A stretch of DNA of 64,000 bases. Origin: an uncultured virus (IMG/VR IMGVR_UViG_3300031951_021468) (taxonomy: Duplodnaviria; Heunggongvirae; Uroviricota; Caudoviricetes). The notes under the pieces were generated by a model. That model worked only from the letters and a program-made list of their open reading frames with translations, was not told the origin of the DNA and searched no databases. Shown here in pieces: positions 1-64,000 of this stretch (positions are counted from its first letter, which is position 1; every line of letters begins with the position of its first letter). The stretch lies in IMG/VR virus record IMGVR_UViG_3300031951_021468. The stretch is one strand, 5' to 3'. The position numbers were made by a program, and so were the translations under genes.

Positions 1-15
1 AACAATATTGTTAAT

Positions 16-579
16 ATGTTTACAAACGCAACTTTTTTGAAGCTTTTTTATCATGCACGACAGTTGGATAATCGCGGTTTGTACGCAGAGTCTGATAGGA
101 TAACTAACTTCCTTAAATCAGCAAACATCACTTCTGGCATGGTGCGAACGGCGGCTGTGAAGAGTGTTTATGAAGGTCGTAATTTTGATAATGAACTTTT
201 GTATTCGATCACATCTCCGAAAGGCTATGTTATTATGAAAGAGCGAGTAAACATGTTTGGCGATAATAATCCTGTGGTTATAGACAGTGCTTATACTTTA
301 GATGGCGAATATATCGGCGGGGTGGACGAAGCTAATCTTTTGATTGTCAAGAAAGGAATTGCCCCTGAGACGGCAAGTCCTGATCACAATGTGTGTTCAA
401 TTGGTTTTTGCGAAAAGGATCAAAAGTGGTATGGTTGGTCTCACCGAGCTATGAAGGGATTTGGCATTGGCGACAAGGCGGAAGTTTGTTTTCCTGAGGC
501 TGGATACAAGGGTGAGAAAATTACTAATCTTGACGAGGCCAAGCAAGCGGCGATTGAATTTGCTGAATCCGTGAGTTAG
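16..579 (+). CDS. Hypothetical phage protein with N-terminal helical tag motif
   Basis: 187-aa ORF; N-terminus ARQLDNRGLYAESDRITNFLKSA matches the motif repeated across the window; C-terminal CSIGF...KWYGWSHRA domain. Confidence 0.7.
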   Translation: MFTNATFLKLFYHARQLDNRGLYAESDRITNFLKSANITSGMVRTAAVKSVYEGRNFDNELLYSITSPKGYVIMKERVNMFGDNNPVVIDSAYTLDGEYIGGVDEANLLIVKKGIAPETASPDHNVCSIGFCEKDQKWYGWSHRAMKGFGIGDKAEVCFPEAGYKGEKITNLDEAKQAAIEFAESVS

Positions 580-626
580 TCCTATATTGCTAATTTTAAA
601 CTCATTGTGATCGTAGAAATGTCTAT

Positions 627-1076
627 ATGACAAATGTAAACGATTCAATTGCAATTAGTGTTTTGTGCTATTGCATTACTGAAGATGGTCAGTGGGTGGT
701 TCATAAGCGCGGGAAGAAATGTAAGACTCCTGATGTTTGGAATTTTCTCACTGGCAAGCTTGAGGCTGGCGAACAGCCATCGGACTGTGCTGAAAGAGAA
801 GTGTCTGAAGAGTATGGATGCTCTGTTTTGGATATGATTTCCTTAGAGCCCCATATGAGTGCGCTGGAAAACAATCGTGGCAAAAAGTATCATTTCCTCA
901 TGATTCCATATTTTGTCAGAATAAATTCAGGGGATATTAATCCAAACAAAAGAGAAGTTGCTGAATTGGCTTTTGTTGATTCTTTTGATGACATTCCCAA
1001 GCCTTATCATCCTGGTCTTTTGAATTCATTAAAGTATCACAAGGAAACGCTCATGAAGCTTCGCCGAGGACGATGA
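627..1076 (+). CDS. NUDIX hydrolase
   Basis: Nudix box GKLEAGEQPSDCAEREVSEEYG. Confidence 0.85.
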   Translation: MTNVNDSIAISVLCYCITEDGQWVVHKRGKKCKTPDVWNFLTGKLEAGEQPSDCAEREVSEEYGCSVLDMISLEPHMSALENNRGKKYHFLMIPYFVRINSGDINPNKREVAELAFVDSFDDIPKPYHPGLLNSLKYHKETLMKLRRGR

Positions 1077-1099
1077 TTATTGTATAATTAGAGAGACTT

Positions 1100-1801
1100 A
1101 TGGACTTTGCGCAAATTAGAAATTTAATACACAAAAGCAATCCCTATGATGGATTCGATTATAAATCTCGGCCTCTTGATCTTCAGGGATGGGCTCAGGA
1201 TGAAACAACAATTCCTGAGCTTGTGGCTATGGTTCAGCCAAGTCTTGTGGTTGAGGTTGGTAGCTGGAAGGGCTATAGCGCCAGTATGTTTGCCAAGGCC
1301 ATTAAGTCACTTCCTCATGCTTGTGGCTTGATTTGCGTAGACACATGGCTTGGTGCGAGAGAGTTTTATTCTACCACGGAAGAAAAAGAAGAAATGTGGT
1401 GGAGTGACATGGTTGATAAGCCAGGATTTCACACTGAGCGATATGATGCGTTAGGATTAGTAAATGGATATCCCACCGTGTATTATCAATTTTTGGCAAA
1501 CATGATGCATCTTGGGAATCAAGATGTTGTTGTTCCTTTCCCGCAAACCTCAACGTTGGCAGGGCGATGGCTTCGATCACATGGCGTTGAAGCCCAGTTG
1601 GTTTATATTGATGCGAGTCATGAATACGATGACGTTTTATCGGACATGAATATATACTGGGACATTGTTTCTCGCGGAGGAATTATGTTCGGGGATGATT
1701 ATTGGATTGATGATATTCGCCGTGCCGTGTCTGATTTTAGCATCAGTAAGCGAATTAAAATCGAGTCTAATGATAGGTTTTGGATTTTAAAGAAATTATA
1801 A
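1100..1801 (+). CDS. Class I SAM-dependent methyltransferase (Methyltransf_24-like)
   Basis: VEVGSWKGYS motif I, CVDTW, YIDASHEY, GGIMFGDDY. Confidence 0.85.
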   Translation: MDFAQIRNLIHKSNPYDGFDYKSRPLDLQGWAQDETTIPELVAMVQPSLVVEVGSWKGYSASMFAKAIKSLPHACGLICVDTWLGAREFYSTTEEKEEMWWSDMVDKPGFHTERYDALGLVNGYPTVYYQFLANMMHLGNQDVVVPFPQTSTLAGRWLRSHGVEAQLVYIDASHEYDDVLSDMNIYWDIVSRGGIMFGDDYWIDDIRRAVSDFSISKRIKIESNDRFWILKKL

Positions 1802-2043
1802 TGTCACATTTGCACATTTGTAATATTCGAAGGGGTGATATTGTTTGGTTTGGTGAAATCAAATTAGAAGCATTATCTGACCCGCAAAGAGTTATGTCAT
1901 TTGGTGATGAACAACCCATCGGATGGTCAGTTGAGTTTTTAGATAATCGGGGAGAAAGAGTAACATTTTTCGATTCTAATCTTTACACATCTTCTAACTT
2001 AGTTTTTAAAAAGGACAACATCAATGAAAGAAGTAAATTTTGA
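1801..2043 (+). CDS. Hypothetical protein, similar to the N-terminal extension of the Pth2 gene
   Basis: ATG overlaps the upstream stop; IRRGDIVWF...GWSV resembles LKQGDIVWE...GWHV at 2292. Confidence 0.6.
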   Translation: MSHLHICNIRRGDIVWFGEIKLEALSDPQRVMSFGDEQPIGWSVEFLDNRGERVTFFDSNLYTSSNLVFKKDNINERSKF

Positions 2044-2287
2044 TTTCACCGTTTGGGTTAAAAAGGGCGAAATGCTTGTGCAGAGAATGACTTTGCCGCC
2101 TTCTGATCCCGATTCTTTGTTTTCTTTATGGCGCAACAAGTTTGGTTTTGACATGCCAAGTGAGGTTGTTGATCAGATATGGGGACCCGATCAGGTGAGT
2201 TATGATGACATCCGCGAGGCGGAAGAAACTTTGAGTTTAATTGATGAAAAAGAACTTTTAGCCATGGGAGCCTTCATCACGGATTAA
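2024..2287 (+). CDS. Hypothetical protein
   Basis: ORF within a co-oriented gene run, AAGGA upstream. Confidence 0.55.
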   Translation: MKEVNFDFTVWVKKGEMLVQRMTLPPSDPDSLFSLWRNKFGFDMPSEVVDQIWGPDQVSYDDIREAEETLSLIDEKELLAMGAFITD

Positions 2288-2291
2288 AATT

Positions 2292-2972
2292 ATGTTAAAA
2301 ATATCAGAACTCAAGCAGGGCGATATTGTGTGGGAGTGTGATCGTGGTCAAAATTTACGACTTGAAATTCAATCCCAGCCCCAGTACGTCACCAGACTTC
2401 ATGGCGCACATGCGCTTGGCTGGCATGTTGTTGCTAAAACTGACGATGGCGCTTTAGTTGATTTGTTTACAGATGACGAAACTTCATGTTATGGCCCCAA
2501 GCTTTATCGCGAGCCCATGTATATCTCTCGATCAAAAAACAACACAGAAAATACAATCGTCCCGAGGGTGTCGGCAGAATCGCAAGATAAAGTTAAACAA
2601 GTCATTATTATGAGAACCAAGTATCCTGACGGCAAGGGCGGGACAAGAAAGTTGCGTTCTGGTAAAATGATCGCCCAAGGCGCACATGCCAGCATGGCGT
2701 TTATGATTGAAATAATCAACGGAGTGGCGTTAACACAGGAAGAAAAAGATTGGATTGATGATAAGTTTACTAAAATTTGTCTTTACGTCGAGTCCGAAGA
2801 AGAGTTATTACAGCTTTATGATCGGGCAAGAGCCATCGGCTTGACATCAAGTCTAATTCAAGACGCTGGTGATACAGAATTTGGTGGTGTGCCAACATAT
2901 ACTGCCTTGGCGATTGGTCCACATCATTCATCCAAAATTGATCCCCTAACAAAACATTTACCACTTCTATGA
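2292..2972 (+). CDS. pth2: Peptidyl-tRNA hydrolase, Pth2 (archaeal/eukaryotic) type, with N-terminal extra domain
   Basis: KQVIIMRT, GKMIAQGAHAS, TKICL, IQDAGDTEF, TALAIGP, IDPLTKHLPLL. Confidence 0.9.
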   Translation: MLKISELKQGDIVWECDRGQNLRLEIQSQPQYVTRLHGAHALGWHVVAKTDDGALVDLFTDDETSCYGPKLYREPMYISRSKNNTENTIVPRVSAESQDKVKQVIIMRTKYPDGKGGTRKLRSGKMIAQGAHASMAFMIEIINGVALTQEEKDWIDDKFTKICLYVESEEELLQLYDRARAIGLTSSLIQDAGDTEFGGVPTYTALAIGPHHSSKIDPLTKHLPLL

Positions 2973-3136
2973 ACACAACCATTATTTATTTACTACGACT
3001 TGTTGCTTTCGTTGCTATATTTGCTGCGATCATAACAACTGTAATTATTGAATCTTCTGGCGCAGCGTTATTATTTATTATTTTCATTTATTGGATTGTT
3101 GATGCGATTAACACTTTACTCCCCATTAGAGAGTGA
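2969..3136 (+). CDS. Small membrane protein (55 aa, not in the ORF track)
   Basis: My translation MNTTIIYLLRLVAFVAIFAAIITTVIIESSGAALLFIIFIYWIVDAINTLLPIRE; ATGA overlap with pth2 and fills the gap to def. Confidence 0.5.
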   Translation: MNTTIIYLLRLVAFVAIFAAIITTVIIESSGAALLFIIFIYWIVDAINTLLPIRE

Positions 3137-3141
3137 TTTTC

Positions 3142-3669
3142 ATGGAAGACTTTGATATTGTCATTCCTGATGAATTTAAAAAGCTCTACAAAGAGTCAGG
3201 GCCGATTATTAAAGTTCCGCACCAAATTTTGCGACAAAAAACCAGTCCTGTGATTAAATTTGGACACAAGTTAAAACAAACCATAAAGGTAATGAAAAAA
3301 ACAATGGAAGATCATCGTGGCTTGGGTCTAGCTGCTCCACAAGTCGGAATTGGCAAACAAATATGTTTAGCTTACACTCCCTGGGATGGTTCTGAGGTTT
3401 TGATTAATCCTTTAATAACGGCTTATTCTGATGAAGTTATTGAGGCAGAGGAGGGATGTTTATCTATTCCAGGCTTAATCGGCGTTGTGAGTCGTTCTGC
3501 GACGATTGTGGTTCGCTATCAGGATGTGAACGGGGTGAATTTTACAAAAGCATTTGATGGATTGTCGGCAGTAGTGATTCAGCATGAAGTAGATCATTTG
3601 AATGGAATTTTATTTACTGATCGTGTGATTCCTGAAACTATATACTGGGAATCAAAAAAGAATGTATAA
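3142..3669 (+). CDS. def: Peptide deformylase
   Basis: All three motifs present: GLGLAAPQVG, EGCLS, QHEVDHLNG. Confidence 0.95.
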   Translation: MEDFDIVIPDEFKKLYKESGPIIKVPHQILRQKTSPVIKFGHKLKQTIKVMKKTMEDHRGLGLAAPQVGIGKQICLAYTPWDGSEVLINPLITAYSDEVIEAEEGCLSIPGLIGVVSRSATIVVRYQDVNGVNFTKAFDGLSAVVIQHEVDHLNGILFTDRVIPETIYWESKKNV

Positions 3670-3680
3670 TATTTAATGCT

Positions 3681-3878
3681 ATGAAACATTGGCTTTTCGC
3701 GATCATTTTAACGATCTTGTTGCCCTCTTTAGTATTTTGGATGTTTCCAGGGGTTATGCAGCTTGCTGCAATGATTTGCTTAGTCGTCTGTATGCTTTTT
3801 ATGATGGTGATCGTTGCTGGTCATTTTATGCTTTGTTTTGAGGACAAAGAATACACCCAAAAGAATAAAGACCAATAG
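3681..3878 (+). CDS. Small two-TM membrane protein
   Basis: Two hydrophobic stretches; TGTATAAT just upstream. Confidence 0.55.
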   Translation: MKHWLFAIILTILLPSLVFWMFPGVMQLAAMICLVVCMLFMMVIVAGHFMLCFEDKEYTQKNKDQ

Positions 3879-3944
3879 TCTCATCCAGCAACAATCGCTG
3901 TTTTAATCTCGTATTATAGTTATTCTGAAAGGAGATAATGATAA

Positions 3945-5240
3945 ATGAGTTATAAGGCTATTGTTTCTAGAATCCATACTAGGCCCCTGCCTGGTTCCGA
4001 TAACATTGTGTTGGGGACTTGCCAGGGTTATCAGGTGATTGTTGGAAAGAACATTGAAGACGGTCAGCTTGGCGTGTTTTTTGAGGCTGGGGGACAGCTT
4101 TCTGAAGGTTTCGCTTCGGCGAACGACTTGGTTCGCCGAAAGGACGCTGATGGTAAGCCCGCGGGCGGTTATTTCGAGCCGCATCGTCGTGTGAAGGCCG
4201 TGAAGATGCGTGGAGCGAAGTCTGAGGGCTATTGGTGCCCGCTAGACAGCCTTGCTTACACGGGTGCTAATTTGGAAAACCTCACCGAAGGGTTTGAATT
4301 TAGCGATCTTAATGGACATCCTATCTGCAACAAGTATTTCACGCCTGAAACGCTTCGTGCCCAGGCCGCGAACAGCAAGAAGAGCCAGAAGGAAAACATT
4401 ATGTTTGCTAAGCATATTGATACCACTCCGTTTAAGAGAGGCATGAATATGATTCCTGAGGGCGCGGTGATTTACATTTCTGAAAAGCTTCATGGGACTT
4501 CTTTTAGATATTCTCATGTTCTCGAAGAAAGTGAAATCGAATATCGAGGATTGATGAAGTTTGTTGCCAAGTGGCTCAATCTTCCTACGACTCGACGAGA
4601 ATGGGTGTATCTCAATGGAAGCCGAAACGTTGTTCTTGAGAAGCGGGCTCCTGGAGCAGAGGGTTATTACGGCAAGGAAGATTTCCGTCGTCATGCCACT
4701 AGTGGAATTGCTCTTCACAAGGGTGAGGTAATTTACGGTGAGCTTGTTGGCTATACGGAAACTGGGGCTCCGATCATGTCTCCTCAGTCCACTTCTGGAT
4801 TGAACGACAAGGCTGTGAAGAGTCGCTTTGGAGACACGATTACGTATCGCTATGGTGCGGAAGATGGACAGTGCAAGACTTACATTTACCGTATCACTCG
4901 GGTGAACGAAGATGGTCACGCAGTGGACCTTTCGTGGCCGCAGATGGTGAATCGTTGCCGCGAGCTTGGACTTACTCCTGTGCCTTTGATTGAGTCGTTT
5001 ATCTTCGATGGCGATTATGAAAAGCTGGCTGAGCGCGTTTCTGTCCTTACAGACGGAGAAAGCGGCATGGATGCGTTGCCTTCTCGATTGGATACTTCGC
5101 ACATCCAGGAAGGTGTAGTGATTCGTTACGAAAGCGAGCATGGCACTGATTGGTTAAAGTCCAAGTCAATCACTTTTGGTTTGCTAGAAGGCTATCTAAA
5201 GGATTCTGATAGCTACGTAGACGCTGAAGAGATTGCTTAA
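3945..5240 (+). CDS. ATP-dependent RNA ligase, DRB0094/Rnl5-like, with N-terminal OB-like domain
   Basis: Motif I EKLHGTS, motif III YGELVG, motif IV EGVVIR, motif V LKSKS; SD-like AGGAGA. Confidence 0.85.
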   Translation: MSYKAIVSRIHTRPLPGSDNIVLGTCQGYQVIVGKNIEDGQLGVFFEAGGQLSEGFASANDLVRRKDADGKPAGGYFEPHRRVKAVKMRGAKSEGYWCPLDSLAYTGANLENLTEGFEFSDLNGHPICNKYFTPETLRAQAANSKKSQKENIMFAKHIDTTPFKRGMNMIPEGAVIYISEKLHGTSFRYSHVLEESEIEYRGLMKFVAKWLNLPTTRREWVYLNGSRNVVLEKRAPGAEGYYGKEDFRRHATSGIALHKGEVIYGELVGYTETGAPIMSPQSTSGLNDKAVKSRFGDTITYRYGAEDGQCKTYIYRITRVNEDGHAVDLSWPQMVNRCRELGLTPVPLIESFIFDGDYEKLAERVSVLTDGESGMDALPSRLDTSHIQEGVVIRYESEHGTDWLKSKSITFGLLEGYLKDSDSYVDAEEIA

Positions 5241-5279
5241 TTCAAATGGCCGAGAATTAATCTCGGCCATTTGAATTTT
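5239..5279 (+). terminator. Intrinsic terminator
   Basis: 17-bp perfect inverted repeat AATTCAAATGGCCGAGA/TCTCGGCCATTTGAATT ending in a T run, right after the ligase stop. Confidence 0.8.
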
Positions 5280-5316
5280 AAAGGGCTATGATTTTCGATC
5301 ATGGAATTTATTGGCT

Positions 5317-5679
5317 ATGAGCAAGTTTATTCGCCGCGTTGCAATCAGCCCCGATTTGGCAAAGACATTTAATGATCTTGACCGAACCGTGGAAACGTTG
5401 GATTCTGACGTAGCTCGCGGGGAAAATTACGGTGATGCATACCAGCGAAGAGATATTCCGTCACAACTTTATAATGCTTCGCAGAATCGCGAGCGATTGT
5501 TAAATGAATTTGAATCTGACTTCCCCGATCATGTCAGGCTCTTAAAATACACTCATTTATTTGATGTCATTTTAAAATCGGGGACAAGGAGAATATGGAT
5601 GTGTTATCAAATGTCCAGCTTGTATCCTGATCCAAATTTGGATTTTGTTGAAAAAATTCATCAAATTGTTTCAGGCTAA
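5317..5679 (+). CDS. Hypothetical protein
   Basis: ORF; ATG start chosen at 5317. Confidence 0.6.
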   Translation: MSKFIRRVAISPDLAKTFNDLDRTVETLDSDVARGENYGDAYQRRDIPSQLYNASQNRERLLNEFESDFPDHVRLLKYTHLFDVILKSGTRRIWMCYQMSSLYPDPNLDFVEKIHQIVSG

Positions 5680-5711
5680 CTTTTCTGTCATTCTTTTCGT
5701 AGAAGAATTAA

Positions 5712-6386
5712 ATGAAAGAAGGCTTGCGAGTTAAAAAAGGCGGAAAAGTCGATTACATCCGATGGGATATGAAGAAAAAGAGCCCTGGTTACGTTGTAAC
5801 TGATGTAACGGATCAGGCACACAGATATTTATTTGAGCCTGTCACATTTGATGATGATGTTACGCTTCGTGATTTGTTTTTGATTATAAATAGAAACATT
5901 AATTTTTACAATGATCTTTTAAGGAATTGGTGTGCAGAAATTGTCGCAGAAGGTTTGAGCGAGCGTGAAAAATCCAAGTGTAATGAAGACATCGAATATC
6001 TTGAGCTTTATTGGCAGCTTGAAAAAGACCAAGATGCAGACGGGATTAGTTTAAGCGGATATATTTTCCCCGATTTTCACGGATGGGGAGATTGGGATGA
6101 TAGTACAAAAGGGGGCATTTCGCTTGGCTTGACTCCTGTTTATGAGTTTGTTGACGTGCCGATTAGGCTTAGGTCGCACTTAACATTAATTGAGCCTTGC
6201 ACCACAGGCATTCCGCCTGAAGTGAACGAATTCAAGGACGCAACGTATGCACTTGGTCAAGTGCTCCATGGTATCATATGGGAATTGTCATTTTATGGCG
6301 GGCCTAAGCAAAGATGCGAAATGCGAAAAGAGCTTATTGACCAAGTTGAAGAAATCAAACAAAGGAATTCTAATGAAAACGCTTAA
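5712..6386 (+). CDS. Hypothetical phage protein
   Basis: 224-aa ORF; CGTAGAA box 7 nt upstream. Confidence 0.7.
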   Translation: MKEGLRVKKGGKVDYIRWDMKKKSPGYVVTDVTDQAHRYLFEPVTFDDDVTLRDLFLIINRNINFYNDLLRNWCAEIVAEGLSEREKSKCNEDIEYLELYWQLEKDQDADGISLSGYIFPDFHGWGDWDDSTKGGISLGLTPVYEFVDVPIRLRSHLTLIEPCTTGIPPEVNEFKDATYALGQVLHGIIWELSFYGGPKQRCEMRKELIDQVEEIKQRNSNENA

Positions 6387-7131
6387 ATTAGTCACTATTA
6401 CTGGGGCGGACGACCGCACAAATTCGCGAGATTTATATAAGATTTCTCAGCAATTTCCATTTGTTGAGTGGGGTGTTTTGGTGTCAAGAACAAAAACTGG
6501 GCTTGATTCCCGATATCCAAGTCTAAAATGGTTGTCAGAGTTTTCAATATATGAAATCAACAAATCTGTTCATCTTTGCGGTAATCTTGCGCAAAGAATG
6601 TTTAAAAATTCACCCGAGCACACTTTCGCCGCAGTTCATGAATTATTTCAGAATTTCCAAAGAATACAATTAAATGTTTCTCCTTATCTGTCGAATTTTG
6701 AACCTGAGTCATTTACTAAAATCACACGGGAATCTTCAAAATGGGGTATTCAAACTATCATTCAAACAAAATCATTTAATCACGCGGCTTTGCAGACTGG
6801 ATTGCAAGAATGCTGTCGTTCATGTGATAATGAACAGATTAACGAAAAGCCCTGGATTACTGCGCTCCATGACGCCTCAGGCGGCAGGGGTATATCTGGG
6901 ACATTTTCATCACCACCTGCGGGCTGGCTGTATCCTGGGTTTGCAGGGGGAATAACACCAGAAAACGTTGTTGAAAAAGTTGAGGAAGTTTATCAATTAG
7001 ACGCAGATTTTAATGACTTTTGGATTGACATGGAAACTGGAGTAAGAACGAATGATGTTCTTGATTTAGATAAAGTTGTAGAAGTCCTGAATTCAATGAA
7101 AAGGTTTGTTAATAAGCCTCATGGGAGTTAA
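6373..7131 (+). CDS. Phosphoribosylanthranilate isomerase-like (TrpF-like) TIM-barrel protein of phages
   Basis: VTITGADD, VEWGVL, HLCG, LHDASGGRG, GFAGGITPENV, WIDMETGVRT; likely start MKTLK with AAGGA upstream. Confidence 0.7.
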   Translation: MKTLKLVTITGADDRTNSRDLYKISQQFPFVEWGVLVSRTKTGLDSRYPSLKWLSEFSIYEINKSVHLCGNLAQRMFKNSPEHTFAAVHELFQNFQRIQLNVSPYLSNFEPESFTKITRESSKWGIQTIIQTKSFNHAALQTGLQECCRSCDNEQINEKPWITALHDASGGRGISGTFSSPPAGWLYPGFAGGITPENVVEKVEEVYQLDADFNDFWIDMETGVRTNDVLDLDKVVEVLNSMKRFVNKPHGS

Positions 7132-7471
7132 TTTTTACACAAAATCGGGGCTGCTTGTTGCACACAATTATGTAAGAATTGTGCATGGTGATCGGGGCTC
7201 ATATTTGGAGTTTGAACCCGAGCACATTTGTCACGATCATATATCTATCCCCAAGGATCAGGAATGGCGATTAGAGGACAAGTGGAAAAACGAAGTTTTT
7301 TACGATGAATACAGAACCGTAGATGCCTCTAATGTGAAATTGTATTTTCAAAGAAAGTACGTTGGCTATGCAGATTATAATTTGGGAATGTACTATATTT
7401 CTCTGCATGATTTATATACAGACGATCAGGGTGCAAATCCAGCTTCAATTTCCCTGCCCTCGGGGGCATAA
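7121..7471 (+). CDS. Hypothetical protein
   Basis: ORF overlapping the upstream stop; YVRIVHGDRGSYLEF. Confidence 0.6.
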   Translation: MGVNFYTKSGLLVAHNYVRIVHGDRGSYLEFEPEHICHDHISIPKDQEWRLEDKWKNEVFYDEYRTVDASNVKLYFQRKYVGYADYNLGMYYISLHDLYTDDQGANPASISLPSGA

Positions 7472-7522
7472 AAATAACTTAGTTTACAAGGTTTTTAATA
7501 TTTTTTGAAGTAAAATATACTT

Positions 7523-10270
7523 GTGTGGTATTGTTCTGCTAAAAACATAAAAGTGGCAGGGGCTGATAATGTTCTTCAGGGGCGTATCGCGCCTTTGGAA
7601 ACGGTGAAAGAAACTCTTGCTCCATATCAATATGTAGGGCGAATAGAGTTTTTACCATCACATGATTCAATTATTCATTATTTTAAAAACGAAGTATCTA
7701 AAAAACTAAGGCAATGGCGATCAGAATTAGCAGAGAGTGATGCACTTGGTGTAAGAAACACAATTACGCATGAACTATACGCTTGTGTAAATTTTTTGAA
7801 ATATTGCATAATATTATACGAATCCAACCCCAAATATGCACATTTAAGGTTTTCATTATACGCTGAATTGGTTCCGCTTTCCAGCCTCTTGTCGGAGTTA
7901 GATCAATATTACAAGCCGTACTCAAACCCAATGATTAGCTATGATACAGACGACTCTTACTGGCTATCTAACTTTTTAAGCGGCGGCTATAATAACATTC
8001 TGAACCTTGAGAAACTCGGGTTATTTTTGTCTCCCAAAGTAAAATTTGCTATTATGTCAGGAATGGACTGGAAAGCAAAGCCTGAGTTAAAAAATGACCC
8101 TCAAAGAGAAAATATTGTTAATTATATTTCTGAAAAATACCCATTTTACCGAAGATTTCTAATCGTAAATGGCGATGACACTGGCGTGCAAGAAGCTTGT
8201 CAAAAATTAGTAAATCCAGACGAAGAATTCATTAAAGAATTAATCGATTCTTTGCACCCTTTTGAAAAAATAAATGCTGTATGGAATAATCGAGATGTTT
8301 GTTCTGATATGATCACAACTATTTTTACATGTGGGCTTCCGACAAAAGATCATCTGAGATATGCAAAAATTGTTGCAGAAACAAAGACTAATGATCCGAG
8401 AGACGAGCAAGATAAATTATTTGCGATAGAAGAGGCCGTTAAAAGTGTAAACAACACCAAAATTTCAGATAATATTGATTTTGTTTTAGATGATGCGTTC
8501 CCAAATATTGACGACGATCAAGCCAAACAAGTTTTAAAACAGCTTATTGGCAAAATGACATGGCATAATCCTGGCCAAAACATTAAATATGAAGAAGCCG
8601 AAAAAATCAAAAACAATCCGATTGTAAAAAAAATATTTGATGATTTATGGGAGAAATATAAAGACAACCCTGACGGTATCGTACATGAATTTTTAGTTAA
8701 AATTGGTTATGCGCCTTTGGAAAGCATAATTGAATTTGTCAAAGATTATCCCCGAACAATAGACTATATTATGGTTTCGGATGAAATTTATTCCAAAATT
8801 GAAGATGCCACAAAAAAACATCGAGAGGAACAAGAAAGAAATGCCTTAGAAGAAGCCAGCCGAGCATTAAATGAGAGAGAGAAAAAAGCAAAAGAAGAAG
8901 CCAATGCATCATTGATGCAGAGGCACATCAATAAGGGGTCGATTGTGCATGAGCCCCTATCAGAGGCCGCGAACGGGAAATATTTAGACATGGCTCTGAA
9001 AATTGGAGAGTCACTAAGATTAGACCCCGATATTGTGCGGCGTTGGGCTAACTTTATCCAAGTGTATACGGTCACTAATTCTGATTTTGAAAATGAACTT
9101 CAAGAAACAAAATCCTTGAAGTACGATAATCTTAATGATTTGAATTTTCTTGGTGTTTTTATTCCATCTTTTAATAAAGATGAAAACGTAAACAAGCGCA
9201 TACCTGCCATTTTTGTTCGCCAGGATCGAATTAATTCTCAGTACAAAGACATGCCCATACTAAAAATACTTAACATATCTAGTGATGAAGTTATGGACGC
9301 AATTGTTTCGCACGAGATAGCTCATGCGCTAAATTATCTTGCCACAGGCGGAGAATTTGTTCGAGAAAACCCTGAGTACCAAAGTAAGAACAGATCAAGG
9401 CAATATTTAACATCTTACACTGAAATTTTGGCGCGTGTCTATGGTGAAATGCCAAAATGGCGAAGTGTTCTTACGCAACAAATTGAGCGACTGCGCGACA
9501 CTGAAATTGTTAAAGAGGCTGTTTTAGAGGAAATAACAGAACAGTTTATGATGCATGAATCTTACGCCGCGATGGGCGGTATTCATCCAATTAATGAATA
9601 CAAAAAACTCAATGACGGACAATATCCATATAATTATGCTGAAAATCCCATCGAAGCCGCGAATAAAAGGGTGGAGCGAGCTAAGCAGAAAGTAATGTCT
9701 CACCTTATGGAATCAGCTCGTCAACGCCGAAGAGAAGTTCTTCTTGACATCATTAAAAAAATCAAGTATTACGAAGAGCAATTAAGAATTGTAGAGCAAA
9801 TTGATTCAGAAGACGGGGACAACAGTAAAGAAAACCATCAAGATGAGTTAAAGAAACTTAAGGCAATGAAATTTAAAGCACTTAACGGTGGGTATGACTT
9901 TGAAATAGACAGTTCTATTCAGTCGGTCATTATGAATTTTATCACGAGAGAACTTAAAAATATGTCTTATGTTGTGGCTGATCACAACTGGAAACCGCCC
10001 GCAACATTAACCACAAAAGATGGCGAAGAGATACCACAGGTTTATGCGCCAACCGCAGAGCCATTAAATTATCAAGAGCTACAGCACATTTCAAATGCCG
10101 ATTTTAATTGGTCGCAAGGGCCACAAGGCGGAAGAACTCTAGAAGAGCCTAAAAACATGGAATTAGATTTTCCGACAAAAAGACCAGGATATGATGCTAT
10201 TTTTAGAGATGAAACTGAACCATTTTATCAAGCAAGGATGAGTTTTAATTTTAAAAAATGGAAAAAGTAA
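7523..10270 (+). CDS. Large MWY-tagged protein with HExxH zincin-like metallopeptidase motif
   Basis: Starts MWYCSAK; VSHEIAHAL followed by EILARVY (possible third Zn ligand). Confidence 0.65.
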   Translation: MWYCSAKNIKVAGADNVLQGRIAPLETVKETLAPYQYVGRIEFLPSHDSIIHYFKNEVSKKLRQWRSELAESDALGVRNTITHELYACVNFLKYCIILYESNPKYAHLRFSLYAELVPLSSLLSELDQYYKPYSNPMISYDTDDSYWLSNFLSGGYNNILNLEKLGLFLSPKVKFAIMSGMDWKAKPELKNDPQRENIVNYISEKYPFYRRFLIVNGDDTGVQEACQKLVNPDEEFIKELIDSLHPFEKINAVWNNRDVCSDMITTIFTCGLPTKDHLRYAKIVAETKTNDPRDEQDKLFAIEEAVKSVNNTKISDNIDFVLDDAFPNIDDDQAKQVLKQLIGKMTWHNPGQNIKYEEAEKIKNNPIVKKIFDDLWEKYKDNPDGIVHEFLVKIGYAPLESIIEFVKDYPRTIDYIMVSDEIYSKIEDATKKHREEQERNALEEASRALNEREKKAKEEANASLMQRHINKGSIVHEPLSEAANGKYLDMALKIGESLRLDPDIVRRWANFIQVYTVTNSDFENELQETKSLKYDNLNDLNFLGVFIPSFNKDENVNKRIPAIFVRQDRINSQYKDMPILKILNISSDEVMDAIVSHEIAHALNYLATGGEFVRENPEYQSKNRSRQYLTSYTEILARVYGEMPKWRSVLTQQIERLRDTEIVKEAVLEEITEQFMMHESYAAMGGIHPINEYKKLNDGQYPYNYAENPIEAANKRVERAKQKVMSHLMESARQRRREVLLDIIKKIKYYEEQLRIVEQIDSEDGDNSKENHQDELKKLKAMKFKALNGGYDFEIDSSIQSVIMNFITRELKNMSYVVADHNWKPPATLTTKDGEEIPQVYAPTAEPLNYQELQHISNADFNWSQGPQGGRTLEEPKNMELDFPTKRPGYDAIFRDETEPFYQARMSFNFKKWKK

Positions 10271-10311
10271 ATCATATGCTAATTTTTGTGTAACACAAAG
10301 CGTATAACAAA

Positions 10312-10387
10312 TGCGGGGTGGTGAAGAGGTATCATGCCAGGTTCATACCCTGGAGTCTCGATGGGTTCGAATCCCTCCCCCGCACCA
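10312..10387 (+). tRNA. tRNA-Met(CAT), acceptor stem resembles initiator tRNA
   Basis: GCGGGG/CCCCGC acceptor, CCAGG-TTCATAC-CCTGG anticodon arm, TTCGAAT T loop, encoded CCA. Confidence 0.85.
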
Positions 10388-10400
10388 TTTTGAAAAGCAT

Positions 10401-10589
10401 ATGAATAATAGTTTGCAACAAGATTCTTGCGCAGCCATTGCGTCTGAGATTTATATTTCGATGATGAGCAACAAGCCTTCTTCGCTTTCTGATGACGATC
10501 TTAAGTCCTTGGCAAAGGAATCTTTTCGTCGAGCCCAAGTTTTTGTAGATGTTTGGGAATCAAACAATCAAAAAGAAGAGGATGACTAA
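10401..10589 (+). CDS. Hypothetical protein
   Basis: ATG downstream of the tRNA; the track start at 10311 overlaps the tRNA. Confidence 0.55.
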   Translation: MNNSLQQDSCAAIASEIYISMMSNKPSSLSDDDLKSLAKESFRRAQVFVDVWESNNQKEEDD

Positions 10590-10842
10590 ACAGCGGTATT
10601 ATCAGGCTTACAAAAATAATGAGCCCCGATATTATTTGTCGATGAAAACATCAAGGTCTTTTGCGAAGGCATTTTCAGTTGAACAACGTGTGCTCAATTC
10701 GGGGCCTTTTCTAAGTCTTTCTAGACTAAAAAGAAAAGTTGCGAGCCTTAGAAAAGAAAGGACAATGATCGTTGGTTCCAACGGAAATGCAAAAGACTGT
10801 GGCCCAAAATATGCCTGGGTTAAGTGGCGAAAAGAACTTTAA
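10582..10842 (+). CDS. Hypothetical basic protein
   Basis: ORF overlapping the upstream stop. Confidence 0.5.
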   Translation: MTKQRYYQAYKNNEPRYYLSMKTSRSFAKAFSVEQRVLNSGPFLSLSRLKRKVASLRKERTMIVGSNGNAKDCGPKYAWVKWRKEL

Positions 10843-10890
10843 TCCACCCGAAAAGCGGGTGACATCACCCGAAAAACGGGTGGATTTTTT
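10841..10890 (+). terminator. Double-hairpin palindrome / terminator
   Basis: AATCCACCCG-AAAAG-CGGGTGA-CA-TCACCCG-AAAAA-CGGGTGGATT followed by a T run. Confidence 0.65.
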
Positions 10891-11074
10891 GTAACACTCG
10901 GGAACAATAATGATTCCACTGCCGTATTAAAATTGTATTTGCGAAGGATTAATAACAATTATGTTGTATAAATACAATTGCGGAATTTAATTTCGTAAAT
11001 ACACTTCCCTCGATGCTAAAAACCATTGAAGCGTCAAACGGTCTGAATGAGGGTAAAGACGAAAAAGGAGAAAA

Positions 11075-11953
11075 ATGGTGTACTGTAATAACTTCGTTGT
11101 TGCCATTAAAGTAGGCAATGTCGCACAAAGAGAGCTTTCTAACGGCTCAGTAATCATCCCCGATGGGTCAGAATATTCGATCCATCTTCGCAACAAAAAC
11201 AAAGAGCGCAATGCTGTCGCATTTGTTTACATTGACGGAGAACTTGTTACTCCGAACGGAATTGTTGTAGATAAAAACAAATATGTTGACCTTGAAAGAC
11301 CTCTTGACAAGGCTGTTAAATTTAAATTTGTTTCCACTGATTCACCTGAGGCTATTGAATTTGGGAAAAACAATAGCTCAGACAAAAGTATGGGCAAAAT
11401 TGAAGTGAGATGGCATTATCAACGGTCACTCAATATCGATGAAGCAATTAAAAAACTTCAAGATTATCTGCGCAAGCCTGTTCACGAGCCGTGGTATCCT
11501 CCCTATCGTGAACCGATTGGAATCAAGCCCTATATGACTTGGGGCCACGATCCTGGCAATAGTCTTAGGGGCGTTCAATGCGCTTCTTACTATAGCGCTT
11601 CTACTTCTAAGTCGCAACAATTTACTTCTGAAAAGTATGAAGTTGGCTGCACCGTTGAAGGCGAACATTCTGATCAAAAGTTTTCTGAGATTCCCATGGA
11701 AATTGAAAGCGCATATACGACGATCAGCTTAACATTGGTGGTGCAAAAGCCCTCGCACAAGCCTTCTGTAAGAACAGCGGCTAGAATAGTGCATGGCGAC
11801 AAGCGCAGTGCGCCGATTTTAGAAGTATCAGAATCAACAGATGTTGATCCACGTGTTCAGTCTGAGCGCGAAGAACTAATTCGCCTTGAACTTGAGCTTC
11901 TTGCATTAAAGAAAGCCAAGGTTCAGGCCGAAATTGATGCGCTGAAAGAATAA
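11075..11953 (+). CDS. Hypothetical protein, beta-rich N-terminal domain and coiled-coil C-terminus
   Basis: AAGGAG SD; GSEYSIHLRN...VYIDG...FKFV...GKIEV pattern. Confidence 0.75.
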   Translation: MVYCNNFVVAIKVGNVAQRELSNGSVIIPDGSEYSIHLRNKNKERNAVAFVYIDGELVTPNGIVVDKNKYVDLERPLDKAVKFKFVSTDSPEAIEFGKNNSSDKSMGKIEVRWHYQRSLNIDEAIKKLQDYLRKPVHEPWYPPYREPIGIKPYMTWGHDPGNSLRGVQCASYYSASTSKSQQFTSEKYEVGCTVEGEHSDQKFSEIPMEIESAYTTISLTLVVQKPSHKPSVRTAARIVHGDKRSAPILEVSESTDVDPRVQSEREELIRLELELLALKKAKVQAEIDALKE

Positions 11954-11961
11954 ACATTGCT

Positions 11962-12012
11962 TACGTTAAAATAGGACGACAGTTTTGTTAACTATCGTCC
12001 TATTTTAACGTA
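11962..12012 (+). terminator. Long hairpin, likely terminator
   Basis: TACGTTAAAATAGGACGA / TCGTCCTATTTTAACGTA inverted repeat after the stop. Confidence 0.7.
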
Positions 12013-12020
12013 TTATACGT

Positions 12021-12269
12021 ATGGTTGTAAAACAAATTCATAACAGAGTTTTGTGGGACAGTGTTGTGTTAGAAGCCGCAAAATATCAAGAATGCACTGT
12101 CGAACATTTTTTCGGCCCTAGAAGATACTATATTAATGAGGGGCGTAGAATCAGAGTTAATTTGCCCAAATCGTGGTGTTTAGAAGTCGGCGATATCATT
12201 AGTTTAAAATCTGTAGTTCTGCATCTTGGCGGGCTGAGTAGTAAAATTTCCTGGGACTGGGAATATTAA
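12021..12269 (+). CDS. Hypothetical protein
   Basis: ORF with CGTATTAT box upstream. Confidence 0.5.
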   Translation: MVVKQIHNRVLWDSVVLEAAKYQECTVEHFFGPRRYYINEGRRIRVNLPKSWCLEVGDIISLKSVVLHLGGLSSKISWDWEY

Positions 12270-12304
12270 AAGAAACAATAGTTGATTTCTTTCGTAGAAC
12301 AGAT

Positions 12305-13165
12305 ATGTTGTTTCGCGGAAGCATCCGTCACATTCACGTCTTATCAAGACATGACATGAGTCATTTTCAGTTGAATGATCCCTATATTGTTATTTCAGTT
12401 TCCGATCCTGGTAGCAAGCGTGTTTCTTTGAGATCATGCCCAAATAGACTTGATGTTTTGAGCCTTCAATTCCATGACTTGGATTATTCTTCAGATAGGG
12501 GCGGGGTTTTGTTTACGGAAAGTGACGCAAGTCAAATTGTAAATTTCGTGAAGTTATGGCCTGAATTGACAACCATCGTAGTTCATTGTGAGGCTGGCAT
12601 TTCAAGGTCGGCTGGGATCGGGGCCGCAATTTCCAAGTTCTATAATGGCAATGATCGTGAATTTTACGAGCGGCGAAGACCCAATTCGCGAGTGTATTCC
12701 TTGTTGTTAAATGCCTTTATGGACTCCGAGGCCTTCGGAGGAAAAACTATTGTCCCCGAAGGCCCGCTTGTAGGAGTAGGTGCAATTATTTTCAAAGACG
12801 ATAGTCGCAAACAAGTCCTTATGGGATTGAGAAAATCCAAGCTTGGCGATGGGTGCTGGGCGTTCCCTGGAGGACATATGGAGTGGGGAGAAACACCAGA
12901 AGAAACGGCTATAAGAGAAACATTAGAAGAAACTGGGCTTGTAGTAATTCCCGATAATAATTCTCGAAGATATGGATACACAAAAACAATATACCATGAT
13001 CTTAAAAAGCATTATATCACCCTTTACGTTGCTTGTAAGTTAGCGGGAGGAGTTCTGGAAAACAAAGAGCCAGACAAGTGTGATCGATGGGAATGGGTGG
13101 ATGTAGAAAATCTTCCGTATCCGCTTATGGAATCTTTGCCTGATGATTTTAAAAATAACAATTAA
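12305..13165 (+). CDS. Cys-based (PTP/DSP-like) phosphatase fused to NUDIX hydrolase
   Basis: HCEAGISRS (CX5R) in the N half; GGHMEWGETPEETAIRETLEETGL and EPDKC..WEW in the C half. Confidence 0.85.
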   Translation: MLFRGSIRHIHVLSRHDMSHFQLNDPYIVISVSDPGSKRVSLRSCPNRLDVLSLQFHDLDYSSDRGGVLFTESDASQIVNFVKLWPELTTIVVHCEAGISRSAGIGAAISKFYNGNDREFYERRRPNSRVYSLLLNAFMDSEAFGGKTIVPEGPLVGVGAIIFKDDSRKQVLMGLRKSKLGDGCWAFPGGHMEWGETPEETAIRETLEETGLVVIPDNNSRRYGYTKTIYHDLKKHYITLYVACKLAGGVLENKEPDKCDRWEWVDVENLPYPLMESLPDDFKNNN

Positions 13166-13173
13166 GGAATAAT

Positions 13174-14130
13174 ATGCTGGATGTAAAGAAAATAGTATCG
13201 GTAAACACCCCGTTCGTGTTTACTGATCCCGATAGTAGGCATAGATATGCGCTAAATATCGGAGAAATTGTCGATAATCGAAAATCGAGAGAAAAGGTCA
13301 AGGTTCGGTGCAGTTGTTTTGGAGCTTCTAAATCCAGATGGTTGAATTATTCTGAAGTATCCCCCGCAAATTTCAGCCTCAGACACACTATATATCGCCA
13401 GGTTGAAGCATTTTGCGTCAATGACCCTAAAGTTGATTGGCTTTTACCAAATGCGTCCGATGTTTTTAATATGGTTTTTGATAGATACGTATGCAAAGAA
13501 AACATTGAAGCAATTGCCAGAAACATCAGCGCTTGTTATTCAGAACCTCATAGGTTTTGGCACAATGAAAAGCACATGCGAGAAGTTGTTTTGTTTTTAC
13601 TTAAGCACTCGGGGATAAACTATCCTTGGCTTTTGATTGACGCCTTGTATCACGATATTTGTTATCAAATCGGAGATATGAATAATGAGCAAAATTCAGC
13701 TGAATTCATGTTATCAAATATGAATGATATTAATTATTTTCGCCAAGTGAATTCAATGGGCGCGGGGTTAAATAAAAACGAATTACCAAGTATTCTTGAT
13801 CTCTGGCCTGGAAGAAATCATGAACGTGGCATCATGGCAACAAAGCATCATAAAACGGAAAGCCCAGTTGTTGCCATGCTTTTAGATGCGGATATGGAAG
13901 TATTTTCAACATCAACAAATAAGTATATGAGATATGCTCGCGCTATAAGAAAAGAGTACGGCCACATATCAGACCCCGATTATAGAAAGGGACGAATAAA
14001 CTTCCTTGAGGGCATGCTTGATCGTCCAAAGATTTATACTAGTCGTGCTGCAACTCCTACGATGGAAAGCACGGCCAGGGCAAATGTGGAATGGGAACTT
14101 TCCGCGCTGGAAAAGGGGGTGTTTTTATGA
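13174..14130 (+). CDS. HD-superfamily phosphohydrolase
   Basis: YSEPHRFWHN, LYHDI, NEQNSA, MATKHH, LLDADM, IRKEY. Confidence 0.8.
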   Translation: MLDVKKIVSVNTPFVFTDPDSRHRYALNIGEIVDNRKSREKVKVRCSCFGASKSRWLNYSEVSPANFSLRHTIYRQVEAFCVNDPKVDWLLPNASDVFNMVFDRYVCKENIEAIARNISACYSEPHRFWHNEKHMREVVLFLLKHSGINYPWLLIDALYHDICYQIGDMNNEQNSAEFMLSNMNDINYFRQVNSMGAGLNKNELPSILDLWPGRNHERGIMATKHHKTESPVVAMLLDADMEVFSTSTNKYMRYARAIRKEYGHISDPDYRKGRINFLEGMLDRPKIYTSRAATPTMESTARANVEWELSALEKGVFL

Positions 14131-14492
14131 TCAAATTCATTAGCGGTCATTTGGATATTACTCCGAAAGAATTTGAAAAACATTATGTTGGGAAAATTTT
14201 TAGTTCTGTGGTAAATGGCGATCATTTTGTGATCGGCGATGCCCCAGGAACTGATCGCATGGCGATTGATTATCTTTGGTCTCTTCGATCAGCATCAGGA
14301 TTAAAAGTCACCATATTTCATATGTTTGATTCCCCGAGATACAACCCTGGTTTTCCAACCAAAGGGGGATATGAATCGGATACTGATCGGGACGAAGCTA
14401 TGACATTGGCCTCTGACGAAGATATTGCCTGGGTAAGACCAGGAAAAGAAAATAGCGGCACGGCTAAAAATCTATTGCGGAGAAAATCATAA
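14127..14492 (+). CDS. Putative SLOG-fold protein
   Basis: FISGH, FVIGDAPGTD, RDEAM, SGTAKN. Confidence 0.6.
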   Translation: MIKFISGHLDITPKEFEKHYVGKIFSSVVNGDHFVIGDAPGTDRMAIDYLWSLRSASGLKVTIFHMFDSPRYNPGFPTKGGYESDTDRDEAMTLASDEDIAWVRPGKENSGTAKNLLRRKS

Positions 14493-14493
14493 A

Positions 14494-14721
14494 ATGACTG
14501 TGTATTATCATCGAGGGTTCACCATAACTGTTGAAAGCTTTGCAAAAAAACTAATATATTACACTGTGTCTCGTGATGTTGACGGCTGGGCCGTCGCTGG
14601 TGGCGAGGACAGTGGCGCTATTAATGACATGATAAATTACTGGAAAGAAGAAATTGACGAATTAATTAACACAAATGGCGCAAGCAGGGATGTGGAAGAA
14701 TATTTTATGGAGCAAAAATGA
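14494..14721 (+). CDS. Hypothetical protein
   Basis: ORF in a tightly packed operon. Confidence 0.55.
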   Translation: MTVYYHRGFTITVESFAKKLIYYTVSRDVDGWAVAGGEDSGAINDMINYWKEEIDELINTNGASRDVEEYFMEQK

Positions 14722-15206
14722 CAAAACCAATTTTAATCACTTGGGATGGACGGAATCTTAGCATTGGCGAAGACATATGCAAAGATATGAGTGAAATTTA
14801 TTTCATCAAGGTTGATGGCGAATTTTTACTAAACAATGACAATGATGGTGAGGGGGAAATCCTTGGATTTTCTAGTCGTGTTATGGCGAAAAAATACATG
14901 GAAAGATTGTCTTTAAATGGTGATATTGTTAAACTTAAAATTCTGCCAGAATTAGAAAAACAAGACTCTAAAGAACAAGAATTCACCAAAGAAGAATTTC
15001 GAAAGACTTTGCTTGACATGCTGAAGCCCGCGCCCAGGGGGATTTGTCACGACACGGTGAGCGCCAATTTTCCCACAGTTAACAAAGATATGTTATCCTT
15101 GTGGATACTTTACATGATCAAAAGTGGTGAAATTTGGATACATCAAGGCCGATATTATTCTAAACAAAACTATATGAAGGAATCTGTAAAACAAACAAAA
15201 CAGTGA
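14718..15206 (+). CDS. Hypothetical protein
   Basis: ATGA overlap with the upstream gene. Confidence 0.6.
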   Translation: MTKPILITWDGRNLSIGEDICKDMSEIYFIKVDGEFLLNNDNDGEGEILGFSSRVMAKKYMERLSLNGDIVKLKILPELEKQDSKEQEFTKEEFRKTLLDMLKPAPRGICHDTVSANFPTVNKDMLSLWILYMIKSGEIWIHQGRYYSKQNYMKESVKQTKQ

Positions 15207-16157
15207 ATATTATGAACGAACTTAGAAACAAACAATTTTACGTCATGTTCCAAAACCATACGCTAAGTGAGGAAGAAGGAAAAAAACTTTATATACCCGA
15301 AAATAATAAGCCCGCAAAATGGAGCGAGTATGTTGCAGGGGATGAAGATTGGGGGGGAAGAAGGGTTTTATGTTACGGATCATCCCACTCCATGGATTTT
15401 AGATGTGGATAGGATTTTTCCTGTGGAAATTGACTGGGACAACGGATATTCTCAACTTGAGGATGATGAGCATTTTATTTGCGTGAAAAAAATGAGATTG
15501 ATGCCTCCCGTGGATAAAATTGAATACGACGGGAATCAAATTTATTTTAAAGATGGATTTATACACAGAGACAATGACCTCCCAGCAATAATTTACAGTA
15601 ATGGATGCCAAAAGTGGCTTCAAAACGGAAAGCTTCATCGCGACGGAGATAAACCAGCTATAACAATGGCTAGTGGGTATCAAGCGTGGTATAAAGACGG
15701 CGTGAGGCATCGAGGTAATGATTTGCCCGCAGTAATTTCGGCAGATTTTAGTCAATTTTGGCTCATACATGGAAAGTTTCATCGAGGTAATGATTTGCCC
15801 GCCATTGTATGTTTAGATGGTTATCAAAAGTGGTGTCAACATGGAAAAACAGGCCGAGTTGACGAAAGCTTGCCCGCTGAATTGTACGCGGACGGAAGAC
15901 AAGTGTGGTACAGAAGCGGCGTTATTCATCGAGACAATGATTTGCCCGCGATCATAGATTCCAACGGAAATCAAAAGTGGTATCAGAATGGACAAATCCA
16001 TCGCGATGAAGATAAGCCTGCTATTATTATGGGCAGCGGCACCAGATTTTGGATGCGTAAAGGAAGAATACATCGAGATAATAATCTTCCCGCGGTGCTT
16101 TACTCTGATGGCACCAAACGCTATTATCTAAACGGTGAAGAATACTTTCCCGATTAG
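15203..16157 (+). pseudogene. HRxxDxPA-repeat (MORN-like) protein, frameshifted at a G7 tract
   Basis: About 8 repeats HRDNDLPAII..NG.QKW; ORFs 15203 and 15267 fuse if G7 (15351-15357) were G6. Confidence 0.6.
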
Positions 16158-16240
16158 GCTGTTTCTTAAAAATCATCAAGGCACTTAGGCCTACGATAGT
16201 GCTGTCAAAAGCATTCGCACTATCGTAGAAACAATTGATT

Positions 16241-16639
16241 ATGAATGAATCAAGTTTTTTTAAAACCCCCTATGATGTTCGTGGTTTTGGTGGATTGAAG
16301 TTCCACGATCAGTGCGGATGCGAATGTAGAATCCAAAAGTCCAGTGCGGCATGCTTTGATGCAATTTGGCTTGGAATCACGTGTCCCGATCCTAAAATCA
16401 TGTCTTCTGACGCGAAAAAGCTTGGAATTGATACCAAGGGCGAAAGCGGATGGGTTACATATCCAATCCCGAAAGAAGTTCTAATTAGCACAAGCATGCA
16501 TTTAACTCAAAACCAAGTGCGCCAATTGCTTCCCGTGTTACAATACTTTGCTGAAAATGGATCACTGCCGTCTTTTGAAGATGCTGATAAGATGTCGAGT
16601 TCTGTTGATCTTATTGAAGAGGATGATTTGTTTTCTTAA
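16241..16639 (+). CDS. Hypothetical phage protein
   Basis: RGF...F.D..G..C.IQKSSAA...AIWLG...MHLTQNQV pattern. Confidence 0.7.
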   Translation: MNESSFFKTPYDVRGFGGLKFHDQCGCECRIQKSSAACFDAIWLGITCPDPKIMSSDAKKLGIDTKGESGWVTYPIPKEVLISTSMHLTQNQVRQLLPVLQYFAENGSLPSFEDADKMSSSVDLIEEDDLFS

Positions 16640-16660
16640 GAATGATCGGATATATAAGAT

Positions 16661-16987
16661 ATGAAAGATTTTTACAAATTTAATACCAGAGAACAAACTC
16701 TTGGATATATGGTCCAAGAAATGTATAAAAAATACACAGAAGACCCCACGGGCGAAACAATCGATATGATTGTTCGTTTGGCTCGGGCATCAGGTAATTA
16801 CTCAGTCTGGCGAGCGGGTTTTACTTCTTGCCCGCGAGTTCATAAGGAACTTAAATTGGACGAAGTTTACAACATGGCCAATGTGCAGGCTCAAAGATAC
16901 TTGCGTGTAGTTGAATCTGCTCCTGAATCTGCAAAAGACTTGCTGTCAACTATACAGGCCCATCCTTATGCTTGGAAATATACTTAA
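16661..16987 (+). CDS. Hypothetical protein
   Basis: 108-aa ORF. Confidence 0.55.
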   Translation: MKDFYKFNTREQTLGYMVQEMYKKYTEDPTGETIDMIVRLARASGNYSVWRAGFTSCPRVHKELKLDEVYNMANVQAQRYLRVVESAPESAKDLLSTIQAHPYAWKYT

Positions 16988-17505
16988 ATTTACACAGAAG
17001 TCTTTAATCACTATGGTGTTTATGAATTCAGTAGTTATCGAGATATTAGACAGAAGGCAATGTATATGTCGGATATTCCCGTGTTGGTCAACAGAATTTG
17101 GAACGAACACGGAGACGTGTTCTTCACTGGCGTTTATGGCCATTACATTGATACGCATTTTGGGATTAATGAGTTTGGGCGATCACCAATTGTAATGTTT
17201 AATGCCGATTTTATATCGTTTATTGCGGCGGGATATGAAGATTGCGGAAGGCCTTAGTAAAACAGTTTTATAAAGTCATTAAGAATGAAAAATCTTACCG
17301 CGGCTTAAAACATCACATTAATAATTTGCTCGCGATCATCCGCCTTGATGGGAATGATCTATATTAACACGATGTACATTATATAAACGAAAGGCCATAT
17401 AATCGCTGAACAATTTCATATTCTGTTCGGGGATCGTTGGCGAGGCCCTGTTGCTAGAAAATTAAAAAATACCCTTTTTATTTATTTCAAAATCATATAA
17501 TAATT

Positions 17506-20500
17506 ATGTCAATTACTAAAACAAGAAAATTTTTAGACTTCAAATCTGCTCGGGATTACGCTAGATCATTGGGATTGAAGAATCGTGAGGAATGGTCATC
17601 TTATTGCAAATCGGGACAAAGACCTGATGATATTCCTACTACTCCCGATAGGTCTTACAAGGATAAGGGATGGAAAGGATGGGGTGATTGGTTAGGAACT
17701 GGAACTATCGCTCCTAAAGATCGTGTTTACAAGCCGTTTGAAGATGCTCGCGATCATGCTAGGTCATTGGGATTAAAATCACTACGTGAATGGAAATCAT
17801 ATTGCAAATCGGGACAAAAACCTGATGATATTCCTTATAATCCCGATAGGTCCTACAAGGATCAGGAATGGAAAGGATGGGGTGATTGGTTGGGAACTGG
17901 AACTATCGCCAGTTTTAATCGTGTTTACAAGCCGTTTGAAAATGCTCGCGATCAGGTTAGATCATTGGGATTAAAATCACTACGTGAATGGGAATCCTAC
18001 TGTAAATCGGGACAAAAACCTGATGATATTCCTGCCGCTCCCTATCAGTCATATAAAGATCAGGGATGGATTGGGATGGGTGATTGGTTGGGAACTGGAA
18101 CTATCGCCAGTTTTAATCGTGTTTACAAGCCGTTTGAAAATGCTCGCGATTATACTAGATCATTGGGATTGAAGAATCGTGATGAATGGTATTCTTATTG
18201 TAAATCGGGACAAAAACCTGATGATATTCCTGCCCATCCCGATCACGTTTATAAAGATCAGGGATGGAATGGATATGGCGATTGGTTAGGAACTGGAACT
18301 ATCGCCCTTCAAGATCGTGTTTTTAGGCCGTTTGAAGATGCTCGCGATCATGCCAGATCATTGGGATTAAAGAATCTTGAGGAATGGAAATCCTATTGTA
18401 AATCAGGGCAAAAACCTGATGATATTCCTGCCGCTCCCGATCACGTTTATAAAGATCAGGGATGGAATGGATATGGCGATTGGTTAGGAACTGGAACTGT
18501 CGCCCCTCAAGATCGTGTTTTTAGGCCATTCGAAGATGCTCGCGATCATGCCAGATCATTGGGGCTGAAGAATCGTGAGGAATGGAAATCCTATTACAAA
18601 TCGGGACAAAAACCTGATGATATTCCTGCTAATCCCGATAGATCATATAAAGATCAGGGATGGAATGGATATGGTGATTGGTTAGGAACGGGAACTATCG
18701 CCTCTCAAGATCGTGTTTACAAGCCGTTTGAAGATGCTCGTGATTATGCTAGATCACTGGGATTAAAGAATCTTGAGGAATGGAAATCCTATTGTAAATC
18801 AGGGCAAAAACCTGATGATATTCCTGTCGCTCCTCATCAGTCATATAAAGATCAGGGATGGATTGGGATGGGTGATTGGTTGGGAACTGGAACTGTCGCC
18901 CCTCAAGATCGTGTTTTTAGGCCATTTGAAGATGCTCGTGATTATGCTAGATCATTGCGATTGAAGTCACAAGGTGAATGGTCACCCTATTGTAAATCAG
19001 GACAAAAGCCCGATGATATTCCTGGTGATCCCTCTAAGTCCTATAAAGATCGGGGATGGACTTCTTGGTCAGATTTCCTTGGCTATCAGGGCCATTGGAA
19101 CTCCCGATCATATTTGGGATTCTTGAAATCCATTCAGTCTCTTGCTCCGTATTTGGACGCCAGCGAGCTTTACTTGATACAAATGCAAAGCGGGCTCGCC
19201 AAGGCGGCATCTTTAGGCACATCTAAAGCCTCTAAACTTATTAAAAGACTAGAGGAAATCATCGACTCCAATAAGTCAGATGAAGAGAAGCAAGCTATAT
19301 TAGATGAAATTATTAAGGATACTGAAGATGCCATCGAGAACGGCGAAATCACGGATGAAGAATTAGATGATTTTGATGACTTTGATGATTATCAAGTGGT
19401 TGATACAGTAGCCGATGATGAAGCAAATGGCCCTCGTGCCACGGGCATTGCTGCTCTGACAGCGAATCATCCTATCAAGCCGCTTAAGAGCCGCGACTTT
19501 TCCACGCCCGATAACCTTGTGGGAAATATTCCTGCGATGGCCGACGGTGAAGCGATTGGCTTCATGATTGCCAATCGCACTCAGCGATTGTGGAACGCTT
19601 TTCTGAATAACGGGGAAGACATCAACGCTCCTGATATTCAGGAAGTGCTGAGTTATTCCGATAAGGGTGAATATTATCAAGTCATCGTTAACAAGTTTTT
19701 GACACAGCTAGAACAGGCGAAAAACATTCCCATTCCTGACGGATATAAATTCAGACTCAAGGGGCAAACGGAAATCACACTTCCTAATATGATGCAACGC
19801 CTGACGACGGTTTTGGTGCAAAATCAAAGCTACGTTTTGAATATGAGCGGCACAGGGGCTGGCAAAACTCTCAGCGCGGTTTTCACTAGTCGCGTGATCG
19901 ATGCTCGTGTCACGGTGATCGTAGCCATGAACGCTACTTTAAGCGGCTGGGAATCTGTTATCAAGAACACATTCCCCGATAGCGTTGTGTTTACGAAAGA
20001 CCTTGATACAGTAGATTTTGATAGAGACAAGCACAACTATGTTATTCTGAACTTTGAATCTTTCCAACAGCCAAATTCAAGTAATTATGTGCGAAAACTA
20101 TTGGAAAGCGCGAGTATTGACTTCCTTGTGATCGATGAAATTCATAACATTAAGCAACGATCAGAAGACGAATCGAAGCGATTGCAGATTCTTCGCGCCC
20201 TTCGGGTTCAAGCCCAGGAAAATAATCCAGAACTCAAGGTATTAGGCATGAGTGCGACGCCTGTGATCAATAATTTGATGGAGGGCAAAAAGCTTCTAGA
20301 ATTTGTAACTGGCCATGAATACAAAGATTTGATGCACAAGTCGAACGTGAACAACGCCTTAAGGCTGCATTACCACTTGGTGATTAATGGCATTCGTTAC
20401 CGCCCTTCGTATATGGATCAGCCTCGCGAACATCATCCTGAAATTGATGCTTCCGATCATATCGATAATTTGCTTAAAGTACCCAAGGGCGATGTTGTGG

Positions 20501-21735
20501 CGATGGAACGAGCATTGCTCAAAATCAAAATGCCTACACTATTGGCCAATATTAAAAAAGGTACGATTGTTTATTCGCATTACGTCGGTGGGGGAGAACT
20601 CACACAAATGATTGCTGACGAGATTCGCGCTAAACTTAAGTTAAAGGTTGGTATTTTCACGGGTGAAGACAATACGGGCGTGGACTTGTTCCGCGATGGC
20701 AAGGTAGATGTTCTCGTTGGTAGCAAGCCTGTGTCTACGGGTGTGGATGGATTGCAACATGTCTCCAACCGAATGGTGATTTCATCGTTGCCCTGGACTG
20801 CGGCAGAATACCATCAGCTAATTGGTCGCATCCATCGCCAGGGCAGTAAGTTTACTGATGAAGGTGTAGACATTGTGATCCCCGTGGTTTACGTGGAAGG
20901 CTTCGTGGAAGGAGGCATTAAGCCTTTGCGCTGGTCCTATGACGAGTCTCGCCTTGGTCGTATCCACTATAAACGAACACTTGCGGATTGTGCCGTAGAT
21001 GGCACTGTTGCGAAGGGTGAGCTTGCTGATCCTTCTAAGATGCTTAAGAAGTCGCAAGAAGCTCTTGATAAGTGGGTTGAGCGACTGGAAAACGACGAGA
21101 TTATGCTAATTGATCGCTCCATGCTGATCATTCCGCTTCCGCCCGAAGTAGAAATAGAAGCAAAACGTCGCCATGGTGATTTTAGTGAAATGAATCGTCG
21201 ATGGAACATCACGAATTCACAAAAAACACACAAGCGGCTTCAAGATGACCCATCGGAATGGTATCTGTATCACACGCTCTATGGGGACAAACGAAAGAAC
21301 TGGGAAGAGATTCCTTACGAAAAGATTGCTGAGAAAATCAATCAAATGTCACAGCGATTAGTAGTGGCTGATCTCGGGTGTGGAGAGGCCTTGCTTGCCA
21401 AGGCATTGCCAAATCATCGAGTTCACAGCTTCGATCATATCGCGATCAATGAAGACGTTGTATCTTGTGATATATCTAAAATTCCTTTGATGAACGGCGA
21501 TATTGACGTTGCTGTATTCTCGCTTTCGCTCATGGGATGCAATCTTGGAGAGTATCTAACAGAAGCTCATCGTTGCCTTGCGAACGGCGGGACACTTATG
21601 ATCGCAGAGCCAAAGGATCGCTGGTCCGATTGTGTGTCAGAATTGATTCAGGAAATTGAATCAGCTGGATTTGTGATCGAAGAACAGGAAATTAGATACC
21701 AATTCCTTTATGTAACAGCAAGAAAGCCCCTGTAA
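17506..21735 (+). CDS. Repeat-array (integrase-repeat-like) + SF2 helicase + Rrp8-like SAM methyltransferase fusion
   Basis: 8 x 66-aa repeats; SGTGAGKT, DEIH, SAT, QLIGRIHRQG helicase motifs; ADLGCGE and FSLSLMG methyltransferase motifs. Confidence 0.85.
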   Translation: MSITKTRKFLDFKSARDYARSLGLKNREEWSSYCKSGQRPDDIPTTPDRSYKDKGWKGWGDWLGTGTIAPKDRVYKPFEDARDHARSLGLKSLREWKSYCKSGQKPDDIPYNPDRSYKDQEWKGWGDWLGTGTIASFNRVYKPFENARDQVRSLGLKSLREWESYCKSGQKPDDIPAAPYQSYKDQGWIGMGDWLGTGTIASFNRVYKPFENARDYTRSLGLKNRDEWYSYCKSGQKPDDIPAHPDHVYKDQGWNGYGDWLGTGTIALQDRVFRPFEDARDHARSLGLKNLEEWKSYCKSGQKPDDIPAAPDHVYKDQGWNGYGDWLGTGTVAPQDRVFRPFEDARDHARSLGLKNREEWKSYYKSGQKPDDIPANPDRSYKDQGWNGYGDWLGTGTIASQDRVYKPFEDARDYARSLGLKNLEEWKSYCKSGQKPDDIPVAPHQSYKDQGWIGMGDWLGTGTVAPQDRVFRPFEDARDYARSLRLKSQGEWSPYCKSGQKPDDIPGDPSKSYKDRGWTSWSDFLGYQGHWNSRSYLGFLKSIQSLAPYLDASELYLIQMQSGLAKAASLGTSKASKLIKRLEEIIDSNKSDEEKQAILDEIIKDTEDAIENGEITDEELDDFDDFDDYQVVDTVADDEANGPRATGIAALTANHPIKPLKSRDFSTPDNLVGNIPAMADGEAIGFMIANRTQRLWNAFLNNGEDINAPDIQEVLSYSDKGEYYQVIVNKFLTQLEQAKNIPIPDGYKFRLKGQTEITLPNMMQRLTTVLVQNQSYVLNMSGTGAGKTLSAVFTSRVIDARVTVIVAMNATLSGWESVIKNTFPDSVVFTKDLDTVDFDRDKHNYVILNFESFQQPNSSNYVRKLLESASIDFLVIDEIHNIKQRSEDESKRLQILRALRVQAQENNPELKVLGMSATPVINNLMEGKKLLEFVTGHEYKDLMHKSNVNNALRLHYHLVINGIRYRPSYMDQPREHHPEIDASDHIDNLLKVPKGDVVAMERALLKIKMPTLLANIKKGTIVYSHYVGGGELTQMIADEIRAKLKLKVGIFTGEDNTGVDLFRDGKVDVLVGSKPVSTGVDGLQHVSNRMVISSLPWTAAEYHQLIGRIHRQGSKFTDEGVDIVIPVVYVEGFVEGGIKPLRWSYDESRLGRIHYKRTLADCAVDGTVAKGELADPSKMLKKSQEALDKWVERLENDEIMLIDRSMLIIPLPPEVEIEAKRRHGDFSEMNRRWNITNSQKTHKRLQDDPSEWYLYHTLYGDKRKNWEEIPYEKIAEKINQMSQRLVVADLGCGEALLAKALPNHRVHSFDHIAINEDVVSCDISKIPLMNGDIDVAVFSLSLMGCNLGEYLTEAHRCLANGGTLMIAEPKDRWSDCVSELIQEIESAGFVIEEQEIRYQFLYVTARKPL
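17527..19083 (+). repeat. Coding tandem repeat, 8 x 198 nt
   Basis: Unit F..ARD.ARSLGLK...EW..YCKSGQKPDDIP..P...YKDQGW.G.GDWLGTGT.A. Confidence 0.95.
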
Positions 21736-21823
21736 TGCGGGGCTTTCGAATCACAATCGTTTATATATTTTATTGTGGAATAATGGTATTGGCAAGCCTA
21801 TAAAAACAAAGGGATGTAAAAAC

Positions 21824-22591
21824 ATGTCAAAAAATAAAAATAACGAAGCGACAAAAAAATCTGTCGAAAATAAGGTAACAATTCCTGTTTCTAAAGCCTA
21901 TTCGCGCCACGGTGCGACTCCCATGTTGCTAAGTCATAATGAGGAACACTGGTCATCACTTCGTAAGTCTTGGTCAGAACACGGAGTTGAACTTAGCGAG
22001 GACAAGCCTATTGAAGACATGAAAAATGCCATTAGCGGTGCGGCGGAACCATTGTGGGACGTGACAAGACAAACTCAGATGATAAACAACTCAACAGCCC
22101 ATCAGGGTAGAAAATTGGTGAACGTCAAAATCACAAGCCCAAAGGGCTTAAAAAAAGGTGAATGGGAGACACAAATCATGAACATACACTTTAACACTGG
22201 GCTTAAATATGATAAAATGATTATGCCGTGGCATGTAAGGATTTTCAACTTTAAGCGTTTTCGCAGTGTTAAGGCAGTCTACACTGTGGGATTTGAACCA
22301 TATCTTGATTTGCTTCATCCTATAACTATTAATTCTGATGCAAAAACTATTCACGAAAATGCTTATAAAGCCATCAGTGCCACGATTCCTAAAACATTCA
22401 TTATAAAGAAGATTAATGTCAAAATTGATCAAGATGTTACAGGCTTGGGCAATCTTACCAAATGGATGAAAATGCAAGTAATTAAGTTTAAATTTAACAA
22501 TAAGCGTCGCAAAGCAGAGCATGATGTGAAAAGAGGTCGAGCGCCAGACCAGCTCCATGCTCGATCATCTTATGAAACGATTGATGATTGA
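21824..22591 (+). CDS. Hypothetical protein, paralogue 1
   Basis: MSKNKN...ARSSYETIDD; aligns with the 22710 gene. Confidence 0.75.
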   Translation: MSKNKNNEATKKSVENKVTIPVSKAYSRHGATPMLLSHNEEHWSSLRKSWSEHGVELSEDKPIEDMKNAISGAAEPLWDVTRQTQMINNSTAHQGRKLVNVKITSPKGLKKGEWETQIMNIHFNTGLKYDKMIMPWHVRIFNFKRFRSVKAVYTVGFEPYLDLLHPITINSDAKTIHENAYKAISATIPKTFIIKKINVKIDQDVTGLGNLTKWMKMQVIKFKFNNKRRKAEHDVKRGRAPDQLHARSSYETIDD

Positions 22592-22709
22592 TCTTCAGAA
22601 ATCCCTGAAAGCCCCTGTAATACGGGGCTTTCGAATTACAATTGCTTATGGATTTTATTGTGGAACAATGGCATTGACGAGCCCATAAAAAACAAAGGTA
22701 TGTAAAAAC

Positions 22710-23477
22710 ATGTCAAAAAATAAAAACAAAAGGACAAAAAAGACTGTGGAGAAAGATATAAAATTTTCTCCCGTTCAAAACAACTCACAACATGATGCGA
22801 CCGCTGCGTCAATCAATGAGGACCACTGGAAAGAAATTCGCAAAAACTGGGCAGAAATTGGAGTTGAGCTTAGTGAAGACCAGCCGTTTAAAGACATGGA
22901 AGTTGCCATCAGAACGGCGACACAAGGTATGTGGGGTGCAGCAGCGTCTGAACCAGTTCCCCGAAGTCATAGACATATTCAGTCAGTGGCCGTGACGTTC
23001 AAGAGTATGGACGCCATGAAGAGAGGGGCATGGGAAAATCAACTTATAAACATACATTTCAGCACTCGCCTTGATTATGACAAAATGATTGTTCCCTGGT
23101 ACGCAAGGCTTTTCGGCAGCACCCGCTACCGCAGGATTAAAGCAATTTACACTGTAAAATGTGATCCGTATCTTAAATTTAACCATCCCGTCGTTGGCCT
23201 TGCCAATATGAAAAAATTCAGCGAAAATGTTTTCATAGCCCTTGATGGCGCGATGCCAAAAACACTCATGGTGAAGAAAATTGATATCATGATTGATCAA
23301 GATGTTAAAGTTCTTGGAAGTCTTACTGAATGGGCGCGACTGCAAGTAATTAAGTTTAAATTTAACATGAAGCGTCGTAACTTAGAGCATGATTCAAAAA
23401 GAGGGCAAGAGGTAAAAAAGGCCCAAGCACAAGATCAACCTCGCGCTCGATCATCTTATGAAACGATTGATGATTGA
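22710..23477 (+). CDS. Hypothetical protein, paralogue 2
   Basis: MSKNKN...ARSSYETIDD. Confidence 0.75.
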   Translation: MSKNKNKRTKKTVEKDIKFSPVQNNSQHDATAASINEDHWKEIRKNWAEIGVELSEDQPFKDMEVAIRTATQGMWGAAASEPVPRSHRHIQSVAVTFKSMDAMKRGAWENQLINIHFSTRLDYDKMIVPWYARLFGSTRYRRIKAIYTVKCDPYLKFNHPVVGLANMKKFSENVFIALDGAMPKTLMVKKIDIMIDQDVKVLGSLTEWARLQVIKFKFNMKRRNLEHDSKRGQEVKKAQAQDQPRARSSYETIDD

Positions 23478-23631
23478 TCTTCAAAATTCCCCATTGTTCT
23501 AGTACCATGTTCCGTATGTTAAAACAATGGGGAATTTTTTCGCGCATTGATTATTGTCACAAAGTGCTTTCTTGGATATGATTGTAGTTTAAAAATCCCC
23601 TTTTTATTTATTTCACAATCATATAATAATT

Positions 23632-24429
23632 ATGTCAATTACTAAAACAAGCAAGTATCTTGATTTTGAGTCTGCTCGCGATTATGTTCAGTCATTGAAT
23701 TTAAAAAGTTTCACAGATTGGCTATCTTATTGCAGATCGGGCCTGAAGCCCTGTAATATTCCTAGCTCACCGACCACAGTTTACAAAGATCAAGGATGGA
23801 AAGGATGGGGGGATTGGTTAGGAAATAATAGATTATCACCAAGAAATCGTCAATACCTTGATTTTGAGTCTGCTCGCGATTATGTTCGGTCATTGAATTT
23901 GAAAAATGCAAAAGAATGGGAAGCTTATATTAAATCTGGTCAAAGGCCCAGTAATATACCTTCAGCACCAAGGTCTATCTACAAAGATAAAGGATGGGTT
24001 TCTCTTGGTGATTGGCTTGGTACTAAATCAGTATCATATCGATACCGCCAATATCTTGATTTTGAGTCTGCTCGCGATTATGCTCGATCACTGGGATTGA
24101 AAAACGCGAAAGAATGGTTTTCCTATTGCAAATCAGGTCAAAAGCCCAATAACATACCGTGGTTGCCTTGTAAAAAATATGAGAACCAAGGATGGGAAGG
24201 CTATGGTGATTGGCTTGGTACAAAAACTAGGCGAAGAGGAGGAAAGTTTCTTGATTTTGAATCTGCTCGGGATTATGTTCGATCACTGGGACTCCAAAGT
24301 TCGCAGGATTGGAATAAGTTTTCTGCATCTGAAGAAAGACCATATAACATTCCGTCATGTCCACACCTTACATACAAAAACAAGGGATGGAAAGGATGTC
24401 CTGACTGGATTGGCAACCACGATAAGTAA
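23632..24429 (+). CDS. Repeat-only protein (4 integrase-repeat-like units)
   Basis: Same MSITKT start and the same ~66-aa repeat as the 17506 gene; no enzyme domains. Confidence 0.85.
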   Translation: MSITKTSKYLDFESARDYVQSLNLKSFTDWLSYCRSGLKPCNIPSSPTTVYKDQGWKGWGDWLGNNRLSPRNRQYLDFESARDYVRSLNLKNAKEWEAYIKSGQRPSNIPSAPRSIYKDKGWVSLGDWLGTKSVSYRYRQYLDFESARDYARSLGLKNAKEWFSYCKSGQKPNNIPWLPCKKYENQGWEGYGDWLGTKTRRRGGKFLDFESARDYVRSLGLQSSQDWNKFSASEERPYNIPSCPHLTYKNKGWKGCPDWIGNHDK

Positions 24430-24503
24430 AATAATGCAGGAAAACACAATTAAACTTGAAGAAAAATACCAAAGGGCTAAATTAGTCCCGAAGGAGTTCA
24501 ACG

Positions 24504-24764
24504 ATGAGCTTACCGCAAAATAATCATTTAGAACAAATGATCAAAAATCACGAAGCAGAAAAAAGAGAACTGCTGAATGAAATGTTTCTTATAGGAAAAC
24601 GATCAGAAACAATCCACAAGGAAAATCAAAAATTATCGCAAGCAATTAAAGAAATGCTTGCGATAATCGAGGAAGAGCGATCAGAAAACTCAAGCGAATA
24701 CCATAAGGGCTGGAATGATGCTTTGGAAAGCATTTCTGATCGTTTAAGAAAGGCTCTTAGTTAA
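24504..24764 (+). CDS. Small coiled-coil protein
   Basis: AAGGAG SD; heptad pattern. Confidence 0.6.
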   Translation: MSLPQNNHLEQMIKNHEAEKRELLNEMFLIGKRSETIHKENQKLSQAIKEMLAIIEEERSENSSEYHKGWNDALESISDRLRKALS

Positions 24765-24994
24765 CCTACGCCCACGCGCTTAATAATGCCCCGATCATCG
24801 GTCGTCACTTTGAGTCTATCTTCGCGAAATTCCATATCAGTGAATCCATTGTCAACACAGATTCTAACAGACTTTAGGCCATTTTTAATGGCCAGTTGCT
24901 CTACTGTTTGCTGTGCAATATGACTTCCCTCAAGTGATGTAACTTCACTTGCGTTTACAAGTTTTTTGCCGACTAAATGATTGAATTTATCCAT
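24761..24994 (-). CDS. Peptidase inhibitor I78 / potato-inhibitor-like protein
   Basis: LVGK...VRI...FTDMEFREDRLKV..DDRGII.RV.VG. Confidence 0.7.
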   Translation of the reverse strand: MDKFNHLVGKKLVNASEVTSLEGSHIAQQTVEQLAIKNGLKSVRICVDNGFTDMEFREDRLKVTTDDRGIIKRVGVG

Positions 24995-25019
24995 TCTGAT
25001 CACAATTATACAATTTACT

Positions 25020-25556
25020 TTATTTATTTTTATTGAAAAAATGCGGATGCATATATCTAATTGCATCTTTTAAGTCTTCCATTGCTTTAAAATGCATTCT
25101 TCCCTTTTGTCCATGAGCGTGATCATTAAGAGAGGCGATCACGCCTGTTTCAAAAATAGGATGCCCGACCAGATCGGGGTGCGATATAGCAAAGTGCTTA
25201 GTTGTATCTGCAACGTCGAATCCCAGTGATCTGACTATTTTTTCAAACTCTTTTCGCGATAATTCTCCTGGAACTTTTCCTGATCTCATTAATTCAATCA
25301 TTCTTCTTGTGTCTTTTGGCAATGACTCAAGCTGAACTTCGTTTTTAATCGGAGAGGCTTCAGTTTGTTTATTTTTTAAGGTTTGCTTCCAGGCATCGGG
25401 CTGGGTCCAATCAATTTCTTCGCTTTGATCATATTGGGCCATGCGACGATTAGCAACGGCACGCGCATGCCTAAATAGAAAATTATCAAGAATGTCCGCG
25501 GTTTTATGATCGCCAATTGTTTCATATTGCTGAATGATTTCTGACAGTTTGATCAT
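25020..25556 (-). CDS. Helical-tag protein with C-terminal HicA-like domain
   Basis: N-terminal QYETIGDHKTADILD tag; LSRKEFEKIVRSLGF...TKHFAISHPD...H. Confidence 0.55.
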   Translation of the reverse strand: MIKLSEIIQQYETIGDHKTADILDNFLFRHARAVANRRMAQYDQSEEIDWTQPDAWKQTLKNKQTEASPIKNEVQLESLPKDTRRMIELMRSGKVPGELSRKEFEKIVRSLGFDVADTTKHFAISHPDLVGHPIFETGVIASLNDHAHGQKGRMHFKAMEDLKDAIRYMHPHFFNKNK

Positions 25557-25668
25557 TAGACACTCTCAAATCAAATATTATTCGGATCGAACTCAATGTC
25601 CTTCTTGCACGCATTGTTATTTCTGTATAATCCATTTGGTTTTTGCCAATATATTAAACAGATTCACT

Positions 25669-26619
25669 ATGAGCGACATCGGTAAAATAATTCATAAGAA
25701 AGTAAAGCGCAATGAGCAATATGCGCTTATGGCATCAATTGCTGTTTGGGTGGAAGACAATCAAGACCTCGTTAAACTAGCGCAAAATTTATCTCAAAAG
25801 ACGTTATCACTGGGCCTTTGCGATTCTGGACTGCATCATCCATTTCAGATTGTTCCCCAGGATATGTTTTCTGAAAGAGACACTTTGTACCATGACATTT
25901 TCTTAAATATCGACCATGCCGCATGGGGATACTTTAGATTAAATATCAAATCGTTAAACGAAATGCAGATTGTTGCTCCTAAAATATCTATGTGGCCCGA
26001 AAACACTCTTCGCAGCGAAGAGGAGGCCAATGAATTCATCGAGGCCTTGGCTGCAACACTCGATGATTTGTACAGTCTTGATGAGTCAGCTGAAGCACGA
26101 TCATGGGACGATATTAATTCAAAGCTTGAAAAAATGGTGAATGAATACAGAAATAAAATTGACCCCGAACTCAAGCAGATCATAGATTACGTTAAGAGCG
26201 TGCCGAATGCATTAATCACTGAACCCAATAGTGGAACTAGTCAACTTGCAAAAGATTCGCCATATCGGTTTGATTTAGCGTTGTTGCACCCAGAAAACTG
26301 GAGCATTAAGGATAATAACAACAATGACGAATTGGAAAATTTCAGAGAAGCATTGAGGAAGTTTTTTACATTTGAGAACAGTCATGCGGCCTTTTTGTAT
26401 GCTGCACAAAAGCTTTTGGTGCAGCATGGCTATAAAGTTCAAGTAGTTACTGATTCTGCAGAAGGTGAGCCAGACACAACTGATTTTGCCGTGATGGCTG
26501 ATGTCGGAGGCATGGTATACGTTCGGCCTGTATTGCACGCAACATCGATTGTAATCACCGATGGTCCAAAGCCGAAGAAAAAGCAAAAACCACAAGATTT
26601 TGGACTAATTATGGAGTAA
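25669..26619 (+). CDS. Hypothetical protein
   Basis: Long ORF; start moved to MSDIG to avoid overlapping the divergent gene. Confidence 0.65.
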
Positions 26620-26624
26620 AAAAT

Positions 26625-27713
26625 ATGAATAAATTGCCAGTTTCAGTTTTGTCGGGCTTTTTAGGCGCGGGCAAAACTACTTTATTGAATCATATTCTTA
26701 GTAATCAAAATAAATATAAAGTTGCCTTGATTATTAATGACATGTCTGAAATTAACATCGATGCTGAGTCTATTAAAGGCAAGATTGTCAGAGCCGATGA
26801 AGATGTTGTTGAGTTGACAAATGGTTGTATTTGTTGTACTTTAAGGCAAGATTTGCTAAAAGAAATTTCCCGATTGGCACTTGAGGAAAAGTATGATTAT
26901 TTGATCGTAGAATCCACGGGTATATCCGAACCTATGCCCGTGGCGAATACATTTGCAATGCCAATTGACGACAATAGAGTGCTTGGAGATATTGCGCGGC
27001 TAGACGCTATGGTGACAGTTGTTGATGCTTCATCAATCGTGGAAAATCTTAAACAAAATCATGCAGCGGATGGAGCCGAAAAGCCCCTAAGCCAATTGCT
27101 TGTCGATCAAATTGAATTTGCAGACATCATTGTTGTGAATAAATGCGATCTTGTAAGCGAAGACAAGAAACAAGAAGTTTTGTCTTTTGTGAAAAAGATG
27201 AATCCGAAATCAAAGATAATTACTGCCACCAATGGAGAAGTTAATATTGATGAAATTCTGGACACTGAATTGTTTAACATGCATCAAGCAACACAACATC
27301 CAGGCTGGTGGGAAGAACTTCATAACGGTCATGAATCTGAGATTGATGAATACGGCTTTAGTAGTTTTGTCTTTTCTACGAACATGCCCCTAAAATCTGA
27401 AAGAGTGGCAGAAGCCATGAAAAAAGAATGGAAAGGCGCATTGCGCGTTAAGGGATGGTTTTATACAAGCTCAAATCCCAATTACAAATATATCATTGCT
27501 CAAGCTGGTAACCAGCGTGTTGTCGAGTATTGCATGCCATGGGGAAATGAAACTCCTATGTCACAAATCGTTTTCATTGGCATAGGAATAGACAAAAAAC
27601 AAATAGAGTCACTCTGGAATAATTGTATTTTGACAGATAGCGAGTTGTTAAAATGGGAAGAAAATAATTATTCCGAAGAAAACGATCCCTTCAAACAAAT
27701 GCTTGGAATTTAA
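26625..27713 (+). CDS. COG0523/CobW-family G3E GTPase (Zn metallochaperone)
   Basis: [38 protein letters not shown]-terminal domain. Confidence 0.92.
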
Positions 27714-27717
27714 TAAT

Positions 27718-28488
27718 ATGGAAATGAAAACAATAACTCTCGTGCCCACTAAACATGAAAATGTTTTGATAGACCCCAAAAAATATCAAGTATCTCCTGA
27801 AGTGATCGGACTCGATCCCAATTTAGCTATTAAACCAGCGCATGTTAAAGTGACATATGATTTATTTTGGCCCACAAAACCTTGGGCAATGGCAGAACTC
27901 AAATATCAGGACATGTCGTCTGCGTTTCTTAAAATAGAAGGCTCAAAGGTAGTCGGGACTGATATGAAAATAAGAATTGTCCGAAATGATCCCAAGAAAC
28001 TCCAATACTTAACAGCCCGAACAGACGGTATATTCTGCCTCAGTTGGCTTTTTCACAGAGGCATTCAAACCTTTGCAAACACGTATGATAAGATCATAAT
28101 GGAATCAAAATATTTATATTTTAAGACTGAAATGAAAATGAACCCACCTTACAAAATTAGCATTCCTAAGTCAAAAACTGGTTTTTACCTTTTGCCAATT
28201 AATTATACTTGTCTGTCTCACACATGGAGCCCCGAAAAGTATAATTTCGTCATGGCTGGAACCAAAATGTCAAACAAAAAGCGTTTTATGATTGTGGATT
28301 TTGATCCTATGCGAAGATGCTTGGTGGTGATAAGAGCCGATGGCTGGAGGTTTTTAACTGCATATTTTCACAAGATTTTTCTAAAAAAGAAAATTGAGAA
28401 AAAAATTCTATCATATCCGCCTGAAACGTTTTGGCCAAGCATTTTAATGAGGCATAACAAAGAAAATAAACACAATCCGCTTCGATAG
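27718..28488 (+). CDS. Hypothetical protein
   Basis: ORF directly following the GTPase. Confidence 0.6.
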   Translation: MEMKTITLVPTKHENVLIDPKKYQVSPEVIGLDPNLAIKPAHVKVTYDLFWPTKPWAMAELKYQDMSSAFLKIEGSKVVGTDMKIRIVRNDPKKLQYLTARTDGIFCLSWLFHRGIQTFANTYDKIIMESKYLYFKTEMKMNPPYKISIPKSKTGFYLLPINYTCLSHTWSPEKYNFVMAGTKMSNKKRFMIVDFDPMRRCLVVIRADGWRFLTAYFHKIFLKKKIEKKILSYPPETFWPSILMRHNKENKHNPLR

Positions 28489-28538
28489 TTGAAAATCGCA
28501 AAGCAGGAATTGTGTCCATAAAAAAATAAATCTAAAAT

Positions 28539-29390
28539 ATGGGCACAATTCCTTATATCGGCAAACGAATGACTCGCGAAGAGTTCAGATCATATTTGAA
28601 ATCACTGACTTTTGGTTCTTTTAAGCCCCGATTTGTCACACTCCACCACACTGGTCAGCCTAATTTGGCCAATCGTCCAAATGGCCTCAGCAATCAACAC
28701 TTACTGAATTTGAAGCATTATTACGAAAACACAATGGATTGGAATGGTGCGCCACACGTGTTTGTGGACGATCAGGGAGACGGCATCATCCTGTTCCAGC
28801 GCATGGATCGTCGTGGTGTTCACGCAGTGAGTTTCAATCGTAACAGCTGGGGTGTTGAGATGTTGGGATACTACGATAGGGAAAGTTTCGACACTGGTCG
28901 TGGGGCAAAAGTACGAGATAATTCTATGGCTGCGTTAGCGATCATGTGTGAAGCACTTGGTGTCGAAGCAGACACGATCAAATTCCATCGTGACGATCCT
29001 AAGACAACGAAAACCTGTCCTGGCCTCAAAGTGACGAAGGCTGATGTTGTGAGTCGTGTAGCTGCACTGATGAATACTTCTGTGCCTGAAGACACGACGG
29101 AAGACAATGATTTCGTGATCGTGTTGCCTGATGGGAAGACTTTTGAGAACACGCGATTGAAAGATGGTCGCTTGATGGTTCGGGCTAGAGATTTTCTTAT
29201 GGCTATCGATCCCAATGGCACCTTGGTGGTTCGTGGTCGCGTGCTCACATGGGGCACTGGAAACATTAAACCTCAAATTCAAATCGCTGAAATCGACGAG
29301 AAGGGCGCGGGATGGGTGTTTGTGCGCGATGTAGCTGTGGCCAAGGGCCTGAAAATCACAGTGGATCAAAAGAAGATTGTTTTAACCTAA
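28539..29390 (+). CDS. N-acetylmuramoyl-L-alanine amidase (endolysin)
   Basis: TLHHT, APHVFV, GVHA, GVEMLG, FHRD...KTCPG. Confidence 0.85.
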   Translation: MGTIPYIGKRMTREEFRSYLKSLTFGSFKPRFVTLHHTGQPNLANRPNGLSNQHLLNLKHYYENTMDWNGAPHVFVDDQGDGIILFQRMDRRGVHAVSFNRNSWGVEMLGYYDRESFDTGRGAKVRDNSMAALAIMCEALGVEADTIKFHRDDPKTTKTCPGLKVTKADVVSRVAALMNTSVPEDTTEDNDFVIVLPDGKTFENTRLKDGRLMVRARDFLMAIDPNGTLVVRGRVLTWGTGNIKPQIQIAEIDEKGAGWVFVRDVAVAKGLKITVDQKKIVLT

Positions 29391-29402
29391 GGGATATTTT
29401 CA

Positions 29403-30005
29403 ATGAAGTTTTTCTTTGACACAGAGTTTTTGGAAGATGGTAGTTCTATTGATTTGATTTCGATTGCTATAATCGGGGAAGACGGGAGTGAATATTATGC
29501 CTGTGTCAAAGACGCCAATTGGGAAAAAATCAATAAAGATGCTTGGTTAAAGCAGCACGTAATCAATCAACTACCCCCGAAAAGCTCACCTGAATGGAAA
29601 ACTAAATCACAGATAGCAAAAGATATTATTGCTTTCGTTGGCGATCATCCAGAGTTCTGGGCTGATTTCTCAGGATATGACTGGGTGGCTCTTTGCCAGC
29701 TTTACGGAAAGATGATTCACCTTCCTGATACTTGGCCAATGTTTTGCAGAGACATTCAGCAACTCAAAGAACTTGTAGGGATTGAAGAATTCCCATCAAT
29801 GAGCGATAATGAACACAACGCCATTGTTGACGCTCGTGAAACAAAGGCGCGATTTGATATGTGTGTTGGAGAAGCAAAAAAGAAAGGCATTCGTATAGAA
29901 TCAGAAAGGCCATCGCTGAATAAAAGGTTATCTCAAGCACTGAATGATGGAATTAAATTTGCCAGATCGGATAAAGAACTAAAGACGACTAAGTTTAGGC
30001 GATAA
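29403..30005 (+). CDS. DEDD 3'-5' exoribonuclease (Rv2179c / RNase AS-like)
   Basis: FFDTEF, LISIA, YDWV.LCQLYG.M..LP, EHNAIVDA. Confidence 0.85.
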   Translation: MKFFFDTEFLEDGSSIDLISIAIIGEDGSEYYACVKDANWEKINKDAWLKQHVINQLPPKSSPEWKTKSQIAKDIIAFVGDHPEFWADFSGYDWVALCQLYGKMIHLPDTWPMFCRDIQQLKELVGIEEFPSMSDNEHNAIVDARETKARFDMCVGEAKKKGIRIESERPSLNKRLSQALNDGIKFARSDKELKTTKFRR

Positions 30006-30033
30006 TCTGCGTGTATTCATCGTAGATATAGAC

Positions 30034-31299
30034 ATGAGAAGAATTATTTTGTTCTTTCACCGATTATTTACACGCATTCGACGCAAGTCGTCAGGAGTTA
30101 CTATCCAGTCATCGGATCAACCTGAATCATTTTTTGACATGTTCAAAAAGTCACCCACAGAGCAGGCAATGTCTGACATTAACGCAATCATTAAGTTGTC
30201 CCAAAATATTGAGGCAAAAGCCAAAGAAGCCTGTTCGCAAACAGTCTCACTGATTTCTAGTCTTGGTAAAGCAAAGAATAAACTTGTGGAAACAATCCCG
30301 CAAAATTATCAAATTATCTTAGATATTTTTCTAGGGGAATTAGAGGGAAGGGAATTTGAAGACAATATTGTGGAAACAGCGAAAACATTGGCTACAAGAC
30401 TGAATAATCAAGAGAAAATTACATGCTGGCGATATCATTTAAATCGTGTAAATTTAGAAAATCGCCAGCGGTGTTCATTTTTCGGCGACGATTTGCCCAA
30501 TAACATAGAGCAATCATCATTGCCAGAGGGTTTTAGCTATAATCAATATAAATTAATATCCGAATTATATCAAACCATATTATGTGAGTTTTTGATAAAT
30601 CACCCCAGGAGTGTCCATGTGGATTATAGGTACTACCCAGCGACCAGAAGCTACAGGCCTCATATTAACGATTATGACCGTGATTATGATCTTGATGCAA
30701 TCAACAAAGCCTTGAATAACTGGAATAAAAAAGGCTTTCAGGTTGTGTTCGAAGGAGCCAGTGAAGAAGAAAAAGAAAAGGCTCATGACATTTTACAACT
30801 TGGTCATTTTTATTATCGTAAGAATAAAAATACCCAAGACCAACAAAATACCCAAGACCGACAAACAAAAAGAATACAAGTTTTTGTTGAGTTTTTAAAA
30901 TCTAAGATGGATTTGCTTCAAGAAGCGAATACATCTGGTAGTATAATTCTGGCTCAGTCAAAGATAGAAGAAATTGAGAATACCGTTGCGCAACTTTGGG
31001 AACAACATGAAAAACTAAAGCAACAGAAAGAAGAAGCTATTAAATATATAAAAATACTAGAATGCAAAATTGATTTGCTTCAAAAATTTGATGAAGCGTC
31101 TAATACAATGGCTCTCATTAAGAGAGGCCACGATCATATTGATAGCACAAACACCCTGCTGGAAGAAAATACGCAGGCGCTTGATGAGGTCAGATTGTAT
31201 TGTGAGGTTGTGTCAGGTGAGTTGAATTCGCGCATGTATGAAATTGAAGATACTTTAGCGGCACAGCAAGAAATAAGAGTGTTATTGAATTCAAGATAG
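30034..31299 (+). CDS. Coiled-coil hypothetical protein
   Basis: 421-aa ORF with long heptad regions. Confidence 0.7.
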   Translation: MRRIILFFHRLFTRIRRKSSGVTIQSSDQPESFFDMFKKSPTEQAMSDINAIIKLSQNIEAKAKEACSQTVSLISSLGKAKNKLVETIPQNYQIILDIFLGELEGREFEDNIVETAKTLATRLNNQEKITCWRYHLNRVNLENRQRCSFFGDDLPNNIEQSSLPEGFSYNQYKLISELYQTILCEFLINHPRSVHVDYRYYPATRSYRPHINDYDRDYDLDAINKALNNWNKKGFQVVFEGASEEEKEKAHDILQLGHFYYRKNKNTQDQQNTQDRQTKRIQVFVEFLKSKMDLLQEANTSGSIILAQSKIEEIENTVAQLWEQHEKLKQQKEEAIKYIKILECKIDLLQKFDEASNTMALIKRGHDHIDSTNTLLEENTQALDEVRLYCEVVSGELNSRMYEIEDTLAAQQEIRVLLNSR

Positions 31300-31333
31300 G
31301 AATAACACAGTCTGATCTTCTAATATAAACTAC

Positions 31334-32803
31334 GTGTGGTATAAATACGCAAAAGTTTGCATATCGGGGACCCAAGAGGAATATTTAAAGTCACTTGGTG
31401 TTCCCGATCATGTTATTGCGTGGATTGGTGATCAGAACCCCGATCACCAAAAAATTTATGTGAATATTGTCAGAAACAAACCAAACGCCACGATAGAAGA
31501 AATTCAAAATCTTGCTAATATCAAAACTGAACAAAATCAGCAAAGCAATTTTGAATCTAATCTTTACATGCGCTATCAAAATATTCCACAATTTGCAAAA
31601 TGGCTTTTGATTCAAGTAAAGAAAATGAGGTTGGACCCCAATGGTAGAAAATATGCCATTGACAATCTGGAAATTATTAATCAGGCAGATGCGATTAAAG
31701 ATTGGTATAATTACGAAATCGCACGTCACCCCCTCGATGACCAAGGACAATCGAGATTCCAGCTCTCTTCTTATGATTGGGCCTCGGCTGTCAAAATGTC
31801 CGAAGAATGGCACACAATGATGGCTGGCAAGGGTTCTGGATTAATGTATGAGCCAATTAGTCCCGCAAATGTAGTTTACGATTACGATGATGGGTACACG
31901 ATGCAGTTAGTCACATCTGAGAATGATCTTAGAGCGGAGGGAAATAAAATGAATCACTGCGTTGGAACATACTGCGATGATGTAAAAGAAGGGAAATACC
32001 AAATATTTTCCCTAAGAGACGAAACAAATCATCCAGTAGCGACCATAAGGATGAACGAATATGGGGAGATTTCTGAAATTAAGGGGCACTCCAATCGTGT
32101 GCTAAGCGAAGATTACCAATCATATATTAAAGAGTGGGTTGAAAATCTGCCAGTGCAAAAATGGGAAGAATCGCTGATTACAAAAGAATTTAATTTAGAC
32201 GGAGTTGACATGAAATCTGTTGCCGATCATATCGATCAATACGGGGCAGAAATAGATCAATATGGACTGGCTCAAGACACTGATTTCACTAAATTAGATG
32301 TATTATATGCAGTGGAAAACACTCTGGACAAATTTGAAAATACGTGGGGACAGTTAGAAGATCGTTATGCTGATGATGCTGCTTATAGTTTACTAAAGAT
32401 TTTAGCAAAAAGAGATGAACAGTTAGCCGAAAAGCGTAAGTTCGATAAATATTATTGGAATTACACAACTTCATACGATGAGGTTGACAGTTTTTTTGAA
32501 GATTATAAAAACAAGGCAGAAAAAGAATTGAAAGACGAAATATATTATTTAATGCCAGAGGAGCCAGAGAATAATTTTGAAGACGAAGATGAGTATGAAG
32601 AGGAAATGGAAAAATGGCAAAGCCAGTTTGACTCACTTCTCGACCGCAAAATGTCATCATGGGAACGTGACGATTTACGCGCAAGATTCCTGACAATTTT
32701 GATTAACGGATTAAAAATAAATAATCAACAAGTCAGAGAAAAAATTAGAAAATTTAGAGAATTATATGACGCCAGAAAGCAGCTAACATCATCGAATAAT
32801 TAA
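31334..32803 (+). CDS. MWY-tagged PcfJ-like domain protein
   Basis: MWYKYAK; SEEWH; LRAEGNKMNHCVGTY...IFSLRD...ATI...IKG..N. Confidence 0.75.
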   Translation: MWYKYAKVCISGTQEEYLKSLGVPDHVIAWIGDQNPDHQKIYVNIVRNKPNATIEEIQNLANIKTEQNQQSNFESNLYMRYQNIPQFAKWLLIQVKKMRLDPNGRKYAIDNLEIINQADAIKDWYNYEIARHPLDDQGQSRFQLSSYDWASAVKMSEEWHTMMAGKGSGLMYEPISPANVVYDYDDGYTMQLVTSENDLRAEGNKMNHCVGTYCDDVKEGKYQIFSLRDETNHPVATIRMNEYGEISEIKGHSNRVLSEDYQSYIKEWVENLPVQKWEESLITKEFNLDGVDMKSVADHIDQYGAEIDQYGLAQDTDFTKLDVLYAVENTLDKFENTWGQLEDRYADDAAYSLLKILAKRDEQLAEKRKFDKYYWNYTTSYDEVDSFFEDYKNKAEKELKDEIYYLMPEEPENNFEDEDEYEEEMEKWQSQFDSLLDRKMSSWERDDLRARFLTILINGLKINNQQVREKIRKFRELYDARKQLTSSNN

Positions 32804-34824
32804 TAAGTGTTGTCTGCGAGTATTTTTTGTCTTGTGGAGTCTCGATACCCATAATAATCATTTGGCGCGAGTCGAAAGTCTGTGTCTTTAAATGGTTCCA
32901 AATCCAAGTCGCTTCCGCCCGTTCCTATGTGAACTATACGGCCTTCCATTTGTTCCGCTACAGTTTTATAAATTGACTGAACTATTGGCATTCTTCTGTC
33001 GCCAATGCCAAGCGCCTCGACATTATCAAAAACAACATCTCCGTCATAATCTTCCCACACCCAACTTTGGGCGATGATGTTGCCTTTCTGGTCTTCAACA
33101 ACAAAAAATGCTCCATGCGGCGAGGTTTGGCCGTGAATTGCGCAACTTGCTCCAACTCCCCAGGGATGTTGACAGGAATTGCTGTATTGACCCAGGAACA
33201 ACCCGCGGACGTCTGAACGAGGCAAAAATCTTCCAGTCAACCCACCAATACTTGCTGTGTATGAAGCCCAAACAGGGAGGGGTACATTTTGAGAGTCGAT
33301 AAACAATTTTTCAATGTTTTCATAATCGAACGGCTCTGTGTCATCATCTTCATCAATGTTAAGCCATGCATCATCCTCGTCGCCCTCGGCAGATTGCCAC
33401 CATTTGGCTGCCTCGATTGCAAAAGAAGGATGATTAATGCTTTCTGCTTTAAAAAGCTGCCTGACTTTGTAATATCGAACTCGATCAGCTAGTTGATCAA
33501 TAGGAAGTGATTTATCTTCTGCGGTAAGATTTGGCCAATATGAGGCTATTGTGTACAAATCTGTAGTTTTGACCTTGCCATACCACTGCATTAGCAAATC
33601 GCCTAGTCCGCGCAAGTCCTGTGTACTGCCCATTGGCAAGATTTGCGCAGCTTCGTGAACATCATTATTAAATTTAGCCACCCATTGTCGCCAATTTTTA
33701 TTAAAGACAACCATGAGTCTTCCCATGTCATTTGACCCGTCTTGCCCTTCATTTAGATTAGATACGATTTCATCAATGTTTTTTAATGATGTTCCGATTA
33801 AATTAGGATACATAGCGAAAACTTTCAGATAATGATAATAATTTTCTGTGTTTTCGGGGGTCATCCGATAAATATTTTTCATTTTTTCTTTAATGCTGTT
33901 GAGCTTTTCGCTTGCTATGTCTTTATCATTGCTTAACAGGCTTCGCGCAATTAGTTCGTCGTAAGGCTTATCGACATCATCTTTTGTAAAATGTCTTAAT
34001 ATAGTGTCTCTGCGACCCATGTTAAAATGGATCAATGATCCGTCGCCCAGTCTGTATGCCTCTGTAGGAGGCAGTTTGACCATGGGTTTATCTCGTTCCA
34101 TTACTAAATTAAGGGCTCGGCGATCATCAACTTGCTGCTGATTTAAGGGGCTTGTAAGATTGTAAGGACTTTCGATGTCAGAAACATAATTTTTATAATC
34201 AAAATTATCATGTATTAAATAGTGATTAGCAGCTCGAAGAAGAGAATGAGCAACATTCCAGTCCGTTGGATTGCTCCAGTCTCCACGGCTATATTGATCT
34301 TGCTGTGATTTCACATAATTAATCAAATCATCGGGATTGATATTTTCGTAAACAGGATCGCGAGACAAAAGCCTAAGATAATGATCATATTCGGGAGTTC
34401 CTCTTTCAAAAGAATGCTTTAAATGATCCCACGTTTGATGATCTGGCTCGTAATCATGCATCTGCGTCTGTCTTTTATGCCAGTATTTTAATTCACTTGG
34501 TCTAAGATTATCTATCGCGGTTGGGTTATTTTTCAGCGCAAAGACATAAGAATGGTCTATATCATCATATTGATCCGTATAATATTTTGGAGAACCATCT
34601 TTATCAATAGTTGGCTCTCCAAAATAATCCTTGTATTGATCCATATATTTTTCCATGTATGAATCAGCAGGAATTCTTGTTGACATGTTTGTTTGAGAAA
34701 TCTTTTTTAACATATGATGCGCAGCATTAGATAAAATATCAGCACTTGCATACTTGCCAATTTTATCTAAACTCGATGCACTTCTTAGCATCGTTTGCAC
34801 ACGCGAAATAGCTAATGATTTCAT
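32800..34824 (-). CDS. Helical-tag protein with C-terminal PcfJ-related/GNAT-like domain
   Basis: SSLDKIGKYASADIL tag; LGQYSNSCQH...SCAIHG...FFVVED...IIAQSWVW...FDNVE. Confidence 0.6.
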   Translation of the reverse strand: MKSLAISRVQTMLRSASSLDKIGKYASADILSNAAHHMLKKISQTNMSTRIPADSYMEKYMDQYKDYFGEPTIDKDGSPKYYTDQYDDIDHSYVFALKNNPTAIDNLRPSELKYWHKRQTQMHDYEPDHQTWDHLKHSFERGTPEYDHYLRLLSRDPVYENINPDDLINYVKSQQDQYSRGDWSNPTDWNVAHSLLRAANHYLIHDNFDYKNYVSDIESPYNLTSPLNQQQVDDRRALNLVMERDKPMVKLPPTEAYRLGDGSLIHFNMGRRDTILRHFTKDDVDKPYDELIARSLLSNDKDIASEKLNSIKEKMKNIYRMTPENTENYYHYLKVFAMYPNLIGTSLKNIDEIVSNLNEGQDGSNDMGRLMVVFNKNWRQWVAKFNNDVHEAAQILPMGSTQDLRGLGDLLMQWYGKVKTTDLYTIASYWPNLTAEDKSLPIDQLADRVRYYKVRQLFKAESINHPSFAIEAAKWWQSAEGDEDDAWLNIDEDDDTEPFDYENIEKLFIDSQNVPLPVWASYTASIGGLTGRFLPRSDVRGLFLGQYSNSCQHPWGVGASCAIHGQTSPHGAFFVVEDQKGNIIAQSWVWEDYDGDVVFDNVEALGIGDRRMPIVQSIYKTVAEQMEGRIVHIGTGGSDLDLEPFKDTDFRLAPNDYYGYRDSTRQKILADNTY

Positions 34825-34825
34825 C

Positions 34826-35191
34826 TTAGGTTAATCTGAGTAAATACTTGGTTTTGTTTAAAACTGCGATCATTTCGTCTTTTAAATTTAACAAATCGGT
34901 GTCTTTTTTGTCATTTAATAAATTTGTCAAATCATTGGATAAAAATTCAATGTGCTCATTAATCAATTCTACGGGATCACAATCGGTAAGATTACAAAGT
35001 TGCAAATTGAATTTACCTTTTGTTTTTACAACACCTCTAGTCCCTTGAAATACTTCTATGAAATCATCCACCAATTCATCAAGTGACTCATAGGCCTTGC
35101 CAAAGGCTTCATGCTGTGCAAAAGTCTTTGATTGCCAATGAAAAATGCGAAGTTGAGATTGCATGGTGAGCATTTTGCTAATAAGCTGCAT
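34826..35191 (-). CDS. Ferritin/Dps-like four-helix protein (DUF5856-like)
   Basis: QLRIFHWQ...HEAFG..YE.LD.LVD.FIE..QG...DLLNLKDEM....NKTKYLL.L. Confidence 0.8.
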   Translation of the reverse strand: MQLISKMLTMQSQLRIFHWQSKTFAQHEAFGKAYESLDELVDDFIEVFQGTRGVVKTKGKFNLQLCNLTDCDPVELINEHIEFLSNDLTNLLNDKKDTDLLNLKDEMIAVLNKTKYLLRLT

Positions 35192-35193
35192 GA

Positions 35194-35985
35194 TTATATA
35201 TCTCCCCCTGTTTCAATGTGTAATCTTCTAAAAAAAGCTTCAGCCAATTGTTTAATTTGATCGTTGGAATAATGCATTGATTTGTATTCACCGTTATCTT
35301 CAAGCCCCGTAAAACGCGGGATAATATTTTCTTGATGGTCAACGCTGCAATTAAGCACACCACGAAAACCTCGATCAGTTCTAAAGAAAAACATCACGTC
35401 AAGACCTTTTTCCGTGCTCCGAGGTTGTATTTTGATGTCTTTGATGCTATCATAGCCAATAAATGGGATTATGAGAGGAATAGACATTATTAAATGTGCC
35501 TCAAGGTCTCTTAATCTGATATATTCTTCTGGATCAGTGTTTAAATCCAGCGCTCGATCAATCTCTTCAAGAGCCCTAGCATGATCATCTAAATCTACGA
35601 TCATGCCAGAAACAGCAAACCCGTGTAAAGCGGATTCCTTTCCTGTGCTCCATCGACTTGCCAGAAGTCTTAATTCTTTTTCTTCTGGGTCAATTTCTTC
35701 ATCCTCTTCGTCAAATATGTTGTCCTGCAAGAATCTATCTGGCAATTCTTCGATCATGTTTTCTGCAGTATCAAAATTTGGTAAATCGTCGGAAAGCTTA
35801 GGGTTTTCTATGTCATTAAGAATGGCCCGAGAAATATCATATTCTCCATTAAGCCCTCCTTCGTTCTCAATACTGGCAATACGACGAATCACATAGTCAA
35901 GAGTTTGGGCCTCTTTATAAAACCCACCTTTTTCCAGTGCGTTTGTGATTTTAATTAAAGATTTGATTGTAGCTATGCGATCCAT
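35194..35985 (-). CDS. Helical-tag hypothetical protein, tandem paralogue A
   Basis: Likely start MDRIATIKSL; aligns with 35996..36742. Confidence 0.7.
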   Translation of the reverse strand: MDRIATIKSLIKITNALEKGGFYKEAQTLDYVIRRIASIENEGGLNGEYDISRAILNDIENPKLSDDLPNFDTAENMIEELPDRFLQDNIFDEEDEEIDPEEKELRLLASRWSTGKESALHGFAVSGMIVDLDDHARALEEIDRALDLNTDPEEYIRLRDLEAHLIMSIPLIIPFIGYDSIKDIKIQPRSTEKGLDVMFFFRTDRGFRGVLNCSVDHQENIIPRFTGLEDNGEYKSMHYSNDQIKQLAEAFFRRLHIETGGDI

Positions 35986-35995
35986 GTTTGTTTTT

Positions 35996-36742
35996 TTACC
36001 TATATGATTGTCTTTCTTGCTCCATAAGAAAAGAGTTAAGTGCGTTGGCAAGCAGGCTGCTGTCTTGTGCATTATATCCCCATGACATAAATTTGCCATC
36101 TTTAAAATAACCCGATCCAACAAATTGAATTTGACCCTTGTCTGATTTATGCATTTGTATGCCGCCAACATGATCATCTTCAGTGGTGAAAGTTAAGAAT
36201 ATATCTTCTCCCCCAATATCACTTGGTTTGCGACTATGATTTACCGACTTTACATTAACTTTGTTTTGACCTATTGCAACTGGCAGTGTTTTCAAAATCA
36301 AGCTATAAAATTGATTGAGCAAAATAGCCTCTTGAGGGTCATGATTTTTATCAATGGCTTCTGAAATTTCCTTTAAAAGCGCCTTGCGATGTACAAGATC
36401 ATTTACTTCGCCAGTTTGAGCATAAATCCAAAGGGCTGACCCTGGCGAAACACTCCATCGTACAGCTAACTCTCGCATAGACGGGACTCCTGCAGCCTCG
36501 TTAATCATTCGCTCGGCTTGCTGCATGGCAGATGAATTTTGCTCATTCATTGCACTATCGCCGCCTAAAGAATTAATAATGGAAGGGGATATATTAAAAT
36601 CACCTTGAAGGCCCCCTTCATCATCAATGCTGGCGATTTTTCTAATTACTGCATCTAATCGCGAGGCCTCAGAGGATAATTCCTGATCTTCCAAGGAGTT
36701 AGCAATCGCAATTAATGACTTTATGACAGCGATACGATTCAT
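35996..36742 (-). CDS. Helical-tag hypothetical protein, tandem paralogue B
   Basis: MNRIAVIKSL...RKIASIDDEGGLQG. Confidence 0.7.
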   Translation of the reverse strand: MNRIAVIKSLIAIANSLEDQELSSEASRLDAVIRKIASIDDEGGLQGDFNISPSIINSLGGDSAMNEQNSSAMQQAERMINEAAGVPSMRELAVRWSVSPGSALWIYAQTGEVNDLVHRKALLKEISEAIDKNHDPQEAILLNQFYSLILKTLPVAIGQNKVNVKSVNHSRKPSDIGGEDIFLTFTTEDDHVGGIQMHKSDKGQIQFVGSGYFKDGKFMSWGYNAQDSSLLANALNSFLMEQERQSYR

Positions 36743-36772
36743 GATAGTCTCTTTTTCTGTTTAAAATTACAA

Positions 36773-38335
36773 TTATCCTTTCACTCTTCTGGCCACAATG
36801 GATGTGGCAAGTCTCTGTCCATTATTCTGTATATCTTCTCGCATTTCGGGGGTAATATCAAATCCGTGAACTTTCGCCCAAGATTTGACTCTGTTCTCTT
36901 CCTTAAACTTTTTCGCCTCTTCTAAAGACGGAAAAGATTCAGTTGATTCATTTAATCCTGATGGACTAAATTGACGGACAATCCACGAACCATCAGGCGC
37001 TGGCCTTTCCTGAATGTAGTGCATGTATTGACCCTGATTCACCTCATGCTCGCCAACGTCCCCGTTCCATTTTTTAATGTATTTTTTAGTAAAGCTTGGC
37101 AGAATGTGATCATAAAATGCTTGCAATCCGTAGCCGCCATATTCCAAGTCTTTACCCTGAATAACCATTGATTCTTGCCCCGATGATAAAAATTTCTCTG
37201 CCAGGTCTTTGCCTATATAATTTGCAAGCTCTTTTGACTCGACAGCTTGTTGGTTAACTTTTATTTTATCTGACATCCAGCCACGAATATAAATTCTTCC
37301 GTTTTGATCTTTTGTTAATTCTAATTTATCTAAAACATTAGATAGCCCAAATATGTTTCGGCTAATATCACCCGTGTTCCATGTTACGCGATCATAACCG
37401 CCGCGTACTGCCATATCAATAGCATGCTTCATCGCCAATTCGTGCCAGTTTTTCGCATATGGGCCAGGGGGGACAGTGTCGGGTCGCCACTGATCTCTTT
37501 CTAACCTTGTTTTTGCAGCTTCATATTCTTTCTTTTCTTCTTCCGTGGCCGATTTAAAAACAGCAACCTTCTCCCACAGCTTCGACACTGTGATTATATC
37601 TTTGGCACGTCCTGGCCGATCATATCCATGTTTGCGCCCATCCTGGTGCCAGTCGCTTTGTATTTCCTCAATATGTAAAGACTTCTTTCCGTCCTTAGAC
37701 GTTCTTGAAGTCGTTCTCATGTGAGCTATGGGGTTTTTATGACCCTCGAAGTGCCTAGATTCATAATCGGGGAAGTCCTCCCCCAAAGAACGCTTCCAAT
37801 GTCCCCAATGATTGCGCCACGAACCAGGATGCTCTTCAATGCTTTTCTTTAGTGCTTCGCGACCCATTCGCTCGTAACCAGTATTTATCTTCATCAAATA
37901 ATCAATAAACTCATCTTCTGGTTTCGCGCCGATTGTAATTAAAAACTCCTTATAATCATCCCCGTAGGGCAGAGTATAGTCTTCATAGCCCTTGAAGTAA
38001 TCTTCATCATCAAATTGCGTTCCCCATGTGGTATCACGATTGTCTTCATGTTCTTGTTCATAATCCATTTCGTGAACTACAATATTGTGCAGCTTTGACT
38101 GTATTCTATTTATCAAATCTGATTTAAAAACAATAGGGTTGTTTTCCAAATACTCGTCAAGGTGTACCCAACTCATTTCTTCGGCACTGACGCCAGATTT
38201 TTGAAGCAGTCTTTTAAGGTCTTGAGCAGGCATTTTTGAGCCCATTTTTTCTTCAACGACGCGAAGCATATGAGAATAAAAAGACTTGGACTTTTTATTT
38301 TCTTCAACGGTGTTTTGAGCCTGCTTGTACCACAT
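36773..38335 (-). CDS. MWY-tagged protein with polyvalent-protein-type domain
   Basis: MWYKQAQ; GVSAEEMSW; HF...NPIAHMR...LHIEEIQSDWHQ.GR..GY. Confidence 0.7.
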   Translation of the reverse strand: MWYKQAQNTVEENKKSKSFYSHMLRVVEEKMGSKMPAQDLKRLLQKSGVSAEEMSWVHLDEYLENNPIVFKSDLINRIQSKLHNIVVHEMDYEQEHEDNRDTTWGTQFDDEDYFKGYEDYTLPYGDDYKEFLITIGAKPEDEFIDYLMKINTGYERMGREALKKSIEEHPGSWRNHWGHWKRSLGEDFPDYESRHFEGHKNPIAHMRTTSRTSKDGKKSLHIEEIQSDWHQDGRKHGYDRPGRAKDIITVSKLWEKVAVFKSATEEEKKEYEAAKTRLERDQWRPDTVPPGPYAKNWHELAMKHAIDMAVRGGYDRVTWNTGDISRNIFGLSNVLDKLELTKDQNGRIYIRGWMSDKIKVNQQAVESKELANYIGKDLAEKFLSSGQESMVIQGKDLEYGGYGLQAFYDHILPSFTKKYIKKWNGDVGEHEVNQGQYMHYIQERPAPDGSWIVRQFSPSGLNESTESFPSLEEAKKFKEENRVKSWAKVHGFDITPEMREDIQNNGQRLATSIVARRVKG

Positions 38336-38337
38336 AA

Positions 38338-39228
38338 TTACTCCGATGATGCTGGGACTTTTTTGTCTCCTTTTTTAAGCCACTTCTTAAATTCAGAAAT
38401 GTTCATTTCTGTAACTTTCCCGCATTTCCAGTCTTTTGGATAATTGGAGAGATATAATTCTTTTGCTTGCTTTAAGGTGTCGCACCCCATAACACATTTA
38501 TGCTCATCAAAGTCGCCATCAGAATTCAGTTGATCTACGATAAAAACTTTATCGGCGTCAAGATTTCCCCCAAGGAACATATCAATAGCATCGCCATCAG
38601 CCCCTACTGTTCCCATGATTCGGCCATAATCACACTCCATCTTTCGGCTCCATTCTTTGCCGTCCTTGCCCTTGCCTGATCGAGTTGAGCCTTTGGGATA
38701 TTCTATCCAAACCTTGATACCATCTATGTCAACTTTGCCTCGTCCCTCCTTGGAAAGCGCGTATCTTGCAGAGGCTCCTCTAATTGAAAGGAAATCTCCG
38801 CTGCCATCATTTGGCGCGGCAATCTCAAGTTGACCAGTGTAATCGAAGGCAGGGGTAATGCCAGGTGAGTTTAGCGTCATAATTTGGCCACCATGACATG
38901 CTATCACTTTCGTGGCACCTGGATCATATCCTTGAGTGCGCATCCAATCGCCTAATTCATCATGCCTAATTGACCCCGCTGCCCCACCATCAAAATACAT
39001 AGCTCCGTCTTGTGCGGGCGAGCCATGAATAATCAGATATTGCTGGCCATTTGAATCTCTAAAGAATACAGGCTGGCTGCTATTCATAAAATTACTAACA
39101 ACTTCTTGAACACTATCTCCGCCTGCTTCAATAAGCATTTCCTGGCCGCTTCCTAAATGAGCGGGGCCAGATTGGTTTCCAAGAACTGGAGCGTCAACAG
39201 ATGCCAACTGAGCAAGTTTGTACCACAT
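38338..39228 (-). CDS. MWY-tagged protein with inorganic-pyrophosphatase-like (InPase) domain
   Basis: Likely start MWYKLAQ; IEYPKGSTRSG...DYG.I.GT.GADGDAID.F...DEHK. Confidence 0.75.
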   Translation of the reverse strand: MWYKLAQLASVDAPVLGNQSGPAHLGSGQEMLIEAGGDSVQEVVSNFMNSSQPVFFRDSNGQQYLIIHGSPAQDGAMYFDGGAAGSIRHDELGDWMRTQGYDPGATKVIACHGGQIMTLNSPGITPAFDYTGQLEIAAPNDGSGDFLSIRGASARYALSKEGRGKVDIDGIKVWIEYPKGSTRSGKGKDGKEWSRKMECDYGRIMGTVGADGDAIDMFLGGNLDADKVFIVDQLNSDGDFDEHKCVMGCDTLKQAKELYLSNYPKDWKCGKVTEMNISEFKKWLKKGDKKVPASSE

Positions 39229-39337
39229 AATTAACCCAAGCTGATATAACAGCTTATAACATGTTAAATTCAATTAAAAAATTGAATCAGCCTAGATAAT
39301 TATAGGCTAAAAATAAACATTCTTAGAAAAAAACATT

Positions 39338-40141
39338 ATGTGGTACAGAAGCATCAAAAAAGCGGGATATAGCACAGAGCTTGCTTATTTGAGAGATTAT
39401 GTACGAGAGGGAACCAATCCTTATGATTATGCCTTTCTTGTGGATAATTTTTTGGATTCTCACGAAGAATACCGATTAGACCCAAGCATCATGGAGGACG
39501 TGGAAGATTACCCAGATGAACGAGGCTATACATGGTTGAACAATGCGCCTGATGATTATCGCAAAGCATTTGTTAGTTTTTTAAATGACTCTCGCGAAAG
39601 ATACCAATATGATAATTCAAATGCATACGAAAGTCCTGCATATAATTCATTAGAATATCAGAGAGCGCTCAGGCCCGACTGGCTTGTGCATTTCACGGAA
39701 AATGCAAGAGATATCGAAAATGAAGGATTTAAATATGGTCATCCTGACATTGAGGGAGTTCATCTATCAACCTGGAAGGAAGACCGCATGGAAGACCCAG
39801 GTTATAATTTTGCATTTCAAGTGGATTCAAATGACGCTGAGCACACTGCTTTTACAGGGCAGTATGGAAACGAAGCAGTTGTGTTTTATAGCGGAGGAAT
39901 TCTTTTCGATCATCATGGTGATCAGCAATCCCAAGTTATTGTTTGGGGGCCAAGCGTAAACAAGGGAATGATTTTCCCGATGAAAAAAGAAGTTTATGGT
40001 AACTGGATGGTTGAGGATTATACAGGAAGAGAATTAGTAGCTGGAAAAACATATTCAGAAGCTGTTCAATTTATTAAAGAGAACTGGAGAATGTTAAAAT
40101 CAACAAGGGAAAAGAAAACAGAAAGACAGTCAATCGTTTAA
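39338..40141 (+). CDS. MWY-tagged protein, possibly ADP-ribosyltransferase-like
   Basis: MWYRSIKKA; WLVHFTENA..I...GF; the ART call is tentative. Confidence 0.55.
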   Translation: MWYRSIKKAGYSTELAYLRDYVREGTNPYDYAFLVDNFLDSHEEYRLDPSIMEDVEDYPDERGYTWLNNAPDDYRKAFVSFLNDSRERYQYDNSNAYESPAYNSLEYQRALRPDWLVHFTENARDIENEGFKYGHPDIEGVHLSTWKEDRMEDPGYNFAFQVDSNDAEHTAFTGQYGNEAVVFYSGGILFDHHGDQQSQVIVWGPSVNKGMIFPMKKEVYGNWMVEDYTGRELVAGKTYSEAVQFIKENWRMLKSTREKKTERQSIV

Positions 40142-41025
40142 TTTTGAGCCCAGTCTAATAATCGAGGATCAACTTTTTCGCCACTTTGATGAGCAGAAAG
40201 TATCTGTTGCTTATGATGAATATCCCAGTCAGGCGTCGAATAAACACCTAAAAGATTATCTCCCCAGTCAAAATTTACCGCTGGTATAACATCCCAGTTT
40301 AAATGATCAACATATTCGGGGAAAATTCCAACACTTTCGTGATGCACATTTCCCCAGTTTTTTGACTGAGCAAAATCTGGTATTTTAACGCCGTGATATC
40401 CCTTGCCTTTAATAAGATTAAAAACATCATGCATGTGATAAGCTGGGTTAGATTCATCGCCTTCTAAATACTCAGTAGTATCAAAAATATTCAAAGGCTT
40501 TTGAGGATGCCCAATAAAAAGCCTGCCTGGCATTTTGTAATTCTTGGGGCGGACAATCTCGTCACCATCAACATATTCTGTGTTAATCCAAAAATCTTCT
40601 TCTGGGTCGTATCCCAGCGATCTTAAATATTCCCGCATCTCTCCATGTGTTGCATGGCGATCTTTTATACGATAGTTTTTAAGCTCACCATTCGGATATA
40701 ATTCTTCATCAGTAGGATAGCCATATCCCATTTGTTTCAAAAGTGCAACGTCCGTGCCCCGATGATATCGAAAGTGAGAATATGGCTCGTGATCCTCAGC
40801 CCATTTGTCAAGAGAAAAACCCGATTGCGCTCCTGAAGCTGGAATGTAATTTTGTGCTACAGCTGGATTATTTGCTGTCCATATAATGTTATCATATGCG
40901 CCGCCTTTAAGCGGACCTTCAAAGTTTTCAGCCGTGCCGTGGAAAAAAGTGTCTTGCATAATCGAAGACAAATCGCGATTGTAACGCGATTTGTTCAATG
41001 ACTCAGATGCTGACCTATACCACAC
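40138..41025 (-). CDS. MWY-tagged protein, ADP-ribosyltransferase-like
   Basis: MWYRSAS; FFHGT...IWTANNP.VAQNY...KGYHGVKI. Confidence 0.6.
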   Translation of the reverse strand: MWYRSASESLNKSRYNRDLSSIMQDTFFHGTAENFEGPLKGGAYDNIIWTANNPAVAQNYIPASGAQSGFSLDKWAEDHEPYSHFRYHRGTDVALLKQMGYGYPTDEELYPNGELKNYRIKDRHATHGEMREYLRSLGYDPEEDFWINTEYVDGDEIVRPKNYKMPGRLFIGHPQKPLNIFDTTEYLEGDESNPAYHMHDVFNLIKGKGYHGVKIPDFAQSKNWGNVHHESVGIFPEYVDHLNWDVIPAVNFDWGDNLLGVYSTPDWDIHHKQQILSAHQSGEKVDPRLLDWAQN

Positions 41026-41061
41026 ATTAAATGAATTCGGCGTGGTGGCAAAACAGCCCTT

Positions 41062-41382
41062 TCAGTCTTGAACTTTGATAACCTTACCGTAAATCTTGTT
41101 TAAAGTGGTCCAGCCATTAATTTTTCCATGATTGTTGCCAATCTGATAAATATAATCATCGCCTTCTTGCTTTTTGGCCTTAATTAAATGCGTGTAATAG
41201 TATGAGCCAACTTTGCAAAACACTGCATCCCCGACTTGAATGTCATCGTGACTAAGCACAGGTGAATACGTGCATTTTTGTCTATGTTTGATTTTCGGGG
41301 TCATAGAATTTCCGCTTTCTCTAAAGCTGACGTTTTCGCCAGACCTTAACCGCTCAATATACGCTTCTCTGCCGTGTGCCAT
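41062..41382 (-). CDS. S24/S26 peptidase-like protein
   Basis: ESGNSMTP, GDAVFCKV, THLIKA, IGNNHG. Confidence 0.65.
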   Translation of the reverse strand: MAHGREAYIERLRSGENVSFRESGNSMTPKIKHRQKCTYSPVLSHDDIQVGDAVFCKVGSYYYTHLIKAKKQEGDDYIYQIGNNHGKINGWTTLNKIYGKVIKVQD

Positions 41383-41400
41383 TTTTACTTCAATTTAAAT

Positions 41401-41772
41401 TCAATTGGGGGGTAATGCTTCAAGTCCGTTATAAAGAGTTTCGCCTTTGTGCCAAAGTTCTGTCCCGTCAGGAAACTTTAATACAGTATGGCCATCGATA
41501 ACTTCTGTGGTGTAGCTGTCGTCAGTCGGGGAACTCGAAAGCCACTCCAACTGACTATTATACATAAGAAAATACATTGGAATGCTATCAAATTCAACCC
41601 AAGAGGCGGTGTATCCCCGTCTAGTGCAGGGATACACTTTGCCCCATTTGTGATCGACATTATCAACCCTAATTACTTTGCCCATGGTCCCCGCAGGAAT
41701 CATAATTTCCTTTGTCACCTGGGCATCGTATCTTGTCTTTACTCTATCACCAATAGAGTATTTGGACTTCAT
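41401..41772 (-). CDS. SH3-like hypothetical protein
   Basis: KYSIGDRVK...GTMGKVIRV...WVEFD. Confidence 0.55.
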   Translation of the reverse strand: MKSKYSIGDRVKTRYDAQVTKEIMIPAGTMGKVIRVDNVDHKWGKVYPCTRRGYTASWVEFDSIPMYFLMYNSQLEWLSSSPTDDSYTTEVIDGHTVLKFPDGTELWHKGETLYNGLEALPPN

Positions 41773-43862
41773 GCCATGTACTCCGATGCGATAGTTTCAA
41801 GCATTTGAGGGGTGTCATTTTCCACAGAGAAAACGACATCGGCCTCTTCAGGCGAGTCAACGATCACGCCTCTAGCAGACGCATGAATTCTAAGCAGATC
41901 ATACATATTGGGCTTGTTTAGGCTAGTCATTGACTGCAATGTTGCATTAATGCCCCTCTTATTGCCCTCAACATGATTGGCCGAGAAGTTATTATGCTTT
42001 AATGACAAATCGCACCAAATAACTTGTCTTTCAACCACGTCGATGATCAGCGGCACAGCAATGCGCATGTCAGCGGTGATATCAAACCTGTTCTGAACAG
42101 TCTTGGGTTCAAAAATTTCCCCCGACTGAGGACTTTCGCGCAGCATCCAGCCAGCAAAGCACTCAGGAAGTTCGACGAAATTTTCGCCCCTATACACATT
42201 GAGAGTCATAACAATATATCGCGCACCAGACTCAGCAATCTTAGACAAAGAAATGTCTATAAACTCACTGGCTCCATCGGGAGCGTCAACGATATCCCCG
42301 CTATGACAACCACCCAATCCTCGCAAATTGTAGTAAGACAAAACATCAATGTAGTTAAAATCCTTGTCGAATGTCGAAGCCGATAAGTCAATGTCCGTGC
42401 GGCCATTGCCGTTTATCCACCAAACAAAGAATCTCAATGTGTCCTTGTTGCTTTCCAAATCAACTTTGCTACCGCGAACAAGAGTTTTTAAAGCCTTCGA
42501 TGCTGATCGTTGAGAAAACGGAAGCAAATAATTCTTTAAGCCTTCATCCACATAAACATTTCCGAGCGACGGCATTGCGGAAAATCTTTGTGACAGAGCT
42601 TCTTCGCAAGTTCTTACAAATGCAAAACAAATCGCTTCAGAAATGACAGGGAGATCATTGTCAATCATCTTTGCTTTTGCTACATTTCCCTTAGGGAAGA
42701 AAACACGAAGCTTAGATTCATTGTTTCTTGAAGCAAAGTGCTGTCGCACTTGCAAAAGAACGGGAGTTGATATTTGCTCAACAACACTAGAAAACGCAGA
42801 CACGATTTCCACACGCTGATCAAATGTTGAAATTCTCACCAAGTGGTCTAATCGGCGGGCAAGTTCTCCAGGTCGCTTAACCAACTTTCTTACGGCTGTG
42901 CTAATGTCCCGATCAAGCAATGACTTTTCAACCACACTATTAAATGTTTCTACTTTTTCATTGTTGCGAAGAATTCTAAAAGCTTCATAGGCCTTGGGGA
43001 ATCTGTCTGCATATTCGCCAACGTGAAGTTTTTCGCCAAGGCGAATCCAACGATTCTTCCACTTTAGCATGTCCTCAACGGGATGTACTGTCCTTGAAAG
43101 CAATGACAATAAAAGAGCCCTCTCTGATCGCTTGAAATTTCTAAATTTGCAAGCCTTAGCCAAAGAAACATCACCATTGGACATTGCTACTGCCAATCTT
43201 AATACATCCGTGGGAGTACTAAAATATCTAAACAAATATTCTGTGGCAACATCAGGAGATTCGACCAAAAACATGATCAAGTTTGCAACGTAAGCGCGAT
43301 TTTCCTTCTGAGGAATTTCAGAAGGCATCATGTCAATATCCAGTCCGTAATATCTAAGATACCAATCAATGTCTTCCTTATCCTGAGCCGACAGTGACGT
43401 ATTGGAACCTAAAATTTGAGCAAACAATGACTTGAATTCTTCTTCGTTTCCCAAATCAATTACCGTAAGATTTGAGTCTTCGGCAATGGGAAGCCGCTCT
43501 TTCTTTCTGTATTCGGGCATGATGGTCCCTGAAGACCAATAATGTATCATTGCATTGATAAAAAGCTCTGCTTCGCTCGCTTCCATTACTTGATCGGGGA
43601 AATTGGGATACATCGGATTGTAATCACGATGTGCTCCACGAGCATATCGAAAGATCGGCATAAAGTTGTCATAGAAATCAGACAGCTGCTTTAGGGACAA
43701 TCCCTGAAGAGCCTCAAAAAGATTCTTCGAGAATGTATAACCAAGGGTCTCTACATTTTTGACAATAGATGCAACATGTGCAACGTTGGTGACAGAATCA
43801 CTTTGAGCAACATACGGAACACAAATCTTGTTCCGTCTTCGGATATAAATTGAGTTATTCAT
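41769..43862 (-). CDS. 697-aa protein: long helical N-region + C-terminal TerD-like domain (possible divergent TROVE/Ro-type RNP protein)
   Basis: PMYPNFP.QVM, TPTDVLRLA, RPGELARRLDHL; TerD-like DIDLSA, HSGDIVDAPDGASEFID. Confidence 0.7.
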   Translation of the reverse strand: MNNSIYIRRRNKICVPYVAQSDSVTNVAHVASIVKNVETLGYTFSKNLFEALQGLSLKQLSDFYDNFMPIFRYARGAHRDYNPMYPNFPDQVMEASEAELFINAMIHYWSSGTIMPEYRKKERLPIAEDSNLTVIDLGNEEEFKSLFAQILGSNTSLSAQDKEDIDWYLRYYGLDIDMMPSEIPQKENRAYVANLIMFLVESPDVATEYLFRYFSTPTDVLRLAVAMSNGDVSLAKACKFRNFKRSERALLLSLLSRTVHPVEDMLKWKNRWIRLGEKLHVGEYADRFPKAYEAFRILRNNEKVETFNSVVEKSLLDRDISTAVRKLVKRPGELARRLDHLVRISTFDQRVEIVSAFSSVVEQISTPVLLQVRQHFASRNNESKLRVFFPKGNVAKAKMIDNDLPVISEAICFAFVRTCEEALSQRFSAMPSLGNVYVDEGLKNYLLPFSQRSASKALKTLVRGSKVDLESNKDTLRFFVWWINGNGRTDIDLSASTFDKDFNYIDVLSYYNLRGLGGCHSGDIVDAPDGASEFIDISLSKIAESGARYIVMTLNVYRGENFVELPECFAGWMLRESPQSGEIFEPKTVQNRFDITADMRIAVPLIIDVVERQVIWCDLSLKHNNFSANHVEGNKRGINATLQSMTSLNKPNMYDLLRIHASARGVIVDSPEEADVVFSVENDTPQMLETIASEYMA

Positions 43863-43866
43863 GATT

Positions 43867-43930
43867 TTGGAAAGCGGTGGAGCTGATTATCTACCAATGA
43901 ATTTTTAGAAGGAAGCTCCACCATAGCCAA
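43867..43930 (-). ncRNA. Structured small RNA copy 2 (Y-RNA-like hairpin)
   Basis: TTGG-CTA-TGGTGGAGCT-TCCTTCTAAAAATT...AGCTCCACCG-CTTT-CCAA. Confidence 0.7.
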
Positions 43931-43938
43931 TATATTTT

Positions 43939-44025
43939 ACGGAAATTAATCACCCTAGTTTTCTATGGAGTAGCTCGCCTGGCGGCAAGCCGATAATTTT
44001 TAGAAGGAAGGATGATCGTAGCCGT
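43939..44025 (-). ncRNA. Structured small RNA copy 1 (Y-RNA-like hairpin)
   Basis: ACGG-CTA-CGATCATCCT-TCCTTCTAAAAATT...AGGGTGATTA-ATTT-CCGT; CGTATTA promoter box 5 nt upstream. Confidence 0.7.
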
Positions 44026-44064
44026 ATCTTTAATACGAATGAAAATCTCAAAAAGTTTCTTGTT

Positions 44065-44478
44065 TTAGAATTTTGTTGAAAAATTAATTTTTATGTCCGT
44101 GCCATTTTCGCGTGAAAAGGCTCCCGAGCGCTCTCTGCGAAAAAATTGGATTTCCAACTTGGTATTAACCGACCCAAAACCATAAGTAAACCCAAAGTTT
44201 TGACGATCATTCCAGGAGTAATTGGAGCCAGAATCCTCAAAGAACATTGACAGTCTTCCGCCACCGAAGCCAAAGCCATAATCCGATCTAAATCTGTATT
44301 GGCTTGGTGCCTCCCATATATCTGCGCCAAGAGGATGCACACTGTTCCATGTGATAGAAAGCCCCTCTCTGGACTGGAAAGAATAATTCATTTCAAGTTT
44401 GTCTTTTGGTAAAAACGAATTTTGTGAAAAAGACAAACTTGAAAGACCAATGACTAGAGTGAATAAAAATGATCGCAT
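44065..44478 (-). CDS. Secreted / outer-membrane beta-strand protein
   Basis: Signal peptide MRSFLFTLVIGLSSLSFSQ; alternating beta pattern; C-terminal Phe. Confidence 0.6.
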   Translation of the reverse strand: MRSFLFTLVIGLSSLSFSQNSFLPKDKLEMNYSFQSREGLSITWNSVHPLGADIWEAPSQYRFRSDYGFGFGGGRLSMFFEDSGSNYSWNDRQNFGFTYGFGSVNTKLEIQFFRRERSGAFSRENGTDIKINFSTKF

Positions 44479-44545
44479 AGAGTTATTATACTGCGATAGC
44501 ATTTGTATAACTTTTAATTTTGTCGTACAAATGCTATCTTTTTAA

Positions 44546-45349
44546 TTACAGGCTCCAACGAGCGCCTTTGCGCCGAAGGCCTAGCAAATCACGATTCAAA
44601 ATCGCTTCATGCATTCTGAAATACGGAGTGGTGTCAATTTGTTTCTTGCCTTCCTTAGGCGGCAAGATCAGGCAACACTCTTCCCAAATCAACTCCATGT
44701 CACTGGCCGATGGGTGCCAGTGCGCAAAAATAGTATCTTCTCCGTCAGAGTAAAAGATAGCATCTTCATCGGCATGCGCAATTTCTCTGCCCATTATATC
44801 ATAAAACTTAATATCTTTTCTTTTTCCAAGGATGTTGATAAGTTTTTCTAAGTCGTAAAAACGTTCAGTATACATACCGCTTGCATCCAAAACAATTGGT
44901 TGTGGCAACGGTTTCAGGTTAATATCAAAAAAATACCCACCACTATACGTTACTAGATCATCTTTACTTACTTTGCCACCCGTAAAAGCAGTAAATGGAT
45001 TATCAACCACAGCCTGCCTAAAGTTATCATAGTTAAACACACTTTTTCTTTCAGACATAGGCAAAAAGGCCCAATAACTTGAATCAATTCTTCCATCAAT
45101 ATTTGATTTAGTCGAATAACCTTCTCCTGAGTTGATAAATTTTTCAATATCCGACAGATGAGCAATGCCTTCGGTAGTTGAAGACTTGGGTATGTCAACT
45201 CTAATAATATAATCGCCCTGTGAATCAATGATTGAATTTTGAACCAGTCGGTATGCATGCAAATCAAGATGTCCCAAAGGCACAATCTCTAGTTCGGATT
45301 CAACGTGGACGACAGACTTGCTGCTATAAGTTTGTTTTTGTTTTAGCAT
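44546..45349 (-). CDS. Hypothetical protein
   Basis: 267-aa ORF. Confidence 0.6.
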   Translation of the reverse strand: MLKQKQTYSSKSVVHVESELEIVPLGHLDLHAYRLVQNSIIDSQGDYIIRVDIPKSSTTEGIAHLSDIEKFINSGEGYSTKSNIDGRIDSSYWAFLPMSERKSVFNYDNFRQAVVDNPFTAFTGGKVSKDDLVTYSGGYFFDINLKPLPQPIVLDASGMYTERFYDLEKLINILGKRKDIKFYDIMGREIAHADEDAIFYSDGEDTIFAHWHPSASDMELIWEECCLILPPKEGKKQIDTTPYFRMHEAILNRDLLGLRRKGARWSL

Positions 45350-45484
45350 AACTTTTATATGCTAATGGAATCTCAAAAATGGGGGATTTTTTAAGGAGAA
45401 ATTTGAAGCCGTGGGCTTTCCCGCTATCTATCGCAAAATCGAAGCATACATGAGCGCAAATTACGGATTGTCTAATCTTTGGTT

Positions 45485-46270
45485 TCATAATGTCAATATT
45501 AAGGGGCCATTTTCTGTAATTGCCACGGTGTGTTCCCAGTGAGCCGAATGAGAGCCATCAGAAGTATATATCGTCCAAGGATCAAGCTTGTCTTTCGTAA
45601 TATCACCCGATCCCATTGTAAAAATAGGTTCTATACAGAATGTCATTCCTGGCACAATATTTACCCCCGAATCTCCTTCTTCATAAGAATTAAGAATCTG
45701 TATTCCTAGCTCATGTAATTCTTGACCTATCGAGTGACCGCAAGCCGCAGATACCACGCCGAAGTTTTTTTTATCGGCCATTTTCTGAATATGCTTTCCA
45801 ATGTCGCTTGTTTTTTTTATGTCTCCTGACATAATTTTTTCAATCGTTGACAAAAGTGCCAAGTGTGTATATTCAGATAGTATTTTTGACTCTTTGTATT
45901 CATCACTGTCATTGTCTTCTACTACGATAGTGATAGCCGCATCGGCATACCAATAAGCTTTAGATATAGCCATGTCCAAGGTTACAATATCCCCCTTTTT
46001 TATCGTATAGTCGGAGGGCGGGGCGTGAATAATTTGATTATTAACTGAAATACAAGTTGCATGCTGGTAAACATGATCGGAAAATCGGGGCTTAAATCCC
46101 TTTAATGCGGCCACTGCACCACAACTCTTAACATACGATTCTCCTATAGAATCAATTTCCAAGGTTGTGATACCTGGCACCACTGACTCTTTCATGATTT
46201 TAAGGGCATCGGCTAAAATGGCCCCAGTGATAAACATCTTTGAAATTTCTTGTTTCGTTTTTAATCTCAT
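45485..46270 (-). CDS. map: Methionine aminopeptidase type I
   Basis: CISVNNQIIH, DIVTLD, ADAA, CGHSIG..LHE, IEPI, SAHWEHTVAIT. Confidence 0.95.
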   Translation of the reverse strand: MRLKTKQEISKMFITGAILADALKIMKESVVPGITTLEIDSIGESYVKSCGAVAALKGFKPRFSDHVYQHATCISVNNQIIHAPPSDYTIKKGDIVTLDMAISKAYWYADAAITIVVEDNDSDEYKESKILSEYTHLALLSTIEKIMSGDIKKTSDIGKHIQKMADKKNFGVVSAACGHSIGQELHELGIQILNSYEEGDSGVNIVPGMTFCIEPIFTMGSGDITKDKLDPWTIYTSDGSHSAHWEHTVAITENGPLILTL

Positions 46271-46384
46271 TACACTTTCCTTGTACAATTTTTAAAACAG
46301 AAAAGGCGCGTTTAACGTCTGCGCCAAGACGACAATTTTATAGGAGGAATCGAATTTACGATAATATGTAAAAATAATTGAAAA

Positions 46385-47547
46385 TCACGAAGGTGTTAGA
46401 ACGCATTACACATAAACACATAATGTGAATATCACTCTGAAAGTGAAACTCAATACAAATGAGATTCATCATAGTGCGCTTCTGCGCACTATGAATACTT
46501 TCAATGATGTTTGTAATGAGCTTTCAACAATAGCTCATTCAACAGAAACTTATAATAAAGTTCAATTGCAAAGAAATGCATATCATGGGATGCGTGAAAC
46601 GCATCCAAGCTTCTCTTCTCAATTAATAATAAGGGCTATTGATGTGGTTACCGCTACATATAAAAAGAAAAGAAGCAAAAATCCAAATTACTTCAAAAAG
46701 ACTTCTGCTGTCGTCTACGACGACAGAGTAATCACTTTTAAAGGAACTGATTTAGTTAATATCTGGACTAATGATGGAAGAATCAATATCCCAATCCAAA
46801 TATACGACAAAGAACGCTTCAAATATAGAAAGGGGCAAGTTGATTTAGTTTATCAAAATGGCAAGTTCTATCTTCTTTGTACTTTAGAAATTCCAACAGA
46901 ATCAGCCTATAACGCCAAAGACGTTATAGGAATAGACTTAGGAGTGAAACAAATCGCTGTAAGTTCTTTAGGAGATGTGTTCTCGGGAGAACACATCGAG
47001 AAGAAAAGAAAACAATATCACTCTCATCGACAAAGATTGCAGAAGCGTGGAACACGCTCTGCAAAAAGAAGAATCAAGAAATGTGGACAAAAAGAATCCA
47101 GATTTAGAAAAGACACAAATCACGTCATTTCAAAACTTTTAGTAACAAAAGCAAAGGCACTCGGATATGCGTTGGCTCTCGAAGAGCTAACGCATATCAA
47201 CAAAAGAGTAACGGTCAGGCGAGTGAATAGAAGTCAAAGAATGAGTTGGGCATTCGCCCAACTCAGAAGCTACATTACTTACAAAGCTGAACTCTATGGA
47301 GTTCCTTTAGCTATTGTTCCTGCTCACTACACGTCTGCGACGTGTAGTGAGTGCGGATATTGTGAAAAAGCCAATAGAAAAAGTCAAACTGTGTTTCTCT
47401 GCATGTCCTGCGGACACACGGAGAATGCAGACTTTAATGCCAGTAAGAATATAGGTTCTTTAGGGGAGCAGTCAACCTCCCTATTGTTCGCTCAGCCGAA
47501 GGCTGAGCTTGTAGCAAGCCACACGCCTTGTGCGTGTGGTAGTTGAC
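46385..47547 (+). mobile_element. tnpB-only (IS1341-like) element; left end approximate
   Basis: No tnpA nearby; right-end hairpin CCACACGC-CTTGT-GCGTGTGG then TAGTTGAC. Confidence 0.7.
46425..47546 (+). CDS. tnpB: TnpB RNA-guided endonuclease (IS200/IS605 family)
   Basis: RuvC-I GIDLG, RuvC-II ALEEL, Zn ribbon CSECG/CMSCG, RuvC-III NADFNA. Confidence 0.93.
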   Translation: MNITLKVKLNTNEIHHSALLRTMNTFNDVCNELSTIAHSTETYNKVQLQRNAYHGMRETHPSFSSQLIIRAIDVVTATYKKKRSKNPNYFKKTSAVVYDDRVITFKGTDLVNIWTNDGRINIPIQIYDKERFKYRKGQVDLVYQNGKFYLLCTLEIPTESAYNAKDVIGIDLGVKQIAVSSLGDVFSGEHIEKKRKQYHSHRQRLQKRGTRSAKRRIKKCGQKESRFRKDTNHVISKLLVTKAKALGYALALEELTHINKRVTVRRVNRSQRMSWAFAQLRSYITYKAELYGVPLAIVPAHYTSATCSECGYCEKANRKSQTVFLCMSCGHTENADFNASKNIGSLGEQSTSLLFAQPKAELVASHTPCACGS

Positions 47548-47567
47548 GATATTCCCAAGCGTCCTTG
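47400..47567 (+). ncRNA. Predicted TnpB omegaRNA (scaffold overlapping the tnpB 3' end, guide from 47548); 5' boundary approximate
   Basis: Established TnpB architecture; terminal hairpin visible. Confidence 0.55.
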
Positions 47568-47804
47568 GTTGATTCGAGCGCAAATCTAATTGGCTTTTTT
47601 AAAGAAGAAAGCCAAAACTTCTTTTCTTCTCGCCTCGGCGATCATATGACTATTGAACTTTCATTCAATGTCCCAGAGCATCGGTTCCGAGGATTACATC
47701 GTATGAGTCTCCCAGCAGAACTTAAATCTGACCAAGAACCCCTGTTGGATTGGGACTCATTTAGGATTCAACTAACAAAATGTTAGTCATTAAAATTTAA
47801 TGTG

Positions 47805-48790
47805 GGAGTTTCAATTTGTAGACTAAAAACTGATTTGTGACGGCTTTTTAGGAGTACAGCACACTTGCGATGTGCTTTGCCTAATTGTCCACTACTGTTG
47901 CCAGCAGTACCTTCACACAGCGGCCTTTTTATACTGGTGGCTTTTCCAGTTTAATGTTAATCTTCTACGTGATCTTCTTGCCGCCGACATTTTACTGCCG
48001 TGAATATCCGCTAAGATACTACGTCTTGAATCCTACGATACATCTTAGACTTGCCATCTTCGATGCTCCTGACTGTCCCACACTCAGGAAATACGCTGCT
48101 TTCAATTAACACAGGACGCGACTTTTGCATTTTTAATAAACAATTGGACTTGAACCAATAATCTACTGTTCAGATAACAGTGCTGTACCATTCAGCTATG
48201 TTTGCAACTTCACGCGAGACGTGCGCGTCCAGCCACTTCATATTGCTTTACAATACAAAATATGACACGCCTCATGTCTTTCACCCTGCTAGGTTACTCA
48301 ACGCGATTTCAAGACTAATACGGCATTGAAGTCCATCTTCTCCGCCTCGCCTTTCATCGTGCTATATAGCCCTTGGCTGCTTAAACCTCGGACAAATATA
48401 ACTACCCTTCGCTCCTTAGATGTCGATGGCTTGCGTGGGCATTGCCGCTTGCAACGGCGATCAAACTGTTATCTACACGGTTGCCTCGATAACGCTGACT
48501 CTTCTCCCTCCATCTTCCACCATATCTCCAGGTTTTGGGCCTGAAGCTCACAGGTGCTGGGCTTGCATGGTTGACCTTTCTTAAGAAAGGCGAGAGACCG
48601 TGAAGTGGCCTGATCTCTTTCTGCACTTTGCAGTGCGATATCTATCGACGCCATGCCGCCGAGAAAAGCTACGATCTGGATTGGTTACCAGATGAAATGA
48701 GTTTCCTCTATCGGGGAGATGCAAACCTAGCTCATTTCTACCATCTGCTCTCGCACGTCTTTCCGTGCCGTCGCAGCTTTTCTCAAACCT
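47805..48790 (-). ncRNA. GOLLD-like large structured RNA; boundaries approximate
   Basis: ~1 kb with no credible ORF and many stems; segments GAGTAA...GAAAGACATGAGGCGTGTCATATT, GCAAAAGTC, GCCACC...AAAAAGGC, GTACT...AGTGGA resemble GOLLD as I recall it; internal tRNA-like insert. Confidence 0.72.
48135..48205 (-). tRNA. Degenerate tRNA-like element embedded in the GOLLD-like RNA
   Basis: D arm GCTG-AATGGTA-CAGC, ACTGT-TATCTGA-ACAGT arm, T arm ATTGG-TTCAAGT-CCAAT; imperfect acceptor, no CCA. Confidence 0.6.
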
Positions 48791-48989
48791 CTATAAAATT
48801 TTCAATTTGCTTTTCAGATCGTTTTGGCTCTTTTCAATTCGTCTTACACTACTTATAACGATTGGCCAAAGAAAATGTTGCAGCTTTTTTGTCTTTTTTC
48901 AAAAAAAGTTTTTTTTAAATGAAATTGAACCTACAATGAGCATCGACAAAACAGGGAAAGAGATTCAAAGAGTGTAAAAAAGAATTATC

Positions 48990-49556
48990 ATGGGTGAAAT
49001 TGATATTAGTGGATATAGCATCGGGGAACTTCGCCGCATTGCAAGTGATTGGCATGGCGGTCAAGGTTCTGCATTGTACTCTTTTGCGTCAACAGGTGTG
49101 GCACATTATCCCTGGGAAGGAATGATGGAAGTCGATCAGTGTTTACAGGGGCTTGATCGCGGAATCTACGATCCCGAAGAAATAGATCAGTTAAGAAAAG
49201 AATTGTTAATTTTAAGACGTTATTTTGAACTTGAAGACAACCTGCAGAGCGACGACGAAGAAGATGAAGAAAACATTACAACTAGTGCTGTGGCCAGCGT
49301 CCTTACAAAGATTTCTCAAATCACTGAAGAGCTTGAGGATCGGGGTATGACAGCTGAAGCATCACAAATGCATGAAGTTTTTATTCGAGTTGCCAAGACT
49401 AAAGAAAAAGAAAATATCCCCACTAATCCTGAGCTTTGGGAAAGCTGCAAAAATTGGGCCAAGGACAAATACGACGTCTGGCCATCAGCTTATGCACTCG
49501 GGGCTGCAAGTAAGCGATACAAGGCTAAGGGCGGTAAGTGGAAAAAAGAGGACTAA
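48990..49556 (+). CDS. Putative virion core protein with internal helical tag and basic C-terminal domain
   Basis: EELEDRGMTAEASQMHEVFIRVAK; PTNPELW...WPSAYA...YKAKGGKW. Confidence 0.7.
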   Translation: MGEIDISGYSIGELRRIASDWHGGQGSALYSFASTGVAHYPWEGMMEVDQCLQGLDRGIYDPEEIDQLRKELLILRRYFELEDNLQSDDEEDEENITTSAVASVLTKISQITEELEDRGMTAEASQMHEVFIRVAKTKEKENIPTNPELWESCKNWAKDKYDVWPSAYALGAASKRYKAKGGKWKKED

Positions 49557-49557
49557 T

Positions 49558-50124
49558 ATGCTGAAAAAGATTGCTCAAGTGGCACACGAATTGGACAAAC
49601 TAGGCCTGCACGAAGAAGCTGATATCCTTACTGATGTTTTGAGTCGGATAGCAAATGTCAACACAACTAATCAAAGGTCATCTTCAAAAGAGTTAGAAGA
49701 GCTTGATTTTGAAGAAAACGTGGAAACACTACACTATGAAGCAAGAGCCGAGTTTAATGATGCGGTGGAAAAATACATTGATGACCCTCGGCTTATTGAC
49801 ATTGGTTATTTTGATAAAATTATCAAATTGGAAAAATCTCCACAAAGAGAAGCTCAGGCAAAGTCCAACAAACCACTAAACAAGCCTTTTCGCACCCCAG
49901 ATGGGCCTAAAAAATTCTCTGTCTATGTCAAAGATGGTGATAAGGTTAAAAAAGTTAATTTCGGCGATCCAACGACTGATATTAAAAGAGACAATCCTGA
50001 GCGCCGAAAGAACTTCCGCGCCCGACATAATTGTGATAATCCTGGCCCAAAGACAAAGGCAAGATATTGGTCTTGCCGAATGTGGGAAGCAGGCAAAACA
50101 GTCGGGGACATGACGGGTAAATAA
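49558..50124 (+). CDS. Putative virion core protein with helical tag and basic C-terminal domain
   Basis: Start MLKKIAQVAHELDKLGLHEEAD; LNKPFRTP.GPKKF.VYV...FGDP...FRARHNC...ARYWSC. Confidence 0.75.
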   Translation: MLKKIAQVAHELDKLGLHEEADILTDVLSRIANVNTTNQRSSSKELEELDFEENVETLHYEARAEFNDAVEKYIDDPRLIDIGYFDKIIKLEKSPQREAQAKSNKPLNKPFRTPDGPKKFSVYVKDGDKVKKVNFGDPTTDIKRDNPERRKNFRARHNCDNPGPKTKARYWSCRMWEAGKTVGDMTGK

Positions 50125-50125
50125 A

Positions 50126-51103
50126 ATGAATCAAAATTTGCTTGCAAAAATTCATCAAACTGCGTCTTTGATTGAAGGGCTTGGTTTACATCATGAAGCA
50201 TCATCTCTTCATGATGTGTTTATTCGTGTTGCCAAAGAAAATAAATCACTTTTGGAACACAAAGATGTCATAGAGTCCGAAATGACCTTGGAAGACGCTT
50301 TAAACAATTATGACTCAAATCTTTATCGCGTAGACCCGAAAGGAAATTGGGATTCAAAAGAATGGATCACTATCGGTGAATTTATTGATTCTATGCCTGA
50401 TGAAGCAATGAACGCTCCTGCAGCTATTGACGCTAATCACATTGCATTTGAATTGCCAGATGTCGGATTTCAAATTATCAATTTAGTACCACAATCAGAG
50501 TGGGATCAGGAATCAGACGACGACATTAAAGAAGCTAACGATCATAAATCCTTCCGAAAAGAACTTGAAAGCCTAATTAATTCATTTTCTCTAGAAAACA
50601 ACAGTGATACGCCTGATTTTATATTAGCTGAATATTTAAGTGATTGTCTTGGCGCTTTTGACAAGGCTGCAAAACGACGCACGGAATGGTACGGCGATGA
50701 CGACGACAACGATGATGTCACTTTCGTGTCAGATGAATTAGCAAAAACTGCGCAGGCAGCCGATTGCTATGGCAAACACCACCTTGCGGATGCTATAGAT
50801 TTAATAACCAACAAATATGCCAAAAACCACGGTGGTTTAGACGATTGGTTTAAGAACGAAAAGTGGGTGGATGTACGGCGACCAAAAAAAGATGGTGGCT
50901 ACGAAGAATGCGGCAGAAGTGATAGTAGCAAAGGCAAAAAGCCCGTTTGCACACCCGCTAATAAAGCCAAAAGCCTGTCTGACAAGGAGCGCAAAGAGCG
51001 CATGAAGCAAAAATCGCGAAAGGAACGTGAGCCTGGCGATGGAAAGAAGCCAAAAACCACAACATACACAGATAAAGCTGGGGGCAAATCGAATATCTCA
51101 TGA
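50126..51103 (+). CDS. Putative virion core protein with two helical tags
   Basis: Tags at the N-terminus and before GGLDDWFKNEKWVDV...CGRS...C.P. Confidence 0.7.
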   Translation: MNQNLLAKIHQTASLIEGLGLHHEASSLHDVFIRVAKENKSLLEHKDVIESEMTLEDALNNYDSNLYRVDPKGNWDSKEWITIGEFIDSMPDEAMNAPAAIDANHIAFELPDVGFQIINLVPQSEWDQESDDDIKEANDHKSFRKELESLINSFSLENNSDTPDFILAEYLSDCLGAFDKAAKRRTEWYGDDDDNDDVTFVSDELAKTAQAADCYGKHHLADAIDLITNKYAKNHGGLDDWFKNEKWVDVRRPKKDGGYEECGRSDSSKGKKPVCTPANKAKSLSDKERKERMKQKSRKEREPGDGKKPKTTTYTDKAGGKSNIS

Positions 51104-53667
51104 AGCATAGTTTTAAATTTTCTCGCGTCCTTGGCGCAAACAAAACATCTGACGCAAAGCCTATGAGGCTTGGTCGTGTTATTGTGGCTGGTCTGCAAGA
51201 ATTAATTGACAACTTGCAAGCTCGCGGAACAAAAGCAGATGTGATTGAAAATTTAAAGCATTTACCACAAGACAAGCTGCCCATTTATGTCAACAGATTG
51301 AACCAAGACCCAAGCCTCGATTGGAATACACTTGAACAATCTGTTTTTGTACCCCAGTCCAAAGCAACATCGTGGACTCCGATGGAATTACAACTCGTGG
51401 CTAGATACGATGATTTGTTTCAAAAATGGGCCTTAACTCAATTAAGAAAGTTAAGATTAGAGCCCGATGAAAATGGCGGATACGTTTACAGATTGTTTAC
51501 TAATTTGAATAGTCAAGGTGTGTATGAAAATTTCAACAATCTTTTTGGGGAAATATACGACTGGTATCGTAATCAAAAAATTGAAACACCACGGCTAGAC
51601 ATCACGAGCTATAACCTCTCTCAAGCACTTGAGAAATCAAACGATTGGCATCAGATGATAGCTGGTAAAGGTGAAGGTAAAATTTACACGCCATTAAAAA
51701 GAGACGAAAATGGAGAAATTATTGACGAGCGTGTAGTGTATCAATGGGAAGACGGATGGTTTATGACCATGGTGACAAATAAGAATGACCTAGCTGTAGA
51801 GGGCAATCAAATGTCTCACTGCGTTGGTTCTTATTGTTATCAAGTAGAAAGAGGAGATATTAGAATATTTTCACTCAGAAGCCCAGACAACAAGCCGCAC
51901 GTAACAATAGAAATGGACGGAAAAACCAATACAATCCTACAGATTAAGGGATTTGGTAATAAAACCCCTGATTCAAAAGATCGGGAGCGAATTTCTGAGT
52001 GGTTCGGTGATCTAGGTGACGCAGAATGGTCGAGCCAAAGCCCCTTTGAAGAAGAAATTGATTGGGGTAGTAGCAAGGAAATTGAATCTATTGTGGCAGG
52101 AATATATGATAGCGCTTACGGGGCTCATTACGACGAGGATGTTGTAGATGATGATTATGGAATCCCTTATAAACAAGTTGAAAAAGACATAAGACACAAT
52201 GACATTGAGACAATATACGAAAATGTTTCCGAGGCCTTGACTGATGTGCAATGGGACCCCACAACCCGAAAGCAAGTGCCAACAAACATAAAGTACACAA
52301 ATAACATGGATGTCGTTGCAAAAACCATGATCGAAGTTGCTATGAAATCTGACATTGCAAATATGTCTGCTATGATAGCAAACCCAGATGAAATTCACAA
52401 ACCCTTTGCATTAAACTTTGCTGATTGGGAAAGCAAGAGCAATAAAGAACGTGGGATATATTGGTGGATGAACACTTCAAATGTAAAAACACTTTATGAT
52501 AATTCGATTAAAAGTATTGATGAATATAAAAAAGAATATCGAATTAACACCGCTGAGCTTTATTCAAACCCCGAACATCAACAATATATCACCAGTACAC
52601 TTCCATACGGCTTGGATATGGAAATCCAATCACAGTTGGGCGAGTCTATAGATGACGAATATATGTCTTTGTTTGAAGAATTAACTGGATACCAACAACT
52701 GCCAATACTGCTTGAAATAAAGAAAATCAATTCTGCTGATTACCCCAAATTATTTACGCACGTTGACGATTTAAGCGATCAGGATATGAATGATCCAAAG
52801 TTTGATCAAAAATTCGATGGCACATGGAAATATTCGAAAAGAAAACAATTGCGCCAAGCAAATAAAATCCCGAGGAGCCTTTACAATCAGATTCAATCAA
52901 TGTTGATTTTATCAAGCGCATGTGATAAGAAGGGTATGTATCGCATGGCAGATCAGTTGATGACAAGAGTGACGTCAATGCAACGCACAGCTAACGAATG
53001 GTGGCTAAAAGACGGCGAGGCTGTTTATGCAGACGGTGATGTTGGCGATATTAATCATGAAATGTTGGCCGAAGAGGAAATGCTCAATAGACTTGGCTTT
53101 GACATAGAAAATCATTCTGAGTGGCCAATAACAAGGGAGCATGCGTATGATATTTTCAGAAATAATATTAGGGACTTAGATGATTATAATCAGCATTTAA
53201 CAAGTATTCACAATGGAAATGGAGATGCGATTGAAAACGCCCATGAAGATGCAGACCTGTATGAATACTTGCTTTGGAAAAAACTCAAACAAAACCCTAA
53301 ATTAGACCCCAAAGAAGCGCGTGAACAAATGGATAAAGACTGGGATGGTTTTCGCGATCCCAGAACATACGCCCTTAAAAATTTTGGTTGGCATCGGGTG
53401 CAGGGCAAGCATGTCGAAACATATAACCTGAACAAAGCATCACTTCAAGAAATAGCAAGAGGATTGTATGATGCCTATGGTGATGATGCTGAGAGAATGC
53501 AGTTTTACATTGAGTCTCACAATCCCCGAAAATACATTGGGCCAGTTTCTATTGATGACATAGAAACTGGCAAGGTGCTTAGAGAAAGCATAGGGCCAGA
53601 TTCTTCTGAAGAAGTCAGTGTTCGTCGGAGACCTGCAAATCCATATTACAAATACGAAGGAGGATAA
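51100..53667 (+). CDS. PcfJ-like domain multidomain protein with internal helical tag
   Basis: SNDWH; EGNQMSHCVGSY...IFSLRS...PHVTIE...QIKG..N; paralogous to 31334. Confidence 0.75.
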   Translation: MKHSFKFSRVLGANKTSDAKPMRLGRVIVAGLQELIDNLQARGTKADVIENLKHLPQDKLPIYVNRLNQDPSLDWNTLEQSVFVPQSKATSWTPMELQLVARYDDLFQKWALTQLRKLRLEPDENGGYVYRLFTNLNSQGVYENFNNLFGEIYDWYRNQKIETPRLDITSYNLSQALEKSNDWHQMIAGKGEGKIYTPLKRDENGEIIDERVVYQWEDGWFMTMVTNKNDLAVEGNQMSHCVGSYCYQVERGDIRIFSLRSPDNKPHVTIEMDGKTNTILQIKGFGNKTPDSKDRERISEWFGDLGDAEWSSQSPFEEEIDWGSSKEIESIVAGIYDSAYGAHYDEDVVDDDYGIPYKQVEKDIRHNDIETIYENVSEALTDVQWDPTTRKQVPTNIKYTNNMDVVAKTMIEVAMKSDIANMSAMIANPDEIHKPFALNFADWESKSNKERGIYWWMNTSNVKTLYDNSIKSIDEYKKEYRINTAELYSNPEHQQYITSTLPYGLDMEIQSQLGESIDDEYMSLFEELTGYQQLPILLEIKKINSADYPKLFTHVDDLSDQDMNDPKFDQKFDGTWKYSKRKQLRQANKIPRSLYNQIQSMLILSSACDKKGMYRMADQLMTRVTSMQRTANEWWLKDGEAVYADGDVGDINHEMLAEEEMLNRLGFDIENHSEWPITREHAYDIFRNNIRDLDDYNQHLTSIHNGNGDAIENAHEDADLYEYLLWKKLKQNPKLDPKEAREQMDKDWDGFRDPRTYALKNFGWHRVQGKHVETYNLNKASLQEIARGLYDAYGDDAERMQFYIESHNPRKYIGPVSIDDIETGKVLRESIGPDSSEEVSVRRRPANPYYKYEGG

Positions 53668-53670
53668 CAC

Positions 53671-54777
53671 ATGTGGTATAAAAAGGCACAGTCAGAGCAA
53701 AAGAAAGATACTTACAAAATTAGGTACCAGCGGAATCCTATTAGCGCACCTGATTTTAAAGATACATATGGCCAAGATATTGAGCCACATGGGAAATATG
53801 TAACAAAGATCGAGGAAGGCACTTCTCCTGTTGAGGGCTGGGAGCACGGAGAAATTGAATTTACCAATCCCTTAATCATTCCTTGGGGCCAAGGCGGGTA
53901 TAGTGATAAAGACAATTGGAAGCAAGTACTTCGTGACCGATATAATAAAACTGGCTTAGAGCTTTCAAATGCTCTGATCGCAGATGGCTATGATGGTATT
54001 ATTACAACTGACCCCGATGGCTCAACTATGGAAATTGTTGACCTAAGTGTTTTAAACAATAATTTTGGTAAACGGAAAGCATCTTCTTCGGAGCAAGATG
54101 ATTACGATTTGAATGAACTTAACAGAGACGTTAGATTAGATCAGGCCTTAGAGGCGATGGGCAAAGCCTTTGCCAATGGGGAAGAATTAGACCTGACTCC
54201 TTATGGAATTCATGCAATCAAAGTCAAAACCTGGGACCCACCGCCTCCCCAAGAAGACCCCGTTATCAATCCTCATGAGAAGAGAGAAAATTTCAGAGAA
54301 TTTCACGGTCACCAGCTGGATCATTCTCAGGGTATTGCATTTGCCGCTGAAGAAATGCAACGCTACTTTTTGCAAAGAATCATACCTACTTTCAAAGTGA
54401 TACGAGATGATTATCTTGGCGGAAGTTCATCTGTGGAGCCATTTGCACAAAAAATATCAGAAATAGATGCAGCGATGGAAGATTTACGCGAATCAGCAAT
54501 CATGCAAATGACAAGAAGTAATGATTTCAATCAAATGTGGCAGGCGAAGGCCGAAGCACACGGAAATAAATATATTTTTGACACAAAGCACCCACTCAAC
54601 AAGGAATATAATCAGGCCCTTAATGATATCTTAGATTACGAAAATAAATGGTCTGCGGAAAAAGCCAATGAATTCTGGATGCTTTGGAGAGAACTTCGCC
54701 AGTTTATGTTTGATTTTAAGCCATATATCCCATTTGGACCTTATTGGAAATTATGGGATGAATTAACTCCTGTTTAA
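53671..54777 (+). CDS. MWY-tagged protein, N-terminal domain possibly ART-like
   Basis: MWYKKAQ; YGQDIEP.G.Y...F.NPL...GYDGIIT...EIVDL. Confidence 0.6.
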   Translation: MWYKKAQSEQKKDTYKIRYQRNPISAPDFKDTYGQDIEPHGKYVTKIEEGTSPVEGWEHGEIEFTNPLIIPWGQGGYSDKDNWKQVLRDRYNKTGLELSNALIADGYDGIITTDPDGSTMEIVDLSVLNNNFGKRKASSSEQDDYDLNELNRDVRLDQALEAMGKAFANGEELDLTPYGIHAIKVKTWDPPPPQEDPVINPHEKRENFREFHGHQLDHSQGIAFAAEEMQRYFLQRIIPTFKVIRDDYLGGSSSVEPFAQKISEIDAAMEDLRESAIMQMTRSNDFNQMWQAKAEAHGNKYIFDTKHPLNKEYNQALNDILDYENKWSAEKANEFWMLWRELRQFMFDFKPYIPFGPYWKLWDELTPV

Positions 54778-54792
54778 GTATTTCAAAGAATT

Positions 54793-55680
54793 TTATACTG
54801 AACGGAAAGTTTCATTCTTTTCTGATTCATAAAAAGTGCCACAAGACGCATGAACATCAGGGCCAACTCTTGGAATTATTTGAACTTTTCCTCGCAAAGC
54901 TGAATCAATCATCTGTATATTTCTTGTGATCACTTCATCTGACGATTCTGCTCCTTGAACCTCAGAATATGGATTATAACGCACGAGATTAAACTCAACG
55001 TCTAGATTATGTCTCTCTAGTGCGTATAGCATACTTTCTACATCAGCCTCGCTATCATTCTCACCAGCAATGAAGCAATGATGAATTTTTATTTTTTTCT
55101 TAGAGAAGTCTTGATATTCTTTCAACATGGATAAAGCCTTGTCGATTGGCATCGCTTGCGGTAACCATTTCTTGCGAAAATCTTCTCGAACAGAATAAAG
55201 TGAATAATAAATCGTGGGATGCACCACGCGGAAAACTTGTTTTAACGGACGATCAAGTGATTTGGGCATGATCGTGGATATGTTAAATTTAACTCCAAGA
55301 TCGGGCTGAAATGATGTTGCCAATTTGCCAAGATCATACAAAATTGAATCAGCCTCACTGAGCATGTAAGGATTCGCCATGGCCTCTCCCCGAGCCATGA
55401 AATTATAGTGTATATAATCGGCTTTTTCTCCATCTTGCTGATAGTGTTTAAGAACCTTGCTTGCCTGATTTAAATAATCTACAGGAAGGGTATATGTTGT
55501 TTTCGTTTGCTTGGTCGCCGTGAGGTGACACATACGGCAACCAAGGTTGCACGCAGAAGCCGATGATAGATAACAAATGAAATAATCTCTTGTCTTGCGA
55601 ACATATCGGCTTTCTAGAAAGCCCTGTAAAGACTCTTCAACAAAATTAACAGAGCGGTCAACGTTAGAAATAAGCTTCAT
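54793..55680 (-). CDS. RlmN/Cfr-like radical SAM protein
   Basis: CYLSSASACNLGCRMC (CX3CX2C), FMARGEA, NIST, GENDS, NLVRYNP, ASCG. Confidence 0.8.
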   Translation of the reverse strand: MKLISNVDRSVNFVEESLQGFLESRYVRKTRDYFICYLSSASACNLGCRMCHLTATKQTKTTYTLPVDYLNQASKVLKHYQQDGEKADYIHYNFMARGEAMANPYMLSEADSILYDLGKLATSFQPDLGVKFNISTIMPKSLDRPLKQVFRVVHPTIYYSLYSVREDFRKKWLPQAMPIDKALSMLKEYQDFSKKKIKIHHCFIAGENDSEADVESMLYALERHNLDVEFNLVRYNPYSEVQGAESSDEVITRNIQMIDSALRGKVQIIPRVGPDVHASCGTFYESEKNETFRSV

Positions 55681-56066
55681 TCTGCCTCCTCGATCAAAGC
55701 ATTGACATCTTTTTCAAAATACCAATTTTCTACTGCCATTGAATTCCATATATTTACCGTTCTTAAAACATAGATTGTTTTAACGTCATCTATTCCATTC
55801 ACAACCATTAAATTTGTGTAAATTTTTCTTTCATTTTCAATTTCAACAACTACAAATTTTTCCCCACGAACAACATTGAAATTTTTGACTTCTGTCCATT
55901 GACTACGGGCGGGAAACAAAATGGACATAAATCCAATTGCCGCGCCAAAAACAATGCAACCAATGGCATGATCAATATTCTTATAAATCGGGTGGTAAAT
56001 CTTAAACAGGGCAACAATAAATAACACTGCAGAAATAACAATTGGTATCAACGCTACAAATAACAT
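55677..56066 (-). CDS. Membrane protein (2 TM)
   Basis: Two hydrophobic N-terminal segments. Confidence 0.6.
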   Translation of the reverse strand: MLFVALIPIVISAVLFIVALFKIYHPIYKNIDHAIGCIVFGAAIGFMSILFPARSQWTEVKNFNVVRGEKFVVVEIENERKIYTNLMVVNGIDDVKTIYVLRTVNIWNSMAVENWYFEKDVNALIEEAE

Positions 56067-56107
56067 AACTTTACTTTAATACGGTTTGAATCAAAGTAAA
56101 GTTGCTA

Positions 56108-57205
56108 CTAGGGGCTATTAGCCATCGCCAGATAATAGTTTTTGTATTCGAGGACATCTGTTACATCTTTTGAACAACCATGGAAAACATCTGGTAGTTT
56201 AAATTTATTAGCATCATGTTCACTGTTAAATTCACATTCAATCGTAATTAATCCCTCTGGCCGATCATAAACATCAATTTCTAATTTGTGGTCATCATGC
56301 CACATGTAATGACGAGTTTTTGAAATGTGCGGCATGCTAGGGACAACCAAAAAGTCAAAAACATGTGACGGAATTAATTGTTCCCATTCAGTTCTTTTAA
56401 AGCCCTTGCCACTTTTGGCTGTAATAAAATGTTTATCACCAATCTTTCTTAACCGCAATTCAGTTTGTTCGCGAGGCAGTCTTAAATAGTATTGCTTAAC
56501 TTTTTCGGATGGTAATTCAGCAATAAATGAGGCTGCCTCGGAAGTGACAATCCATTTCCGCTCAATTTCTACGTCCAAGATCGGAGCGAGTAAGTCAATA
56601 ACTCGCTGAAGAACAGCATCAATACCTCCCTCCGCACTAACAAAGTGCCAATTTGGGTGATCTTTCCATGCTTCTATAAGAGCTTTGTCTCTTTGAATGG
56701 CAGTTTCTGCCGTATCGTATCTAGACGGATTAGTGCCTTGAAGCTGATTATACGCATCAGGATTTATGCAGGCAAGTGACTCAATATGGATTACCATGCT
56801 GTACCTATGATGAAGGGCTTCGAGGTTTAGGCCATATTTTTCCACAAGAACCCGCTTGCCCCCGTCCATAAACGCAGCTGGGTCAAGCAGCCCTCTATCA
56901 AAGAAAATAACTGGTTTCTTTTTTGCTTGCGCCGCGTGAAGATGGCCATTTTCCATGTTTAATTGTGTAGGCAAAATAACTTTATTGATATAATCAAGCC
57001 ACGATTCGGAATAATCAATATCTCTTCCTGGTTGAGGATACCCATTGGAAAGCAGCATACTTGCAACTTCGGTCATAAATTCAGCTTTGTGGCTATAATT
57101 TTGCCTAAGAAATTCCATAACTGTTGATTTGCCCGCGAGAGGGCCTCCAGTTAGTGCTATTCTATGCGGGATGTGTTCTATGGATGTATCAAAAAGTTGC
57201 ATCAT
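56108..57205 (-). CDS. AAA_28/NadR-like P-loop ATPase fused to CYTH domain
   Basis: LTGGPLAGKST, FDRGLLD; EIERKW, LRLRK, K.R, LEIDVY, IECEF. Confidence 0.85.
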   Translation of the reverse strand: MMQLFDTSIEHIPHRIALTGGPLAGKSTVMEFLRQNYSHKAEFMTEVASMLLSNGYPQPGRDIDYSESWLDYINKVILPTQLNMENGHLHAAQAKKKPVIFFDRGLLDPAAFMDGGKRVLVEKYGLNLEALHHRYSMVIHIESLACINPDAYNQLQGTNPSRYDTAETAIQRDKALIEAWKDHPNWHFVSAEGGIDAVLQRVIDLLAPILDVEIERKWIVTSEAASFIAELPSEKVKQYYLRLPREQTELRLRKIGDKHFITAKSGKGFKRTEWEQLIPSHVFDFLVVPSMPHISKTRHYMWHDDHKLEIDVYDRPEGLITIECEFNSEHDANKFKLPDVFHGCSKDVTDVLEYKNYYLAMANSP

Positions 57206-57243
57206 GATACTATTAAATTGGTTAATGAAACAAAAGTTATATA

Positions 57244-58042
57244 TTAAATTTCCAATTCAGCAACAGGATGGCTGCACACATAATTTGTGACGCTTTCATG
57301 AAAACCTTGTCTCATTTCCCAAAATGTTCCGCCTGGAGAATATTCTTTAACAAAAAAGCAGAGAAATTCATAAAAGTTTGCATATTCTTTTATATATTGT
57401 TCCCTTGCTTTGTCTACCACCGCCAAAAATAACAAGTGCTCGATTCTTTCTTCATCTGATGGGGCATGAGGCACAAGCTCTTGACTGGATCGGCATGCGG
57501 ACAAAATGAAATTATCGGGGACAATCGTGAATGAAAACATAGTTTCTGAGGGAACCCATTCAGGACTCAAGATTTTAGTCCAATTTTGAAGCCTGGTGTC
57601 CCATTCATCTTGATCAATGTCATCGGGGGGGGTCTGTATTGTTCCAGTATCCATATGGTATGTGCCAAGGCATAGAAGCAAGCAATTCAGAGTAATCGTG
57701 ACAATGTTCAAAAAATGGGATTGCAAGACAATTTGATTCATCCAAAGGAGCTACAGAAATATGGAATGAATAATCAATGCTTGGGTTGCGTGAATTTGTG
57801 GATTCTTGCAAATTTAATTTTTCAACTGTTTGCAAGACAAAATCTGAATACGACGGAGGCGAGCCATCTTTTTGCATGAATAAATGTTCATCAATGCCGT
57901 GAAAAACATTTTTCGCTATGTATTGTTGAGCCTTTTTCTTGGCATATACTAAAGCTTCCGACTTGAAATCTTTTAGCATTGATGTAATTTCTTGTAAAGA
58001 ACTGGCCTTAATTAAAAAGCCATCATAAATTTTAATACTCAT
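57244..58042 (-). pseudogene. Hypothetical protein frameshifted at a C8 tract
   Basis: MSIKIYDG...YWNNTDPP continues as DDIDQDEWDTR if C8 (57625-57632) were C7. Confidence 0.65.
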
Positions 58043-58051
58043 TTTGATTTT

Positions 58052-58126
58052 TGGGGCGTCCGACGGGGATCGAACCCGCGCTTCCTGAGCCACAGTCAGG
58101 TGCTCTGCCATTGAGCTACGGACGCC
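58052..58126 (-). tRNA. tRNA-His(GTG)
   Basis: Clean cloverleaf, CCTGA-CTGTGGC-TCAGG, G-1, encoded CCA. Confidence 0.95.
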
Positions 58127-58250
58127 ATATGAAGTTTTGTGCTGTGATGGTGATCGTCGCTCATTTCGTTAACTCTTATAAGCCACTAATTTGTTCGGGC
58201 TTATATGTAATACGCCTTTTTTATTATAAAAGTTGCAGATTTTTATTTTT

Positions 58251-58547
58251 TTAGCCCAATCCATAAGATATAAGAGAACTGATTGCCTGCCGAGCCTCTT
58301 TGCTTGCGGTGTCATAGAAATCTTGTCTCAAGCCTCGAACTTCCCTGGGATAATGTGCTGGCCATCCTGGCCCCCACCATTCCCGAACTTCGTCTAATTG
58401 TTCAGGCGTCAAATCCTTTGTGAAACGTTCCCAATAATGCAAAATATACTGATGAACTCGCTTATTAAAACCCGAACTTTCAAGAAAATCAAACATTTCT
58501 GATTCAAGCATAGGGCCGACGACGGCAATGGAATAAAGGTCTGACAT
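58251..58547 (-). CDS. Hypothetical protein
   Basis: 98-aa ORF, TGTATAA box upstream. Confidence 0.55.
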   Translation of the reverse strand: MSDLYSIAVVGPMLESEMFDFLESSGFNKRVHQYILHYWERFTKDLTPEQLDEVREWWGPGWPAHYPREVRGLRQDFYDTASKEARQAISSLISYGLG

Positions 58548-58581
58548 GGTTGATTTTTCTTATACAATCAAAAGACAATGA

Positions 58582-58908
58582 TTACCAATCGGAATAATTA
58601 TCTCCCATAATAGACCAAATTTTTTCATTCTTTTCTTCTTCGGTCACAACATAAAGCGTGCCGTCTTCATTTCTGATTCTTGAATCTCCAGCTAGAGCAC
58701 CTGGGATCGACAAATAAACATCGCCGCAAATTTCATTTGCAGTATATAAGCCTTGCTGTACATGGTATACCTCAAAAGGTGCCGATGGGTCCTCTTTGCG
58801 CTTTTTGTGCATATCCCAAAACGAAATACCTTCCCAATATTTTTTGGACTCAGCGTTTAATTTATTAGCCTCTTCTACAGCCTCTTTGTATGTTGTCAGG
58901 TTTTTCAT
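58582..58908 (-). CDS. Hypothetical protein
   Basis: 108-aa ORF, CGTATTATAAT box upstream. Confidence 0.6.
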   Translation of the reverse strand: MKNLTTYKEAVEEANKLNAESKKYWEGISFWDMHKKRKEDPSAPFEVYHVQQGLYTANEICGDVYLSIPGALAGDSRIRNEDGTLYVVTEEEKNEKIWSIMGDNYSDW

Positions 58909-58951
58909 CTTATTATAATACGAATGCGAAGACGCAAAAGTTTTTATATTT

Positions 58952-59245
58952 TCACAAAATCAAAGTTCCATTCTCAAAATACACAATCAAAAGCGCATTG
59001 TAGACTGCCAGGGCTATGTTCCCATCAGCATTATAAATCATATCAGCTACGTCTTGAGGGTTGAAATCCAAAGATAACATTCTTGAAATTACAGATGGTC
59101 TTTCTTCTTGCCGTGTCGTGGTATTAAGCCAGCTATCAACGATCACATTAATTGACCCCGTGCCCATTTCAAATCTTACTTCTTTGGCTTCATGGTGTGA
59201 TACAGTGACCCCAGTGTCCAAAACAAGATCATCTAAAATATGCAT
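58952..59245 (-). CDS. Hypothetical protein
   Basis: TAATG coupling to the thioredoxin gene. Confidence 0.6.
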   Translation of the reverse strand: MHILDDLVLDTGVTVSHHEAKEVRFEMGTGSINVIVDSWLNTTTRQEERPSVISRMLSLDFNPQDVADMIYNADGNIALAVYNALLIVYFENGTLIL

Positions 59246-59556
59246 TATTTTAACATCTCCAATATTTTGTCTTTTGAAATTAAGCCGCTTACTTGATGTT
59301 GGATTCCACCATTGCGATAAATAATGATGGTGGGCATACCCCGAATGCCAAGGCTATCCGCGATTTCATAAAATTCGTCTACATCAATTTTGAAAATCGC
59401 CGCATTATCACCAAGTTCTTCTCCGATTATGTCAATGATCGGAGAAAGCGCTTTGCAAGGACCACACCATTCAGCATAAAAATCAAACAGCACTGGTTTT
59501 TCGTAAGAAACTTTTTCAATTAAGTTTGTAAATTGATCTTTAGATTTGATATTCAT
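59245..59556 (-). CDS. trxA: Thioredoxin
   Basis: DFYAEWCGPCK, KIDVD, IRGMPT. Confidence 0.95.
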   Translation of the reverse strand: MNIKSKDQFTNLIEKVSYEKPVLFDFYAEWCGPCKALSPIIDIIGEELGDNAAIFKIDVDEFYEIADSLGIRGMPTIIIYRNGGIQHQVSGLISKDKILEMLK

Positions 59557-59570
59557 AGTTTTCCTTGTAA

Positions 59571-60437
59571 TTAAGATAATTCTTGATCTTTAGAAAGTGG
59601 TATTTGCGGATTTGTATCTTGAAGTATTTTAAAACTTTTCACAAACATATTTTTAACATTTTCTATCCTGGGCGAATACATTTGAACAAAATAATTTTTT
59701 TGATTGTCCGTGAGACTTGGGTCATCTAAGGAAGCTTTCATAAAATCAACTTCAGCGCACAATTGATCCCACGCACTGTAAAAATTACCCAGAACATTTG
59801 TTGTATATGGGTTCGCCCAAATAGCCCCAGGTGCCGCAGCGGAGTCAATTGGTTTTGGTCGAACTGATGAAGCCAGGATGGTCTCAACTGCGGCAACATT
59901 TTCAACATCCGTGATGTCCCAAACCACCAGCACAGCACCCCATGCCCTATTGAACGTGGCCGTAACTTCATACACACCCGTGCTTTCTGCCCCATCCCAG
60001 TCGGTTCTTTCTATAACACCAGAATTCGTCCTTGATATTCTGACCGTGCCGTCAGCACTAATCACTTGATAGCTAACAAAAGTTTCAAGACCAGAAAAAG
60101 CAGAACCAAAACTAACGACTAATGGCTGTTGATAGTTATAGGATGAAAGGTTTGATGGCGCGGCGGTGTTGACTACTTCTTCAGCGACAACGCCATCAAG
60201 GTCATCAACATCCCATATAATTCTAACTAATCCCCAATCAGAATTCAAAGTTATTACAGCTTTGTATATCCCTGTTGTGGCATTACCCAATGCGTCAAGG
60301 ATTTCTTCAACACCAGATGTTGTTCTTGAAATTCTAACGACATCATCAGCGGAAACAACCCTGAAGCCTACATTGGGGGTTAGGCCTGATTTAGATGATC
60401 CCAGAGATGCTGATATTGGGTAGTTAAAAGTAGGCAT
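59571..60437 (-). CDS. Putative virion structural protein with internal domain duplication
   Basis: Two copies of SA.D..VRISRT.SGV.E....G...TG.Y......WG.V...WD. Confidence 0.65.
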   Translation of the reverse strand: MPTFNYPISASLGSSKSGLTPNVGFRVVSADDVVRISRTTSGVEEILDALGNATTGIYKAVITLNSDWGLVRIIWDVDDLDGVVAEEVVNTAAPSNLSSYNYQQPLVVSFGSAFSGLETFVSYQVISADGTVRISRTNSGVIERTDWDGAESTGVYEVTATFNRAWGAVLVVWDITDVENVAAVETILASSVRPKPIDSAAAPGAIWANPYTTNVLGNFYSAWDQLCAEVDFMKASLDDPSLTDNQKNYFVQMYSPRIENVKNMFVKSFKILQDTNPQIPLSKDQELS

Positions 60438-60443
60438 AATATT

Positions 60444-62639
60444 TTACATAATTTTTGTCAAATCAACAACTTGGGCTTTCGCAATATGCCCCTCTGTGCT
60501 AACATGTGTTCCGTCTGTCATATTTGTTGATATGATTGCATATTGAGCACTTGCGGACGGCGCGGGAGAAAATGATGTATTAGTTGTTAACTGCGTTGCT
60601 GAGTTAAACTGAATGCATCTTACCTGCCCAACTGCCGCAGGGGTGGAAGAGTCTGCCGTAATCATCATGCAATATCCTCTCCATTGATCTTGGGTCCAAG
60701 ATTGAGTTGAGTCTGTAATAACTGTTGATGTCGCTGCCGTGACGTTTCTTGACGGAACATGAATTGTCGTCAAGGGCTTGACCCAACCTCCATTTAAAAG
60801 ATTATTACCGTTCGCATCAACCTCAACAGCAGATGCTGTATCCCAGTGATCGGCCAAACCACTTAATCCATTGCCAGAATGACATAAACCAGCCATTTTA
60901 GTGAAAGTTATTCGTACATCTGATCCATCAGCAGGAGCCGATGTAAAGGTGATACCACTTGCATAATTTATTCCATTTACCGTAAAGGTTTGATAGTATG
61001 TATAGTTTGAAGTAAAGGCCTGTTCGGCACCATTTACAGTAACACTTTCGGTGCCTTGGATAAATGGATGAGATGTCGCAAAGGAAACAATAGTTCCTGT
61101 ACTGCCACCATAAAAATTATAACCTGGTCCTTGGCTGCCCGCATAAATTCTAAAGGGGGCCTCATTTGTAATCACGGTTTGTCCCGTGTTTGAAATAATC
61201 CAATTATTGATAGCTCTTCTTGCGCCTTCAGATACTGCGGTCACGGTTTGCCCCGATATGGTTTGCCATCCGTTAGCAGGAGACTGAGAAGTTCTTGGGT
61301 CCAAAGTGGTTTGTATGAATTTCTTTCCCTGATCAGTAAATCGCTTACCAATAATCCAAATATTACCGCAAACCTGCGCCGATCCATTAGAAAGATCATT
61401 AGTGCCATAATTGGAAACAACCGTAGTACAAAGTGACGCTAACTGTGTGCGCTTCATTCCTGCGGGTCCTGCAAATTGTGATGCGGATTCGCTCCCCTGC
61501 GCAACCATGACATGTCCAAAATTTGGAACAATATTTGCATCATAAGCTCTGCTTAATTGTCCTGTTATTGCCCTTACTATAAATCCGCCGCGCTGCCAGC
61601 CAAATCCATTATCGCCAGCGGCTGACATGATTGAATCACCGATAAGGCCCACGCTCTTCTTCAGTTCACCATCTGCAGCAATGGCCAAGACCGCGGTGGG
61701 GCCAAATTTATTTCCAGCTCCTTGAGCTGTAACAGCTCTGCCGTCGGGGGTCCAGTTTACACCATTAGTAAATCCTTCTCCATTATTAGCGCTACCAGCA
61801 CCTGTGCCGCCTAAAACACCACTTCCGACTGGGTAATAAGATGGACCACCACCCTCTACCTGCTCAATGTTTTGTGCCGTGGCACTCGGCAAGCCGCGAG
61901 TTACAGTGAAGTTTGTTCCAAATGGAACCGTACCTGACCCTGCATCATATTGAGGAGTTGTGGCACCAACATAACTCATCCAAACACGATAGCCAATAGC
62001 GCCAGCAACGGCAGTTGGCGAGGTTACTACAAAGTTCTGACCCGAACTTGCAATGGAAGCAGAAGTTGTTGCCGACGCAAGACTTTCAATTCCATCAGGA
62101 TAAACATAAGTTATAGAAAAATGACAAGTATTGCCTGAGGAAAAGGCACTCCCTGAGCCACTAACGTTTACTGTGGGGGCAGGGGGAGCAGCAGGGAGGG
62201 CATTGTTGGGAGATGATTTAACATAAAATCTTTGACCAGCTGGAACCCCTATATAAACGGGGTCAGAAATGGCAATTTTGCCACGGCCCAGCCAAATATA
62301 ACTCTTGCCACCAAAGGTAACAGGAATTGTTGGATCGCCAGCGACTTCATTGACCGTGGTGACTCTTGGTTGAACAGTAGCGGTGATGCAGATTGGGTTT
62401 GTGTTCGGGGTTTCTCCAGTGCCGCCCGTATACCAGTTAGCATACACAAGTCTTACAGCGACTATATCAAACGGAGGGACAACTTCAATTCTTCCTGTTT
62501 CTGTAAAAAAAGAAGATGAGGAAATTCTAGCAGACGGACGAATCGGGTTATTAGAAATAACACTCCATGAGCCAGCTTTTAAAGCTGCATTGAGCCCATT
62601 GATATCTGTGATTTGAGAAGGTACGTAGTTTGCGCCCAT
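60444..62639 (-). CDS. Tail fibre/spike-like protein with SGNH hydrolase domain
   Basis: G/S/T-rich beta protein; IGDSI, YGTND, DGTH catalytic blocks. Confidence 0.7.
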   Translation of the reverse strand: MGANYVPSQITDINGLNAALKAGSWSVISNNPIRPSARISSSSFFTETGRIEVVPPFDIVAVRLVYANWYTGGTGETPNTNPICITATVQPRVTTVNEVAGDPTIPVTFGGKSYIWLGRGKIAISDPVYIGVPAGQRFYVKSSPNNALPAAPPAPTVNVSGSGSAFSSGNTCHFSITYVYPDGIESLASATTSASIASSGQNFVVTSPTAVAGAIGYRVWMSYVGATTPQYDAGSGTVPFGTNFTVTRGLPSATAQNIEQVEGGGPSYYPVGSGVLGGTGAGSANNGEGFTNGVNWTPDGRAVTAQGAGNKFGPTAVLAIAADGELKKSVGLIGDSIMSAAGDNGFGWQRGGFIVRAITGQLSRAYDANIVPNFGHVMVAQGSESASQFAGPAGMKRTQLASLCTTVVSNYGTNDLSNGSAQVCGNIWIIGKRFTDQGKKFIQTTLDPRTSQSPANGWQTISGQTVTAVSEGARRAINNWIISNTGQTVITNEAPFRIYAGSQGPGYNFYGGSTGTIVSFATSHPFIQGTESVTVNGAEQAFTSNYTYYQTFTVNGINYASGITFTSAPADGSDVRITFTKMAGLCHSGNGLSGLADHWDTASAVEVDANGNNLLNGGWVKPLTTIHVPSRNVTAATSTVITDSTQSWTQDQWRGYCMMITADSSTPAAVGQVRCIQFNSATQLTTNTSFSPAPSASAQYAIISTNMTDGTHVSTEGHIAKAQVVDLTKIM

Positions 62640-62697
62640 GACACCTTTTGAATTCAATTACGATAGCACCACGCCCTCTAAATGATTGCGTATATAT

Positions 62698-63357
62698 TTA
62701 AATTGAATTATTTTTAAGCCAATCTTCAAGCGCAGTAACACGAAGGGTATGCTCTGGCCGCAACATTACAGGTCCAATAAATTCATCTATTCTTGGGTTA
62801 TCAACAAGGTCTTTAGCAAACTTAAAAGCCTCGCCAAAACTATAAAAATCCGAATATAGCCTCTTGGGTCGCCTCGCCGTGTGCCCCATCTTGTTGACAC
62901 TCACGCGCCAGGCCTGATTTTCACTATTATAGACCACTCTTGTTGTTTCAAGCAATAATTTAATGTTCTGGGACGCCTCGCCATAAAAATGCGACTTATC
63001 CCCAAGAAAGTAATTACAATCAAAGCACATAGTGTGTGAGTTTGCAAGATTGTCTTGTCCGCCTTGGTTTAGCGGAGTTACGTGATCGTGTGTGAATAAC
63101 AACCCGTCAGGCCCCATTAAATTTAAATGAGCCTTATCCTCACTTGTGTAAGTCAATACCCAATGTGTTGCCTGCGCTTCGCAGAGTGGGCACATCACTC
63201 CCGTTTCTTTAAATGTTCGAAGTCTTAAAGAATTGCCCTTAACTGAAACAACATCGCCCTTTACTGAAGTCACCAAGATTGTTTGTGATCCAATTTGAGC
63301 AAGAACCTTCTCAATAGTGTCAGACACCAAAACATCAAATTGTTTGAACTTTTTCAT
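62698..63357 (-). CDS. HNH endonuclease
   Basis: CPLC...THDHVTPLNQGGQDNLAN...MCFDCN; start MKKFK downstream of the tRNA-like RNA. Confidence 0.75.
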   Translation of the reverse strand: MKKFKQFDVLVSDTIEKVLAQIGSQTILVTSVKGDVVSVKGNSLRLRTFKETGVMCPLCEAQATHWVLTYTSEDKAHLNLMGPDGLLFTHDHVTPLNQGGQDNLANSHTMCFDCNYFLGDKSHFYGEASQNIKLLLETTRVVYNSENQAWRVSVNKMGHTARRPKRLYSDFYSFGEAFKFAKDLVDNPRIDEFIGPVMLRPEHTLRVTALEDWLKNNSI

Positions 63358-63395
63358 AATGGCTTTTCGAATAAATAGGTTTAAATGTTTAAAAC

Positions 63396-63464
63396 TGGTG
63401 CCGTCGGCGGATTCGAACCACGTCTCCCTGTGCACTGGCGCTCTGCCTCTGAGCTACGAACGGC
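63396..63464 (-). ncRNA. tRNA-like RNA with collapsed anticodon arm
   Basis: TAGCTCAGAGGCAGAGC D arm, GG-TTCGAAT-CC T arm, ACCA end; no canonical 5-bp/7-nt anticodon arm. Confidence 0.65.
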
Positions 63465-63469
63465 AAAAT

Positions 63470-63552
63470 TGGTGCCCCGTCCTGGTCATTCTCCAGGTGC
63501 TGTATTATCAGTAAGCTCCTCAACAACATCGCTGTCTTCGAGGTAACGGGGC
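63470..63552 (-). ncRNA. Atypical tRNA-like RNA (CTGATAA loop, Ile-GAT-like)
   Basis: Perfect GCCCCGT/ACGGGGC acceptor + ACCA; CCTGG-AGAATGA-CCAGG T arm; extended D arm. Confidence 0.6.
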
Positions 63553-63562
63553 TTTACCAATT

Positions 63563-63830
63563 ATGAGGCGCTTGGGCCTATCCATTCTTCATGGTCCGCA
63601 CGGGGAGCGCGGTGAGCATCCCTCCCTAACGGAGAGCCTCTATTCCCCAAATCTTTCCCTAGCGTGTGCCCTGGTAAATCTGGTTGTTCGTCTCTCCGAA
63701 CTGTCACGGATATTGCGCAATATGGTTTATTACACCGTTTTTGACCATTAGTTGCTTGTTGCGCTTCAAGTCCCAGTCTACAATCAGCCAACTGAGCATC
63801 CATCGTGTTTCCACGATCTGATCGGACAAC
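63563..63830 (-). ncRNA. Unidentified structured RNA candidate; boundaries approximate
   Basis: GC-rich, multiple hairpins: ATCGTG-GAAA-CACGAT, GTTCG-GAGAGA-CGAAC, CCGCGC-TCCCC-GTGCGG, CGATCAG/CTGATTG. Confidence 0.55.
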
Positions 63831-64000
63831 ATTTATATTACGTTAACCGAAAGCAAAAAGTTGCAATTAAGCAAAGCATACACTTTCGGCCAAGCCGCTA
63901 CTTTCAACTTTTTTGGCAGAAGAGGGATGCATCTCAATGACAGCCCTGTGTCTTCCAAAGTACCAAAATTCTTTTATGTTATGGGATATTCCCATTTTGT

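Follow-up and report, generated by a model that had tools for sequence, protein, structure and literature searches.

RRP8/nucleomethylin is a eukaryotic rRNA m1A methyltransferase. Characterised members of its family methylate 25S/28S rRNA and, to our knowledge, members that methylate rRNA (m1A) are the only ones of this methyltransferase type to have been characterised. TALE, PPR, PUF and C2H2 zinc-finger arrays are built of small tandem modules in variable copy number with an effector attached, and C2H2 arrays, too, resemble beads on a string as long as they are not bound to DNA. In the excerpted text of PMC8078820, the Pfam family INT_rpt (PF14882, "Integrase repeat unit", formerly PHINT_rpt) is one of the repeat families that were modelled in the absence of a known structure. 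A methylase and a SWI2/SNF2 ATPase are joined in the DarB-type dyad, which, in the excerpted text of PMC5512222, occurs on phages and conjugative elements and protects injected phage DNA; its methylase is described there as EcoKI/TaqI-type (N6-adenine), N-terminal to the helicase and behind an LPD36 domain. Here, we describe a phage gene that combines an INT_rpt array, a Snf2-type ATPase and an Rrp8-type methyltransferase.

The gene (Table 1) was found in a 64,000-nt stretch of DNA (the window) of a ~379-kb jumbo phage (378,848-nt record), and its frame is uninterrupted (frame check). Pfam placed the INT_rpt array first, followed by the ATPase and the methyltransferase; together with the unit alignment and a motif check, this bears out the layout proposed by an earlier reading of the letters alone (the sequence-only reading), namely eight 66-aa repeats, intact SF2 motifs and an Rrp8-like SAM domain. 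That reading had seen no nuclease motif, and Pfam likewise reported no nuclease family (E <= 0.01) and no N6-methylase family in the 1409-aa protein. PADLOC and NCBIfam returned no defence or anti-defence family beyond weak generic helicase similarity, a point against the explanation given below. Type ISP and type III restriction-modification were rejected on these Pfam, PADLOC and NCBIfam results.

Table 1. Features of the fusion gene and of a second INT_rpt gene, in window positions.
Feature	Position (nt)	Strand	Basis
Whole gene, INT_rpt array/Snf2-type ATPase/Rrp8-type methyltransferase fusion (1409 aa)	17506..21735	+	Open frame, Pfam domains
Eight 66-aa INT_rpt (PF14882) units	17530..19113	+	TRF, unit alignment, Pfam, AF2 model
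INT_rpt unit starts (aa 9, 75, 141, 207, 273, 339, 405, 471)	17530, 17728, 17926, 18124, 18322, 18520, 18718, 18916	+	Unit alignment
Helical adaptor (~aa 537-621), acidic disordered linker (~aa 620-678) and second helical segment (~aa 681-739)	19114..19785	+	Family alignments, core model
Predicted Swi2/Snf2-type SF2 ATPase	19786..20925	+	Pfam, motifs, Foldseek
Conserved connector, ATPase to methyltransferase	20926..21153	+	Alignment; helical in model
Predicted Rrp8/nucleomethylin-type class I SAM methyltransferase (Methyltransf_8)	21154..21732	+	Pfam, PDB profile, Foldseek
Stand-alone INT_rpt gene, four units (265 aa, pI 9.5)	23632..24429	+	Pfam INT_rpt E 2.8e-8; TRF period 198

The phage enzyme, with its array of eight INT_rpt modules, is one of a large group of related single-chain enzymes that have gone unstudied. 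The best explanation, to which we give about an even chance, is that it is a DNA-tethered Snf2-type motor with an Rrp8-type methyltransferase, in which the differences between units are unlikely to be a code. The array would serve as a multivalent DNA-binding tether, each unit being an independent bead of ~55 aa with a ~10-aa linker to the next, and would load the motor on duplex DNA; the motor would track along the DNA or distort it, and the methyltransferase would mark the substrate that this exposes, most probably a base of the DNA. By analogy with DarB-type dyads, we infer a role in phage-host conflict, in which the enzyme may mark or protect phage DNA, or mark host DNA.

The motor matched Pfam ResIII (E 1.5e-10), Helicase_C (9.5e-8) and DEAD (3.1e-6) and carries SF2 motifs I (GTGAGKT, aa 782), II (DEIH, 877), III (SAT, 916) and VI (QLIGRIHR, 1104), all invariant in family alignments of 33 and 62 sequences. 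Its top Foldseek PDB matches were Mot1, ISW1, Chd1, BAF, CSB, RapA and SsoRad54 (E 2.6e-15 to ~2e-12), and the best matches of the core (AF2 model; pLDDT 82.1, pTM 0.67) in a viral structure library were phage SNF2/HepA-type helicases. As modelled, the fold of the ATPase is closer to that of Swi2/Snf2 DNA translocases than to those of other SF2 helicases. Swi2/Snf2 ATPases (RapA/HepA, SsoRad54, ISWI, Chd1 and Mot1) are its best structural matches, and it has the DExH box and the remaining SF2 motifs, but it lacks the accessory domains of the remodellers, and its SNF2-rel_dom score is below the Pfam cut-off (18.4 vs 24.9 bits), which also counts against the best explanation; three relatives pass (L019, 26.1 bits; L041, 31.4 bits; P0204, 26.5 bits). 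Upstream of the motor, the adaptor region is conserved in family alignments, and no Pfam family was found there. The linker is acidic, aa 620-680 together having a net charge of −9; in the core model, residues 2-86 and 146-204 are helical and residues 85-143 have pLDDT < 50. In the connector downstream, W1143, S1144, D1146, R1149, K1156, D1161, D1165 and G1166 are invariant.

The methyltransferase scored far above the Pfam cut-off for Methyltransf_8 (150.7 vs 27 bits; E 7.4e-44; aa 1217-1398) and matched human RRP8/nucleomethylin (PDB 2zfu) both in sequence (E 3.1e-29) and in Foldseek (2zfu_B; TM 0.84, rmsd 1.9 Å, 33% identity), which points to an RRP8/nucleomethylin-type fold. SAM-binding residues are conserved: the motif DLGCGE lies at aa 1289-1294, and D1289, G1291, C1292, G1293, E1294, D1310 and D1322 are invariant. 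Unlike RRP8/nucleomethylin, the phage-encoded domain shares its polypeptide with a Snf2-type motor and a repeat array. A motif scan found the (D/N/S)PP(Y/F/W/H) motif of amino-DNA methylases nowhere in the protein, another point against a DNA-marking enzyme. The protein has in common with the DarB-type dyad a methyltransferase and a Swi2/Snf2-type ATPase in one polypeptide on phage or mobile DNA, but it differs from DarB, as the excerpted text describes it, in its Rrp8-type, C-terminal methyltransferase without a DPPY-type motif and in the INT_rpt array at its N terminus. Membership of the DarB type was rejected on the missing [DNS]PP[YFWH] and the order array, ATPase, methyltransferase.

The likeness to RRP8 raises the possibility of an RNA enzyme, in which an Rrp8-like m1A methyltransferase would act on rRNA or structured RNA, and the SF2 ATPase would remodel RNA or RNP, with RNA or the ribosome as the ligand of the array, all as part of a translation takeover. 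The 33% identity to human RRP8 and the rRNA substrates of its family argue for this reading, the substrates also against the best explanation, and many genes of the window are translation-related (peptide deformylase, PTH2, an M24 methionine aminopeptidase-type peptidase, an RNA ligase and three tRNAs). We nonetheless regard an RNA enzyme as unlikely, since the ATPase resembles Swi2/Snf2 double-stranded DNA translocases and not DEAD/DEAH RNA helicases, the partners of the array elsewhere are DNA nucleases, and the alternative N-terminal modules Sigma70_r4 and RNA_pol_A_CTD are of DNA-binding types.

The array units are INT_rpt by whole-protein gathering score (34.0 bits vs cut-off 26.5; E 3.5e-8; no single stretch passes alone), and Tandem Repeats Finder reported a period of 198 nt at 17547-19060 (7.6 copies, 85% matches, score 1836). 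They share with Pfam INT_rpt its conserved aromatic/proline pattern, near-invariant across 143 aligned units (F4, A7, L14, W22, P32, I35, P36, P39, Y43, W48, D53, L55, G56), but here the units lie N-terminal to the Snf2/Rrp8-type fusion rather than on an integrase. An AF2 model of three units had four short helices per unit and weaker linkers (pLDDT 84.4); with this high per-unit pLDDT and a pTM of 0.40, which is still compatible with stacking on a ligand, the picture is one of beads on a string, and no rigid solenoid was predicted. Searches for a solved fold of the unit matched none (Foldseek, best E 1.7; VIA-align, best Z 2.9; PDB profile search, best E 0.39), which likewise weighs against the best explanation, and the DNA-binding reading is therefore drawn from fusion partners and charge.

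The unit profile (A3) recovered 9065 cluster representatives at E <= 1e-3, scoring up to 100.8 bits for Pfam INT_rpt (P0137). Among 54 multidomain matches scanned, eight carried Mrr_cat_2, ResIII and Helicase_C, a further 13 had helicase domains only, one had GIY-YIG, two had MTES_1575/DUF559 endonuclease domains and three had Methyltransf_8. Fusions of INT_rpt arrays elsewhere, with Mrr-type nuclease-helicases and with GIY-YIG and Vsr-like nucleases, make a tether that binds DNA the likeliest role of the array. Family units are basic (mean net charge +2.15, 611 units); those of the phage protein are barely so (+3 to −2; array net +4, pI 8.4), which tells against the best explanation. Alternatively, the array could be a protein scaffold that binds no nucleic acid and anchors the enzyme in the virion or a host complex while its surface residues drift. 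Such a scaffold would be consistent with the near-neutral charge of the phage units, the near-neutral evolution of their variable sites, the failure to recover a known DNA-binding fold, and the 83 arrays without an enzyme among the best 150 of the 9065 INT_rpt proteins. It is nevertheless very improbable, because INT_rpt recurs fused to DNA-acting enzymes, the same core takes zinc modules or sigma region 4 in place of the array, and the charge is basic across the family.

Homologues of the protein numbered 1149 (E <= 1e-3, among 8000 scored candidates) and came from bacteria, one archaeal metagenome-assembled genome (MAG) and phages, with about 17 viral loci carrying the core. The number of INT_rpt units varied from 0 to 12 per protein. 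INT_rpt was found in 24 of the 97 locus ORFs and DUF4379 zinc modules in 60, with no ORF having both; in the sister clade, 1-14 DUF4379 treble-clef zinc modules fill the array slot, which in some other proteins holds Sigma70_r4 or RNA_pol_A_CTD. At least three swaps of array type are forced on the core tree, and the array slot is interchangeable on one core. The sequence-only reading had proposed a modular reader directing a translocase/methylase, and its modular N-terminal array on both enzymes holds in outline, whereas its reprogrammable, TALE/PPR-like code is not supported. This is a mobile, stand-alone gene: none of its neighbours recurred in 99 loci, and near-identical cores occur in a Verrucomicrobiota MAG and a Chlamydiota MAG.

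Under such a code, a small number of specificity residues in each INT_rpt unit would recognise a defined, short stretch of DNA or RNA, and unit order would spell the target to which the motor-methylase is directed. The variants offered for it were right letter for letter when re-read from the alignment: the triplets after LK are NRE, SLR, SLR, NRD, NLE, NRE, NLE and SQG (units 1-8), the residues after DIP run from TTPDRS in the first unit to GDPSKS in the last, and the W-x-G-x variants are KGW, KGW, IGM, NGY, NGY, NGY and IGM in units 1-7, the eighth (TSW) having been omitted. The degenerate unit 8, which merges into the adaptor, has 60-66% DNA identity with the other units, compared with 72-90% within units 1-7. 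Fixed hypervariable positions had been claimed, but the variation is spread over 26 of 66 codons among units 1-7. The unusually uniform scaffold is a peculiarity of the phage protein: at 0.73, the mean identity between its units exceeds that of every other protein among 99 (median, 0.51). In favour of a code, the variable residues lie on a single face of helix 2 (positions 19, 20, 23 and 26) and in loops 37-42 and 49/51, copy number varies, array types are exchanged on one core, the sister clade uses zinc modules, and C2H2 arrays also are beads on a string off DNA. Against it, the variable positions are the unconstrained columns of the family (coincidence with high-entropy columns, Mann-Whitney p 4.4e-4); they are low-constraint and presumably solvent-exposed.

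Shuffling of variants between repeats, another claim of the sequence-only reading, is real and attributed to gene conversion. In a four-gamete test across units (37 informative sites), 277 of 666 site pairs were incompatible, the incompatible sites were clustered along the sequence (PHI-like 0.188 vs 0.416 ± 0.031; none so low in 5000 permutations), and at least eight exchange events were required. Among units, pN/pS was 0.41 overall; at the variable codons, a set chosen after the fact, it reached 0.91. The 40 invariant codons had pS 0.31 and pN 0, indicating a scaffold under purifying selection. In five orthologue pairs, omega was 0.23-0.32 for arrays and 0.41-0.64 for the 20 most variable positions, and hence below 1 throughout. 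Evolution at the variable sites thus comes close to neutral, which had been named as evidence against a code. Across the family (611 units) no discrete residue vocabulary or coupling was found, and the K-W, I-M and N-Y pairs at positions 49 and 51 were uncoupled (rank 394, corrected mutual information). Diversifying selection at code positions was rejected on these grounds.

Pseudanabaena/Phormidium orthologues (5-9 units) had cores 82-93% identical and arrays 58-68% identical, with no unit >83% identical to any unit in the sister protein, a point in favour of a code. However, dS in orthologue pairs was 0.78-1.21 for the array vs 0.22-0.39 for the core, so that array divergence reflects turnover or replacement of units and not faster amino-acid change. 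Comparison of array order among related genomes and reads had been suggested as a check; contigs of four runs from four studies were identical except for one SNP, which also counts against a code. A diversity-generating retroelement target was rejected on that SNP count and because no reverse transcriptase was found among 50 scanned window ORFs. TALE/PPR/PUF-type units, near-identical and differing at one to three positions, were likewise rejected (26 of 66 positions vary, and family units are ~51% identical within a protein). Compared with TALE, PPR, PUF and C2H2 arrays, the phage array lacks a small, fixed set of residues that could confer specificity, shows no trace of positive selection and is not predicted to form a rigid solenoid. 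Nothing in the repeats hints at a TALE-like code, and we think a code array improbable. The unit differences are better read as the product of duplication and gene conversion under purifying selection, and may tune affinity.

One phage enzyme combines modules that probably bind DNA with a motor of the chromatin-remodeller type and with a methyltransferase whose kind is otherwise familiar from ribosome making in eukaryotes. A far-reaching reading, and a long shot, is that both INT_rpt units and the DUF4379 zinc modules found in their place on the same core are sequence-reading DNA modules, with whole arrays swapped and retuned by lineages to retarget the Snf2 motor and an Rrp8-type methyltransferase. 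If true, the enzyme would be a natural, modular and programmable epigenetic writer in phage-host conflict, placing on DNA a mark whose chemistry would be new to DNA methylases, and possibly a prokaryotic ancestor of chromatin-associated nucleomethylin.

The 378,848-nt record holds only two INT_rpt genes (17506..21735 and 23632..24429). The smaller begins with the same N terminus as the large gene (MSITKT..) and has 72% DNA identity to 17462-17836, which includes the 44 nt before the start of the large gene.

The frame of the large gene was open, and its product carried an N-terminal repeat array, an Snf2-type ATPase and a C-terminal Rrp8-type methyltransferase (coordinates are collected in the table). 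Tandem Repeats Finder detected a 198-nt period (7.6 copies, 85% matches, score 1836), which, cut in register, gave eight units of 66 aa starting at aa 9, 75, 141, 207, 273, 339, 405, and 471. All variant strings quoted for these repeats in the sequence-only reading were correct; unit 8 (W-T-S-W) was degenerate, with a DNA identity of 60-66% to the other units versus 72-90% among units 1-7. The unit was assigned to Pfam PF14882 (INT_rpt; 34.0 bits for the large protein, cut-off 26.5), which was also matched by a second, four-unit ORF. PF14882 is listed among integrase markers (PMC11502894) and among repeat families without a structure (PMC8078820); the excerpts of papers retrieved with the accession held only these listings and gave no function.

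Pfam assigned ResIII, DEAD, Helicase_C, and Methyltransf_8 (E 7.4e-44) to the large protein and no nuclease family; the SF2 motifs GTGAGKT, DEIH, SAT, and QLIGRIHR were all present, and a DPPY-type motif was not found. PADLOC and NCBIfam returned weak generic helicase similarity only (BrxHII, DrmD, DpdE, RadD). Modeling of aa 536-1409 on an alignment of 62 cores (the protein without its array) gave pLDDT 82.1 and pTM 0.67. The best PDB structure matches of this core model were nearly exclusively Swi2/Snf2 ATPases (E from 2.6e-15; Mot1, ISW1, Chd1, BAF, CSB, RapA, SsoRad54), and its viral structure matches were phage SNF2/HepA-type helicases. The C-terminal domain matched human RRP8/nucleomethylin (2zfu) by sequence (E 3.1e-29) and in the core model (TM 0.84, rmsd 1.9 Å, identity 33%). 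SAM-binding and ATPase residues were invariant across alignments of 33 and 62 relatives, and the interval between array and motor contained a helical adaptor that is conserved in the family and a disordered, acidic stretch. With frame, repeats, motifs, and domains all verified, the original observation was confirmed.

Coordinates of the features described in the text (window positions unless a locus is named)
Feature	Coordinates	Strand	Details
Large gene	17506-21735	+	1409 aa
198-nt period	17547-19060		within the large gene
Region like the four-unit gene's start	17462-17836		72% DNA identity
Stand-alone four-unit INT_rpt protein	23632-24429	+	265 aa, pI 9.5
Paralogous ORF pair	21773-22591, 22710-23477	+	46% identity, E 1e-78
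Repeat ORF	15267-16157	+	296 aa; ~23-aa repeats ..G.Q.W...G..HRD.DLPA..
TnpB-like ORF	46425-47546	+	OrfB_IS605 and Cas12f1-like TNB domain
Host-like metabolic/translation genes	627-5240, 12305-13165, 26625-27713, 45485-46288		
Inverted pair	17375-17390 / 21757-21772		16 nt, 88%
GC-rich hairpin	21722-21747		at the large gene's stop codon
Hairpin	23483-23538		19 nt, 95%; 5' of the four-unit gene
L054 protein	1661-5602		Berkiella-like MAG; seven INT_rpt units
L056 protein	8723-12613		DUF4379 array
L094 gene run	7262-14199		six consecutive INT_rpt-array genes, 3-8 units each

The repeats had been read as a possible TALE- or PPR-like recognition code written in fixed hypervariable positions. Among units 1-7, however, 26 of the 66 codons differed, not a handful. 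From a set made up of the query and the 120 homologues listed, 111 of the 121 proteins yielded a total of 621 units; over the 611 units of other proteins, the 26 columns variable here had a mean entropy of 2.43 bits versus 1.45 for the 39 invariant columns (Mann-Whitney p 4.4e-4). The positions that vary in the large protein are generally unconstrained across the family, which argues against a code. The uniform scaffold is special to the large protein, whose mean unit identity (0.73) was the highest of the 99 proteins with at least three units (median, 0.51). For units 1-7, pN/pS was 0.41 over all codons (pS 0.337, pN 0.140), 0 over the 40 invariant codons (pS 0.313, pN 0), and 0.91 over the 26 variable codons (pS 0.380, pN 0.344), the last biased upward by post hoc choice; by these values, the scaffold is under purifying selection and the variable sites drift, and positive selection among the seven units is not indicated. 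The K-W/I-M/N-Y pair at positions 49 and 51 ranked 394 by corrected mutual information, and coupling of the two positions was not found across the INT_rpt family; about twenty unit positions exceeded 2.6 bits of entropy, and no family-wide residue vocabulary was found for the units. Variants do recur in new combinations, as had been noted: 277 of 666 pairs of the 37 informative sites broke the four-gamete test, the incompatibilities were clustered in space (0 of 5000 permutations as low), and a minimum of 8 exchanges among units was required. Recombined unit variants are what gene conversion or unequal crossing-over normally leaves behind in tandem arrays, and the striking pattern is one that purifying selection together with gene conversion would give rise to in any young tandem array. 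With the entropy, pN/pS, and coupling tests all against it, the recognition code finds no support in the sequence evidence and is unlikely.

The array also differed from the core between orthologues. In Pseudanabaena/Phormidium proteins, cores were 82-93% identical and arrays (5-9 units) 58-68%, and the best counterpart of any unit in a sister protein was at most 83% identical. Faster protein evolution of these arrays was ruled out, because array dS (0.78-1.21) exceeded core dS (0.22-0.39) at similar omega (arrays, 0.23-0.32; cores, 0.15-0.23; twenty most variable positions, 0.41-0.64). High dS at similar omega indicates an array history older than or different from that of the core, through unit turnover or replacement, and the contrast fits modularity, not selection-driven retuning.

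An AlphaFold2 model of units 3-5 (alignment of 62 three-unit windows; pLDDT 84.4, pTM 0.40) placed helices at positions 4-13 and 19-27 of each unit and short ones at 39-42 and 51-55, with lower-confidence linkers of 10-12 residues between units. From this model, we read the units as probable independent small domains on a string rather than a solenoid. Neither a Foldseek search of the unit model against the PDB (best E 1.7) nor a profile search against PDB sequences (best E 0.39) gave a match. VIA-align against 48,161 chains yielded 11 with Z ≥ 2, led by RepB (3dkx, Z 2.9), with LOTUS, Sf6 small terminase, and GntR at Z ~2.1; these scores were too weak for a fold to be named.

A profile of 143 units retrieved 9065 cluster representatives (E ≤ 1e-3). 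Among the best 150, 83 were essentially pure arrays and 67 had at least 120 aa of other sequence. A Pfam scan covering 54 of these 67 multidomain proteins found an Mrr_cat_2 nuclease with ResIII and Helicase_C followed by a C-terminal array in 8, helicase domains alone in 13, a Methyltransf_8 architecture like that of the large protein in 3, MTES_1575/DUF559 endonuclease domains in 2, and SNF2-rel_dom with Helicase_C, GIY-YIG, and ankyrin repeats in 1 each; 25 had no other family. Because of these fusion partners and the basic charge of family units (+2.15 on average), the array most likely binds DNA; the large protein's own units were near neutral in charge (array pI 8.4).

Of 8000 candidates scored against the core (aa 560-1409), 1149 were homologous at E ≤ 1e-3. 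In candidate stretches taken from a single genome per species (185,579 bacterial and archaeal species), 212 relatives were confirmed, and viral loci with the core numbered about 17. Among the main ORFs of 97 loci entries, the N-terminal slot held INT_rpt in 24, between 1 and 14 units of the "treble-clef zinc finger" DUF4379 in 60, neither in 13 (some truncated), and both in 0; a few relatives carried Sigma70_r4 or RNA_pol_A_CTD in the same slot. In a maximum likelihood tree of 62 cores, the window protein had a long branch and lay basally in an INT_rpt clade of 19 rows; 17 of these had INT_rpt, and the other two, both viral, had a single zinc module or none. The remaining clade, bearing zinc modules, had 43 rows and included the INT_rpt protein of locus L054, whose core fell, at full support, inside a group of Chlamydiota proteins that bear DUF4379. 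No other case shows a swap of array type as clearly, and supported branches force at least three such changes. Two loci (L021 and L031), one from a Verrucomicrobiota and one from a Chlamydiota MAG, had nearly identical cores (branch lengths, 0.016 and 0.017) and each a tyrosine-integrase-like ORF ending 110 nt upstream, which suggests that a mobile element carried the core horizontally in the recent past. Outside the gene itself, no neighbor gene recurred across 99 loci, where the largest clusters of neighbor ORFs were response regulators (10), ABC ATPases (8), and tyrosine integrases (7). The repeat-bearing fusion is thus a genuine feature, and the large protein belongs to an enzyme family that is large and unstudied and has a swappable front end; among the papers that could be searched, none described the combination of array, Snf2-type helicase, and Rrp8-type methyltransferase. 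For one zinc-array protein (L056), the Pfam TAL_effector scores summed to 43.5 bits against a cut-off of 28, although each stretch by itself fell short; this is probably a repeat artifact. The run of INT_rpt-array genes at L094 recurred at a duplicate locus (L095), on viral contigs of 501 kb and 308 kb.

The fusion of a methyltransferase to an Snf2 motor, as in DarB, is familiar from conflicts that involve phages and plasmids. We propose that the large protein is a DNA-tethered Snf2-type motor bearing an Rrp8-type methyltransferase and acts in phage-host conflict. The methyltransferase substrate is the least secure part of this proposal. The main rival is an RNA-directed role: translation-related genes lie near the large gene and, to our knowledge, the characterized relatives of the methyltransferase act on rRNA alone, the Rrp8/nucleomethylin type being otherwise known to us only as a eukaryotic rRNA enzyme. 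The DNA-tethered motor would draw on the probable DNA binding of the array. Among the concepts described so far, the DarB-type methylase-SWI2/SNF2 dyad (PMC5512222) comes nearest to it; the dyad differs in methylase family, domain order, and motif, placing the large protein outside the DarB-type group. Relative to DarB, the core family combines an Rrp8-type methyltransferase with interchangeable small-module arrays on the motor. The methyltransferase substrate, once found, could reveal a new nucleic acid mark, yield first functions for INT_rpt and its thousands of protein clusters and for DUF4379, and bear on the origin of eukaryotic Rrp8.

The window was phage-like. Its genes included those for three tRNAs, an amidase, peptide deformylase, RNA ligase, and PTH2, a pair of NUDIX genes, and TnpB and PcfJ-like genes. 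Its tRNAs were Met, Arg, and His, and its host-like set comprised the two NUDIX genes, Methyltransf_24, PTH2, peptide deformylase, RNA ligase, a CobW GTPase, and an M24 peptidase. The nearest record, a virus sequence of 378,848 nt rated complete, was identical to the window over the 5001 nt compared and so is not an independent copy; our own unit profile found just the two INT_rpt genes in it, and the Pfam INT_rpt model matched neither it nor control genomes (an uninformative search). No close cultured relative was found; 5 of 50,697 phage-collection records matched, all in the array region alone. The stretch was present in 20 runs from 13 studies labeled freshwater or "fungus" metagenome, with no RNA data listed among them. 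Contigs from four runs of four studies were identical bar one SNP; short-read contigs ended within the array with no joints seen, so the unit order is without independent confirmation. A homologous protein (P0002; 1058 aa, 100% identical) begins within unit 6, which we attribute to truncation at the end of its contig rather than to a shorter allele.

The four-unit gene repeats the start of the large gene in its first codons (MSITKT..) and in some 44 nt 5' of them; its product may be either an array subunit that works on its own or what remains of a duplication. The paralogous ORFs that separate the two INT_rpt genes share the C-terminal sequence ARSSYETIDD; neither had a Pfam, PHROG, NCBIfam, or PADLOC family or a usable protein-atlas match. 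The repeat ORF upstream of the large gene had no Pfam family at cut-off, and its repeats look MORN-like. No transposase adjoined the large gene, and no convincing inverted repeats surrounded it, the single bracketing pair being likely due to chance. Promoter-like sites were at chance level (21 found versus 19.5 expected), and no candidate DNA target repeats were found within the window. Hairpins were observed at the stop codon of the large gene and 5' of the four-unit gene.

Follow-up and report, generated by a model that had tools for sequence, protein, structure and literature searches.

Within the window, by which we mean the whole stretch of 64,000 nucleotides of uncultured viral DNA that was analysed, a gene-free kilobase on the minus strand near certainly represents a divergent GOLLD RNA of a freshwater phage of ~379 kb. 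The initial annotation had described this stretch as ~1 kb of non-coding, stem-rich minus-strand sequence, and both parts of the description were confirmed. The longest open reading frame overlapping positions 47565-48990 has 76 aa (table 11), all five of the stems that had been listed occur at the places given for them, and the 986-nt stretch folds with a minimum free energy (MFE) of -314.7 kcal/mol, compared with -279.8 ± 9.0 kcal/mol for its shuffled versions (z = -3.87; 0 of 20 shuffles as good). The parts of the RNA are collected in Table 1.

Table 1. Parts of the GOLLD RNA, in positions of the window.
Feature	Position	Strand	Basis or remark
Whole GOLLD RNA as expressed, ~980 nt	47803..48784	-	Metatranscriptome contigs; strand from the Rfam match
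5' extension domain, 124 nt	48661..48784	-	Closed by the 14-bp stem
14-bp stem, GAGAAAAGCTGCGA / TCGTAGCTTTTCTC	48784-48771 / 48674-48661	-	Sequence and MFE fold; inside the RNA contigs
GOLLD 5' domain	48276..48664	-	R1 match, nhmmer, motif spacing
First hairpin of the 5' domain, CGGCG / CGUCG	48646..48661	-	Loop 48656-48651 pseudoknotted with 48570-48565
Hairpin GCACT-GCAA-AGTGC	48636-48623	-	Read from the sequence
Hairpin CCTTTC-TTAA-GAAAGG	48590-48575	-	Read from the sequence
GOLLD 3' domain	47814..48275	-	RF02032, 127.9 bits
Linker-clamping helix GGACGCG / CGCGUCC, 7 bp	48224..48230 / 48114..48120	-	Brackets the insert
tRNA-shaped insert, Arg(UCU)-like, non-canonical	48135..48205	-	Infernal 45.1 bits, ARAGORN
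Hairpin GCACAT-CGCA-AGTGTGC	47875-47859	-	Read from the sequence

The window is nearly identical to a virus record (G001) of 378,848 bp that is rated 100% complete, the two having 90% of the sampled words in common. This record contains the same single match to the GOLLD model, with the same score, together with 33 matches to the tRNA model and a tmRNA. It also carries two tRNA(CUA) genes, on account of which a recoding of TAG was considered; the idea was rejected, as reading TAG as Q opens no long frame inside the GOLLD RNA and does not make the genes of the window appreciably longer. Some of the genes that neighbour the RNA have PHROG hits, and the phage setting agrees with that of GOLLDs in general, which belong to phages or prophages and often lie close to tRNAs. 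The proteins encoded at 50126-51103 and 45485-46288 have no relatives among the viral contigs, so synteny could not be used. The other tRNAs of the window that lie nearest to the GOLLD RNA are ~10 kb and ~38 kb away from it according to ARAGORN. Two further features near the 3' end of the RNA were set aside. A TnpB element that might have reached this end, or been guided against it, was rejected after comparison with two relatives, its right end being placed at ~47550 and hence ~250 nt away, and a CRISPR-DR2-like match at 47808-47830 (E 0.2), which overlaps the last hairpin of the GOLLD RNA, was judged to be due to chance.

The initial annotation had assigned this RNA to the GOLLD family, and the covariance model of the family bears it out. 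Searched in E-value mode, the Rfam model RF02032 aligns over its full length (model positions 1-416 of 416) with an E-value of 8.9e-35. The score is below the curated gathering cut-off of 150 bits, so the window as a whole, when scanned with Rfam at its default gathering thresholds, yields three tRNAs only and, at this locus, the tRNA without the GOLLD. Three other GOLLD matches also fall under the cut-off (L137 with 138.3, L157 with 144.8 and L350 with 112.9 bits), and in a control search none of 14 cellular genomes gave a match to RF02032. Kretsch et al. 2025 searched for GOLLDs by cmsearch at E <= 1e-5 (PMC12286853). In our alignment the 71-nt tRNA appears as an insertion in the unstructured linker of the model, where tRNAs have already been reported in GOLLDs (PMC12286853), and a second insertion falls in the loop of a 3' hairpin. 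The pseudoknot of the 3' domain is preserved as well, with nine of the ten bracketed pairs of the model being standard pairs here. When viral contigs were first selected by a pattern and then searched with RF02032, GOLLD was found in 27 of 89 records.

Since RF02032 models the 3' domain only, the 5' half of the RNA was examined with a model of our own. Thirteen 5' domains of the env-38-like class align well with each other, and RNAalifold predicts 88 pairs for them, 33 of which show double changes. The model used, R1, represents the first 121 positions of the ~390-nt 5' domain and was derived from 12 other GOLLD 5' domains. Its best match in the 64-kb window, a minus-strand hit of 32.4 bits with an approximate E-value of 3.5e-6, covers 48664-48552, which is where a GOLLD 5' domain should begin, and nhmmer indicated the same spot. 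The motif GGCGG..GCGTC..TAGATA is located 387 nt upstream of the 3' domain, a distance that measures 324-335 nt in GOLLDs of the env-38-like class. In both, a 6-bp pseudoknot is formed by the loop of the first hairpin, with GCAUGG / CCAUGC here and GUUUAG / CUAAAC in the env-38-like class, so that several positions are changed on both sides in a compensatory manner.

The two domains are joined by a variable linker, the ends of which are held together by a short helix that joins the internal loop of P14 to the sequence following GCAAAAGU. All seven positions of this helix are paired here, and in each of the 26 other GOLLDs compared six or seven of the seven are paired, the sequences themselves being diverse, although the script took the best complement within a 28-nt stretch and the pairing count therefore leans high. 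In our own reading of the alignments, the clamp helix would be a defining feature of GOLLD RNAs. The linker that it encloses measures 36-59 nt in GOLLDs without a tRNA and 90-119 nt in those with one. The two-domain layout of the family, with a 5' domain, a clamped variable linker and a 3' domain, is thus present at this locus.

At the level of primary sequence, blastn of positions 47700-48900 gave no match in the phage collection and nothing among all the retrieved loci, and blastn and nhmmer together detected no sequence-level similarity to other GOLLDs. Together with the lack of a match at the Rfam gathering threshold, this is what would speak for an unrelated new large RNA, or for a protein-coding or spurious region, in place of a GOLLD. 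We regard such an origin as extremely improbable, because the covariance model matches over its full length, the independent model of the 5' domain matches at the right place, the clamp helix and the pseudoknots of the family are present, no long open reading frame exists in either code, and a discrete RNA is observed.

The one close relative of this RNA that was found was reached through the neighbouring TnpB protein, which led to a virus record (G091) of 478,840 bp with terminal repeats. The GOLLD of that phage, L350, can be aligned with the RNA of the window over the whole length between the 5' motif and the 3' end. In this two-sequence alignment, 52 of the 169 predicted pairs are changed on both sides and still paired, and three of the hairpins pointed out in the initial annotation are among them in sequence. 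The domain closed by the 14-bp stem could not be aligned in L350; the 5' extension is absent there, and is accordingly a lineage-specific addition without covariation support.

Environmental RNA data indicate that the locus is expressed. Six freshwater metatranscriptome runs contain 0.68-0.79 of the sampled words of positions 47600-49000, which is about the share of this interval taken up by the RNA itself. When four of these runs, from four studies, were compared with 46400-50200, each gave one contig of 967-979 nt (47802/5-48770/80), with 0 mismatches and no joint, at word depths of 80, 72, 44 and 10.8. The flanks (46400-47542 and 48813-50200) had a depth of 0 in all four runs, and these silent flanks argue against a carry-over of DNA. 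In one run there was also a 188-nt contig at 47575-47762 with a depth of 3.1, and in run X18 an Illumina adapter adjoins position 47803. The contigs give neither the exact ends nor the strand of the RNA, and we have set its 5' limit at 48784, which is the first base of the 14-bp stem. A single contig between empty flanks indicates that the RNA is made as a discrete molecule of ~980 nt that includes the tRNA insert, through which the contigs of all four studies run uninterrupted. Hence, a discrete RNA of this length, with both the 5' extension and the insert, accumulates in nature, the contigs being blind to any cleaved fraction. On the minus strand, neither a promoter-like site ahead of position 48784 nor a terminator at the 3' end of the RNA was detected in a sigma-70 scan; the ends of the RNA may derive from phage-specific signals or from processing.

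We then analysed the tRNA-shaped insert. Its score against the tRNA model is above the RF00005 cut-off of 29 bits, and ARAGORN calls it tRNA-Arg(tct) and places the anticodon at position 32. The initial annotation had described a tRNA shape lacking U33 and CCA, and on both points the two programs agree with it. The anticodon loop reads U-A-UCU-G-A (UAUCUGA), with A33 in place of U33, and position 26 is missing; the alternative register restores position 26 and gives a loop of 6 nt. The acceptor end contains a G1.U72 pair and a C2xA71 mismatch, and the 3' end of the insert is followed by AAAAAUGC and not by CCA, which is therefore not encoded. CCA can be added post-transcriptionally, and real tRNAs can have single mismatches. 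The D arm is intact (GCUG/CAGC, with GG in the D loop), as are the 5-bp anticodon stem and the T arm (AUUGG/CCAAU, loop UUCAAGU, GGUUCAAGUCC). Among the 33 tRNA-model matches of the phage record, the insert has the third-lowest score, and elsewhere in that record there is a canonical tRNA-Arg(TCT) with 72.1 bits.

In L350, the counterpart of the insert reaches 50.1 bits; its loop, UUUCAAC, is canonical and carries the anticodon UCA, and its acceptor stem contains two mismatches. Between the two inserts, 6 of the 14 pairs of the D, anticodon and T arms are changed, each of them on both sides, and none is broken. Between the two phages, the cloverleaf is conserved and the decoding identity is not.

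To place the insert among other embedded tRNAs, we searched three contig collections with a pattern in which a T arm is joined to the conserved motif that follows the linker. This retrieved 15 stretches from viral contigs, at least 120 from metagenome contigs and 60 from genome contigs. Two of the 15 viral stretches are in the contigs of L133 and L143, and 11 of the 13 others, when scanned, contain an Rfam GOLLD. For the other 180 loci we used a sequence-only profile of the 3' domain after the linker, which 30 of them pass among the matches listed, two weakly (L190 and L202); even with filters off, this profile misses the GOLLD of the window itself, so divergent members will have been missed. 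One further locus is a copy of the RNA of the window, and most of the remaining ones are terminators that follow tRNAs.

Among the matches listed, the survey yielded 45 embedded sequences, which form 32 clusters at 85% identity. Of the 32 clusters, 11 have an aberrant anticodon loop (without U33, not of 7 nt, or uncallable); for comparison, such loops occur in 4 of 97 distinct tRNAs that lie in these loci on the same strand and are not embedded (odds ratio 12; Fisher p = 3.2e-5; among the matches listed). The survey is biased and incomplete, a good T arm being a requirement of its pattern, and its clusters are phylogenetically non-independent. An earlier, smaller count had given 7 of 12 embedded against 2 of 107. 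With L350, which was added afterwards, the proportion is 11 of 33. The other 21 of the 32 clusters (among the matches listed) and L350 have canonical loops, which makes it quite possible that some embedded tRNAs are set free and function. At the other end of the range are remnants such as L135, which keeps only the D, anticodon and T arms, and L181, which has no 3' acceptor strand. The survey suggests that the tRNA shape is what is kept.

Could the insert nevertheless be a working tRNA-Arg(UCU)? The GOLLD RNA would then act as its precursor or store, from which RNase P and RNase Z would excise a tRNA that receives its CCA and reads AGA codons. The score of the insert, the call by ARAGORN and the intact elbow and UCU anticodon all agree with this view. 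Arg(TCT) is moreover the commonest embedded identity (6 of the 32 clusters, among the matches listed), as would fit a useful tRNA for a rare codon, and CCA is encoded by several embedded tRNAs of canonical appearance, such as that of L158 with 69.7 bits. An 'inhibited storage' of embedded tRNAs has also been proposed in a review (PMC12990946). However, the near-universal U33 is replaced by A33, position 26 is absent, and the acceptor end begins with G1.U72 and C2xA71. The phage record already possesses a canonical tRNA-Arg(TCT), the ortholog in L350 has the anticodon UCA, and the RNA assembled in four studies spans the insert. For a mycobacterial GOLLD with a pseudo-tRNA, no separate transcript of the latter was detected (PMC6582537). 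We thus consider a working tRNA unlikely, and the insert is probably not released as a functional tRNA-Arg. The proposal of the initial annotation that the insert keeps its D/T elbow and has lost decoding is supported, though not proven, by A33, the missing position 26, the mismatched acceptor end, the canonical tRNA elsewhere in the phage, the contigs that run through the insert and the survey. Between the two roles that had been suggested for the insert, that of a structural, tethered module fits better than that of a processing module.

Neutral erosion has a somewhat better chance than a working tRNA, and we still think it improbable. The insert would in that case be a relic, a tRNA gene taken up through recombination by a linker that tolerates any sequence, and would now be decaying there without a role. 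The length and content of the linker do vary widely, remnants that tRNA finders do not call exist (L135 and L181), and a third of the embedded tRNAs are aberrant among the matches listed. On the other hand, neutral decay would be expected to break pairs, and the comparison with L350 revealed changes on both sides of the arm pairs and none that disrupts them; this argument is weaker if the changes arose while both copies worked as tRNAs. The damage is also unevenly spread, most of it affecting the acceptor end and the loop of the anticodon arm, an observation biased by a detection that requires the T arm.

Several GOLLDs of known structure or content provide a framework for these results. The env-38 GOLLD of 833 nt forms a 14-mer cage (PDB 9MEE) and the Streptococcus agalactiae GOLLD of 700 nt a 12-mer (PDB 9L0R) (PMC12990946 and PMC12286853). 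Kretsch et al. 2025 place the variable linker of env-38 inside the cage and mention that phage tRNAs are sometimes found in the linker (PMC12286853), and the cryo-EM papers raise the possibility that the cage encloses its own linker or tRNAs. The RNA of the window resembles the solved GOLLDs in its two-domain layout, in the covarying clamp on its linker, in being encoded by a phage and in being one large RNA (>800 nt in many members). It differs from them in being longer, at ~980 nt, and in having an extra 5' domain that is absent even from L350, in a match of 127.9 bits against a cut-off of 150, and in its position outside a tRNA island; its own cage is a predicted one.

Mycobacterial GOLLDs offer the closest parallel for the insert. 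According to a 2026 review, one Mycolicibacterium GOLLD has a tRNA-Phe in its J13/15 linker (Morgado et al. 2020, cited in PMC12990946), and Behra et al. 2019 reported that the GOLLD gene of Mycobacterium aubagnense contains a pseudo-tRNA gene, for which no separate transcript was detected (PMC6582537). The M. aubagnense GOLLD has its tRNA-shaped element in the same linker as the RNA of the window, and there too this element was judged to be a pseudo-tRNA without a transcript of its own. In contrast to the mycobacterial cases, which belong to a mycobacterial tRNA array, the present insert is found in a freshwater jumbo phage, is Arg(UCU)-like with A33 and without position 26, and is seen to be retained in the full-length RNA in environmental RNA from four studies. 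The ROOL RNAs are likewise large phage RNAs that occur near tRNAs and assemble into homo-oligomeric cages, inside which their linker is disordered (PMC12286853); their sequence and fold are unrelated, and the Rfam scan detected no ROOL match in the window.

On balance, we favour the reading that the RNA is a GOLLD member caged by RNA-RNA contacts, and that the insert is a tethered, non-decoding tRNA mimic; we hold this to be probable. By analogy with the 14-mer of env-38 and the 12-mer of Streptococcus agalactiae, copies of the RNA would build a closed homo-oligomeric cage held together by RNA-RNA contacts, and the linker would be directed into the lumen. The insert, which appears to have kept the D/T elbow and the three arms and to have lost U33, position 26, a fully paired acceptor end and an encoded CCA, all of them features that ordinary decoding and charging require, would most likely be tethered inside this cage as a tRNA mimic, with one copy per subunit. 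Such a mimic could act as a docking site or a decoy for factors that recognize the shape of a tRNA, or it could be a tolerated structured filler.

tRNA-like modules are known from other large RNAs, such as the tRNA-like domain of tmRNA, the 3' structures of plant viruses and the mascRNA of MALAT1, with partners that include alanyl-tRNA synthetase and SmpB, host synthetases and RNase P. As an analogy only, the insert resembles these modules in that an embedded tRNA fold would be recognized by its shape and not by decoding.

A bolder version of the tethered mimic, to which we give a lower chance than to any of the other roles discussed for the insert, is that it is a selected non-decoding cargo. 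The cage would then present 10-14 tRNA elbows in its lumen and could soak up or trap host factors that bind to the shape of a tRNA, candidates being anticodon nucleases of anti-phage defence, RNase P, CCA-adding or modification enzymes, or ribosomal sites. Were this the case, it would be the first concrete function for the GOLLD cage, and the aberrant loops of a third of the embedded tRNAs (among the matches listed), in which U33 or the length of 7 nt has repeatedly been lost, would be adaptive, yielding a mimic that binds and can be neither used nor cut.

A tRNA or pseudo-tRNA inside a GOLLD is already published (PMC12286853 and PMC6582537), and the locus does not open a new category. For the question of what GOLLD does, it nevertheless provides a clean test case. 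The RNA is divergent and missed by default Rfam annotation, its abundance in natural freshwater RNA suffices for a single full-length contig in each of four studies, its insert is visibly unfit for decoding, and a related phage has a different, canonical-looking tRNA at the same spot. Finally, the survey, with 11 of 32 aberrant clusters against 4 of 97 among the matches listed, puts a number on what had been a published pseudo-tRNA anecdote.

The GOLLD gene, read from the minus strand, converges on a plus-strand gene for a TnpB or Cas12f-like protein, and its 3' end lies about 250 nt from the right end of the TnpB element. In the near-identical virus record G001 (378,848 bp) this element is present as a single copy. 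Its DNA is similar to that of two relatives (73-76% identity) as far as about position 47550, beyond which the sequences diverge, and the hairpins in the 3' end of the TnpB gene fall within the DNA common to both. Judged from this sequence comparison, similarity running through the 3' hairpins and then giving way to divergence is consistent with a guide-RNA scaffold that leads into a guide.

Between the TnpB stop codon and the GOLLD 3' end, one of the four freshwater metatranscriptome runs yielded a 188-nt RNA contig (47575-47762) at a low depth of 3.1. This RNA, for which either strand is possible, could represent read-through from GOLLD or a TnpB guide RNA. A hairpin followed by a T-run is also found here on the plus strand (47590-47615), and on the minus strand it can likewise be read as a terminator, though a weak one.

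Features around the GOLLD gene, and the tRNA and tmRNA loci of G001
Feature	Coordinates	Strand	Remarks
TnpB / Cas12f-like gene	46425-47546	+	Pfam Cas12f1-like_TNB and OrfB_IS605; PHROG transposase
TnpB element including flanks	about 46345-47550	+	gene plus flanking DNA
ORF	48990-49556	+	divergent from GOLLD, directly upstream
ORF	49372-50124	+	divergent from GOLLD, upstream
Phage genes near GOLLD	45485-46288, 54793-55680, 56108-57205	all -	
tRNA / tmRNA loci of G001	L147 66-859, L145, L146, L148		

On the other side of the GOLLD gene, the two plus-strand ORFs overlap by 185 nt in different frames, which probably reflects either a start called too early or a frameshift. The functions found among the minus-strand neighbour genes include an M24 metallopeptidase (methionine-aminopeptidase-like) and an AAA_28 ATPase, together with a weak radical-SAM or Fe-S match.

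G001 carries 33 tRNA-model matches, including two tRNAs with the anticodon CUA, which would read TAG, as well as a tmRNA with the tag AENNFAFAA. Reading TAG as Q did not lengthen the genes in the 64-kb window; any recoding of TAG would therefore take place elsewhere or be conditional.

Stop-codon anticodons also occur in some of the tRNAs embedded in other GOLLD RNAs (loci L179/L272, L285 and L350): two clusters carry UUA, and L350, the closest relative of the GOLLD RNA studied here, carries UCA. In the embedded tRNAs of L173 and L261 the loop is 8 nt long, and ARAGORN assigns each a four-base anticodon. Two further GOLLD linkers, L135 (1501-1961, minus strand) and L181, hold tRNA remnants no longer called by tRNA finders: the former keeps the D, anticodon and T arms without an acceptor stem, and the latter a canonical Arg(UCU) loop without the 3' acceptor strand.

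Finally, in addition to freshwater runs, all sampled words of 47600-49000 were found in five DNA runs labelled 'fungus metagenome', and a sixth such run held a fraction of 0.96.
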